Virus record (IMG/VR): IMGVR_UViG_3300026194_000306
Length of the DNA: 25,968 nucleotides
From: a virus
Reading direction: 5' to 3' (one strand)
Shown here one piece after another: positions 1 through 25,968 of this stretch. The position numbers and the translations under genes were made by a program. Position 1 is the first letter of the stretch. Each line of letters starts with the position of its first letter. Under the pieces are notes generated by a model. That model was not told the origin of the DNA. It worked only from the letters and a program-made list of their open reading frames with translations, and searched no databases.

Positions 1-91
1 CCTGCCCCTTGAGCGCCCGCGGCGACAGGTCGCGGTCGATGTCGTCGAGGATGCTGCGTATCTGCGCCAACTGGTCGCGGATGTCGGTCAT
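1..91 (-). CDS. Small helical protein MTDIRDQLAQIRSILDDIDRDLSPRALKGQ..., open at the window edge; if circular it ends GGEE* at 25955
   Basis: ATG at 91 overlaps the TGA of the upstream gene (TGATG); GGCGGTG RBS-like site upstream. Confidence 0.6.
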   Translation of the reverse strand, partial: MTDIRDQLAQIRSILDDIDRDLSPRALKGQ

Positions 92-420
92 CAGCACCGC
101 CCCCACTCGACCTGCATCTCTTCGAGCGCGCTCACCGGGAGGTCCTCGACGTACCGCACCCGGTGGACGCGACACCGCTCGGCGAGAGCCTCGGCCCGCT
201 CGGCCCGGAGCGCCTCGGCGCAGTCGGGGCAGATGCGGTCGGCAGTCGTCTCGCAGCCGCAGGAGCGGCAGAGCCGGACCCGGCCGTGCAGGAGCGCGTC
301 CCGCTGCGGCGCGTTGGCCTGCGTGCGAATCTTTATCTCTTCAAATGTCGTACTCAGGTTGCCGGTGCCCGCCTCAGTCTTGCGGGTGAGGGTGCAGGGG
401 CCGGCACAATGTGTATTCAT
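91..420 (-). CDS. Zn-finger protein (CRSC...CPDC)
   Basis: ORF track; start MNTHC at 420 in an ATGA overlap, preceded by GGAGGAAG. Confidence 0.7.
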   Translation of the reverse strand: MNTHCAGPCTLTRKTEAGTGNLSTTFEEIKIRTQANAPQRDALLHGRVRLCRSCGCETTADRICPDCAEALRAERAEALAERCRVHRVRYVEDLPVSALEEMQVEWGRC

Positions 421-539
421 TCTTCTTCCTCCGTAAGGGTAGCTTCCCCTCGCGCGATCCACGCTTCCCAGACTATTCTGGCGAGCGGGTCTCGCATTGC
501 TCGCAGTTCCGCCCTCGTGATGCTACCGTGGTGCGTCAT
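417..539 (-). CDS. 40-aa protein MTHHGSITRAELRAMRDPLARIVWEAWIARGEATLTEEEE, homolog of 8075-8233
   Basis: Translated by hand; ATGA overlaps at both ends. Confidence 0.65.
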   Translation of the reverse strand: MTHHGSITRAELRAMRDPLARIVWEAWIARGEATLTEEEE

Positions 540-730
540 GCTGGCACCTCTCGGAGTCGGCGCTCGTGGAGGGCGACCATCGCCACGCCGCGTCGCACGA
601 TCTCGCTGTCAGAGTAGCCAAGTGACCGGAGATACGCATAGTCCGACATTAGTTCGGGCCTGAGGTATCCGCCGACCTTGCGCACACTGGGCCCGTGTGC
701 GCCGTTGGCGTCATTGTCGGTCTGTGTCAT
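536..730 (-). CDS. Ribbon-helix-helix-like regulator
   Basis: RKVGGYLRPEL...YSDSEIVRRGVAMV strand-helix-helix pattern; first gene after an AT-rich promoter region. Confidence 0.55.
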   Translation of the reverse strand: MTQTDNDANGAHGPSVRKVGGYLRPELMSDYAYLRSLGYSDSEIVRRGVAMVALHERRLREVPA

Positions 731-860
731 ACAATAATCAATTTGGTGTCGGAGTATATATATTTGGCGCTATGTTGCGCCATTGTATGACGGTATATCA
801 GTATGGAGTATATCTGACCAAAAAATATATACTGGTAGGCGCCTATGTCGGTAGGAGTAC
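726..860. promoter_or_regulatory. Divergent promoter/operator region of the second switch
   Basis: TATA-like tracts; inverted repeats GTCATACAAT 726-735 / ATTGTATGAC 782-791 and AGTATATAT 753-761 / ATATATACT 825-833; direct repeat GGAGTATAT 751-759 and 805-813. Confidence 0.7.
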
Positions 861-1007
861 ATGTCAGACGATGAGGTAAATGAGAGCACAGTCCGGGTCT
901 CGCTCCGTATCCCGGCGCGGATGGTGGATCGGATCGACGAGATCAGGGGCCCCTACCGGGACCGCACGAGCATGATCCTGGAGAGGAGTGATAGATCCCT
1001 CCCATAA
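861..1007 (+). CDS. CopG-like RHH protein MSDDEVNESTVRVSLRIPARMVDRIDEIRGPYRDRTSMILERSDRSLP
   Basis: Translated by hand; AGGAG RBS at 853-857; VRVSLRIP beta-strand followed by a helix. Confidence 0.65.
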   Translation: MSDDEVNESTVRVSLRIPARMVDRIDEIRGPYRDRTSMILERSDRSLP

Positions 1008-1179
1008 CCACCGCCGCAACTCCGGCACCCAGGACCACAAGCCCCAACTCAAAGTAGGATGAGATCGTGCAGTAGGATTGCACCATTATGATCGCAAGTC
1101 CAGCAGTTACAATTCCAAGCCCCATCCAGGACAGATAATTATCGAGACGCCCTTTTCTGAGTGCCTTATTATGTCCCAT
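943..1179 (-). CDS. Small two-TM membrane protein, last gene of the early array
   Basis: ORF track; two hydrophobic segments; junction motif B directly upstream. Confidence 0.65.
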   Translation of the reverse strand: MGHNKALRKGRLDNYLSWMGLGIVTAGLAIIMVQSYCTISSYFELGLVVLGAGVAAVVMGGIYHSSPGSCSCGPGRGP

Positions 1180-1182
1180 TTC

Positions 1183-1344
1183 TCATTCCTCTACCACATG
1201 AGACCGGATAGCCAGCGGTCGCAGATCCGGCGAGCAGTCATATGACTGGTGGACGAACGCGGCCTCCTCGGTCGAAAACCGGCGACCGCAGACCCGGCAC
1301 CGATATCCGGCCGGGAGTTCTTCGATCTTCAGTTTGGCTTTCAC
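1183..1344 (-). CDS. 53-aa Zn-finger protein (CRVC...H...C), copy 1
   Basis: Translated by hand from GTG at 1344: MKAKLKIEELPAGYRCRVCGRRFSTEEAAFVHQSYDCSPDLRPLAIRSHVVEE; GAGGTGA RBS. Confidence 0.75.
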   Translation of the reverse strand: MKAKLKIEELPAGYRCRVCGRRFSTEEAAFVHQSYDCSPDLRPLAIRSHVVEE

Positions 1345-1354
1345 TCTTCACCTC
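1256..1354. repeat. 99-bp exact direct repeat, copy 1 (copy 2 at 25870-25968)
   Basis: Base-by-base comparison. Confidence 0.95.
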
Positions 1355-1521
1355 TACGCACAGCCCCGCTGCCGGAACCAAGGGCAGCACCGTTGCGTCT
1401 GGTCATCATATTCTTGTCCTGGCTGATACCCACACAGAGCCCGTTTCGGTCGAGCAGCGCACCGCTTGCAGATGATACGTCCCGACACGGATGTCTCTCC
1501 CCAGCCACACAGGTTTTTCAT
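1354..1521 (-). CDS. Cys-rich small protein MKNLCGWGET..., paralog of 23886-24098
   Basis: AGGTGACAAC ATG start; ends inside junction motif A. Confidence 0.75.
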   Translation of the reverse strand: MKNLCGWGETSVSGRIICKRCAARPKRALCGYQPGQEYDDQTQRCCPWFRQRGCA

Positions 1522-1538
1522 GTTGTCACCTACGCACA

Positions 1539-1796
1539 TCAGTCCCAGTCTCCACCGTCGTTCAGGATTTTTGCCTGATCGACCATAAACCGGGGGTCCA
1601 CTCCACCGAACTCCGTCATTACTGTGCTTTCTCCCTTGTTTCCACATCTCATGATACAGAGAGACCCGCTTCCAGAGAAAATCCAGAATCCATATTTTCC
1701 CAACGTCTCCGCTGCCGATTTAAACCGGGTCACAGCGGCTTTCTCCTCTTTTGTCAGATCCAGGAGTGCTTTTACCTCATCGTCGGTATATTCCAT
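1539..1796 (-). CDS. Hypothetical protein MEYTDDEV...
   Basis: ORF track trimmed to the ATG after AGGTGACAAC. Confidence 0.75.
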   Translation of the reverse strand: MEYTDDEVKALLDLTKEEKAAVTRFKSAAETLGKYGFWIFSGSGSLCIMRCGNKGESTVMTEFGGVDPRFMVDQAKILNDGGDWD

Positions 1797-1804
1797 GTTG
1801 TCAC

Positions 1805-2146
1805 CTACGCACACCTGCGGATCTCGTCCTGCGGGGATAGGATCGCCGGGTCCGGGCAGTGATCGTCACATGAGTAGATCAGGCAGCTGGCAACCCCAGC
1901 CCCTCGGCACTCGATTTCCCACGTCGCTGGCCGGTGGCAACCCTTGGTGTCGCAGGTTTCGCAGACGCGCCCCTCCAGCGCGATCCTGTCGTGGATCAAC
2001 TCATGCACCCGGAGCAGCCCATCCCAATCTATGTTGAGCCGCCCCCCGGAGCCGTCCGGGTAGGTCTGCTGGATGCGGTATAGGGCCTGCTCCGGCGGGG
2101 CATCGGGCGCGCCCGCCTTGATAATCTCAAACGTTTCGTCGTCCAT
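1805..2146 (-). CDS. Hypothetical protein with C-terminal Zn finger (CETC...C...C...C..HC)
   Basis: ORF track; RBS within motif B. Confidence 0.75.
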   Translation of the reverse strand: MDDETFEIIKAGAPDAPPEQALYRIQQTYPDGSGGRLNIDWDGLLRVHELIHDRIALEGRVCETCDTKGCHRPATWEIECRGAGVASCLIYSCDDHCPDPAILSPQDEIRRCA

Positions 2147-2152
2147 CGTCCC

Positions 2153-2350
2153 TCACTCCTCTACCAGGGCATCAACCGCCCTGCGGTTACATTCGACACA
2201 TAGCCCCTTTCCGACCTCAATGAAAGTCATCGATGGGAACAAGTGTGCGGGGTAGACCTCGCGGGCCGCTGCCAGGCTGTCAGCCAGCAGATACCAACCG
2301 CCCCGGATGATCTCTTCATTCGCGGATTCAACGCGGAATACTGGTTTCAT
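2153..2350 (-). CDS. Small protein with CVEC motif, ends LVEE
   Basis: ORF track; motif B on both sides. Confidence 0.7.
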   Translation of the reverse strand: MKPVFRVESANEEIIRGGWYLLADSLAAAREVYPAHLFPSMTFIEVGKGLCVECNRRAVDALVEE

Positions 2351-2353
2351 CCT

Positions 2354-2497
2354 TCAGTCCTCTACCAGCCCGTTAAGCGGGCATTTTGAGCAGTCCGCAC
2401 CGCATGACCGGCAGTGCTTACCATCCCACGATCCGACGCTGCAATCCTTTTCCGGGCAACAGGAGCCTGGGAGGTGCCTGAGTGTTATTGTGTCCAT
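2354..2497 (-). CDS. 47-aa Cys-rich protein MDTITLRHLPGSCCPEKDCSVGSWDGKHCRSCGADCSKCPLNGLVED
   Basis: Translated by hand; bounded by motif B copies. Confidence 0.65.
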   Translation of the reverse strand: MDTITLRHLPGSCCPEKDCSVGSWDGKHCRSCGADCSKCPLNGLVED

Positions 2498-2508
2498 CTT
2501 CTACTCCT

Positions 2509-2634
2509 CTACCATCCATCGTTTCGAGGATCGTGCTCTTCCTGCTTCCAGGCCCATGCTTCTCTTAGGCAGTCTTCACAGTTCTTCGGGCATTTCGGGT
2601 TGCACCGCCGGCAACTGTTATCATTCTCGTCCAT
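2509..2634 (-). CDS. 41-aa Cys-rich protein MDENDNSCRRCNPKCPKNCEDCLREAWAWKQEEHDPRNDGW
   Basis: Translated by hand; bounded by motif B copies. Confidence 0.65.
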   Translation of the reverse strand: MDENDNSCRRCNPKCPKNCEDCLREAWAWKQEEHDPRNDGW

Positions 2635-2648
2635 CGTCCTTCACTCCT

Positions 2649-2903
2649 CTACCATCTCACTCTTCGGACCACTGATTGACGATGATGTTGTCTCCGCAGA
2701 TGTTCACGCACAGGAAGCCCTAATTCTTCCTCTCTTTTCTCCATCGCCTCATATTCATCTAAGGAGAACTGGATGAGGGTTTCCTGCATTCTCTTCAGCT
2801 GGTTAAATTTGGTGTAGTGCTTCTTCCACTCGTCATCGGAGTATGCTTTATGAAGAGATTCTGTATCCGAAACCCCCCCGTCAATATTGATTATTTTAGA
2901 CAT
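2649..2903 (-). CDS. Hypothetical charged helical protein MSKIINIDGG...
   Basis: ORF track trimmed to the ATG after GAGGTGAAG. Confidence 0.7.
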   Translation of the reverse strand: MSKIINIDGGVSDTESLHKAYSDDEWKKHYTKFNQLKRMQETLIQFSLDEYEAMEKREEELGLPVREHLRRQHHRQSVVRRVRW

Positions 2904-2927
2904 CTTCACCTCTACGCACAGGGATGA

Positions 2928-3155
2928 CTAGTCCTCGGGCCATTCGAGGATGGCCTCAATGTCAGTCACGGCCCGCCGGCACGCGGCCGAGGCAACCATC
3001 TCTTCCTCCCATCGCTCCAGGTCGCAATACTCTTCCCGGGCCGCTGCCCGGAGAGTGGGGTTGAGGAGGATGGCCCTCACGATCTGCTCAAGGTCGTCGT
3101 TGCTCCGCTTCAGGCGGGCGACGGCCTTCAAGTAGAGTTCGTCTTTCGGTCTCAT
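2928..3155 (-). CDS. Hypothetical helical protein
   Basis: ORF track; ATGA overlap with the upstream gene. Confidence 0.7.
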   Translation of the reverse strand: MRPKDELYLKAVARLKRSNDDLEQIVRAILLNPTLRAAAREEYCDLERWEEEMVASAACRRAVTDIEAILEWPED

Positions 3156-3484
3156 CGCGGCACGCTCCGGGCGTCGAGCTCTGATATTCGCGTCACCTTC
3201 AGATAGAGAGAGATGCCGTATTTCTTCTCAATCTCCCCTTCCCATGATGCGATGAGGGCGTTCAGACGGTCGAGATCGGGATCTTGGCCGCTGAGGGCGA
3301 GGGCGTATATGTCTACGGGGTTCGGGAAGTTCTCCGGGTCCGGCTCTGATGAGCCTTCGGGAGCTTCGTATTCGGCCATGTAGTCATGCCAGCCGGTCAC
3401 TACATCGATCACTTCGCTCCAGCTGTCAGTAGTATGATCGGTGATGCCGTCCGTAATGCGATACCAGATCCGTTCGTTTTCCAT
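3152..3484 (-). CDS. Acidic hypothetical protein
   Basis: ORF track; GGAGTGA RBS. Confidence 0.75.
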   Translation of the reverse strand: MENERIWYRITDGITDHTTDSWSEVIDVVTGWHDYMAEYEAPEGSSEPDPENFPNPVDIYALALSGQDPDLDRLNALIASWEGEIEKKYGISLYLKVTRISELDARSVPR

Positions 3485-3488
3485 CGTT

Positions 3489-3644
3489 TCACTCCTTCAA
3501 GCGGGCTTCCCAGTCTTGGCAACTCATGTGCCACAACATATCCAGCTCATGCTTCCGACACACGATCCATTCAGGGCACCCCGACCAAGCACACGGAGCA
3601 CTGTGGTTGCAGGTTTTACAGGTTTCCTTTTCATTCCAAGCCAT
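3489..3644 (-). CDS. Small Cys-rich protein MAWNEKETCKTCNH...
   Basis: ORF track trimmed to the ATG after GAGGATGG; CxxC pattern. Confidence 0.6.
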   Translation of the reverse strand: MAWNEKETCKTCNHSAPCAWSGCPEWIVCRKHELDMLWHMSCQDWEARLKE

Positions 3645-3666
3645 GTTTCCATCCTCAATTAAAACG

Positions 3667-3831
3667 TCAATCCTCCGGCACCGCTCCGCGCTCCGGGCAG
3701 AGGCAGAGGTGCTGATCACAGTCCCAGGCGGCCCGGTCGGGGCAGCCGCACCGGAAATGATAGTCGATCGCGGCGATCCAGGTGCCTTCCCTGACCTCGC
3801 GGACCTCGTGGGGGCAGCGGCGGGGCGTCAC
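3667..3831 (-). CDS. Small Cys-rich protein (GTG start)
   Basis: GTGA overlap with the upstream gene; Cys-rich. Confidence 0.5.
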   Translation of the reverse strand: MTPRRCPHEVREVREGTWIAAIDYHFRCGCPDRAAWDCDQHLCLCPERGAVPED

Positions 3832-4235
3832 TCCTGGCACCTCCCGTAAAGGGTGTTCACCCAGCTCCGGACCCACCGGATCATGTGCCGCAGGCCGCCG
3901 GCGCCCCTCGGCCGGGCCACCGCCTGAGTTATCGCCACGGCGGGCATCATGAGGGCGATCTCTTCCAGGGGAGAGCGGGGGGTCGGGTCAATCTCGATCG
4001 GGCCGAACGGGGTGTATACCGTGATGGGTTCCGGTTCTGGCGCAGGCTCCGGGAAGATGTTGATGGTGATTACCCGGGGCCGGGGGGCCGGTCGCTGCGG
4101 TTTCGTGACGGGTTGTAACTTCCTCCGCTCCCGCATTGCCTGGAGGTTCAGGTCTCCGGGACAGTGCGGGGGCGGGACGATCGCTAGGGGCTGGACGTGG
4201 TGGTACTCGAGCCGGGGAGCGGGCTTGTACTGCAT
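3828..4235 (-). CDS. Pro-rich hypothetical protein MQYKPAP...
   Basis: ORF track trimmed to the TGATG overlap; GGAGGTG RBS. Confidence 0.65.
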   Translation of the reverse strand: MQYKPAPRLEYHHVQPLAIVPPPHCPGDLNLQAMRERRKLQPVTKPQRPAPRPRVITINIFPEPAPEPEPITVYTPFGPIEIDPTPRSPLEEIALMMPAVAITQAVARPRGAGGLRHMIRWVRSWVNTLYGRCQE

Positions 4236-4558
4236 CAGGCACCTCCGTCCCCGGTCAGACCGCGGGCGAGGTTCTCCCATCGGTGATCGCCTTCCTCTTC
4301 GTATGCCCCGGCGGTGTGCGCCCGGATCGTGTCCCGGCGCCGGTGCGAGAACCGGAAGTAGTGGTCCGGGCGGTTGCGGGCGGCCTGCTTGCACTGTTCG
4401 CTACAGAAGAGCAAGCGGCGCTTCCGGGTGCGGTCGTATGCCTCAACGGCTGCGGTGTATCTGAGGGGCTTGCCGCAGTAGTGGCAGGTTAGAGAGGGCT
4501 GTGTGCCCTGCTCCTGCGTTTCTGGCAGGGGTTCGATACTCGGATCATGTCTTTGCAT
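4235..4558 (-). CDS. TRASH/MYM-like Zn-finger protein (CHYC...FCSEQC)
   Basis: Motif CxxC-x22-FCSxxC; start after GGAGG. Confidence 0.7.
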   Translation of the reverse strand: MQRHDPSIEPLPETQEQGTQPSLTCHYCGKPLRYTAAVEAYDRTRKRRLLFCSEQCKQAARNRPDHYFRFSHRRRDTIRAHTAGAYEEEGDHRWENLARGLTGDGGA

Positions 4559-5777
4559 GTCTTCCTCCGTTGCCGCCCGTTGTGGTGGGTTGGCAGGGGC
4601 GGTTTTCGTGCCCGGTTTGACCGGGAACAAGGTTGGTCAGAACGAGGTCCCAGAGTTGTTCGTTCCGCTTCATGACGGCGGCGAGAATCTGGGTCACGTT
4701 GTCGAGCTTCTGCTGCATGGTGATGCCGCCGCAGACGGCCGCCTCGATGCTGTTGAGCTGGGCGGTGAGCGGCTGGATGGCCTGGGGGATCGCGGCGGTG
4801 ATGTGGTCGGCGATGGTGCTGTCGAGCCGGTGCATCTGGAAGATGGCCCGGTCGAGGGCGGTAGCGCGGGCGGGGTCGAGGGTCTCGATCTCGGCGTGGT
4901 AGGGGTCGCCGTTGCTCTCGGGGCTGTGGTCGATCCAGAAGCCGGGGAGAGCGGTTTGTTCGGCGGCGTGCGGGGCGTCGGTGCAGAAGGTGAAGCCGTA
5001 GTGGGTTTTCGTGGGCTGGCGGCCGTGCGTGACTTCGAGGTATACGCCGAAGCGTCGCTGCTTCTCGACGAAGAGGGCGATAGCGTCCTCGATGGCCTTC
5101 CGGGTGAGTTCTTCGGCGTCCTGGATGCTCTCGGCGGTGACGGTCTGCCCTTTGTCGGGGTAGGCGGTGAGGGTGCCGGGGTGGACGTCGATGGTGACGT
5201 TCGGGGCGGTGCCTTTGCCGGGGTAGAAGAATTTGTGGCGGGCGCCGCCTCGCATGTTCCAGCTCTTTTCGTAGCCGGTGCGTGGGTCGGTGGCGACGGG
5301 GCCGGATTGTCTGAGGATGGTGTAGGACCGGCGGATGTTGTGGACGCGGCAGCTGGTGTACTGGATGTAGTCGGTCTCCCGGTCGATCTGTTTTCTGAGG
5401 GCCGGGTTTACTGAGTAGGTGGCGTTGTAGGGGCTGCCTCGCGAGGGTTCGATTGTGGGGGAGATGCCGTTCTTCCGGGCCTGCTCGGCGGCGGCTTCGG
5501 CTTTCTCCCGGGTGAGGTAGTCCTCTCGATAGGGGCGGTCGCCGAGGCGGTAGGTGAGTGTCCAGGCGCGACCGTTTTTCTGGAGGAGGTTGAGTTTCTG
5601 GAATCGTTTGACGATCTGATGGATGTACTGCCGGGAGACGTTGAGCCTGCGCCCGATCTCGGCCTGGGTGTAGTCGCCGAGGGCGAGGAGTTTGAGGGCC
5701 CGGGTCTGGAGGGGGTTCAATCGCTGGACGTAGGCGAGCGCCGCGAGATCCTCGATGGTCTGCTGGCGCTCGGACAT
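4545..5777 (-). CDS. 410-aa winged-helix DNA-binding protein, candidate replication initiator
   Basis: N-terminal HTH (YTQAEIGRRLNVSRQYIHQIVKRF); C-terminal coiled-coil-like region; largest early gene. The initiator role is inference. Confidence 0.7.
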   Translation of the reverse strand: MSERQQTIEDLAALAYVQRLNPLQTRALKLLALGDYTQAEIGRRLNVSRQYIHQIVKRFQKLNLLQKNGRAWTLTYRLGDRPYREDYLTREKAEAAAEQARKNGISPTIEPSRGSPYNATYSVNPALRKQIDRETDYIQYTSCRVHNIRRSYTILRQSGPVATDPRTGYEKSWNMRGGARHKFFYPGKGTAPNVTIDVHPGTLTAYPDKGQTVTAESIQDAEELTRKAIEDAIALFVEKQRRFGVYLEVTHGRQPTKTHYGFTFCTDAPHAAEQTALPGFWIDHSPESNGDPYHAEIETLDPARATALDRAIFQMHRLDSTIADHITAAIPQAIQPLTAQLNSIEAAVCGGITMQQKLDNVTQILAAVMKRNEQLWDLVLTNLVPGQTGHENRPCQPTTTGGNGGRHAKT

Positions 5778-5780
5778 GGG

Positions 5781-5858
5781 TTAGACGGCCTCCAGGGTGG
5801 TTGCGCCGGGGAGTGCCCCGGCGATCGGCGCCGGGAGGTCGTCGGTCATGAAACTCAT
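5781..5858 (-). CDS. Possible 25-aa peptide MSFMTDDLPAPIAGALPGATTLEAV
   Basis: ATGA overlap; fills the gap and carries the GGAGG RBS of the next gene. Confidence 0.35.
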   Translation of the reverse strand: MSFMTDDLPAPIAGALPGATTLEAV

Positions 5859-6283
5859 GAGGAGCCTCCGGGTATCGCAAGGTCGCTCTCGATCCGGCAA
5901 TTTCCGCGGGCGGTCGAGAGTTCCCGTGCGTAGGCGATCGCGGCTTTCCGGTCCGATCCTGTGAAGTGCTTTGAAAGGGTGGAGTCTGGATAGAACGCTG
6001 CGGCACGCGAGGGGGTGCCGTCGATCACCGGCTCCCGGCGCACTGAGACGAAGTACTCGACGCGCTTTGTGCTATAGTTGGTGTGGCGGCGGAGCTCGAT
6101 GACGTCAGTATACTCCTGCTGGAGGAGTTCGCGGCGGCGGGTCTCGGCGTGCTGGAGGAACTCGTATATCCTGCCAATGTCCCGCCGGGCGTACTCGATG
6201 CCGCGATCGACGTTCTCAAGGTTATACTCCCGCTTGAGGGCGTCGAGGGGGTTGCCGCCGCGGTGGTCGTCCCAGAAGGGCAT
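5855..6283 (-). CDS. Hypothetical protein MPFWDDH...
   Basis: ORF track trimmed to the TAATG overlap. Confidence 0.7.
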   Translation of the reverse strand: MPFWDDHRGGNPLDALKREYNLENVDRGIEYARRDIGRIYEFLQHAETRRRELLQQEYTDVIELRRHTNYSTKRVEYFVSVRREPVIDGTPSRAAAFYPDSTLSKHFTGSDRKAAIAYARELSTARGNCRIESDLAIPGGSS

Positions 6284-6492
6284 TAAGCCGCCCCCTGCCG
6301 CCGGGCCGCTTCCGCTAACGCTTCTGGGTTCCACTCCGGCGACCATGCGCGTTCCCCGCAGACGGGGCAGGCGTTCAGGCCGGTGTCGCTGTAAGTGAAG
6401 CGGGGGTGGGTCTTGTGCTGCATGCACGGCCGGCAGATCCACCGGCCGGTATTGAGAGTGAGCGGAGGGCGCTCCGCGATGTCCGATGACAT
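6283..6492 (-). CDS. Zn-ribbon protein (CRPC...CPVC)
   Basis: ORF track; two CxxC motifs. Confidence 0.7.
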   Translation of the reverse strand: MSSDIAERPPLTLNTGRWICRPCMQHKTHPRFTYSDTGLNACPVCGERAWSPEWNPEALAEAARRQGAA

Positions 6493-6501
6493 GGGATCGC
6501 C

Positions 6502-6720
6502 CTACGCGGTTACCTGGTCGCTGGTCTGGATGCGGGCGGCCACTCCGGGGGCGAGACGCCAGGCGGTGCCGGCGCTCTCGATGAGGCGGGCGGCGTGGAG
6601 CTGCCGCAGGGTGGTGCCCCGGGGGACGTAGATGTCCCGCATCGCCAGCGATGATGCGGTGAAGGGGGCGGTGCCGACCGCTCCGGCGATCTCCTGGAGG
6701 AACCCGTCAATGTCTGCCAT
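6502..6720 (-). CDS. Small winged-helix-like protein MADIDGFL...
   Basis: TLRQLHAARLIESAGTAWRL helix-wing pattern; TGATG overlap. Confidence 0.55.
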   Translation of the reverse strand: MADIDGFLQEIAGAVGTAPFTASSLAMRDIYVPRGTTLRQLHAARLIESAGTAWRLAPGVAARIQTSDQVTA

Positions 6721-6890
6721 CAGACATCCGCCTCCGCAGCCTCTACACAGACCGAGGTGATGGTTTCGTACCGCCACCGGCGGCGCTGCTGGCGTTCGGT
6801 CGGCATCGTCCAGTTGACTACGACATCCCCGTCCCGGATCACGGTCTGCGTCCGGGGGAGGGCGGTGGTGGAGCGGATGACCTCGATCAT
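6720..6890 (-). CDS. Hypothetical protein MIEVIRST...
   Basis: ATGA overlap; GAGGTGG RBS. Confidence 0.6.
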   Translation of the reverse strand: MIEVIRSTTALPRTQTVIRDGDVVVNWTMPTERQQRRRWRYETITSVCVEAAEADV

Positions 6891-7174
6891 GCCGCCACCT
6901 CTGTTGCGTGTCTCGTCCGGAGGAACGCGATCAGGTCTCGTGCCGTCGTGTTCAGGGTCCGCCGGCGGCGGCCGGGGCTCTGGGTGTCCCGGATCCGGTC
7001 GATCGCGGCGTCTTCGTCGAGCGGGAACCCGGTGGCGCTGAAGGTCGAGGATTGCAGGGCTCGTGCCAGGGATACTTTGTTGCGGACGGTCGCGGGGGTG
7101 TAGCAGCCCCGGGCCGAGAGATGGCGCTCGAAGTCCGCGAGGGTCTCCGGGGTGAGGCGGACGGCCGGGATCAT
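6887..7174 (-). CDS. 95-aa protein resembling a stand-alone integrase N-terminal core-binding (SAM-like) domain
   Basis: LADFERHLSARGCYTPATVRNKVSLARAL resembles the F..L...g.s..Tv..Y pattern of integrase CB domains. Confidence 0.5.
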   Translation of the reverse strand: MIPAVRLTPETLADFERHLSARGCYTPATVRNKVSLARALQSSTFSATGFPLDEDAAIDRIRDTQSPGRRRRTLNTTARDLIAFLRTRHATEVAA

Positions 7175-7314
7175 GCCGGCACCCCCGCGAGCATGGGGTC
7201 GCCGGGGATGATTGCCCCGGTGCGGAACGAGACGACCCGGCCGCAGCCACGGAGGCAGACGGCGTAGGCGCCTTTGATGACCCGCATTTTGTGGTTGCAC
7301 TGTTTGCAGCGCAT
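7171..7314 (-). CDS. 47-aa Zn-ribbon protein MRCKQCNHKM...CLRGC...
   Basis: Translated by hand; overlaps at both ends. Confidence 0.6.
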   Translation of the reverse strand: MRCKQCNHKMRVIKGAYAVCLRGCGRVVSFRTGAIIPGDPMLAGVPA

Positions 7315-7685
7315 CAGGCATCCGCCTCCTTATCTTCCTCGTCACGAGGGGCGACGACAACGCACTGACGGCTGACAGAGCCGGCCGGGTCCTCGCAGAG
7401 CATCACCAGTACCGGGTATCCGCCGGGAGTCTTCCGGGGACCTTCGACCAGGGCGACGGCCTCGGCTCCGAGACCTTCGGCGTACTCGAGTGCCTCCAGG
7501 AGTTCCCGCAGGCCGTAGACGCCGAGGCGGTTGCCGGCTTCCGGGTCCCCCTCTACCCAGCCGACTCCTACGGTATCTTTCCGGTTAATGTGGAGCTCGA
7601 TAATGATGTGGTCGTATGTTTCGAGGGTCGTAGGGGTGCGGTGCAGCGTGGGGAACGGGGATGGAATGCCGGTGGCGCCGGACAT
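7314..7685 (-). CDS. Hypothetical protein, possible single sliding-clamp (PCNA-like) domain
   Basis: ORF track; YGLRELLEAL...V.L..G...YPVLV...VVVAPR plus acidic tail. Confidence 0.6.
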   Translation of the reverse strand: MSGATGIPSPFPTLHRTPTTLETYDHIIIELHINRKDTVGVGWVEGDPEAGNRLGVYGLRELLEALEYAEGLGAEAVALVEGPRKTPGGYPVLVMLCEDPAGSVSRQCVVVAPRDEEDKEADA

Positions 7686-8075
7686 TTAGACCGCCCCCTG
7701 TGCGCGGGCTTCGGCGCGGGCGATGAACTCCTGCCGGTGCTTCCGGTCCCACTCTGTGGGGCACAGGATGAGTTTGCCGGTCTCGACATTAAACCAGACT
7801 TCGCCGTTCGAGCCGCCGGCGGTATTGTCGCTGTCGGGGTCGGCTGCACCCTCGATCGCCTCACGGATCGCGGCGGCGCTGATGATCATCCACCATCCGC
7901 AGACGGGGCAGTCGAAGTGCCTGAGCGGGCGAAGGGTGCCGCTGACGTGCTGATTGAGCGGCGCGTTGCAGAGTGGGCAGGCGTCGTACAGGAACGGGAG
8001 GTCCTTGCCGGTCGCGGTGGCGGTGTCGAGGGCGGCGAGGGCGGCCCGGACGGTGGGGGGCGTGCGGCGAGCCAT
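7686..8075 (-). CDS. Zn-ribbon protein (CPLC...CPVC)
   Basis: ORF track. Confidence 0.75.
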   Translation of the reverse strand: MARRTPPTVRAALAALDTATATGKDLPFLYDACPLCNAPLNQHVSGTLRPLRHFDCPVCGWWMIISAAAIREAIEGAADPDSDNTAGGSNGEVWFNVETGKLILCPTEWDRKHRQEFIARAEARAQGAV

Positions 8076-8233
8076 CAGGCTTGCACCCCCTGCGCGGTCG
8101 CCGGCTGCGTGAGCGGGGCGACCTCCTCGATGAACGCGATCTCGCCCTGCTGGATCTTCAGCTCGATTAAGGCACGCTTGAGGAGCGGCAGGGCCTCGTA
8201 GGCTTCCCGGCGGATGTAGAGCGGCGCGGTCAT
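8075..8233 (-). CDS. 52-aa protein MTAPLYIRREAYEALPLLKRALIELKIQQGEIAFIEEVAP..., homolog of 417-539
   Basis: Translated by hand; ATGA and TGATG overlaps. Confidence 0.65.
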   Translation of the reverse strand: MTAPLYIRREAYEALPLLKRALIELKIQQGEIAFIEEVAPLTQPATAQGVQA

Positions 8234-8403
8234 GCAGCCAGCCCCCGGATACGTGCTTCGTTCGGCGGTTGACAGGCGATCGTACGTGCGAGCAGGTCTG
8301 AAACAGAGTTAACTATTTCAAGTTCCCGAGCACTTAGAGAGTTGGCAGTTTCCCCTTCCAAGTTCTTGGCGGGACGCGGAGCGGGGCTGCCTCCACTTTT
8401 CAT
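8230..8403 (-). CDS. Small hypothetical protein MKSGGSP...
   Basis: ATGA overlap with the RHH stop. Confidence 0.5.
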   Translation of the reverse strand: MKSGGSPAPRPAKNLEGETANSLSARELEIVNSVSDLLARTIACQPPNEARIRGLAA

Positions 8404-8654
8404 TGTTCCATCTGGCATGATTCACCTCGCGGACATATGTGGTCGTTTGGCGGGCAGGGGTTATTATCTGTTGGCCGTGCGCGGGGTGAAAGTGAATCGT
8501 GCCATTCACGATTCAGTTTGGCGCGGGTCAATTCCCCGACTACGGCCTGATTCATGTTAGGATAGTCATGACCTGCGCCAGCGAGACCCTCCAACCATCG
8601 ATAGAGATGTAGGGGGAGGCGCACGGCCACAGAGTGGCTCTTAGTGTTTGCCAT
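8400..8654 (-). CDS. RHH regulator (leftward member of the switch)
   Basis: SVAVRLPLHLYRWLEGL...YPNMNQAVVGEL: CopG/ParD-type RHH pattern. Confidence 0.8.
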   Translation of the reverse strand: MANTKSHSVAVRLPLHLYRWLEGLAGAGHDYPNMNQAVVGELTRAKLNREWHDSLSPRARPTDNNPCPPNDHICPRGESCQMEQ

Positions 8655-8753
8655 GATGTTCACTGGGCATACATCATATATATTGTTTGCTATATCAATG
8701 CCCCGGCATACATCAGATTATTGGTTTCCCTTATAGAGGATCAAGTGATTTCG
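8655..8753. promoter_or_regulatory. Divergent promoter with an 11-bp direct repeat operator
   Basis: GGCATACATCA at 8666-8676 and 8705-8715; TATA-like tracts. Confidence 0.7.
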
Positions 8754-9008
8754 ATGCCGGCTCGCTCTGGGTCCTCCGCTATCTCGGGACGAATGCCTAA
8801 CGCCCTCTATCGATGGCTAGAGGCTAAAGTGAAAAACGGAGAGTATCCGAACCTGAATCAGGCTCTTATCGCCCAACTCATGAAGGCGAAAACCCTTGAG
8901 GAGGAGCATGAGACCCGCAAAAACTTGCTGAGTTTGAGGGCAGAGATAGTCCGAGACGTCATCGAAAAATTAAAAGAAGAGTCTGGGGGGCAGCATGAGC
9001 CGAAATAA
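8754..9008 (+). CDS. RHH regulator (rightward member), paralog of 8400-8654
   Basis: AISGRMPNALYRWLEAKVKNGEYPNLNQALIAQLMKAK. Confidence 0.8.
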   Translation: MPARSGSSAISGRMPNALYRWLEAKVKNGEYPNLNQALIAQLMKAKTLEEEHETRKNLLSLRAEIVRDVIEKLKEESGGQHEPK

Positions 9009-9474
9009 ATGGATCTTTTTGACTGTGCTCGTGTTCGTGGCGGCCCTGTTTGTCGTCATCTCCCCCGTGCAGGGGTTTGAGCCTGTGCCGCCTCCCACAC
9101 CCCGATCGCCGCCACCGCTGCCCCCTCCATCAACACTCCCGCCGTGGGCGGTCTCACCTGGTCCCACCCCGCCGCAGCCTCCGCCTTTAACGATGCGGAC
9201 GCCCGTGCCCATACCAACGGTGAAGATCTCGACTCCGGCTCCGGTGCAGACTGCGGTGCCGGTCCACTGGACGATGCCGCCGCAGAACCCGGTCCCCTTG
9301 CCTCCCACTGTTGTCAAGACAATGAAGCCCGTGATATCTACTCCCAGCCCAACTACAGCGGTTGCGCTATCAAAAGAGATGGAGGCTCCGGCCGCAGGCT
9401 CTAACCTGATAGCACTGACCTGTCTTGCCGGGGCAGGGGTCGCGGTGTGTCTGCGGGCGCTGAGGAGGGGATGA
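8995..9474 (+). CDS. Secreted Pro/Thr-rich mucin-like protein with a C-terminal membrane anchor
   Basis: N-terminal signal peptide, PPT-rich linker, C-terminal hydrophobic segment followed by RRG. Confidence 0.75.
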   Translation: MSRNKWIFLTVLVFVAALFVVISPVQGFEPVPPPTPRSPPPLPPPSTLPPWAVSPGPTPPQPPPLTMRTPVPIPTVKISTPAPVQTAVPVHWTMPPQNPVPLPPTVVKTMKPVISTPSPTTAVALSKEMEAPAAGSNLIALTCLAGAGVAVCLRALRRG

Positions 9475-9507
9475 CATCACCTGCCTCTCACCGTTGCGAT
9501 CAGTTTC

Positions 9508-10167
9508 TTACCAGAAATTCTGAGTGGAATAATAGTACTGGTGACCGTCGTGCGCCACTCCTACGCCCAACCTGCTATATTGAGGATCGAGAATGTTCTG
9601 TTTATGACCGGGGCTTTTCATCCAGGAATCAACCTGTGCTCTGGCAATGGCATCCGCGGTGTTTGCCACAACCCCGATACCCGCGACGTTTCCCGTTGGC
9701 ATCTTGCCGATATTCTCCCCAATGCCGTCTGAATACCACCCGCCGCCAAGGTTCTTTCGTAGAGGATACCCATACTTGCGAGCACGATCTGTTGGATCGT
9801 CTCCTTGCAAGTTATCATGAGAGAAGTAATTATTATCAACCATATCCTGGCTGTGCCGTCGTGCAATGGTTGAGAGTTGATCGTCCCATTCAAGGGGTGC
9901 GACCCCGTGTTTCTGCCGTTCCTCGTTAGTATATTTCAGAATTAAAGGTTCTACATCTTCTGGAGGGACGCGGCCCAAAAATTCCGGTAATTGAGAGAGT
10001 TCATCTAAGAAAGGGACTGTTATTTGCCCTGTTCCGCTATATGGCTCTGAGAGTGCCGCGTCGGGCAATGGCTGATACATCAGCCATACTATTGGTCCTC
10101 CGACCACTACGCAAAAGATAATGGCGAGTATTGTTTCTCGTTGCTCTTTCCAGATGTTCTCGCGCAT
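9508..10167 (-). CDS. Membrane-anchored CAP (SCP/YkwD-like) domain protein
   Basis: TNEER..G..PL..D..L...AR.HS.DM...YFSH, GENI and WMKSPGHKQNIL motifs; N-terminal TM. Confidence 0.9.
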   Translation of the reverse strand: MRENIWKEQRETILAIIFCVVVGGPIVWLMYQPLPDAALSEPYSGTGQITVPFLDELSQLPEFLGRVPPEDVEPLILKYTNEERQKHGVAPLEWDDQLSTIARRHSQDMVDNNYFSHDNLQGDDPTDRARKYGYPLRKNLGGGWYSDGIGENIGKMPTGNVAGIGVVANTADAIARAQVDSWMKSPGHKQNILDPQYSRLGVGVAHDGHQYYYSTQNFW

Positions 10168-10197
10168 AGTGGGAGCTGGTACGGGAGAGAAATAAAC

Positions 10198-10530
10198 TTA
10201 CCCAAATGCGCCGGCGACGTGCTGGGTAATCTGGACGAGATTGTAGACCGGCGGGAGCGTGTAGACCGCGAGCACGGCCAGCCAGGGGTATTTCCCGGAC
10301 CCGGGCCGGAGGAGGTCGCAGGAGGCGGAGCAGAGGAAGGTGCCGGTGATGAGGGCGAGGGCAAACGGCGCTTTGAAGATGGCCTGCATCCAGACCGAGC
10401 CGGCGAGGGGGGCGAGGAGGTAATTTGCTTCGGCCATGCCGAGCCGCGTGAACCAGACGGTTGTGAAGATGTCGGCGGCGAGGAGTGCCAGCAGCAGGGC
10501 CACGTAAAAAAGGGGAGACTTCCGGTTCAT
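10198..10530 (-). CDS. DUF5658-like small membrane protein
   Basis: ADIFTT...G..EAN.L motif, several TM segments. Confidence 0.65.
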   Translation of the reverse strand: MNRKSPLFYVALLLALLAADIFTTVWFTRLGMAEANYLLAPLAGSVWMQAIFKAPFALALITGTFLCSASCDLLRPGSGKYPWLAVLAVYTLPPVYNLVQITQHVAGAFG

Positions 10531-10537
10531 TGCACCG

Positions 10538-10903
10538 TTAGAACTGTTTGTTCAGCAGGATCTGTTCGCTGCCGTCGCTGAAGTGCCCGACGACGAGGAA
10601 CCGGGCCGCTTTCCCGCCGGGGATTACCGAGACGTTCCCTACGGTGAAGTTGTCGGTCTGCGATGCCTTCTCGGTCCCGTTGACGCTGTACGTGATCTCC
10701 ACTAACTGCGCCAGCCCGGATCCGCCCTGAAGGATGGACTCGATACCGTCCGGCACTAACTTTGCGGAGAGCATGACGGTCTTCGTCGTTTCTACGTCGC
10801 CGGCCATGTTCATCACGAAACGGCCGCCAGGATAACGGTGATGGCGACCATCAGGATCACCCCGATCACGGGAGGAAACTGCTTCATCGTTTTTGATGGA
10901 CAT
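10538..10903 (-). CDS. Archaeal type IV pilin (DUF1628-like) with its hydrophobic helix shifted out of frame by two compensating indels
   Basis: MSIKNDEAVS start; the alternative frame over about 10817-10872 reads [18 protein letters not shown]; pilin-like globular domain ending FSDGSEQILLNKQF. Confidence 0.85.
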   Translation of the reverse strand: MSIKNDEAVSSRDRGDPDGRHHRYPGGRFVMNMAGDVETTKTVMLSAKLVPDGIESILQGGSGLAQLVEITYSVNGTEKASQTDNFTVGNVSVIPGGKAARFLVVGHFSDGSEQILLNKQF

Positions 10904-10907
10904 TAAT

Positions 10908-11072
10908 TCACCTCTTCCCACAGGAGAGCCCGTGGTGTTCGCCCCAGAAAATGAGCGCTTTGCGGGCGGCGTCGGACTTGGAGCAGGCGATCCCGCTCTC
11001 GGTGGCTGCTTCGAGGATTTTGGATTCGACGCTGCCGAGCAGGAAGGTTTCTCGTGCGGGGCTCTGTCGCAT
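10908..11072 (-). CDS. 54-aa RHH-like regulator MRQSPARETFLLGSVESKILEAATESGIACSKSDAARKALIFW...
   Basis: Translated by hand; SKSDAARKAL second-helix pattern; directly follows a TATA region. Confidence 0.55.
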   Translation of the reverse strand: MRQSPARETFLLGSVESKILEAATESGIACSKSDAARKALIFWGEHHGLSCGKR

Positions 11073-11140
11073 AGTATATATTTAGAATCTGTTACTATAT
11101 AGATTCTATCGTATCCCACTAAAATATATATTAAAGGAAT
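11073..11140 (-). promoter_or_regulatory. Promoter/operator of the pilin-DUF5658-CAP module
   Basis: TATA-like tracts; inverted repeat TAGAATCT 11083-11090 / AGATTCTA 11101-11108. Confidence 0.6.
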
Positions 11141-11291
11141 TTTTTCTGTAGGTCCCGGAGCGTGTAGCGGCCGAGAGAGCACCCCTGCCGCCGGTCGTAG
11201 ACGGGGAGGGGGATGGTGTCCAGAGAGTCCAGGCGGACCACCCGGCCGCCGAGGGGCCGGAGGTCTACGACGTAATCCTTCTTGCGGGCCA

Positions 11292-12704
11292 TTACAGATA
11301 CCTCCGATACAGGCTGTAGCCTATGCCGATCATCGCCGCGACCATGAAGGCATACCCGATCTCCGCGAACTGCGGGAGGAGGTAGGGGACGAGCAGACCT
11401 CCGATGAGAGCGGCGACCACGAATGGGACGATCACATCACCACTCCTGAGGAAGAGGATGACAAAGACGAACGCGGAGATGAGGGAGATGAACGCCGCGA
11501 GGCCGAAGTCACCGCCGCCGAAGGGTCGGGCGTAGAGGTCAGCCTCGGCGGTCCAGAAGTCTTCAATGGAGAGGTTGCCGGCCATGAGGGTGTTGAAGAT
11601 GTCGCCGTGGGTGGTGACGGGGGCGGGGGTGAGGGCCGGGAGGCTGAAGGAGACTTCGGGGGAGTAGCCGCCGGCGGTGCCTGCCCGGGCGTAGTAGGTC
11701 TGGCCGCTGATGAGAGGGAGGGAGACGATGGTGGCGGAGTAGTCTGAGGTGTTGGTGGTGATGGTTGAGGACTGATACCCGTATTTTCCGGGGGCGGCGC
11801 CGAGGACGATCCAGACTTCGGGGTAGGGGGTGGAGCCGGAGAGGGTGACGGCCTGCGTGGTGATGTTGCCGGCGTTGATGGTGAGGCCGTCGCAGAGCGG
11901 GTAGTCGGTGCTGTGGACGGGGGTCTGGGTCGGGGTCTGGGTCGGGGTCTGGGTCGGGGTCTGGGTCGGGGTCGGTTCGATTAAACTCCACCGGATTGCC
12001 CGATCGAGGACGTCCTGTGCATCGGCGGTGAGGGTTATTGTGCCGGTTGAGTATAGCCAGCCGATGAAGCCGCAGCGGGCGCCGTATGGGTTGCCGAACA
12101 GATCAGGCGTGTTCTTCTCAATCGCCAATATGGCAATCGATGAGTCGCTAGCACTATACTCTGCGATCCTCGTGCCGACATATCCGTCGGCTCGCGGAGC
12201 CAGCGCCATCCATGTGCTGCTTGAATATATCGAGATTGTGCTCGGCGTCGAATAAGGATCGGTTATGGGGTGCGATGGGGTGTAATCCAAGAGATAATCT
12301 CCGTTTCGGGTATCTACGATAGATAGTTTCCCGACCATACCTAATGTGATCGCTCCTCCTGCTGTGAGTGTCCCTGTTCCTGTGGTGATCCCCGCCCACA
12401 CGGGGATCCCTTTGTCGATGTATGCTCGGATGTACGTGTGTTGCGCTTCCGTACCTGTCCGGGTCAGCACGATCGCATCGTAATTATCCAAGTTTGTCGC
12501 GGTAACGTCTGCTATAGCAATTATCGTGCAGGTATGCCCTTTTGCATCTAGCACCTGTTTGAAGTATACTGGAGATCTGTGTGTGGGGTCTACAGTTACG
12601 ATCGCAATCGTGGCATCCGGTGCATCTGCTAGCGGGTCAGTGGCCGCTACCGTCGGTATGAGGGAGAGGATGATGAGCAAGAGGAGTATTCCTTTCCTCA
12701 TCAT
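11292..12704 (-). CDS. Membrane-anchored spike/adhesin-like protein (signal peptide, N-terminal alpha/beta domain, TQTP linker, FN3-like domain, C-terminal TMs)
   Basis: ORF track trimmed to MMRKGILL at the ATGA overlap; ...GQTYYARAG FN3-like pattern. Confidence 0.8.
   Translation of the reverse strand: MMRKGILLLLIILSLIPTVAATDPLADAPDATIAIVTVDPTHRSPVYFKQVLDAKGHTCTIIAIADVTATNLDNYDAIVLTRTGTEAQHTYIRAYIDKGIPVWAGITTGTGTLTAGGAITLGMVGKLSIVDTRNGDYLLDYTPSHPITDPYSTPSTISIYSSSTWMALAPRADGYVGTRIAEYSASDSSIAILAIEKNTPDLFGNPYGARCGFIGWLYSTGTITLTADAQDVLDRAIRWSLIEPTPTQTPTQTPTQTPTQTPVHSTDYPLCDGLTINAGNITTQAVTLSGSTPYPEVWIVLGAAPGKYGYQSSTITTNTSDYSATIVSLPLISGQTYYARAGTAGGYSPEVSFSLPALTPAPVTTHGDIFNTLMAGNLSIEDFWTAEADLYARPFGGGDFGLAAFISLISAFVFVILFLRSGDVIVPFVVAALIGGLLVPYLLPQFAEIGYAFMVAAMIGIGYSLYRRYL
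11920..11967. repeat. 4 x 12-bp tandem repeat GGGGTCTGGGTC encoding a TQTP linker
   Basis: Read directly from the sequence. Confidence 0.95.
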
Positions 12705-13084
12705 TTCGCCTGCCCCCATCCGAACTTTGAGGCGAGCTGGATCAGGAACGTGGCGATGGAGAGGACGACCACGCACTGAGAGATGGCGGCGACCGGGGCG
12801 GGGACGTGGAAGATATCGACCATCGTGGGGTAGACGTAGACGATGGTGGTGATCATGTCCTGGAGCCAGCCCATGCCGCCGAGGACGGAGGAGACCGCGA
12901 GCCCGACGTAATCTCCGATGCCGAGCGGGCCGGTCTGGCCCGCCAGGGAGGTCATTTCGGAGAGGGTGAAGGTGCTGGTGTCGGGGGCGGCGTAGTAGTT
13001 GTGGCCGAAGACGCCGAGGGCGTTCACCAGGGCGATAGCCGGCCCGCAGAAGGTGAGCAGGGTTAAGATATCGTGGAATCGCAT
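12701..13084 (-). CDS. Membrane protein, putative virion component
   Basis: ORF track; hydrophobic segments; coupled to neighbours. Confidence 0.75.
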   Translation of the reverse strand: MRFHDILTLLTFCGPAIALVNALGVFGHNYYAAPDTSTFTLSEMTSLAGQTGPLGIGDYVGLAVSSVLGGMGWLQDMITTIVYVYPTMVDIFHVPAPVAAISQCVVVLSIATFLIQLASKFGWGQAK

Positions 13085-13088
13085 GGTA

Positions 13089-15662
13089 TCACCGATAAAG
13101 TTTGTACTCCGATTTTCGCATGTAGACGAAGACGCCGATGAACGTGAGGATCCCGATGGGGACGGTGGTGGCGAGCGGGAGCCAGCCGATCAGGGTGGGG
13201 ACGCCGCCGCCGATGAGCGGGATGATGATGGCGCCGAACCGGACCCGTGAGCCGGAGAAGATGGCGCCGATGCCGACGATCCAGATGGCCGAGAGGAGGA
13301 GATACCAGAACTCGTCCTCGAAGCCGAGGTCTACGAGACGGCCGGAGCCGTGGAGGGTGATGCTTCTGGCGGCGCTGATCTCGCCCCGGGTGGCGTGGTT
13401 GGCGTCAAAGCCCCAGGTGTATGAGGTGGGGCGGTTCTCGACGGTGTAGCTGGCGTTGGTCCAGTTGAGGTATTTGGGGGTGAGCGCTTCGGTGTGGACG
13501 TATTCGTCGGCGCCGTCCTTGACCCAGAACAGGAGGGAGGTTGTGGCGTTGTCGCGGTCCTTGTAGGCGAAGCGGAGAGAGACCTGGGTGTCGCCGGCGA
13601 GCGGGACGGCTTCGAGGTTGTAGAGGGGGTGGGTCTCGGCATCTGAGGGGGGCCGGGTGCGGAACTGGATGGTGTACTGGGTCTCCTGGGGGTAGAGGGT
13701 GAAGTTGACGGAGAGGTTCGAGGCGGGGTCGTGGGCGGTGATGGCGTAGCGGACGGTCTCGACCATGGAGAAGGTGATACTGCCATCGGTGCCGGTGGTG
13801 CCCGAGAGGGTGGTTGCGTTGATGTTGACCGATGATGGGATGCCGAGGAGGTCGGAGAACCACGACCACGGGGAGGTGGTTTCGAGGTACTTCGCGGAGA
13901 CGGAGACGTTCGAGAGCGGGAGGCCGAAGTCGTCGATGCAGTGGAACCGGACGTTGTGCGGCGGGTAGTTGGGCATCTCGGCGGGGGTCGCGGGGGGTAG
14001 CCGCTCGGTCAGGAGGATCGTCGCGGTGGTGGTGCCGGGGTTGTTGAGGTACACGGATTGCGCCTGTGGATAGTAACCTGCGGCGACTGCAGTGACGGTG
14101 TAGGGACCGTAGTCGGCGGAGAACGTCGCGGGGTTCTGGGTGCTCTCCTGGCCGTCGCTGAGGGAGATGGTGGCGTTGTGGAGGTTGACGAGCGAGGTGT
14201 CGTCCATGGCGGTGACGGTGAGGAGGAAATGCCCTTTGAGCGCGAGGTTGTAGGGGGTCGCGACGGTTTCGACGGTGACGGGCTCGGAAAGGGCGTCGTG
14301 GAGCGGGGCGGAGGCGGAGATCGTGTAGGCGCCGGGCGTGACGTTGTTGAAGAGGTAGAAGCCGGTTGACGATGTGGTTGTGCTTCCGTAGTCGTCGAGG
14401 GAGACGGTCGCGCCGCTGATCGGCTGCTGGCTGCCCTGGGTCTGGACGTAGCCGTAGAGCATGGACTTTTCGGGCTCGGTGGGGACGTCGGGAGGGGCGT
14501 CGGGAGACATCCAGAGGACGATCGAGGTGCCCTCTACGACCCCGAATACTATTGGTGAGATGAGGGTGTAGTTGGCAGCGGCGGCAGAGGCGTGGTATCT
14601 AAAAGAGGTCGTCTCGGGCAGATTGACAGTGCCAGAGCCCGATGCGAGAGTGATCGATATGGTCTCGTTGGTCTTGGTGTCGAGGATGGCGACCTGGGCG
14701 CCAGCAATGGGGTCGCCTGTTTGGGCGGAGCGGACGGCGACGGGGACTAAGATCGGTTGGTCGAGGGGAGGGGGGTTGACCTCCCAGGAGAGCCTCTCGT
14801 TGGATCCGGTTATTACAGAGATGTTCAGTTTTGGATCCATTAACCATACTCCTGGGATGTGGATATTGACGTCAGTTGAGGCTAATGGGGTGGAATAATA
14901 GGATATGCCGGTGGCGATCTCTGTGATATCCACCGAGGAGAAAAAACCATGCCGATATAGCTGGATATCGTACCCTGTATCGTCGTAAACCACGTGGACC
15001 GTGTTCTTCCACGGCTGTTCGATTAGGTACATATAGCGGCCATATTGCCCGACCGTGTTCGAGACGTCGGAGTATGGAGCCAGAAGAACCCAATTGGACT
15101 GAAATCTATCCGAGGCTGCTGCAAAATCCGGAACAGAGGCATTAATCATCGTGGCGCCGTACGTATTTGGAGTTGGTACAATAGATTTGTTCCACTCCAG
15201 CTGGACATCTTTCCGGCCATTGTACCCGTGTGGGTCGAAATTATTGATCTCATCAATCCACAGGACGACGTTCGTTACTGATCCGCCTTTATCGCGATTT
15301 ATATTGTAGCCGATGCGGCCAGTGAAAATCACATTAGACTCTATAGTCCCTGTAACCGAGGTGGTGCCGGCATCAGGGTACCCTTCTACCCCATAACTAA
15401 TATGATCGTATACCACCGCAACGTGTTTTAGCCCGGAGAAGTCCTCAATGTTTTTGAAACGCAGGGCGGAGAATCCCACAGGGCCTCCACTCGATTTATA
15501 CGTTCCGTATTCATCATATGAGTACGAGGCGTCGAATGTGTGGGACGCCTCGTATCCTATAACCGAGGGTATGAGGAGGAGCGACGCTATGAGTAGCAGC
15601 ATCAGCCTGCGCCGAACTGCCCCTCGTGCGGGGGGAGGGGGGGTGGGGTGGTTGCCAGTCAT
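13089..15662 (-). CDS. 857-aa spike/tail-like protein with CarboxypepD_reg/PEGA-like beta-sandwich repeats and C-terminal TMs
   Basis: Signal peptide; QQPISGATVSL...TTTSSTGFYLFNNVTPGAYTISASAP motif and related repeats; three C-terminal TM segments. Confidence 0.85.
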   Translation of the reverse strand: MTGNHPTPPPPARGAVRRRLMLLLIASLLLIPSVIGYEASHTFDASYSYDEYGTYKSSGGPVGFSALRFKNIEDFSGLKHVAVVYDHISYGVEGYPDAGTTSVTGTIESNVIFTGRIGYNINRDKGGSVTNVVLWIDEINNFDPHGYNGRKDVQLEWNKSIVPTPNTYGATMINASVPDFAAASDRFQSNWVLLAPYSDVSNTVGQYGRYMYLIEQPWKNTVHVVYDDTGYDIQLYRHGFFSSVDITEIATGISYYSTPLASTDVNIHIPGVWLMDPKLNISVITGSNERLSWEVNPPPLDQPILVPVAVRSAQTGDPIAGAQVAILDTKTNETISITLASGSGTVNLPETTSFRYHASAAAANYTLISPIVFGVVEGTSIVLWMSPDAPPDVPTEPEKSMLYGYVQTQGSQQPISGATVSLDDYGSTTTSSTGFYLFNNVTPGAYTISASAPLHDALSEPVTVETVATPYNLALKGHFLLTVTAMDDTSLVNLHNATISLSDGQESTQNPATFSADYGPYTVTAVAAGYYPQAQSVYLNNPGTTTATILLTERLPPATPAEMPNYPPHNVRFHCIDDFGLPLSNVSVSAKYLETTSPWSWFSDLLGIPSSVNINATTLSGTTGTDGSITFSMVETVRYAITAHDPASNLSVNFTLYPQETQYTIQFRTRPPSDAETHPLYNLEAVPLAGDTQVSLRFAYKDRDNATTSLLFWVKDGADEYVHTEALTPKYLNWTNASYTVENRPTSYTWGFDANHATRGEISAARSITLHGSGRLVDLGFEDEFWYLLLSAIWIVGIGAIFSGSRVRFGAIIIPLIGGGVPTLIGWLPLATTVPIGILTFIGVFVYMRKSEYKLYR

Positions 15663-15663
15663 C

Positions 15664-15927
15664 TCACCGCACCTCCCGGCGATACCGCACCCGGGCGATC
15701 ACGCTCTGCCAGACCCAGACGATGGCGACGATGGCGACGGCGATGACCAGGGCGTAGAAGAATTTGGCGAGCAGATACCAGGAGTCGGCGTAGGGGTTGG
15801 GGCCGCTGGCGCTGATGTAGAGGGTGAACCAGTCAAAGACCGGGCCGAAGCCGAGCACGAGGGCGAAGAGGCCGATGATGGTGAAGAGCCCGGTGATGAT
15901 CGGCACTACGATAGGATAATCGCTCAT
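15664..15927 (-). CDS. Two-helix hydrophobic hairpin protein, putative minor capsid protein
   Basis: Two long hydrophobic segments and a basic C-terminus. Confidence 0.7.
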   Translation of the reverse strand: MSDYPIVVPIITGLFTIIGLFALVLGFGPVFDWFTLYISASGPNPYADSWYLLAKFFYALVIAVAIVAIVWVWQSVIARVRYRREVR

Positions 15928-15929
15928 TT

Positions 15930-16214
15930 TCAGACATCTCCGTCATTCTCTGCGTTTGCGGTCACGATGGCGTAGAGGCCGAGCGGGAGGATCACGGCGA
16001 TGATGAGGAAGATCCCGAAGATGAGGTTGAGGTTCGCCATGCAGTTCTGCCGGTCGAGGGATACGGGGAAGACGGGGTTGCTGTACTGGTCTGCAAACTG
16101 CCCGTTGAACGTGTCCACTACTGGGCCGGCGGCGATGTAAATGAAGCCGACCAGGAGAAGGATGATGGCGAGCGTGGCGAGGACGCCGATGGATCCCCGG
16201 TCATTCTGCATCAC
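15930..16214 (-). CDS. Two-helix hairpin protein with a class III-like leader (QNDRG/SIGV), putative minor capsid protein
   Basis: Short charged leader followed by hydrophobic helix, loop, hydrophobic helix. Confidence 0.7.
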   Translation of the reverse strand: MMQNDRGSIGVLATLAIILLLVGFIYIAAGPVVDTFNGQFADQYSNPVFPVSLDRQNCMANLNLIFGIFLIIAVILPLGLYAIVTANAENDGDV

Positions 16215-16422
16215 GGTCGCCCCCGGGCGGAGTTGGGGCCGGGGTCGGAGCGATGCCGTAGTCCCGGCGGATGTCTTCGAGCGTGGTCCGGACGACTTCC
16301 GGGCCGGCCTGGTAGGTGTCGATGAGCAGGCCGAGCACGGTTGAGAGCCGGGCGCGGTAGGCGGCAGAGTTGGCGATCGCTGCCGTCTCTTCTTCGGTGT
16401 AGAGGGTCTTGTCGGTCATCAT
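16201..16422 (-). CDS. Small hypothetical protein
   Basis: ORF track; overlaps both neighbours. Confidence 0.65.
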   Translation of the reverse strand: MMTDKTLYTEEETAAIANSAAYRARLSTVLGLLIDTYQAGPEVVRTTLEDIRRDYGIAPTPAPTPPGGDRDAE

Positions 16423-17921
16423 CGCTTCCTCCGCTTTGCGGGTTTCTTTCTGGGGGTGGGGGAGGGGGAGAGGCCGAGGAACTCACGCGGGGTGGCGACG
16501 CGGAGGTTCTCCCAGAACGCGGTCTCGGCTTTGCTGCCGCGGCCGCCCTTCTTCTTTCTCTTCGTGGGGTCGCGGTCCCGGCGCCGGGTCTGGTCGATGA
16601 AGGGGGTCTCGAAGGGGAACTCGTTGGGGAAGCTCGGTGGGTATGGGTAGTCTACGGGGTTCTGGAGCGGGTTCTGGAAGACGGTGGTGTCGGGGTATGC
16701 GGTCTCGGGGATGGTGATGTCAGTGGTGGTGGAGGTGGGGATCGCCATAGAGAGCGGGGCGGTCATCGGGGCGAAGGTAGACCGGGCGGCGAAGAGGTCG
16801 GCGGTCAGGTCGGCGGTTGCGTCCCGGGTGCCGGCTTCGGCGAGGTTGAGTGTCTTCGTCCAGGTGGCTATGTCGGGTTTGGTGGCGGTCTCCGGCCGGG
16901 GCGTGAAGATGTAGCGGACGGTCTCTTCGCCGGGGTGGATGGCCGGGACTTCCGGGGACGGGGCCTGAATGAAGGGGGTGTCTTCGTCGGCGACGAACCC
17001 CCGGGGGCCGGTCGGGAAGACGTTGGGGAAGGCGTCCGGGAAGGCGGAGGGGCCGCCGAACGGGGACGGGCTGGGGATCGCTTCGGTGGCGTGGAACCGG
17101 GCTTCTGTCCGGGGACGGGTGAGGACCTCGGCGCCGCCGGGGCTCCATGCGTCGGCACGGGGCTGGATCTCGGCGAGGTCGTTTCTGAGGGTGATCTCGC
17201 GGGTGCCGATCGGGGTGGTGGGTCCCTGAAGCACGAGCCGGGAGACGCGGTCGCCGGTGCCGAGTTCGGCCTGCCCGGGGTCCCAGGTGGAGTGTGGGAT
17301 GGGGCCGGGACCGAGGACGTAGGGGTTGCGGCCGCCGCCGATCTCGGGTCCGGGGCGGCCGGTGGGGAACTGCGGGCCGGGGTCCGGGAAGGCGGGGCCG
17401 ATCTCGTTGGCGAGGGCGATCGGGAGCATGGTGCCGGCGGCGGTTGCGGCCGCTGTGGCGCCCTGCTGGACGACTGCGGGGGCGGTGCGGGTGGCGAGTC
17501 CCAGAGCGGCTCCGCCGCCGGTGCGGATGATGCCGGACGCGGCCGGACCTGCTGCGGCGACGGCCCCGCCGCCACCGAGGAGGGCAGCACCGCCGGCGAC
17601 GCCGGTGATCAGGCTGGCGCCGATGAGACCGCCCTTCACCATCTCCATGGGGCGGGCGGCGAACTCTTCCCGGGCCCGGGGGATCGCGGGGTTGATGGCC
17701 CGGGCGGGGGCGGTGAGGAGGTCCATGCGGGAGCCGACGATGTGGCCGGCGAAGGCAGGACCGGCCCGGAGAGCGATGTCTAACGGAGTGGAGCGCGTGG
17801 GCGTGGGGGCCGGGGTCGGCGTGGTCTGGGGAGTCGGTCGGAGCTGGGGCTGCTGCTGTGGGCGGCGGGAGGTTGCCGCCCGTACGAGGTGAGGAGCCAG
17901 GGGGATGAGGAGCGGTAACAT
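16419..17921 (-). CDS. 500-aa Pro/Thr/Ala-rich protein with a strongly basic C-terminus, putative internal virion protein
   Basis: ORF track; GGAGG RBS; ends ...RRRDRDPTKRKKKGGRG...RKKPAKRRKR. Confidence 0.75.
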   Translation of the reverse strand: MLPLLIPLAPHLVRAATSRRPQQQPQLRPTPQTTPTPAPTPTRSTPLDIALRAGPAFAGHIVGSRMDLLTAPARAINPAIPRAREEFAARPMEMVKGGLIGASLITGVAGGAALLGGGGAVAAAGPAASGIIRTGGGAALGLATRTAPAVVQQGATAAATAAGTMLPIALANEIGPAFPDPGPQFPTGRPGPEIGGGRNPYVLGPGPIPHSTWDPGQAELGTGDRVSRLVLQGPTTPIGTREITLRNDLAEIQPRADAWSPGGAEVLTRPRTEARFHATEAIPSPSPFGGPSAFPDAFPNVFPTGPRGFVADEDTPFIQAPSPEVPAIHPGEETVRYIFTPRPETATKPDIATWTKTLNLAEAGTRDATADLTADLFAARSTFAPMTAPLSMAIPTSTTTDITIPETAYPDTTVFQNPLQNPVDYPYPPSFPNEFPFETPFIDQTRRRDRDPTKRKKKGGRGSKAETAFWENLRVATPREFLGLSPSPTPRKKPAKRRKR

Positions 17922-18638
17922 CTACGTCTTCCCTCCGAAGAGGTAGATAACTCCCATGATCAGGCAGATCCCGATCTCCACCGCGACGAGGGCCTTCATC
18001 CAGCCGGGCCAGGAGCCCGTTTTGAGGTCGTCGGTCTCCTCGGCGACGCGCTCGGCGATGTGCCCTTCGAGGTCGCCGGCGCCGATGTGCGGGAGGTATC
18101 GCTCTATCTCGTAGAGCGGGACCTCCGTGACTGCCGGCATCAGGATCGGGTCGGCAATCTTCCCGGCTTTGATGAGGTCGTAGAGGTCTTTGTAGTCGGC
18201 GATCTGCTCGCTCTCGGTGTGGGTCTCGTTCCAGTCGAGGATGGCGGCCTTCACGGCGGCCTGGAGCTTCGGGTCGGTGGCGATCCCCCAGGTGTCGAGG
18301 AAGATCTTGGCGTTGACGGCGCCGAAGCGGTGAGAGTCGGGGGAACGCTGGATCCACGAGAGCGGGAGGCCGACGGCGTTGAACACGCCGGCAACGTAGT
18401 CCATGGCATAGAACCGCATCCGGCCGCTCTTGAGGCAGACGATACCGAGGTCGGTGTTGGTGCGGGAGGCCCGGAAGTAGCCGGAGACAGGCCCCATGGT
18501 CCACCAGTACCAGATCCAGAGGGCGTTGCTGAAGAGGATGACGAGGCCGAGCACTACGAAGCCCCAGATGAACCAGGGAAGGCCGAGGATCATTCCGCCG
18601 ACCTCGGCGCCGGTTGGAGTGACAGTTATGGTTGACAT
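17922..18638 (-). CDS. Membrane protein with N- and C-terminal TMs
   Basis: ORF track; GAGGT RBS. Confidence 0.8.
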   Translation of the reverse strand: MSTITVTPTGAEVGGMILGLPWFIWGFVVLGLVILFSNALWIWYWWTMGPVSGYFRASRTNTDLGIVCLKSGRMRFYAMDYVAGVFNAVGLPLSWIQRSPDSHRFGAVNAKIFLDTWGIATDPKLQAAVKAAILDWNETHTESEQIADYKDLYDLIKAGKIADPILMPAVTEVPLYEIERYLPHIGAGDLEGHIAERVAEETDDLKTGSWPGWMKALVAVEIGICLIMGVIYLFGGKT

Positions 18639-18641
18639 GAG

Positions 18642-19127
18642 TTAACCTCGCTTGAGGAAGGAGAGGAAGCCGCCGCCGTCGTTCCGGGGCGGGAGGGGGC
18701 GGTCGTCCCGCAGGGTCTGGGTCAGGCGGTTCTCGTTGAGGGCGTCCCGCTCCCGGCTGTGCCGGGTGTAGCCGATGGATTTTCCTGCCAGGATGTCGCA
18801 GAAGGCGAGTTTCGCCATCCGCTGCTGGAGGTAGTCGTCGGCGTCCCAGGTGGCGACACGGAGGATGCTGGTGGTGGCCCGCCGGAACTTGCGGTGCGCT
18901 TCGGGGGTCGGGATGTTCGTGAGTTCGACGTGGCGGGCGACGGCCCCGGAGAAGAGCCAGAGGTCTTCCAGGGTGCCGCCGTCTGGGATGTCGGGGTCGA
19001 GGAGCATTGAGAGGGACTGCTCGGCGATGGAGGGGCCGCTCTGGGGGAGCGGGCGGTTCGGGTCGTTCACTCGCCGGACCAGGGCTTCGTAGTCTTCCGC
19101 AGATACTTCTACAGGCATGTGTTTCAC
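18642..19127 (-). CDS. Hypothetical morphogenesis protein
   Basis: ORF track; GAGGTGA RBS; ATGA overlap. Confidence 0.75.
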   Translation of the reverse strand: MKHMPVEVSAEDYEALVRRVNDPNRPLPQSGPSIAEQSLSMLLDPDIPDGGTLEDLWLFSGAVARHVELTNIPTPEAHRKFRRATTSILRVATWDADDYLQQRMAKLAFCDILAGKSIGYTRHSRERDALNENRLTQTLRDDRPLPPRNDGGGFLSFLKRG

Positions 19128-19606
19128 CTCAGTGGGGGCATTTCGCCGGCTTCCATCAGCTTCGCGTCCCGGATGGGGCGGAAGTAGTCTTCCCAGATCA
19201 CCCGGATCATGTTGACGACGCTGATCACGGTGATGAGCAGGAGGAGATATGGGAGGTAGGGCGGATGGGTGACGATTTCGACGGGGACGACGTAGATCGC
19301 GCCGTCGATGACTTCGATATGCGTGGTGGGGAAGGCGATGGCGGTGGAGAGGTAAGCGGCGGCCGCTGAGAAGACGAATGCCAGGAGAGCCCAGAGGTCG
19401 TGAGCGCTGATGCCGGTCCAGAGCGAGAGGAAGAGGAAGATGAACGGGGCGATGGCGAGCGGGAGCCAGATCTGGAACGGGAGGTATGCGACGTCAGCGG
19501 GGAGGATGGTGGTTGTGTTCGTGGCGGTGACGTTGACGGCGGCGGCTGGCGCGATAAGGAGGAGGAGTGTGAGAACGAAGAGGGGGAAAATAGGTCGGAG
19601 GTGCAT
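19124..19606 (-). CDS. Multi-pass membrane protein with a signal peptide
   Basis: ORF track; GGAGG RBS. Confidence 0.8.
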   Translation of the reverse strand: MHLRPIFPLFVLTLLLLIAPAAAVNVTATNTTTILPADVAYLPFQIWLPLAIAPFIFLFLSLWTGISAHDLWALLAFVFSAAAAYLSTAIAFPTTHIEVIDGAIYVVPVEIVTHPPYLPYLLLLITVISVVNMIRVIWEDYFRPIRDAKLMEAGEMPPLR

Positions 19607-19621
19607 GTGATGCCTCCGGGC

Positions 19622-19975
19622 CTACTTGTTCCGCGGCGTGAACAGGAACAGCACACCGAGGATACCGGCCGCTGCCATGATGATCAGCACGATCGCCAGG
19701 AGGCCGTAACCGCTCTGGGTCGTGGTCGCGAGCGACTGCTGGAGCGTGTACCAGGCCGAAGACTCGTTGAGTGCCGGCGTGCTGGCTTCGACGTTTGCCA
19801 GGATGATAACGCCCATGGCCATCACGATCGCCGTGACGATGAAGCCGAGAACCAGGTTGACGTTACCGTCTTCGTTGTCGATGCGGAGCTTCTGGAATGC
19901 GGCACGAGCGCCGCAGGTCTGGACGACCGCGAGCTGCTCCCGGGCGTATGCGGTGTACTTCTTGATCAGGGACAT
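19622..19975 (-). CDS. Putative major capsid protein, spindle-virus-type helical hairpin
   Basis: Charged leader ending NEDG, two hydrophobic helices, loop with N-glycosylation sequon NES, own promoter and GAGGTGA RBS. Confidence 0.65.
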   Translation of the reverse strand: MSLIKKYTAYAREQLAVVQTCGARAAFQKLRIDNEDGNVNLVLGFIVTAIVMAMGVIILANVEASTPALNESSAWYTLQQSLATTTQSGYGLLAIVLIIMAAAGILGVLFLFTPRNK

Positions 19976-20042
19976 CAGATATCACCTCGCATAGTTAGAA
20001 ATGAAGATATATAGGTATATATAGATGATTTAGAACTATATT
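19976..20042 (-). promoter_or_regulatory. AT-rich promoter of the capsid gene cluster
   Basis: TATATACCTATATAT on the minus strand upstream of the RBS. Confidence 0.6.
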
Positions 20043-21140
20043 CTAATTAGATGCGACGGCGCACGGGGCGGCGCCGGATCTGATGTCTGTTTTATCCGGG
20101 GGCTCTGCATCTTCGGTTTTTATCACCGGCGGCTGGTTGGGGATGCGTGTGAACGGCATCCGGCCGAACCGCTCTTTTGGCTCTTCGAGGATGGCCCAGC
20201 CGGCCCGGGGGAGGGTGCCGATGAGGCGGGGGTTTACCATGCTCACGCGGGGTTTCGGGCGGCTGCCCCGGAGCCAGATGTAATAGGAGAGCCGGTCGGT
20301 GACCCGGTAATCTACGTCGTTGGTGTCCTGGGTGCCGATGTTCATGGAGACGTTGTTTTTCCGGAATGAGATCATCGTCTCGGAGAACCAGCCGATCAGA
20401 TGCCAGAGATCCCCGCGGGAGTTGGAGGGGAAGACCTGGTGCGCCTCGTCGAGGTCGATAAGGAAGAACTCGTCCCGGTATTTGATGCGGATGAGGGTTT
20501 CGAGAAACTCGAACCACCAGATCGGCGAGGGGGCGCGGATGGGGCCGTCCGGCCGTTTCCGGGTGGAGAGGAGGTTGTTCGCGGCGATCCGGTCGAGGAC
20601 GTCTTTGGGGAGGTAATACTGTTTCGGCTCGTAGACTACGTTGACGCCGCCGCGGAGCAGGTTGTCATAGAGTTCTTCGGGAGAACTGTAGTAGGTCAGC
20701 TCTTCGAGCGGTTTGAACTGGATCCGGTATTTCTTCTGGTCGCGTTCTTCGGTCCAGATCCGGTGGTCTTTGTAGAAGACGTGGACGCGGAGAGGTTTGA
20801 CGACCTGGGCTTCGGGGAAGGACTCCCGGAAGTTCTCCGGGATCAGGCAGTTCCAGTGGTCGTGTGCCAGGCCGCGGTGAATGACTGTTTCGGGGTAGCG
20901 GGTCGCCCGCGGGCTGTCCTTCGAGTGGGGCGCGGGGATGCAGGTGGCGGCGGCGGCCAGCTGCAGCATGAGGGTGCTCTTGCCGCTGCCGAACTTCCCG
21001 ACCAGGCCGGTCATGGTGCCGCCGTATGCGGCTACCCCGTCGTCGTGGGTGACGATCTCGTAGGCCATGCGGCGGCCCTTGGCGGCCGAGACCCGTTTGA
21101 GGGCTTCGGAGAGTTGCTCCTCGGCGACGGTGGCGGTCAT
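20043..21140 (-). CDS. P-loop ATPase of the FtsK/HerA superfamily (Zot/pI- or A32-like morphogenesis ATPase)
   Basis: Walker A GKFGSGKST, Walker B LIDLDEAH, FRK...IGTQ, D.DYRV pattern. Confidence 0.85.
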   Translation of the reverse strand: MTATVAEEQLSEALKRVSAAKGRRMAYEIVTHDDGVAAYGGTMTGLVGKFGSGKSTLMLQLAAAATCIPAPHSKDSPRATRYPETVIHRGLAHDHWNCLIPENFRESFPEAQVVKPLRVHVFYKDHRIWTEERDQKKYRIQFKPLEELTYYSSPEELYDNLLRGGVNVVYEPKQYYLPKDVLDRIAANNLLSTRKRPDGPIRAPSPIWWFEFLETLIRIKYRDEFFLIDLDEAHQVFPSNSRGDLWHLIGWFSETMISFRKNNVSMNIGTQDTNDVDYRVTDRLSYYIWLRGSRPKPRVSMVNPRLIGTLPRAGWAILEEPKERFGRMPFTRIPNQPPVIKTEDAEPPDKTDIRSGAAPCAVASN

Positions 21141-21526
21141 CTCTCGGCGTCCTCCTCTGCGGGCTTCTTCCGGTTCATGAAGAGGTCGGAGAAGTATTGG
21201 TCTACGGACTGGATGCTGATGAGGTCTTCTTCGAGGCAGATGGTGACGAAGTAGTCGAGGATATCGGAGACCTTGGCGATGACCTGCGGCCAGGCGGTCT
21301 CGTCGGCGGCAAACGCGATGGCCTGGTTATCCCATGCCTGACGCCAGGCGAGGAAATTCTGGAGGAACTCCGGCGGCAACTTTCCGCGCTTTTTTTTCAG
21401 GGCGGCTGATGAGAGCGTCATCACGGAGCGGCAGAGCCGGAGCGATTGCGCCGGTTCTGTGCTGATGGCGGTGAGGACGATCACCCGGCCGAGGGCCTCT
21501 TTGTAGTCGTTGGGGATTGCTGCCAT
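21137..21526 (-). CDS. Hypothetical helical protein coupled to the ATPase
   Basis: ORF track; ATGA overlap; TATA upstream. Confidence 0.75.
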   Translation of the reverse strand: MAAIPNDYKEALGRVIVLTAISTEPAQSLRLCRSVMTLSSAALKKKRGKLPPEFLQNFLAWRQAWDNQAIAFAADETAWPQVIAKVSDILDYFVTICLEEDLISIQSVDQYFSDLFMNRKKPAEEDAER

Positions 21527-21682
21527 GATACTATATAGATGTTGGCCCCTGCTATATATACCGTTGCTGACCTATGGCGCACATTAAGCGAAGGAAAAAG
21601 GGAAGAACCGGGGAGCGGCGGCGGCGCGGCGCGGCATGGGCTTAAAAAGTCGATCAGAATCTAAAAAGAAGAGAAAAGAGGA

Positions 21683-22180
21683 TCAGCGTTTGCGCTTGCT
21701 GGTCTTGCTGGACTTGCGCTTCTTCGGGGCTGAGGCCGAGCCGCCGAAGGGATCGTAGTTGTCGATGCTGCCGAAGTTGCCGAGGTTGCCGAGCCCGGAG
21801 GATCCGCCGGCACCGCCGAAGGCGTCGAAGCTCGAGTTGAAGTTCTGGCCGGCGTCGGCGAGCGTGCCGAGGAACCCGGAGGACTGTTGCCGGGCCTTCT
21901 GTTCTTTGGGGGAGAACTTCCCGATCCGGGGGTTGGTTTCGAACCTGGCGAGGGTCTCGGACGCCTTCTCGACGGACTCCTCTGAGTTCAGGTTGACGTC
22001 GATGTAGCGGTCTCCCTGGGGGAGGATGTAGCGGCCGGAAGTGGTCGGGTCCCGGCGGACGTTGTGCCGCTTGATGAGCTCGGCTTCCCGGGCGGACCGG
22101 GTGCGGGCGGCGGTGGCTTCCTCCTCCCGGCGGGCTCGGTGCTCACCGGCCCAGTTGCGGATATTTCCTAGGATACCCAT
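21683..22180 (-). CDS. Gly/Ser-rich protein with a basic C-terminal tail, putative DNA-binding virion protein
   Basis: ORF track; ends APKKRKSSKTSKRKR. Confidence 0.7.
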   Translation of the reverse strand: MGILGNIRNWAGEHRARREEEATAARTRSAREAELIKRHNVRRDPTTSGRYILPQGDRYIDVNLNSEESVEKASETLARFETNPRIGKFSPKEQKARQQSSGFLGTLADAGQNFNSSFDAFGGAGGSSGLGNLGNFGSIDNYDPFGGSASAPKKRKSSKTSKRKR

Positions 22181-22318
22181 ACTTGAATATGTGGACTATA
22201 GAGACTATTAATTTTCTCTATAGTTGCCCGGATCGGAGCCGTCCGGGACGGCTACGGCATCCTTAAAGAGGTTCCGCGACCTATAGTTGTGGCGCAGAGA
22301 TTTTGATAGGGCCATACT

Positions 22319-22381
22319 AGTGTAGTGGTCACAATCTCAACGCACCCCCGTAGAGTGATACGAGATTGTGACCACTACACT
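22319..22381. repeat. Perfect 20-bp inverted repeat with a 23-nt spacer, upstream of the integrase
   Basis: AGTGTAGTGGTCACAATCTC 22319-22338 / GAGATTGTGACCACTACACT 22362-22381. Confidence 0.95.
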
Positions 22382-22410
22382 TATGGGGCTCTAGAGGCAT
22401 TCTCCTTTTC

Positions 22411-23682
22411 ATGAGCACGTTTCGTTACCGCGACCGGCCGGAGTACCGGGCGTCTATCCTCCGGCAGGCGGTTGATGACGGGAGGCTGTCGAGCCGGGAG
22501 AGTGATCTGATACAACAGTTCCTGGCAGAGCGCCGGGCGAAGAAGGGGCTCTCGCAGGGAAGGTTGTCCCTTTACACCCATCACCTGATCAGGATCCGGG
22601 ACTTCGTGCCGTGTGCCTACCCGGAGATGGCTGCCCTGGACTTGATGATGTGCGTGAACAGTATCTCGGACGGGGTTTCCCAGAAGGGGGTGCCGTTTTC
22701 GCAGAACACGAAGCACGACTATATCCTGACTCTGAAGATTTTTACGCGGTGGATGGTCGAGCGGGGGATCGTCGATATCCCTCTGTCCGAGGTGAAGGAG
22801 ATTGATGTTCCCCGGCAGCCGCGGGCGACGAAGACCGCGGACGACATGCTATCCGACAAGGAGATCCTTGTTGTGATGGGGGCCTGCGGGAACTCGAAGG
22901 AGCGGGCGATGGTCTCGACGGTGTATGATGCGGCGTTGCGGATCGAGGAACTTCAGGATCTCCGGTGGGGGCGGATAGCACGGCTGAAGCACGGCGTGGC
23001 GATCACGACGGATAAGAAGACCGGATACCAAAGGCGGATCCCCTGCACGGTGTGCGGGTCGTACCTGACGGCCTGGCGGAACGATTACCCGGGGGACGCG
23101 ACGGGGGAGAACTTCGTGTTCATCACGAAGGACCTGGAGCCGTACATGTATAGCGGGTTCCAGTACGTCCTGAAGAAGATCCGGAAGCGGCTGAGGGACC
23201 AGGGGCACGGGGAGATCGCGGATAAGTTAGGCTGGCACGTCCTGCGACATGCCCGACTGACGGAGTTTGTCCGCCGGGGGATGTCGGAGACGACGCTCGG
23301 TCAGATCGGGTGGGGGCATCGCTCCTCGATGATCGAGTGCTACGTACACATGAGCAGGGACGATATCGAACGGGAGGTGCTGGCGATTGCCGGTATCAAG
23401 GACGATCAGGCCGAGCGCCCGACGCCGGTGTTCGTGCCCGGGGTCTGCCCGGTGTGTGCATGCACGGATGTCCCGCCGACCGCGTTGTACTGTCCGTCGT
23501 GCCGGTCGCCGCTGACGGAGGAGGCACGGGAGGAGGCTGAGCGGCTGGACCGGGAGACGTCTGACCTTGAGATCCTGCGGGTGCTGCAGGACCCGGTGCA
23601 GCGGGAGTTGTTCCTGTCGATTGTGGATCGGATGCGGAGGGAGGAGGAGGCGCGGGAGGCGCAGGAGGGGGTGAAAGAGTAA
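22411..23682 (+). CDS. Tyrosine recombinase/integrase with an N-terminal CB domain and a C-terminal double Zn ribbon
   Basis: DAALRIEE (R), KKT (K), HVLRH, GWGH, ECYVH (Y); CPVC...CPSC. Confidence 0.93.
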   Translation: MSTFRYRDRPEYRASILRQAVDDGRLSSRESDLIQQFLAERRAKKGLSQGRLSLYTHHLIRIRDFVPCAYPEMAALDLMMCVNSISDGVSQKGVPFSQNTKHDYILTLKIFTRWMVERGIVDIPLSEVKEIDVPRQPRATKTADDMLSDKEILVVMGACGNSKERAMVSTVYDAALRIEELQDLRWGRIARLKHGVAITTDKKTGYQRRIPCTVCGSYLTAWRNDYPGDATGENFVFITKDLEPYMYSGFQYVLKKIRKRLRDQGHGEIADKLGWHVLRHARLTEFVRRGMSETTLGQIGWGHRSSMIECYVHMSRDDIEREVLAIAGIKDDQAERPTPVFVPGVCPVCACTDVPPTALYCPSCRSPLTEEAREEAERLDRETSDLEILRVLQDPVQRELFLSIVDRMRREEEAREAQEGVKE

Positions 23683-23694
23683 CTTTTATCTCCT

Positions 23695-23770
23695 GGCGGC
23701 CCTACATCAGAGTATCTCTTCTTTGACCTCCTCTTTTGGCAGGGTAGTTTTAGGGTTCTGTTTTGTGGTA
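23695..23770 (+). terminator. T-rich putative archaeal terminator after the integrase
   Basis: Oligo-T tracts downstream of the stop codon. Confidence 0.4.
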
Positions 23771-23875
23771 AAAGTGAACCATTGTGATCACGCTGTACCC
23801 GTCCTCGTGAGCGTTTCCCGGTGCCGCACCCGGCCCCCGGTGCGAAAGGGTTAAGTTTTAATAAAAGTGAACCAT
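23769..23875 (+). promoter_or_regulatory. 14-bp direct repeat TAAAAGTGAACCAT flanking the promoter of the second recombinase operon
   Basis: Copies at 23769-23782 and 23862-23875; TTTTAATAAA TATA-like box. Confidence 0.65.
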
Positions 23876-23885
23876 AGTATCTTCT

Positions 23886-24098
23886 ATGGAAAACAGATGT
23901 GGGTGGGGTGAAACAGACCGATCCGGAATGGTCGTGTGCAAGCGAGGTGCCCCATGCGCAACCCTAGAGTACTGCGGGCGCGATCTTGAGGACCCGGATG
24001 CCCCGGCGTCTCAACGCTATTGTAAGTGGTTTATCGAGAGAGGGGCACCATCAGTTCTGCGGTGTGGGCATCTCGTCGGGAGAAGGCTGGTAGAATGA
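23886..24098 (+). CDS. Cys-rich small protein MENRCGWGET..., paralog of 1354-1521
   Basis: Shared M.N.CGWGET..SG...CKR.A......CG...QR.C.WF..RG. Confidence 0.75.
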   Translation: MENRCGWGETDRSGMVVCKRGAPCATLEYCGRDLEDPDAPASQRYCKWFIERGAPSVLRCGHLVGRRLVE

Positions 24099-24673
24099 GT
24101 GAACCGCTCCTGATCCGGTCCGAGAAGGGGAATACCGTCCGGGTCTTCACGCCGGCAGAGGTGGACGCCCTGACCGCGGCGATCAAGCAGCCACACCACC
24201 GGACCCTCTTCAATGTCCTGCTGTGGACGGGGATGCGATACGTCGAGGTGCAGCGGCTACACGAGCACCCGGAGTACGTGCTTCAGGCACGGGGGTATAT
24301 CGACCTGCCCTTTGATGCGGCGAGGAAGAAGAAGGGGAAGCGGACCCCGCCACAGAGGCAGGTGCCGGTCCCGCAGCAGCTCGCCGGGGAGCTGCCGTAC
24401 TTCTTCAGGAACCCGGCCCCGCCCACGGTCCAGGTGTGGGGAAGGAACCTGAAGCGGTGGGCGGTCGCGGCCGGCATCGGGGATGTGGGGGTCTCGCCGA
24501 AGAGCACCAGGAAGACGATCGAGTCATGGATGGTGGTGATTGATGTGCCGATGAATAAGGTGTGCCTCCGGCAGGGGCATGACTCGGTGACGTCGCTGGG
24601 GTATTATCAGAACATGGCGTTCACCTACGATGAGGTGTCTGAGATCCGCCGGCGGCTGGCGTCGTGGGTGTGA
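24095..24673 (+). CDS. Short tyrosine recombinase, catalytic domain only (192 aa)
   Basis: WTGMRYVE (R), KSTRKT (H replaced by K in HxxR), QGH, LGYY (Y); start at the ATGA overlap; no N-terminal CB domain. Confidence 0.85.
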   Translation: MSEPLLIRSEKGNTVRVFTPAEVDALTAAIKQPHHRTLFNVLLWTGMRYVEVQRLHEHPEYVLQARGYIDLPFDAARKKKGKRTPPQRQVPVPQQLAGELPYFFRNPAPPTVQVWGRNLKRWAVAAGIGDVGVSPKSTRKTIESWMVVIDVPMNKVCLRQGHDSVTSLGYYQNMAFTYDEVSEIRRRLASWV

Positions 24674-24692
24674 AGACCCCGCCGGCCCGGGT

Positions 24693-25413
24693 TGTCAAGC
24701 AGTTGACGACCCCTGTTCTTTACTCGTGTCAAGTGCTTGACGGCGCTTGACATCCCTTTTTCGCTGTGCTTGCACCGTTGCCGCATCGGGGCTATTTCCG
24801 GCCCGCTAACACCCCCCATGTTTTTACTTGACACGATGTATGGATATTGCCGAGGGGCCGGCGGAGGGGGTGAGGGGGGAAATTGTGAGAATGGGGCGGG
24901 TTTGGACCGAACGCAACGCCGGGACCGGCCCGGATCCGCGTGGGGGAGAGGGTCAGAACGAGGGTGTTTCACTCCGGCCGGGAAGGGTGATCTACGGGAA
25001 TGTCAAGTGCCGTAACATCTCCCGCTTGACAACGAGTAAACTACCCTGTTAATGTTACTCCGTTTCAGAATCGGAGCAAATTTAACAGCATCTTTACTTG
25101 ACAACTTTTTGCTTGACACATATATGTGTTTGGAGTGTCAAGTGATATGGATGATAGATTTTCCCGGATCGAGAAATGCGGCACGGTGAGGCGTAAACTA
25201 GACGGATTCAGGATATTATATCGCAGCGAGATAAAAATGGATGTGTGAAAACGATCCGACTTGGGCCCAGGTAGATGCACCCTGTCGTTTCACCAGAGCG
25301 TCAGGTTGACATTTCTGGACTTGCTGTAAGCCGAGCGTTAACAGGTGTTAGCATATAAGGAGTTTATAAAAAAGAGGGCGGGGGCCTTGTCGTTGTGCGG
25401 GGAGAATGTCAAG
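24693..25413. repeat. Cluster of TGTCAAG/CTTGACA boxes (iteron-like), candidate replication origin
   Basis: Perfect copies at 24693, 24727, 24746, 24827, 25001, 25025, 25097, 25112, 25136, 25407; 1-2 mismatch copies at 24702, 24736, 25305. Confidence 0.85.
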
Positions 25414-25573
25414 GTTGGAACGCTCGATACTCTCTGACGAGGAGCCGGCACTTATCACGTAACCATATGATGAGGAAGCCCACGATCACCACCGGCAGCA
25501 AAAGCAGGTGGGCAAGGTCTTGTACCTCGTCTCTCTCCCCGATTTTATGAAGGATGAATCTTAGGAGTTTCAT
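25409..25573 (-). CDS. 54-aa single-TM protein MKLLRFILHKIGERDEVQDLAHLLLLPVVIVGFLIIWLRDK...
   Basis: Translated by hand; ATGA overlap with the upstream gene. Confidence 0.55.
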   Translation of the reverse strand: MKLLRFILHKIGERDEVQDLAHLLLLPVVIVGFLIIWLRDKCRLLVREYRAFQP

Positions 25574-25821
25574 TGACCCTCACGCACATATGCCCTAACA
25601 CATTCCGACTCTTTTACCCAATGCCCCGGTTTTAGGGCTGCACGACAATATAGGACGGTAAAGTGCCCGCATCGGCCCGTCACCCTGTGAACCGGGCCAC
25701 CATTATACCGGCACCCGAAACACCGCCCGTCGCCACTCTTGACGGGGAGGGTCGGAGTCCCGTGCCAGTCCCCCTCGTGCCGCCTGCGGGCACCATCCAG
25801 AGTTAAGCAAGGATTGCACAT
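25570..25821 (-). CDS. Cys-rich hypothetical protein MCNPC...CFGC...
   Basis: ORF track trimmed to the ATG after motif A (AGGTGACAAGA). Confidence 0.7.
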   Translation of the reverse strand: MCNPCLTLDGARRRHEGDWHGTPTLPVKSGDGRCFGCRYNGGPVHRVTGRCGHFTVLYCRAALKPGHWVKESECVRAYVREGQ

Positions 25822-25826
25822 TCTTG

Positions 25827-25958
25827 TCACCTACGCACAGTCTTCGAGCAGTCCCACGATTGATGCACAAACGCGGCCTCCTCGGTCGAAAACCGGCGAC
25901 CGCAGACCCGGCACCGATATCCGGCCGGGAGTTCTTCGATCTTCAGTTTGGCTTTCAC
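25827..25958 (-). CDS. 43-aa Zn-finger protein, copy 2 (MKAKLK...VHQSWDCSKTVRR)
   Basis: Translated by hand; 5' part identical to 1183-1344. Confidence 0.75.
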   Translation of the reverse strand: MKAKLKIEELPAGYRCRVCGRRFSTEEAAFVHQSWDCSKTVRR

Positions 25959-25968
25959 TCTTCACCTC
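25870..25968. repeat. 99-bp exact direct repeat, copy 2
   Basis: Identical to 1256-1354. Confidence 0.95.

Follow-up and report, generated by a model that had tools for sequence, protein, structure and literature searches.

The closest described analogue of the gene array analysed here appears to be the PeSL (promoter-early stem-loop) cassettes of T4-type phages. In Arbiol et al. (2010, PMC2839356) and Comeau et al. (2014, PMC4122927), the PeSL is a sigma-70 promoter with a terminator stem-loop, found in bacterial myoviruses; this short, conserved expression signal recurs along the borders of small, non-essential ORFs of unassigned function in hyperplastic regions, and where near-identical genomes differ by an insertion, deletion or replacement, the repeats delimit it. 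The exchange is attributed there to recombination between the repeats, and mini-circles were shown (PMC2839356, PMC4122927). The present array lies in a window of 25,968 nt (IMG/VR record IMGVR_UViG_3300026194_000306; the window is the whole stretch of DNA analysed and all coordinates refer to it), in which a repeated element, the linker, likewise flanks small ORFs of a hypervariable region and bounds indels between close relatives. In contrast to the PeSL, which works at the transcription level, this element would act in translation, as a stop codon with a Shine-Dalgarno (SD) sequence. It is 7–20 nt long, has no stem-loop and no TATA-like box, and shows neither the early promoter nor the terminator of the PeSL. 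Moreover, it is found in archaeal viruses and plasmids and is common to unrelated backbones.

The modular theory of lambdoid phages proposed that homologous recombination can exchange modules through conserved sequences, called linkers, at their boundaries (PMC3029335). Short conserved sequences at module boundaries are also seen here, but nearly every boundary of the variable array is marked and the sequence would double as a stop/SD signal. In halovirus HF2, intergenic repeats of 29–58 bp are AT-rich and were experimentally shown to be promoters (PMC8707807). These repeats, too, are conserved, lie between archaeal virus genes and keep their position and orientation among relatives, whereas the present linkers are purine-rich, lack TATA-like boxes and lie between ORFs that are apparently translationally coupled.

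Integron cassettes carry attC sites, that is, imperfect inverted repeats of ~57–141 bp (R''/L''...L'/R') which fold as single strands, and an IntI-type tyrosine integrase, attI and the Pc promoter adjoin their array. The array of the window resembles an integron in its same-orientation, mostly promoterless single-ORF cassettes, in the 7-nt conserved core at each cassette boundary and in the rapid turnover of its content. However, it has no attC imperfect palindrome or folded site, no IntI-type integrase adjoins it, the type of recombinase varies among relatives and its boundary element carries putative translation signals. In shufflons (Rci/sfx), sites of inverted orientation cause inversions through the Rci recombinase. 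Here, in contrast, the core TGGTAGA stands 109 times forward and 6 times in reverse across 17 loci, and the rearrangements observed comprise indels and replacements, with no inversions.

The Virus and Its Host Group

PAV1 was the sole match of the window in the phage collection, at the protein level only, and no DNA-level match was found in that collection. The Methanomicrobiales genome G232 carries a CRISPR array with a perfect spacer against the virus of the window. As part of the explanation favored below, and with the same moderate confidence, the window is regarded as a PAV1-like virus of a Methanomicrobiales methanogen; the virus is probably spindle-shaped. Two PF00589 tyrosine integrase genes (22411–23682 and 24026–24673) are located on the strand opposite to the array and away from its head. 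No tRNA genes and no Rfam match at E<=1 were found. For the 410-aa protein of the window, PDB sequence matches covered only the N-terminal winged helix, and a search of IMG/VR returned no loci related to this protein. All array genes are on the minus strand. Between ~8670 and 943 no TATA-like box or T-run was found on the coding strand, and the array may thus form the distal accessory portion of a long polycistronic early operon, probably with a single transcript across it.

Linkers and Cassettes of the Array

Nine consecutive minus-strand junctions (2921 to 1177), and another at 25839–25819, each contain TGTGCGTAG (type A) or TGGTAGAGGA (type B), which confirms the nine motif-bearing junctions of the initial annotation (table 1). 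The motif counts are far above the expectation from dinucleotide shuffles. TGTGCGTAG was found five times, only on the minus strand (plus coordinates 1354, 1530, 1805, 2912, and 25831), against 0.10 expected, and none of the 100 shuffles reached five, whereas TGGTAGAGGA, with 0.05 expected, also occurs five times (1187, 2157, 2358, 2505, and 2645). The array motif can also be written as TGGTAGAGGAG. An exact 20-mer is shared by 1519–1538 and 1794–1813, as reported before, while the second exact repeat (1345–1363 and 2903–2921) is 19 nt, one base longer than the 18-mer previously given. The ORFs between the motifs encode 41–113 aa; no paralogy among array ORFs was seen at E<1e-4 and no Pfam or PHROG family was above threshold for the cassettes of the window. 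In relatives, the cassettes include DNA methylases and VapB-like antitoxin genes, a content that agrees with the anti-defence or host-takeover role suggested at first, without being evidence for it.

Table 1. Linkers and genes of the variable array in the window (asterisk, stop)
Feature	Coordinates	Strand	Remarks
Linker A1	2901..2920	-	TGTGCGTAG + AGGTGAAG + ATG; in spacer past the TAG (2928-2930) of the 75-aa gene
Linker B	2632..2654	-	TGGTAGAGGAGTGAAGGACG + ATG; upstream gene W*, TAG within core
Linker B	2495..2514	-	TGGTAGAGGAGTAGAAG + ATG; upstream gene W*
Linker B	2348..2367	-	TGGTAGAGGACTGAAGG + ATG; core read LVED* by upstream gene (TGA stop)
Linker B	2144..2166	-	TGGTAGAGGAGTGAGGGACG + ATG; upstream gene LVEE*
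Linker A2	1794..1813	-	TGTGCGTAGGTGACAAC + ATG; upstream 113-aa gene CA*; left copy of the identical 20-mer pair bracketing the 85-aa cassette
Linker A2	1519..1538	-	Identical 20-mer, right copy; upstream TGA stop overlaps first T of motif
Linker A1	1342..1362	-	TGTGCGTAG + AGGTGAAGA + GTG start; upstream gene CA*
Linker B	1177..1196	-	TGGTAGAGGAATGAGAA + ATG; upstream zinc-finger gene VVEE*
Linker A2 variant	25819..25839	-	TGTGCGTAGGTGACAAGA + ATG; zinc-finger copy 2 upstream reads TVRR* (TGA)
75-aa gene	2928..3155	-	Heads variable array; conserved in L042-L045 (91% aa)
84-aa cassette	2649..2903	-	ATG 2903; not in L042/L043
41-aa Cys-rich cassette	2509..2634	-	Not in L042/L043
47-aa Cys-rich cassette	2354..2497	-	Not in L042/L043
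65-aa cassette	2153..2350	-	Not in L042/L043
113-aa cassette	1805..2146	-	Widespread family, 64 protein clusters
85-aa cassette	1539..1796	-	Single-cassette insertion vs L189/L190
55-aa Cys-rich cassette	1354..1521	-	Common to L189 (97% nt)
53-aa C2H2-like zinc-finger cassette, copy 1	1183..1344	-	Also in L042 (92% aa)
78-aa predicted membrane protein	943..1179	-	Last gene of array; then T6 run (820-825)
43-aa zinc-finger cassette, copy 2	25827..25958	-	25834-25968 91% identical to 1220-1354
54-aa gene	25409..25573	-	Homologue of L042 12532-12691

The linker is an element of 15–25 nt with a constant core on its 5' side (TGGTAGA or the variant TGTGCGTAG), a strong SD element (GGAG, GAGGTGA or AGGTGA) matching the canonical 16S 3' end and, as its third part, the start codon, which lies 10–20 nt past the beginning of the core. 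By its sequence, it would close two of the three incoming frames (by TAG in the core and by TGA or TAG 8–11 nt later) and start the next ORF. Out of 80 distinct contexts, 66 are at an ORF-stop/ORF-start junction, and the stop used is the TAG in the core (21 cases), TGA/TAG at +11 (29) or TAG at +14 (9). Depending on the frame, the motif is read as W*, VEE*/VED*, CA* or VRR*, or lies past the stop. Since the motifs are read in different frames, their conservation is at the nucleotide level; conservation of a C-terminal protein motif (LVEE) was rejected, since in 21 of the 66 junctions these nucleotides are read as W*. Around the core there is no conservation upstream and a graded one downstream, with the consensus TGGTAGAGGAGTGAAAGATG. 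The fusion of motif and stop codon described initially does not apply to every junction: at 2912 the upstream TAG lies 8 nt earlier and at 1530 the upstream TGA overlaps the first T of the motif. At 25831 the homologous zinc-finger frame continues across the motif and ends in ...KTVRR*, with the TGA of GGTGA, and not in CA*.

The 16S 3' end of G021, a related genome of the host order, is GGAUCACCUCCU (also given as GGATCACCTCCT) and complements the linkers in their SD half. The linkers thus seem to have the arrangement of translationally coupled junctions, in which an SD 5–10 nt before the start overlaps or borders the stop of the preceding ORF, and probably have a role in translation. For TGGTA and TGTGCG, which form the non-SD half, no complement was found in the 16S rRNA or its 3' flank, and an extended 16S pairing of this half was rejected, as duplex energies were no better than those of a reversed control. 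The junctions of core genes in the same genomes have ordinary, non-repeated SD contexts, therefore the core of the linker is not needed for expression in this host.

Folding of 81 junction windows of 100 nt was no better than that of shuffles (mean z = -0.14), and mid-ORF control windows were more stable (z = -0.32). No hairpin, dyad symmetry or inverse core was consistently found at the junctions; the inverse core TCTACC is within +/-200 nt of just 13 of the 93 cores. A group II intron 5' end (GUGYG, which resembles GTGCG) was also considered and dropped, the cassettes being too small and without an Rfam match.

Exchange Boundaries among Relatives

Two relatives, L042 and L043, are 99.99% identical across 15,963 bp (2 differing positions), and their identity ends inside one linker, ...CTGGTAGAGGA[G/C]TGAAAG, directly 5' of the start codon. 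The window and L187 have 0 mismatches across 8,542 nt and different arrays. When compared with L189 and L190, the window has the 85-aa cassette as an indel placed exactly between two identical 20-mers. These comparisons support the initial view of the ORFs as portable cassettes with exchange boundaries at the junction motifs. Between the window and L042, homology blocks begin at the ATG and stop at the 5' edge of the core, and for the 75-aa gene DNA homology stops at the last sense codons. A fixed gene order in relatives, which was looked for as evidence against exchange, was not found, and the orders vary. For instance, the window and L042 differ in gene order, since the homologue of the 54-aa gene is the third array gene of L042, where it ends in a type-B linker.

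The same cassette is located behind different linker types in different elements. In L042 the zinc-finger cassette copy 1 follows a type-B linker, and in L211/L212 a type-B linker also precedes the 85-aa cassette, which is there the final gene before an integrase. Members of one gene family occur joined to type A as well as type B linkers and to at least six variants of the spacer. The 113-aa family, with a type A linker in the window and type B elsewhere, has C-termini after ...EIRR which are set by the linker joined (CA*, LVEE*, LVED*, LVER*, LVEK*, LS* and others).

In 76 distinct contexts from 17 loci, the sequences of relatives cease to be identical where the 7-nt core TGGTAGA begins or ends, the core itself being fixed by construction because the analysis was anchored on its exact sequence. 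Pairs common on the upstream side only lose identity at +7 to +14 (45 out of 52) and those common on the downstream side only at -1 (13 out of 17), pairwise counts that represent non-independent events. The spacer travels with the downstream gene. Almost all ORF boundaries in the accessory arrays of several co-circulating viruses and plasmids carry the linker, in one orientation, and it is the only sequence common to unrelated cassettes. The breakpoints are unlikely to be assembly chimeras, because the linkers, at most 20 nt long, are shorter than the assembler k-mers (contigs named k141/k119).

Distribution of Motifs and Recombinases

No motif enrichment was found in 401 Methanomicrobiales genomes, with up to 10 copies per genome and counts not above the reversed-sequence control (in G232, 3 copies vs. 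15 for the control). A host gene-start context, raised earlier as an objection to the cassette proposal, was consequently rejected for the genomes searched. The cores are restricted to variable arrays. The motifs are absent from distant proviruses of complete Methanomicrobiales genomes (G040, G004, G235, G064, G052, and G021, the last at ~70% nt identity), in which repeated k-mers represent tandem repeats and not junction signals. In IMG/VR, scans for TGTGCGTAGRGGTGA and TGGTAGAGGAGTGA yielded single chance-level matches only and no multi-motif contig, and the matches of a metagenome contig scan were mostly too short to reach the array.

Two tyrosine integrases are present in the window, L043 and L187. 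The proposed service of the array by one of the two was not supported, as linkers are also found with a serine resolvase (L042/L045), a rolling-circle Rep (L192) and other backbones (L195 and L206–L210); no recombinase common to the motif-bearing elements was found in these partial contigs. Nor was the integron-like site-specific mechanism proposed with it supported, the junctions being without hairpin, dyad symmetry or inverse core.

Mechanism of Cassette Exchange

We consider it moderately probable that the linker is a stop-plus-SD intercistronic element which doubles as short homology for modular shuffling. Related viruses and plasmids differ by single genes that are added, lost or exchanged precisely at linkers, and the array therefore behaves as a minimal gene-cassette shuffling system. 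It is not an integron. Short-homology or microhomology recombination between linkers would insert, delete, replace and reorder whole ORFs, and would leave the ORFs and their expression undamaged, since unrelated cassettes have no other sequence in common. Such exchange could happen in co-infection, or with resident proviruses and plasmids, and is probably the work of general or microhomology recombination and not of a dedicated enzyme. Against this explanation, the non-SD half of the core has no 16S pairing and is dispensable for the SD, 7 nt would be a very short substrate in classical homologous recombination, and the core edges are where many of the inferred exchanges fall, a pattern that a site-specific enzyme would also leave.

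Such an enzyme, viral or of the host, would recognize the asymmetric TGGTAGA (and TGTGCGTAG) in a minimal analogue of the integron, with ORF cassettes excised and inserted as small circles and the crossover inside the core. The exchange boundaries which bracket the core on both sides, the direct orientation of the cores (109 vs. 6), the single-cassette indel between identical linkers, the conservation of the non-SD half without a translational explanation, and the confinement of the cores to variable arrays, with no enrichment in genomes of the host order, are all in its favor. Still, we regard it as unlikely: in the motif-bearing elements, which are partial contigs, no common recombinase was found, the dyad symmetry, hairpin or inverse core normal for tyrosine and serine recombinase sites are missing, and both the tandem or degenerate cores (L189 3109/3120 and L043 16153/16160) and the spread of identity-loss points from +7 to +22 look like imprecise events. 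Rather unlikely, too, is the specific form in which a putative recombinase recognizes the 7-nt core, or TGTGCGTAG as its 3-nt-longer variant, as its crossover site and moves single ORFs as circles between methanogen viruses and plasmids; if true, it would be a hairpin-less, integron-like gene capture native to archaeal mobile elements, with translation signals inside the recombination site.

Alternatively, the linker could be kept purely as an expression signal, for efficient termination and re-initiation, and the mosaicism would result from illegitimate recombination with selection for intact genes. The canonical SD at normal spacing and the stops in two frames agree with this, and breakpoints at gene boundaries are also expected under the illegitimate-recombination-plus-selection model of mycobacteriophages (PMC3029335). 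Illegitimate joins, however, make new junctions, whereas here the core is kept at nearly every variable junction and the flanks change. Furthermore, core-gene junctions manage with ordinary SD contexts, the TGGTA/TGTGCG half is not part of the SD, and an indel between identical 20-mers is the signature of repeat-mediated exchange, so that this alternative appears improbable. Most doubtful is an RNA-level site, that is, a processing or cleavage signal or a regulator binding site on the polycistronic mRNA whose core is kept by selection while recombination is incidental: it would suit a strand-specific, frame-independent core directly 5' of each SD and its otherwise unexplained non-SD half, but there is no Rfam family match, no conserved secondary structure (junctions being less stable than mid-ORF controls) and no candidate RNA-binding protein or nuclease was found common to the elements.

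Implications for Archaeal Viruses

To our knowledge, linker-driven modular exchange in viruses is an old idea short of clear examples, which are scarce because most phage mosaic boundaries show no linker sequence. In the present hypervariable array, a linker is found at almost every boundary; it apparently acts at the translation level and is common to unrelated replicons of one host group, and the content of the array turns over while thousands of backbone bases remain identical. The linker offers a sequence tag for such gene pools in metagenomes (TGGTAGA with an SD, on the same strand, every 150–400 nt) and, for methanogens, a natural blueprint of portable expression cassettes. The array provides a concrete, testable model of the renewal of small accessory gene pools in archaeal viruses.

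Small-Gene Array and Its Junction Motifs

The minus strand is the coding strand for every gene of the array region, and each of the nine junctions (9/9) between its ten small ORFs carries one of two motifs, type A or type B (table). The motifs are found five times each, against 0.10 and 0.05 expected copies, respectively, and five copies were reached in no dinucleotide-preserving shuffle. The initial annotation had reported the motifs at all nine consecutive junctions and an identical pair of 20-mers, and both are found as described; the second repeat, given as an 18-mer, is also exact but 19 nt long.

The motifs had further been held to dictate the C-termini of the genes. This applies to W* (motif read as TGG TAG), VEE* or VED* (xTG GTA GAG GAx TGA), and CA* (TGT GCG TAG), but at 2912 and 1530 the stop of the upstream gene precedes or overlaps the first motif base, and the reading frame of the zinc-finger paralogue continues across the motif at 25831 to end in TVRR*. 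Since the motif is used in several reading frames, its conservation is at the nucleotide and not at the protein level. The zinc-finger gene is present twice in the window, and circular closure at 1/25968 is plausible.

Features of the window and of related metagenomic loci (positions refer to the window unless a locus is named)
Feature	Position	Strand	Details
Ten consecutive small ORFs	3155 to 943	minus	75, 84, 41, 47, 65, 113, 85, 55, 53, 78 aa (5′ to 3′)
Type A motif, TGTGCGTAG	2912, 1805, 1530, 1354; fifth copy 25831		plus coordinates
Type B motif, TGGTAGAGGA	2645, 2505, 2358, 2157, 1187		plus coordinates
Exact 20-mer pair	1519-1538 / 1794-1813		
Exact 19-mer pair	1345-1363 / 2903-2921		
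Zinc-finger gene copies	25834-25968 / 1220-1354		91% over 135 nt
54-aa gene	25409-25573		
410-aa protein	4545-5777		upstream of array
Pilin-like N-terminal region	about 10819-10894		~75 nt
TATA-like boxes near operon	about 8673-8699 and 753-833		
First T-run	820-825	coding	
Tract identical to L187	17416-25957 / L187 2364-10905		8,542 nt, 0 mismatches
CRISPR spacer match	21662-21695 / G232:C4:5404-5437		perfect over 34 nt
Integration modules	L042 17359-19492; L043 17277-19823		
Rep gene and array	L192 1409-5826		
137-aa homologue	L042 14257-14670		
Tandem cores	L189 3109-3130; L043 16153-16175		7-11 nt apart

Occurrence in Related Elements

Metagenomic contigs L042-L047 were found via homologues of the 410-aa protein (76-92% identity), and loci L187-L195 and L206-L210 via the 113-aa cassette (64 homologous clusters). 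L043 and L187 are window-like genomes with two tyrosine integrases, L042/L045 combine a window-like backbone with a module of serine resolvase and ParB, L192 is an element with a rolling-circle Rep, L195 (50% G+C) carries TROVE and MT-A70 genes, and L206-L210 represent a further backbone type. In every backbone type, small-gene junctions have the 7-nt core TGGTAGA with a purine-rich SD behind it, and only on the coding strand (109 forward vs. 6 reverse copies of TGGTAGA in 17 loci); this unit is termed the linker. Type A linkers also occur in L187, L189, L190, and L206. In L042, the conserved-gene junctions just downstream of the 410-aa gene are without the motif, and from 12700 on nearly all junctions carry it. 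Cassettes of the relatives include DNA methylases and VapB-like genes.

Integration modules differ in near-identical genomes: L042/L045 carry a serine resolvase and a ParB_N/DUF488 gene, and L043 two tyrosine integrases, as in the window. The position of the array also differs, following the 410-aa wHTH protein in window-like viruses and the rep gene (PF23343) in L192, where a similar linker-joined array with a C5 DNA methylase cassette begins directly after this gene.

Exchange Boundaries

The initially proposed exchange at the junction motifs is borne out by boundaries that fall at linkers. L042 and L043 are 99.987% identical across 15,963 bp up to ...GGCTGGTAGAGGA[G/C]TGAAAG, right before the start codon, and past this breakpoint they differ in genes and in recombinase module alike. 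The window and L187 (ENA contig k141_235259, 26,070 bp) are identical from the third base of the zinc-finger copy 2 start codon on, with complete divergence upstream, and the array gene sets differ despite this long identical tract. In L189/L190, the 113-aa gene is followed by TGTGCGTAGGTGACAACATG and the 55-aa gene; the window has an additional 85-aa gene and a second identical 20-mer between the two genes, and homology extends on the left side through the first linker and on the right side from the second linker on.

The window and L042 have only three array genes in common, and each of their DNA homology blocks runs from the ATG up to the 5′ border of the core. The 54-aa gene comes third in the L042 array, so the two differ in gene order. 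After ...EIRR, members of the 113-aa family end in CA*, LVEE*, LVED*, LVER*, LVEK*, LS*, MVENRKVD*, and others, and two database members start with MCVGDNM, which is the type-A2 linker read as protein; thus, the linker types on either side of this gene differ between genomes. In L211/L212, a type-B linker precedes the 85-aa cassette, which is the final gene ahead of an integrase. For a 70-aa gene (MENVTANK...), the linker is type A2 in L206 and type B in L187.

The spacer moves together with the downstream gene. Among switch-point context pairs, which are not independent events, those sharing the upstream side only lose identity at +7 relative to the core in 21/52 and at +7 to +14 in 45/52, and those sharing the downstream side only at -1 in 13/17. 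Linkers are at most 20 nt long, below the k-mers of the assemblers, so these breakpoints are probably not assembly chimeras.

Linker Anatomy

In 66 of the 80 distinct TGGTAGA contexts, the stop of one ORF (at least 30 codons) is combined with the start of another. As stop, 21 of these junctions use TAG within the core, 29 use TGA/TAG at +11, and 9 use TAG at +14; the start codon is mostly 10-20 nt past the first base of the core. Upstream of the core, information content is ~0; downstream, it is graded, with the consensus TGGTAGAGGAGTGAAAGATG, whose core positions are fixed by collection on TGGTAGA. The spacer families of the downstream half are AGGAGTGAAAG, AGGAGTAGAAG, AGGAACGATAGC, AAAAGGAGTAGATC, A[AG]AACAGGAAGGNGG, and AGAGGTGAAAG, and for type A GTGACAAC and AGGTGAAGA. 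TGTGCGTAG can be read as TG+TGC+GTAG, that is, TGGTAG plus three bases.

The L042 homologue of the 113-aa cassette (137 aa) extends for 27 further codons through a degenerate linker (CTGGTAGAAAACCGCAAC...), which looks like a fossil junction with its stop and SD lost. Tandem cores (e.g., TGGTAGAAAGATGGTAGAGG) could represent either empty sites or the scars that imprecise exchange leaves.

Virus and Host

Among the gene products of the window (61% G+C) are two tyrosine integrases, a CAP-domain protein, an adhesin-like 857-aa protein, and a 365-aa protein whose sole match in the phage collection is Pyrococcus abyssi virus 1. In the 410-aa protein, a MarR/sigma-70 region-4-like winged helix at the N-terminus was all that was recognized; its C-terminal ~330 aa gave no match to anything and are kept in proviruses of several complete Methanomicrobiales genomes. 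A spacer from a CRISPR array of the Methanomicrobiales genome G232 (repeat ATTTCAATCCACGCACCCGCGAAGGGTGCGAC, 17 copies in the stretch examined) matches the window, which links the virus to this host lineage, and the 410-aa HTH protein has a distant relative in a Methanoregulaceae MAG. The two together indicate a Methanomicrobiales methanogen as host. The pilin-like region has matches of 80-89% identity in well over 100 of the 401 Methanomicrobiales genomes and is a predicted host-like class III signal/pilin N-terminus within a virus gene.

Nature of the Linker

On balance, we favor the linker as a compact intercistronic unit whose short homology drives the shuffling of single ORFs. The SD part matches the canonical 16S 3′ end GGAUCACCUCCU (taken from a related genome), and the TGGTA and TGTGCG parts showed no pairing with 16S rRNA or its 3′ flank. 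It is mainly because the conservation of these two parts is without explanation that a dedicated site-specific system is retained, as an unlikely candidate. That the linker is purely an expression signal, the exchanges being due to illegitimate recombination, appears improbable, and a role as an RNA processing or regulator-binding site would be quite surprising.

That the array is an integron is rejected: folding of the junction windows is not above expectation (z = -0.14 vs. -0.32 for mid-ORF controls), the inverse core is absent from the junctions, the Rfam search gave no match, and no recombinase type common to all motif-bearing elements was found. A general signal at host gene starts is also rejected, as no genome among 401 Methanomicrobiales has more than 10 copies of TGGTAGAGGAG, a count not above that of the reversed control (3 vs. 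15 copies in G232); GGTAGAGGAG gave 7 vs. 11 in the Methanoregulaceae MAG. Nor is the linker a promoter repeat of the halovirus HF2 kind. The TATA-like boxes in the table are the only ones near the operon, and the coding strand is free of T-runs until the site in the table, which suggests one long transcript.

No description of the linker motif or array was found in the literature searched. The closest described systems are the PeSL-mediated modular shuffling of T4-type phages (PMC2839356; PMC4122927) and the older boundary-sequence model (as quoted in PMC3029335). In contrast to these, the linker would act at the level of translation, spans 7-20 nt, and has no stem-loop; it occurs in archaeal hosts and is common to unrelated replicons.

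As a compact intercistronic unit, the linker would end the upstream ORF in two of three frames and supply a strong SD and start for the following one, being the sole sequence common to otherwise unrelated cassettes of co-resident viruses and plasmids. Recombination at its short homology would leave the arrays intact and expressed, so that single ORFs could be inserted, deleted, replaced, and reordered. Cassettes retaining the core would remain exchangeable, and exchangeability itself may maintain the core.

Follow-up and report, generated by a model that had tools for sequence, protein, structure and literature searches.

Here, we propose that a row of small promoterless gene cassettes in an archaeal virus is exchanged site-specifically, most likely by a tyrosine recombinase, a reading towards which we lean on balance in the absence of circle or raw-read data. 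This is based on gene swaps at exact 6-7-base joints and on a symmetric end site shaped like a recombinase target, which together point to integron-like shuffling from non-integron parts. With slightly more doubt than belief, we further suggest that the arrays represent an undescribed class of cassette system, combining a tyrosine recombinase of Xer-like geometry, one-armed sites in the stop/ribosome-site region, a two-armed site closing the array, orthogonal core classes, and a pool of more than 100 genes shared by unrelated archaeal virus families.

The cassette array and its virus

The window (the whole stretch of DNA analysed, 25,968 nucleotides) had been described as carrying one of two exact motifs at each junction of a row of small genes. 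All ten motif copies of this preliminary description sit at the positions it gave, every one on the minus strand, and its identical 20-mer and 18-mer are found in the sequence. There are five matches to TGTGCGTAGRKG (0.44 expected; none of 100 shuffles reached 5) and five exact copies of TGGTAGAGGA, or seven with up to one mismatch (1.54 expected; 0/100 shuffles). The repeated motif is real, but its invariant part is just 6-7 nt long, being either TGTGCG(T) (class A) or TGGTAG(A) (class B). It is not plain ribosome-site context, the exact core being absent from gene starts outside the arrays both in the window (0/31 valid starts) and in the virus isolate Blf4 (0/63). The view that the motif dictates the C-termini does not hold for every gene, as the 75-aa and 85-aa genes stop just ahead of it. 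The core is read as xVE in 87 of 147 upstream gene types and as W-stop, in another frame, in 26, so the constraint acts on nucleic acid. Where the 192-aa recombinase gene starts (24088), there is a TGGTAGA that probably reflects chance (N-termini of homologs do not conserve the word), and lone motif matches in other viral contigs were likewise rejected as chance matches. An Rfam search gave no match, nor did blastn of the array against a phage collection.

Along the minus strand, the first junction, after the 75-aa gene, is a class A core (2914-2920), followed by an 84-aa cassette without known family (2649-2903), within which an extra class A core (2706-2712), not in the preliminary description, marks where shorter relatives of that gene stop. 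Class B cores then stand ahead of a Cys-rich 41-aa cassette (core TGGTAGA, 2648-2654; gene 2509-2634), a Cys-rich 47-aa cassette present too in the RecT siphovirus L107 (core 2508-2514; gene 2354-2497), a 65-aa cassette (core 2361-2367; gene 2153-2350), and a 113-aa cassette with 128 related stretches in metagenomes (core 2160-2166; gene 1805-2146). Class A cores follow, ahead of an 85-aa cassette (core 1807-1813; gene 1539-1796), a Cys-rich 55-aa cassette (core 1532-1538; gene 1354-1521), and a 53-aa zinc-finger-like cassette (core 1356-1362; gene 1183-1344) whose Pfam matches are below cut-off and of which a variant copy lies at 25827-25958.

The contig consists of a circle of 24.6 kb and a tail, with 1254-1354 identical to 25868-25968. 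In other samples (L111, L133-L135) the circle runs on via 25839 and 25588, two further class A joints, to 25409. The tail (1-1250) matches the early region of tailed Blf4-like viruses, and hence the junction at 1187, with its class B core (1190-1196), probably comes from a second virus sharing the same cassettes, as, on sequence grounds, would the whole left 1.25 kb of the window. The last cassette of the tail (943-1179) encodes a hydrophobic 78-aa protein and holds a degenerate class B terminal site with an intact left arm (967-994). The true course of the array is from 2920 to 1356 and then from 25839 to 25386: a class A core at 25833-25839, a Cys-rich 83-aa cassette (25570-25821), a class A core missing from the preliminary description (25582-25588), the last cassette, of 54 aa (25409-25573), and a terminal site (25386-25413).

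The window also encodes a 117-aa two-helix capsid candidate (a weak PHROG virion match), a probable ATPase, membrane proteins and two tyrosine recombinases, and looks like a spindle-type archaeal virus, the morphotype being inferred. Relatives of its backbone proteins were not found in viral_contigs. Other genes include one for a CAP-domain secreted-type protein (9508-10167); in L067 (4935-5571), two capsid-like genes lie in tandem. A 410-aa protein with an N-terminal HTH (4545-5777) is possibly a Rep_trans-like rolling-circle initiator, for which Rep-Arvir (PMC13107129) offers a comparison; its single-sequence fold was unusable (pLDDT 41).

Exchange of cassettes at the core

The preliminary description had inferred that the cassettes are exchanged at the junction motifs, and the relatives bear this out, holding the same genes in other orders with breakpoints inside the motifs. 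About 100 related loci yielded 579 junctions with 344 distinct upstream-downstream joins between 188 upstream and 138 downstream gene types. The sample is skewed to the 113-aa cassette, which served as search query, so that its 40 types of downstream neighbour are an inflated figure; the pair counts are not independent, and long-range gene order in the contigs may be chimeric. The 65-aa cassette has 14 types of upstream neighbour, 16 gene pairs are found both ways round, and 95 join types recur in at least two loci. Strains whose 7.9-kb backbone is 100% identical differ by whole cassettes, and the 85-aa cassette, which lies between 1813 and 1538 and is flanked by identical 20-mers, is cleanly absent in L133 and L007. 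At 209 joins involving downstream genes with at least three neighbours, the core is exact class B in 166 and exact class A in 12. Cores also close arrays without any gene behind.

Several peculiarities of the arrays were recorded alongside. Five loci (L008, L019, L099, L010, L050) have tandem or empty sites, in which either two cores are separated by 11 nt or the core is read as a mini-ORF of four codons that follows a ribosome site of its own. In L106 (9748-10733 and 14742-15900) and in L059, an array holds the same cassettes two times over, whether through true duplication or through assembly. IS605-type TnpB and RRXRR (IscB-like) genes lie in or beside arrays in L054, L067 and L098, and one long ORF near arrays (alignment A1, member not identified) matches the reverse transcriptase family RVT_1 (E 1e-18).

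Homology blocks between loci have their first base at core position 0 and their last, in most cases, between +6 and +10, with 38-51% of block ends falling within -10 to +25 of the motif, as against 6.5% by chance. At +7, identity is 0.85 between joins sharing the downstream gene, 0.59 between those sharing the upstream gene and 0.58 in the background; left of the core the pattern is reversed and the bases follow the upstream gene, with which the core variants also seem to move. This boundary is sharp and lies at the same base for 188 upstream types. Insofar as aligned sequences can show it, the strand exchange falls within the core, an overlap length of 6 or 7 nt not being resolved.

The internal joint thus consists of the 6-7-nt core, a right arm and a free left side, the left flank carrying almost no information. 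The right arm, approximately RRAnnGnWAG in class B and ending in GACAAG/GTGAAG in class A, is semi-conserved and overlaps the ribosome site; A+9, G+12, A+15 and G+16 are kept in 33 long leaders in which the ribosome site lies farther on, a conservation possibly inflated by common ancestry of the leaders. Class A has its own core and, as far as the aligned sites allow us to judge, class B arms are taken rarely if ever, the two classes appearing not to mix. In L038 (870-1590) there is a possible third class, which combines CAGTGT-type cores with arms of class A and has its terminal site, of 10-7-10 layout, next to a small recombinase.

Terminal site, candidate enzymes and rival explanations

The arrays close with a symmetric, two-armed 11-6-11 site of 28 bp, which is the layout of Xer/dif sites. 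The arm sequence of these arrays does not appear to resemble the commonly known dif arms. The class B consensus is CTATCACTCCT-CCCCCG-AGGAGTGATAG, in which the right arm equals the internal arm in the same register; terminal and internal arms agree in class, and the window has a class A version, CTTGACATTCT-CCCCGC-ACAACGACAAG, followed by a T-rich run. There are 11 occurrences of CTATCA-N16-TGATAG at this spacing (0.04 expected) and one at all other spacings from 8 to 25. The 32 terminal sites, found in viruses with and without tails, have 18 different contexts upstream and 18 downstream, and nearly all lie one gene past the last core. Their spacer is unlike the internal cores.

Directly behind array ends lie small tyrosine recombinases of about 190 aa, consisting of the catalytic domain only and belonging to three lineages (the window; L015, L038 and L136; L018 and L033), and, in two other virus types, large integrases. 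That of the window (192 aa; 24095-24673, plus strand; R48, K136-x-x-R139, H162, Y171) is a candidate enzyme, whereas the 423-aa large integrase (22411-23682, plus strand) more likely, we infer, serves provirus integration. A non-coding stretch between the small recombinase and the array end (24693-25412) holds 11 class A arm-like TTGACA copies in both orientations, putatively accessory binding sites or an origin. A long imperfect inverted repeat (22312-22386) upstream of the large integrase has no tRNA or Rfam match and is a possible attP or origin hairpin. A recombinase common to all array carriers was not found, and Blf4 has none. By inference, the best fit would be either a small viral tyrosine recombinase that works in trans or an enzyme of the host; it has not been identified, and no link to the recombinases of the window is proven. 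It would bind the arm and exchange strands across the core, as Rci does at one-armed shufflon sites, with excision, insertion or exchange between genomes as the outcome, inversion not being expected because all sites share one direction. The arm may also serve as stop codon and ribosome site, in which case each new neighbour would end cleanly and be translated.

The main rival, unlikely in our judgement though one to be taken seriously, is microhomology recombination at a self-spreading linker, by RecT-type annealing or replication slippage on 7-20 nt. The linker would be kept by selection for stop codons and a ribosome site, and the terminal palindrome would be merely a terminator hairpin, which remains possible and which the T-rich run behind it would suit. 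Such recombination would also accommodate the presence of RecT near arrays in tailed viruses, the lack of a universal recombinase, the sites that share 16-28 nt, the loss of the 85-aa cassette between its 20-mers, and the fact that leaders themselves are swapped between genes, re-assorting at the start codon. Longer homology is not favoured, however: in 12 precise gain/loss relations of class B the repeat is only 7-8 nt in 7, and it does not exceed that of randomly paired sites (p=0.60), the sole sign of a homology bias being that leaders show a weak excess of similarity where the upstream gene is rare (p 0.03-0.05). Neither the same-base boundary nor the fixed arm bases away from the ribosome site are explained by microhomology, and terminal sites that have largely lost right-arm pairing still keep a conserved left arm and spacer. 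Site-specific exchange by a tyrosine recombinase is itself not free of difficulties. Terminal arms differ between closely related recombinases (69% identical) and are shared by distant ones, a homolog at 54% is not accompanied by a motif array, and microhomology away from the cores is used in some joins (L085, L033), all of which we count against it, together with the missing universal recombinase, the unlike spacer, the leader swaps and the weak leader-similarity excess. In addition, inversion is the only reaction reported for one-armed sites of the Rci type (PMC11852207).

The motifs could instead be a regulatory RNA or DNA signal, that is, a protein-binding or processing site tied to the start of translation, with shuffling as a side effect of ordinary recombination, for which any word that is repeated would do. 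They do lie on a single strand, always ahead of a start codon and limited to the early small-gene region, as mycobacteriophage SAS elements are placed (PMC3203893), and the terminal left arm could, from its sequence, pair with leaders in the transcript. We find this improbable, since exact joins, core variants that seem to travel with the upstream gene, cores ending arrays with no gene behind, and two non-mixing classes are left unaccounted for. Scarcely credible are an assembly artefact or selection for a C-terminal peptide tag (xVE), even if a change from one virus to another occurs at shared cassettes in the window and in some long contigs, and xVE is the commoner reading of the core. Assemblers (k of at least 21) cannot join at 7 nt, the recurrent joins speak against an artefact, as does the isolate Blf4 with its bounded cassette, and the 26 genes that read the core in the other frame speak against a tag.

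Relation to known systems and the shared gene pool

The preliminary description had called the array possibly integron-like, which is apt for its logic and not for its parts. Integrons, including archaeal ones (PMC9668308), are similar in that their cassettes come from a shared pool, hold one gene each without a promoter, all point the same way and are joined at a short core. The arrays here, in contrast, have a special site at their far end, a core that is not GTTRRRY, and no attC hairpin, inverse core or IntI match, and are hence not integrons. Folding of the junctions is not stronger than that of gene interiors (z about 0 to -0.6), no exact inverse core was found at junction sites, so that both were rejected, and neither window recombinase matches TIGR02249 (IntI). 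The R64 shufflon, with its Rci recombinase and sfx sites (PMC11852207), is alike in its 7-bp core, conserved right arm and variable left arm within coding sequence. Its inverted sites and segment inversion are absent from the arrays, where 322 motif copies lie on the array strand and 4 on the other, all from two loci taken reversed; all sites are direct repeats, whole genes are gained or lost, the arm is looser and only partly conserved, and no Rci-like enzyme has been identified, the small tyrosine recombinases adjoining some arrays with none universal. Acinetobacter pdif modules are gene units flanked by Xer sites (PMC7399989), the geometry of which is matched by the terminal site only, the internal sites being one-armed.

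The PeSLs of T4-type phages (PMC2839356) likewise shuffle small orphan genes at repeated ribosome-site junction elements, with excision circles as an expected intermediate and a similar evolutionary role. PeSLs, however, are long promoter and stem-loop elements recombining over homologous zones, whereas here exchange is confined to 6-7 nt, cassettes have no promoter each, and the leaders (3-29 nt) have no hairpin. A PeSL-like, duplicated, AT-rich, promoter-like module, about 40 nt long, lies ahead of early genes in Blf4 (L123, 24130-24600) and in related tailed viruses. The SAS of cluster K mycobacteriophages (PMC3203893) is also an asymmetric word of a single orientation that covers the ribosome site of non-structural genes, but is proposed as a translation signal, whereas the word here is an exchange point. 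A literature search, with most subscription papers outside its coverage, found no published description of the present system.

The cassettes are shown to be common to unrelated Methanoculleus viruses, both spindle-type and tailed. The 65-aa protein is identical in spindle-type viruses and RecT-carrying tailed viruses, and Blf4, isolated on Methanoculleus bourgensis E02.3 (PMC8540584), carries one pool cassette (identity about 90%), with a one-mismatch core on one side and an exact core on the other. The assignment of the host genus rests on this cassette and on a MAG label. Many near-identical copies of cassette proteins are found in digester metagenomes. The genes are small (median 72 aa) and often Cys-rich (58/136), and the few that could be annotated include a C5 methyltransferase, PAPS reductase, MazG-like, radical SAM, OGG-like, HNH and DUF4417 proteins. 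By inference, the cargo is probably an early-expressed host-interaction pool; the DNA-modifying members fit counter-defence, although no data here show such a role.

The host of Blf4 has a type I-U CRISPR system with spacers against this virus (PMC8540584). As a cultured virus-host pair with a cassette exists, the idea is directly testable. For multiplex assembly, a recombinase that needs no more than a short core and a single arm would make a compact tool, and the arrays offer a bounded catalogue of more than 100 small, mostly unknown early genes for anti-CRISPR and anti-restriction screening. If true, our proposal would account for the base-pair-precise trade in accessory genes among viruses that differ in morphotype but have a methanogen host in common.

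What the first reader, a model, noticed from the sequence alone, without database searches (positions are those of the whole stretch)
15664..19975. Spindle-virus-like capsid set with pilin-type leaders in a probable Methanomicrobiales virus
Seen: three helical-hairpin hydrophobic proteins (19622-19975, 15930-16214, 15664-15927). Two have leaders ending NEDG and NDRG before the first helix, paralleling the pilin NDEA, and the largest has an NES sequon in its loop. Established: SSV1 and His1-type major capsid proteins are two-helix hydrophobic hairpins, and SSV1 VP1 is N-terminally processed and glycosylated. Inference: a spindle-shaped or otherwise extruded virus, likely of an undescribed lineage, that may use the host prepilin peptidase to mature its capsid proteins. 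That would also give the disabled pilin a context.
Basis: partly seen in the sequence, partly recalled or inferred. Interest (0 to 1): 0.72.

Follow-up and report, generated by a model that had tools for sequence, protein, structure and literature searches.

The report
Spindle-type methanogen virus with pilin-like capsid leader
This roughly 25 kb virus-like element from methane-producing bioreactors carries one capsid protein of the kind that builds lemon-shaped archaeal viruses, and its removable front end looks like the signal the host's own pilin-cutting enzyme recognises, which suggests a testable answer to how such capsid proteins are matured.

Summary
All three small proteins have two strongly hydrophobic helices, and the NEDG and NDRG leaders and the NES loop sequon sit where stated and are conserved in relatives.

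Only the 117-aa protein (19622-19975) is capsid-like. A profile of its 153-member family picks TPV1 gp15 out of 522 ORFs of four spindle viruses (28 bits; 0 of 2000 hydropathy-preserving shuffles reach it). SSV1 VP1 is a marginal second (p about 0.04). The adjacent ATPase belongs to the PAV1 ORF375 family (E 1e-35). The same profile ignores the 94-aa and 87-aa hairpins, so a three-protein capsid set is not shown.

The pilin-type leader idea gains sequence support. The residue before helix 1 is G or A in 95% of family members and usually follows a charged residue. Some relatives carry the methanogen-type K-G-Q, and SSV1 and SSV19 VP1 have K-G and R-A at the known cut. Strict FlaFind rules are not met and the leader is long. 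Cleavage is untested.

The whole module recurs in a genome of the order that holds Methanolinea MAGs. I read it as a new, family-level spindle-type virus lineage of probable Methanomicrobiales hosts.

The parts
19622..19975 (-). Major capsid protein candidate, 117 aa. It has a roughly 37-aa variable leader, a conserved E-D-G|N junction, helix 1, a loop with the NES sequon (N70), helix 2 and a short basic tail.
   Evidence: hydropathy; 27 homologues; hairpin model; 218 clusters; TPV1 gp15: 28 bits, 0/2000 shuffles; G/A 95%; loop sequon 129/150 against 75.5 expected.
20043..21140 (-). P-loop ATPase, 365 aa, PAV1 ORF375 family (Walker A GSGKST, Walker B LDEA). Probable morphogenesis or DNA-handling ATPase.
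   Evidence: phrog_22963 E 1.2e-35, which is the PHROG of PAV1 ORF375 itself. tblastn hit to PAV1 at 2e-10. Family profile against PAV1 ORF375 at 7e-25. Alignment.
21137..21526 (-). 129-aa soluble helical-bundle protein. Its stop overlaps the ATPase start, and it is conserved with the ATPase.
   Evidence: Synteny in L004, L005, L011, L006 and G023. Model pLDDT 85. No match to PAV1-137.
21683..22180 (-). 165-aa first gene of the operon, Gly-rich with a Lys/Arg-rich C-terminal tail. Possible DNA-binding protein (inference only).
   Evidence: Sequence; conserved in G023 (43% identity).
19124..19606 (-). 160-aa membrane protein with an N-terminal signal-like segment and three further hydrophobic segments.
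   Evidence: Syntenic in all relatives.
18642..19127 (-). 161-aa soluble conserved protein of unknown role.
17922..18638 (-). 238-aa protein with N- and C-terminal membrane helices. It is the best conserved module protein (74% identity in G023).
16419..17921 (-). 500-aa Pro/Ala/Gly-rich, low-complexity protein with a Lys/Arg-rich C-terminus.
   Evidence: GC 0.74 in this stretch.
16201..16422 (-). 73-aa small soluble protein.
15930..16214 (-). 94-aa (probably 93-aa, starting at the ATG at 16211) two-helix membrane protein with a short M-Q-N-D-R-[GA]|S leader. Possible minor virion protein. It is not a paralogue of the capsid protein.
   Evidence: N4, D5, S8, G10 invariant; not matched by the capsid profile.
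15664..15927 (-). 87-aa two-helix membrane protein without a leader, with a conserved GPNPY loop and RYRRE tail.
   Evidence: The TrbL_4 hit (E 0.004) is below cut-off.
13089..15662 (-). 857-aa surface protein with a signal peptide, CarboxypepD_reg/prealbumin-like repeats, many sequons and C-terminal membrane helices. Probable adhesin or tail-fibre protein.
   Evidence: Pfam PF13620 at 1.5e-16; variable N-terminal half in G023.
12701..13084 (-). 127-aa membrane protein lying between the two surface-protein genes.
   Evidence: 70% identity in G023.
11292..12776 (-). 494-aa second surface protein with a signal peptide, a TQTP linker and a C-terminal membrane anchor.
   Evidence: The relative in L012 has PKD/DUF2341 domains at this position.
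10538..10960 (-). Accessory type IV pilin gene (Pilin_N type, leader MSIKNDEA|VS). Its hydrophobic helix is thrown out of frame by two compensating frameshifts.
   Evidence: Three-frame translation. Intact orthologue at L012:8508-8882 with PF07790. Variants in other samples.
22411..23682 (+). Tyrosine recombinase (integrase), 423 aa, divergent from the structural operon.
   Evidence: PF00589 at 5e-15. Orthologous position in L011.

Best explanation
The region is the morphogenetic operon of a roughly 25 kb double-stranded DNA virus, or virus-derived element, of methanogens, probably Methanomicrobiales. It belongs to the class of archaeal spindle-shaped viruses built from a small hydrophobic helical-hairpin capsid protein.

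Shown:
- The 117-aa protein is a member of a large family of about 75-130-aa two-helix proteins that includes TPV1 gp15.
- It sits next to a PAV1 ORF375-type ATPase, in a conserved 14-gene module rich in membrane proteins, with two large membrane-anchored surface proteins.

Inferred mechanism:
1. The capsid protein is inserted in the host membrane with the N-terminal leader and the basic C-terminal tail in the cytoplasm and the loop outside.
2. The loop's conserved N-x-S/T is N-glycosylated.
3. The variable leader is cut off at the conserved charged-[G/A] junction directly before helix 1. The most likely agent is the host class III signal (prepilin) peptidase, which works at exactly that membrane face.
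4. The mature roughly 80-aa hairpins then assemble around the DNA and the particle leaves without lysis.
5. The 857-aa and 494-aa proteins serve as adhesins.

The 94-aa protein has a short pilin-like leader and may be a second substrate. It and the 87-aa protein are membrane proteins of unknown role, not capsid paralogues.

My odds: virus with a spindle-type capsid protein about 0.8; leader removed at all about 0.6; removed by the prepilin peptidase about 0.35-0.4.
For: Capsid homology:
- The family profile scores TPV1 gp15 at E 4e-8 and 28 bits with bias 0, the best of 522 ORFs.
- 0 of 2000 block shuffles that keep local hydropathy reach that score (maximum 20.6).
- hhalign gives 61% probability over 70 columns spanning both helices and the sequon.
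- SSV1 VP1 is second best (E 6e-4).
- Two or three family members hit the SSV VP1/VP3 PHROGs, and 20 hit a PHROG labelled 'virion structural protein'.
- The nearest Pfam-bearing clusters in the language-model atlas are VP1_VP3 and His1_capsid (0.85 and 0.84; a lead only).
- Specificity control: no other ORF of the window, including the other hairpins, scores with the profile.

ATPase.

Module:
- Full synteny in L004, L005, L011 and G023.
- Relatives carry integrases and exchangeable replication genes, as described for spindle viruses (PMC12934983).

Leader:
- Variable length and sequence against a conserved core, as in fusellovirus VP1 (PMC5748691).
- About a sixth of relatives start directly at helix 1 (27 of 153).
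- The column at G37 is G or A in 135 of 142 sequences, and the preceding column is charged in 72%.
- [KR]GQ occurs in 14 of 153 sequences against 2 of 153 reversed controls.
- SSV1 has K-G and SSV19 has R-A just before the conserved Glu.
- The element's own Pilin_N gene has the leader N-D-E-A|V-S.
- All three MAGs carrying relatives encode Peptidase_A24.

Loop sequon: present in 129 of 150 members against 75.5 expected.

Host and habitat.
Against: - No virion, protein or cleavage data exist.
- Homology rests on one solid link (TPV1 gp15). That gp15 is TPV1's major capsid protein is from my memory of Gorlas 2012 and Krupovic 2014, which the library does not hold; the record calls it 'membrane protein'.
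- SSV1 VP1 is only marginal (82 of 2000 shuffles reach its score). His1 VP21 and PAV1 ORF121 are not detected. Pfam VP1_VP3 and His1_capsid do not match the family, although they also miss TPV1 gp15 and PAV1 ORF121.
- Fold searches are non-discriminating.
- Against the peptidase step: the strict FlaFind pattern fits only 8 of 153 members (4 of 153 in the reversed control). The +1 residue here is Asn. The 37-aa leader is long for a class III signal peptide.
- An alternative alignment puts the conserved Glu (E35) opposite the mature N-terminal Glu of SSV1 VP1. That would place the cut two residues earlier, after a non-G/A residue.
- Host assignment rests on MAG binning. The G023 contig looks wholly viral.
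Confidence: 0.6

Rival explanations
1. It is a spindle-type virus, but the leader is not a prepilin-peptidase substrate. Either it is removed by another, still unknown protease at the conserved Glu, as is assumed for fusellovirus VP1, or it stays on as a cytoplasmic scaffolding or DNA-contact helix. On this reading the conserved G/A is only a helix-junction residue.
For: - hhalign of the close family against SSV1 VP1 aligns E35 with the mature N-terminal Glu and N-V-N with N-I-G.
- E35 is near-invariant in the close family.
- The strict FlaFind pattern fails.
- The leader is 20-37 aa long and modelled as a helix continuous with helix 1.
- The SSV1 literature names no protease (PMC5748691).
Against: - Family-wide, the G/A column (95%) is far better conserved than the Glu column (62 of 130).
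- K-G-Q relatives lack the Glu altogether.
- In SSV1 and SSV19 the residues before the Glu are themselves K-G and R-A. A cut 'at the Glu' is therefore also a cut after charged-G/A.
- The cut must be made on the cytoplasmic face next to the helix, which is class III geometry.
Confidence: 0.3
2. It is not a spindle virus but another membrane-based mobile element, such as a pleolipovirus-like vesicle virus or a plasmid spread by vesicles. On this reading small membrane proteins, a large spike-like type I membrane protein and an NTPase form an enveloped particle.
For: - The gene content resembles pleolipoviruses in outline: small two-helix membrane proteins, a large C-terminally anchored surface protein, one P-loop NTPase and an integrase.
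- PAV1 ORF375-type ATPases also occur on Thermococcus plasmids (PMC3603647).
Against: - No module protein matches any pleolipovirus family in PHROGs.
- The only hits in the phage collection are to PAV1.
- The hairpin family profile matches TPV1 gp15 specifically.
- Gene order differs from the VP3-VP4-ORF6-ORF7-VP8 block (from memory).
Confidence: 0.07
3. It is a conjugative or pilus-forming element. On this reading the 117-aa protein is a VirB2/TrbC-like pilin with a long cleaved leader and two hydrophobic helices.
For: - VirB2-type pilins have the same layout: a long leader and two helices.
- There are weak hits. TrbL_4 matches the 87-aa protein at E 0.004, below cut-off, and TrbC matches 1 of 116 family members at E 0.0013.
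Against: - No VirB4, VirD4 or VirB6-like gene turned up in the window ORFs scanned.
- The only ATPase in the module is 365 aa and of the PAV1 ORF375 family.
- The Pfam hits are at the level of many unrelated membrane families.
- No VirB2, CedA1 or TedC structure appears among the fold matches (inconclusive).
Confidence: 0.03

Closest known systems
Thermococcus prieurii virus 1 (TPV1), gp15 hairpin protein and its structural module
   Same: - gp15 (112 aa) has the same layout: a roughly 30-aa basic leader, helix 1, a loop with an N-S-T sequon, helix 2 and a short tail.
- It is the one statistically solid homologue.
- In both, the hairpin gene heads a run of small membrane proteins, an ATP-binding protein and two large membrane-anchored surface proteins.
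   Different: - Identity is about 20%.
- The TPV1 ATPase gp20 is a different family (phrog_38691).
- TPV1 surface proteins are concanavalin-like lectins, whereas here they have CarboxypepD_reg/prealbumin repeats.
- The host is a hyperthermophilic Thermococcus, not a mesophilic methanogen.
- No other module gene is shared.
Pyrococcus abyssi virus 1 (PAV1), ORF375 P-loop ATPase
   Same: The ATPases are clearly homologous over about 330 residues. In both, a roughly 130-aa helical protein is encoded directly upstream (PAV1-137 and the 129-aa protein).
   Different: - The PAV1 capsid protein ORF121 is not detectably related to the 117-aa family.
- The 129-aa protein shows no sequence or fold match to PAV1-137.
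- Gene order differs. Here the ATPase directly precedes the capsid gene.
Fusellovirus VP1 (SSV1, SSV19), the processed and glycosylated hairpin capsid protein
   Same: - A variable-length, poorly conserved N-terminal extension is removed just before helix 1, next to conserved residues (PMC5748691).
- Charged-G/A lies directly before the cut (K-G in SSV1, R-A in SSV19).
- The mature size is about 73-80 aa.
- There are loop sequons.
- A DUF5658 protein is encoded in both genomes.
   Different: - Sequence similarity is only marginal, and Pfam VP1_VP3 does not match.
- There is no VP3-type paralogue, no SSV-type integrase and no DnaA-like B251 ATPase.
- The host phylum is different.
Archaeal class III signal peptides (type IV pilins and archaellins cut by PibD/FlaK/EppA)
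   Same: - G/A at -1 and a charged residue at -2, with the cut on the cytoplasmic side directly before a hydrophobic helix.
- The acidic N-[DE]-x-[AG] form matches the Pilin_N leader encoded by the same element.
- Some relatives have the K-G-Q form (the link of K-G-Q to EppA substrates is from memory).
   Different: - The substrate would be a two-helix hairpin that stays in the membrane or capsid, not a one-helix pilin with a globular domain.
- The leader is long (37 aa).
- Asn is at +1.
- The strict FlaFind pattern is mostly not met.
Metagenomic spindle viruses of methanogens (Methanosarcina spindle-shaped virus 1, Eurekaviridae; contig C1359 of Methanobacteriales)
   Same: Both come from anaerobic digesters and were assigned by a hairpin capsid protein (PMC9796341, PMC12451623).
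   Different: - Those were linked to His1 and SSV1 capsid proteins by HHpred, and one has a protein-primed polymerase.
- This lineage has a PAV1-type ATPase and a tyrosine recombinase, and it points to Methanomicrobiales.
- In the papers I read, no spindle virus is reported for that order.
- I did not compare sequences directly.

Membership tests
Spindle-virus hairpin major capsid proteins (SSV1 VP1 / His1 VP21 / TPV1 gp15 class) | Small protein whose mature core is two hydrophobic helices joined by a short loop | tested here: met
   Hydropathy, AlphaFold2 hairpin, and 150 of 153 family members with two or more hydrophobic segments.
Spindle-virus hairpin major capsid proteins (SSV1 VP1 / His1 VP21 / TPV1 gp15 class) | Detectable homology to an accepted capsid protein of an isolated spindle virus | tested here: met
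   TPV1 gp15: 28 bits, E 4e-8, 0/2000 shuffles; hhalign 61% probability. SSV1 VP1 is marginal (p about 0.04). His1 VP21 and PAV1 ORF121 are not detected. That gp15 is TPV1's capsid protein is from memory.
Spindle-virus hairpin major capsid proteins (SSV1 VP1 / His1 VP21 / TPV1 gp15 class) | Match to the curated Pfam models VP1_VP3 (PF06281) or His1_capsid (PF25665) | tested here: not met
   No member of 116 matched. The models also miss TPV1 gp15 and PAV1 ORF121, so this says little.
Spindle-virus hairpin major capsid proteins (SSV1 VP1 / His1 VP21 / TPV1 gp15 class) | Is the main protein of a spindle-shaped particle | not testable with these tools
   Needs particles, electron microscopy and mass spectrometry.
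Class III signal peptide (prepilin-peptidase substrate) | Gly or Ala at -1 with a charged residue at -2 | tested here: met
   G/A in 135 of 142 aligned sequences; the -2 column is K, E, D or R in 72%. In the 94-aa family position 7 is A or G and position 6 is R in over 90%.
Class III signal peptide (prepilin-peptidase substrate) | Short leader followed at once by the hydrophobic helix; FlaFind pattern | tested here: not met
   The leader is 37 aa in the 117-aa protein (median 20 in the family). The strict FlaFind regex fits 8 of 153 against 4 of 153 reversed controls. The 94-aa protein does have a 6-aa leader.
Class III signal peptide (prepilin-peptidase substrate) | Cleavage by an A24-family peptidase (PibD/FlaK/EppA) | not testable with these tools
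   Only that the three carrier MAGs each encode Peptidase_A24.
PAV1-like viruses (proposed 'Osirisviridae') | ORF375-type ATPase | tested here: met
PAV1-like viruses (proposed 'Osirisviridae') | ORF121-type capsid protein, ORF137 partner and two concanavalin-like lectin proteins | tested here: not met
   No similarity. The surface proteins carry CarboxypepD_reg domains instead.
Fuselloviridae | VP1 plus VP3 pair, SSV-type integrase, DnaA-like ATPase and core genes | tested here: not met
   Only a marginal VP1 similarity and a weak DUF5658 hit.
Pleolipoviridae | VP3, VP4 spike and VP8 NTPase families | tested here: inconclusive
   No PHROG hit to such families for any module protein. No direct comparison with pleolipovirus sequences was made.
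Conjugative type IV secretion pilin (VirB2/TrbC) | Pilin encoded with VirB4, VirD4 and VirB6 genes | tested here: not met
   No such domains in the window ORFs scanned. TrbC matched 1 of 116 members at noise level.

The most novel reading that the evidence does not exclude
Hairpin capsid proteins of spindle-shaped archaeal viruses may in general be class III signal-peptide proteins matured by the host prepilin peptidase. This would include fusellovirus VP1, whose maturation protease has been unknown for decades. On this reading the virus borrows the host's pilin-processing step, and perhaps more of the type IV filament logic, to prepare a membrane-embedded subunit for extraction into a helical capsid. 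The 94-aa protein and the virus-borne pilin would be further substrates of the same enzyme.
Probability: 0.33. Interest if true: 0.85.

Novelty: new variant of a known kind. Interest (0 to 1): 0.66.

Why it matters
Few viruses of methanogens are known, and in the papers I read no spindle-type virus is reported for Methanomicrobiales, a main methane-producing order in digesters, landfills and wetlands (PMC9796341, PMC12451623). This module recurs in bioreactor, landfill, groundwater and wastewater data. It defines a capsid-protein family of over 200 clusters.

The family also gives a concrete, cheap test for an old question, namely which protease removes the N-terminal extension of spindle-virus capsid proteins. 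A PibD, FlaK or EppA cleavage assay on the precursor would answer it. A re-reading of why a pibD mutant of Sulfolobus islandicus does not support SSV9 (PMC7217056) would bear on it too.

Tried and rejected
- Pattern scans of IMG/VR with the ATPase and with the capsid family found no relative.
- The GTDB genome scan with the ATPase alignment found none. The capsid alignment found four loci.
- tblastn of the 117-aa protein and of a short relative against the phage collection gave nothing useful.
- Foldseek against BFVD and PDB, and VIA-align against 48,161 chains, returned only generic helical hairpins. There was no spindle capsid, pleolipovirus or VirB2 entry among the top rows, so this test cannot decide.
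- I could not identify which viruses make up phrog_16261 ('virion structural protein'). It is absent from the PAV1, SSV1, His1, TPV1 and MetSV records.
- Profiles of the 160-, 161-, 238-, 94- and 87-aa families match nothing in PAV1, TPV1, SSV1, His1 or MetSV.
- The 129-aa protein is not recognisably PAV1-137 by sequence, profile or fold.
- Contigs carrying K-G-Q relatives were too short to show their context.
- Contigs of an RNA library cover parts of the module. Contigs cannot show transcription, so I draw nothing from this.
- The papers on TPV1 (Gorlas 2012) and on the unification of spindle viruses (Krupovic 2014) are not held.
- No paper in the library links prepilin peptidases to virus capsid maturation.

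Full report
**What is there**

The finding lies in a long minus-strand operon (about 11292-22180) of 14 genes. All three reported proteins have exactly two strong hydrophobic segments. The motifs are as described:
- The 117-aa protein reads ...RIDNEDG|NVNLVLGF..., with an NES sequon at N70 in the loop.
- The 94-aa protein reads (M)MQNDRG|SIGVLA...
- The 87-aa protein has no leader.

The features are conserved. In 27 close homologues of the 117-aa protein the leader varies in length and sequence. By contrast, E-[ED]-[AG]-N-[IV], the N-x-S-x-W loop and ATTTQSGYGLLAI in helix 2 are invariant or nearly so. The 94-aa family keeps N4, D5, S8 and G10, with A or G at position 7. AlphaFold2 gives a leader helix plus a hairpin (pLDDT 74).

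**What kind of element**

The 365-aa protein just upstream is a P-loop ATPase of the PAV1 ORF375 family:
- It matches phrog_22963 at E 1e-35. PAV1 ORF375 itself matches that PHROG at 9e-196.
- tblastn of the phage collection finds only PAV1.
- A profile of four orthologues scores ORF375 at 7e-25.

PAV1 is a spindle-shaped virus of Pyrococcus.

The module is conserved gene for gene in metagenome contigs L004, L005 and L011. At 41-74% protein identity it also recurs on a 37.5 kb contig of genome G023.

More distant carriers of the capsid-like gene have integrases, PrimPol, RecT or D5-type primase-helicases. This fits the exchangeable replication modules, the many core membrane proteins and the two membrane-anchored surface proteins described for Thermococcales spindle viruses (PMC12934983). 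Here the surface proteins are the 857-aa protein (CarboxypepD_reg repeats) and the 494-aa protein.

**Is the 117-aa protein a spindle-virus capsid protein?**

A profile search of 1.8 billion representatives found 218 clusters. Nearly all are 70-130-aa two-helix proteins, and many begin right at helix 1 with no leader.

I built an HMM of 153 members and ran it against every ORF of 50 aa or more from PAV1, SSV1, His1 and TPV1 (522 ORFs):
- TPV1 gp15 was best (E 4e-8, 28 bits, bias 0).
- SSV1 VP1 was second (6e-4).
- His1 VP21 scored 0.12.
- PAV1 ORF121 did not score.

Block shuffles that keep local hydropathy never reach the gp15 score (0 of 2000, maximum 20.6). They reach the VP1 score in 82 of 2000 and the VP21 score in 331 of 2000. 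The solid link is therefore gp15, and VP1 is marginal.

hhalign aligns 70 columns with gp15, across both helices and the sequon. As a specificity control, the HMM finds no other ORF in the window and gives under 2 bits to the other two hairpins.

Weaker leads point the same way:
- 20 of 116 members hit a PHROG labelled 'virion structural protein'.
- Three members hit the SSV VP1/VP3 PHROGs.
- The nearest Pfam-bearing atlas clusters are VP1_VP3 and His1_capsid.

Pfam's own two models do not match the family, but they also miss gp15 and ORF121. Fold searches returned only generic hairpins.

That gp15 is TPV1's major capsid protein is from my memory of Gorlas 2012 and Krupovic 2014, which I could not read here. 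The record calls it 'membrane protein'.

**The other two hairpins**

Their profiles match nothing in the four spindle viruses or MetSV, and they are not paralogues of the capsid family. A three-protein capsid set is therefore not shown. They may be minor virion or assembly proteins.

**The leader**

Fusellovirus VP1 proteins have a poorly conserved extension of 15-66 aa. It is cut off at a conserved site by an unknown protease, and the five residues before the cut are essential (PMC5748691). The family here shows the same pattern.

In the 153-member alignment the column of G37 is G or A in 135 of 142 sequences. The column before it is K, E, D or R in 72%. The Glu column is less conserved (62 of 130).

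Fourteen members carry [KR]-G-Q before helix 1, against 2 in reversed controls. From memory, that is the form of methanogen EppA-type prepilins.

SSV1 reads L-T-K-G|E-A-T-N-I-G. SSV19 VP1 (PDB 7XDI) reads L-R-R-A|E-G-F-N-V-G. So charged-G/A also precedes the known cut in fuselloviruses.

Topology adds an argument:
- The loop sequon is enriched (129 of 150 against 75.5 expected), which places the loop outside.
- The leader and the basic tail are then inside.
- Any maturation cut is therefore made at the cytoplasmic face directly before a helix. That is what class III signal peptidases do and what signal peptidase I does not.
- The three MAGs with relatives each encode Peptidase_A24.

Against the idea:
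- The strict FlaFind pattern fits only 8 of 153 members.
- Asn at +1 is unusual.
- The leader is long.
- An alternative alignment puts E35 opposite the mature Glu of VP1.

I found no paper proposing this link. A pibD mutant of S. islandicus does not support SSV9, which its authors ascribe to pili (PMC7217056).

**Host and habitat**

No genome is held for the window. Capsid-gene relatives lie in two Methanolinea MAGs and a 'Methanobacteriota archaeon' MAG, and in 4 of 301 genomes of that order. However, the G023 contig looks wholly viral, so binning is the only link.

The DNA occurs in bioreactor samples (probably the source) and in landfill, groundwater, wastewater and digester runs. A Methanomicrobiales host is probable, not shown.

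**Verdict**

This is a new, probably family-level lineage of spindle-type viruses of methanogens. It is joined to known viruses by only two genes: the capsid protein to TPV1 and the ATPase to PAV1.

The reading is right for one of three proteins and for the kind of virus. The prepilin-peptidase idea survives a first sequence test and is worth a bench test.

Noticed in passing
window 10538-10960 (-); L012:8508-8882: The virus-borne Pilin_N gene has its hydrophobic helix in another frame between two compensating frameshifts, while the intact orthologue in L012 is otherwise near-identical. In other samples the gene body is missing (joint 10532>10905 with 6 other letters, seen in three runs). One landfill contig has indels at 10874 and 10904 that would put the helix back in frame.
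   Followed up: partly
window 1220-1354 and 25834-25968: There is a direct repeat, 91% identical over 135 nt with about 100 nt exact, running to the window's last base. It lies in two diverged copies of a small zinc-ribbon gene. It could mark recombination between alleles or the closure of a circular genome.
   Followed up: partly
window 10198-10530 (-): A 110-aa membrane protein has a weak DUF5658 match (E 6e-4, below cut-off). SSV1 also encodes a DUF5658 protein (SSV-1p18), and L012 has the same gene after its pilin.
   Followed up: no
window 9508-10167 (-): A membrane-anchored CAP/SCP-domain protein (PF00188, E 2.5e-25) lies at the end of the structural operon. This is an unusual passenger for an archaeal virus.
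   Followed up: no
window 22307-22393: A 32-nt inverted repeat (84% complementary, 23 nt apart) lies between the integrase gene and the structural operon. It is a candidate operator or recombination site.
   Followed up: no
window 16419-17921 (-): The 500-aa Pro/Ala/Gly-rich protein gene lies in a stretch of 74% G+C where long ORFs are open in several frames on both strands. It and the 165-aa protein (21683-22180) end in Lys/Arg-rich tails, so they are possible DNA-binding parts.
   Followed up: no
L007, L010, L006, L026/L027 (G023:C2): Relatives that share the capsid gene carry different replication genes: NrS1-type PrimPol, RecT, or a D5_N/DUF5906 primase-helicase with a C5 methylase and a resolvase. 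The window instead has a 410-aa HTH protein (4545-5777).
   Followed up: partly
control line: phrog_16261 ('virion structural protein'), the PHROG hit by 20 family members, also rings in the Methanosarcina acetivorans control genome. This hints at a related provirus gene there.
   Followed up: no
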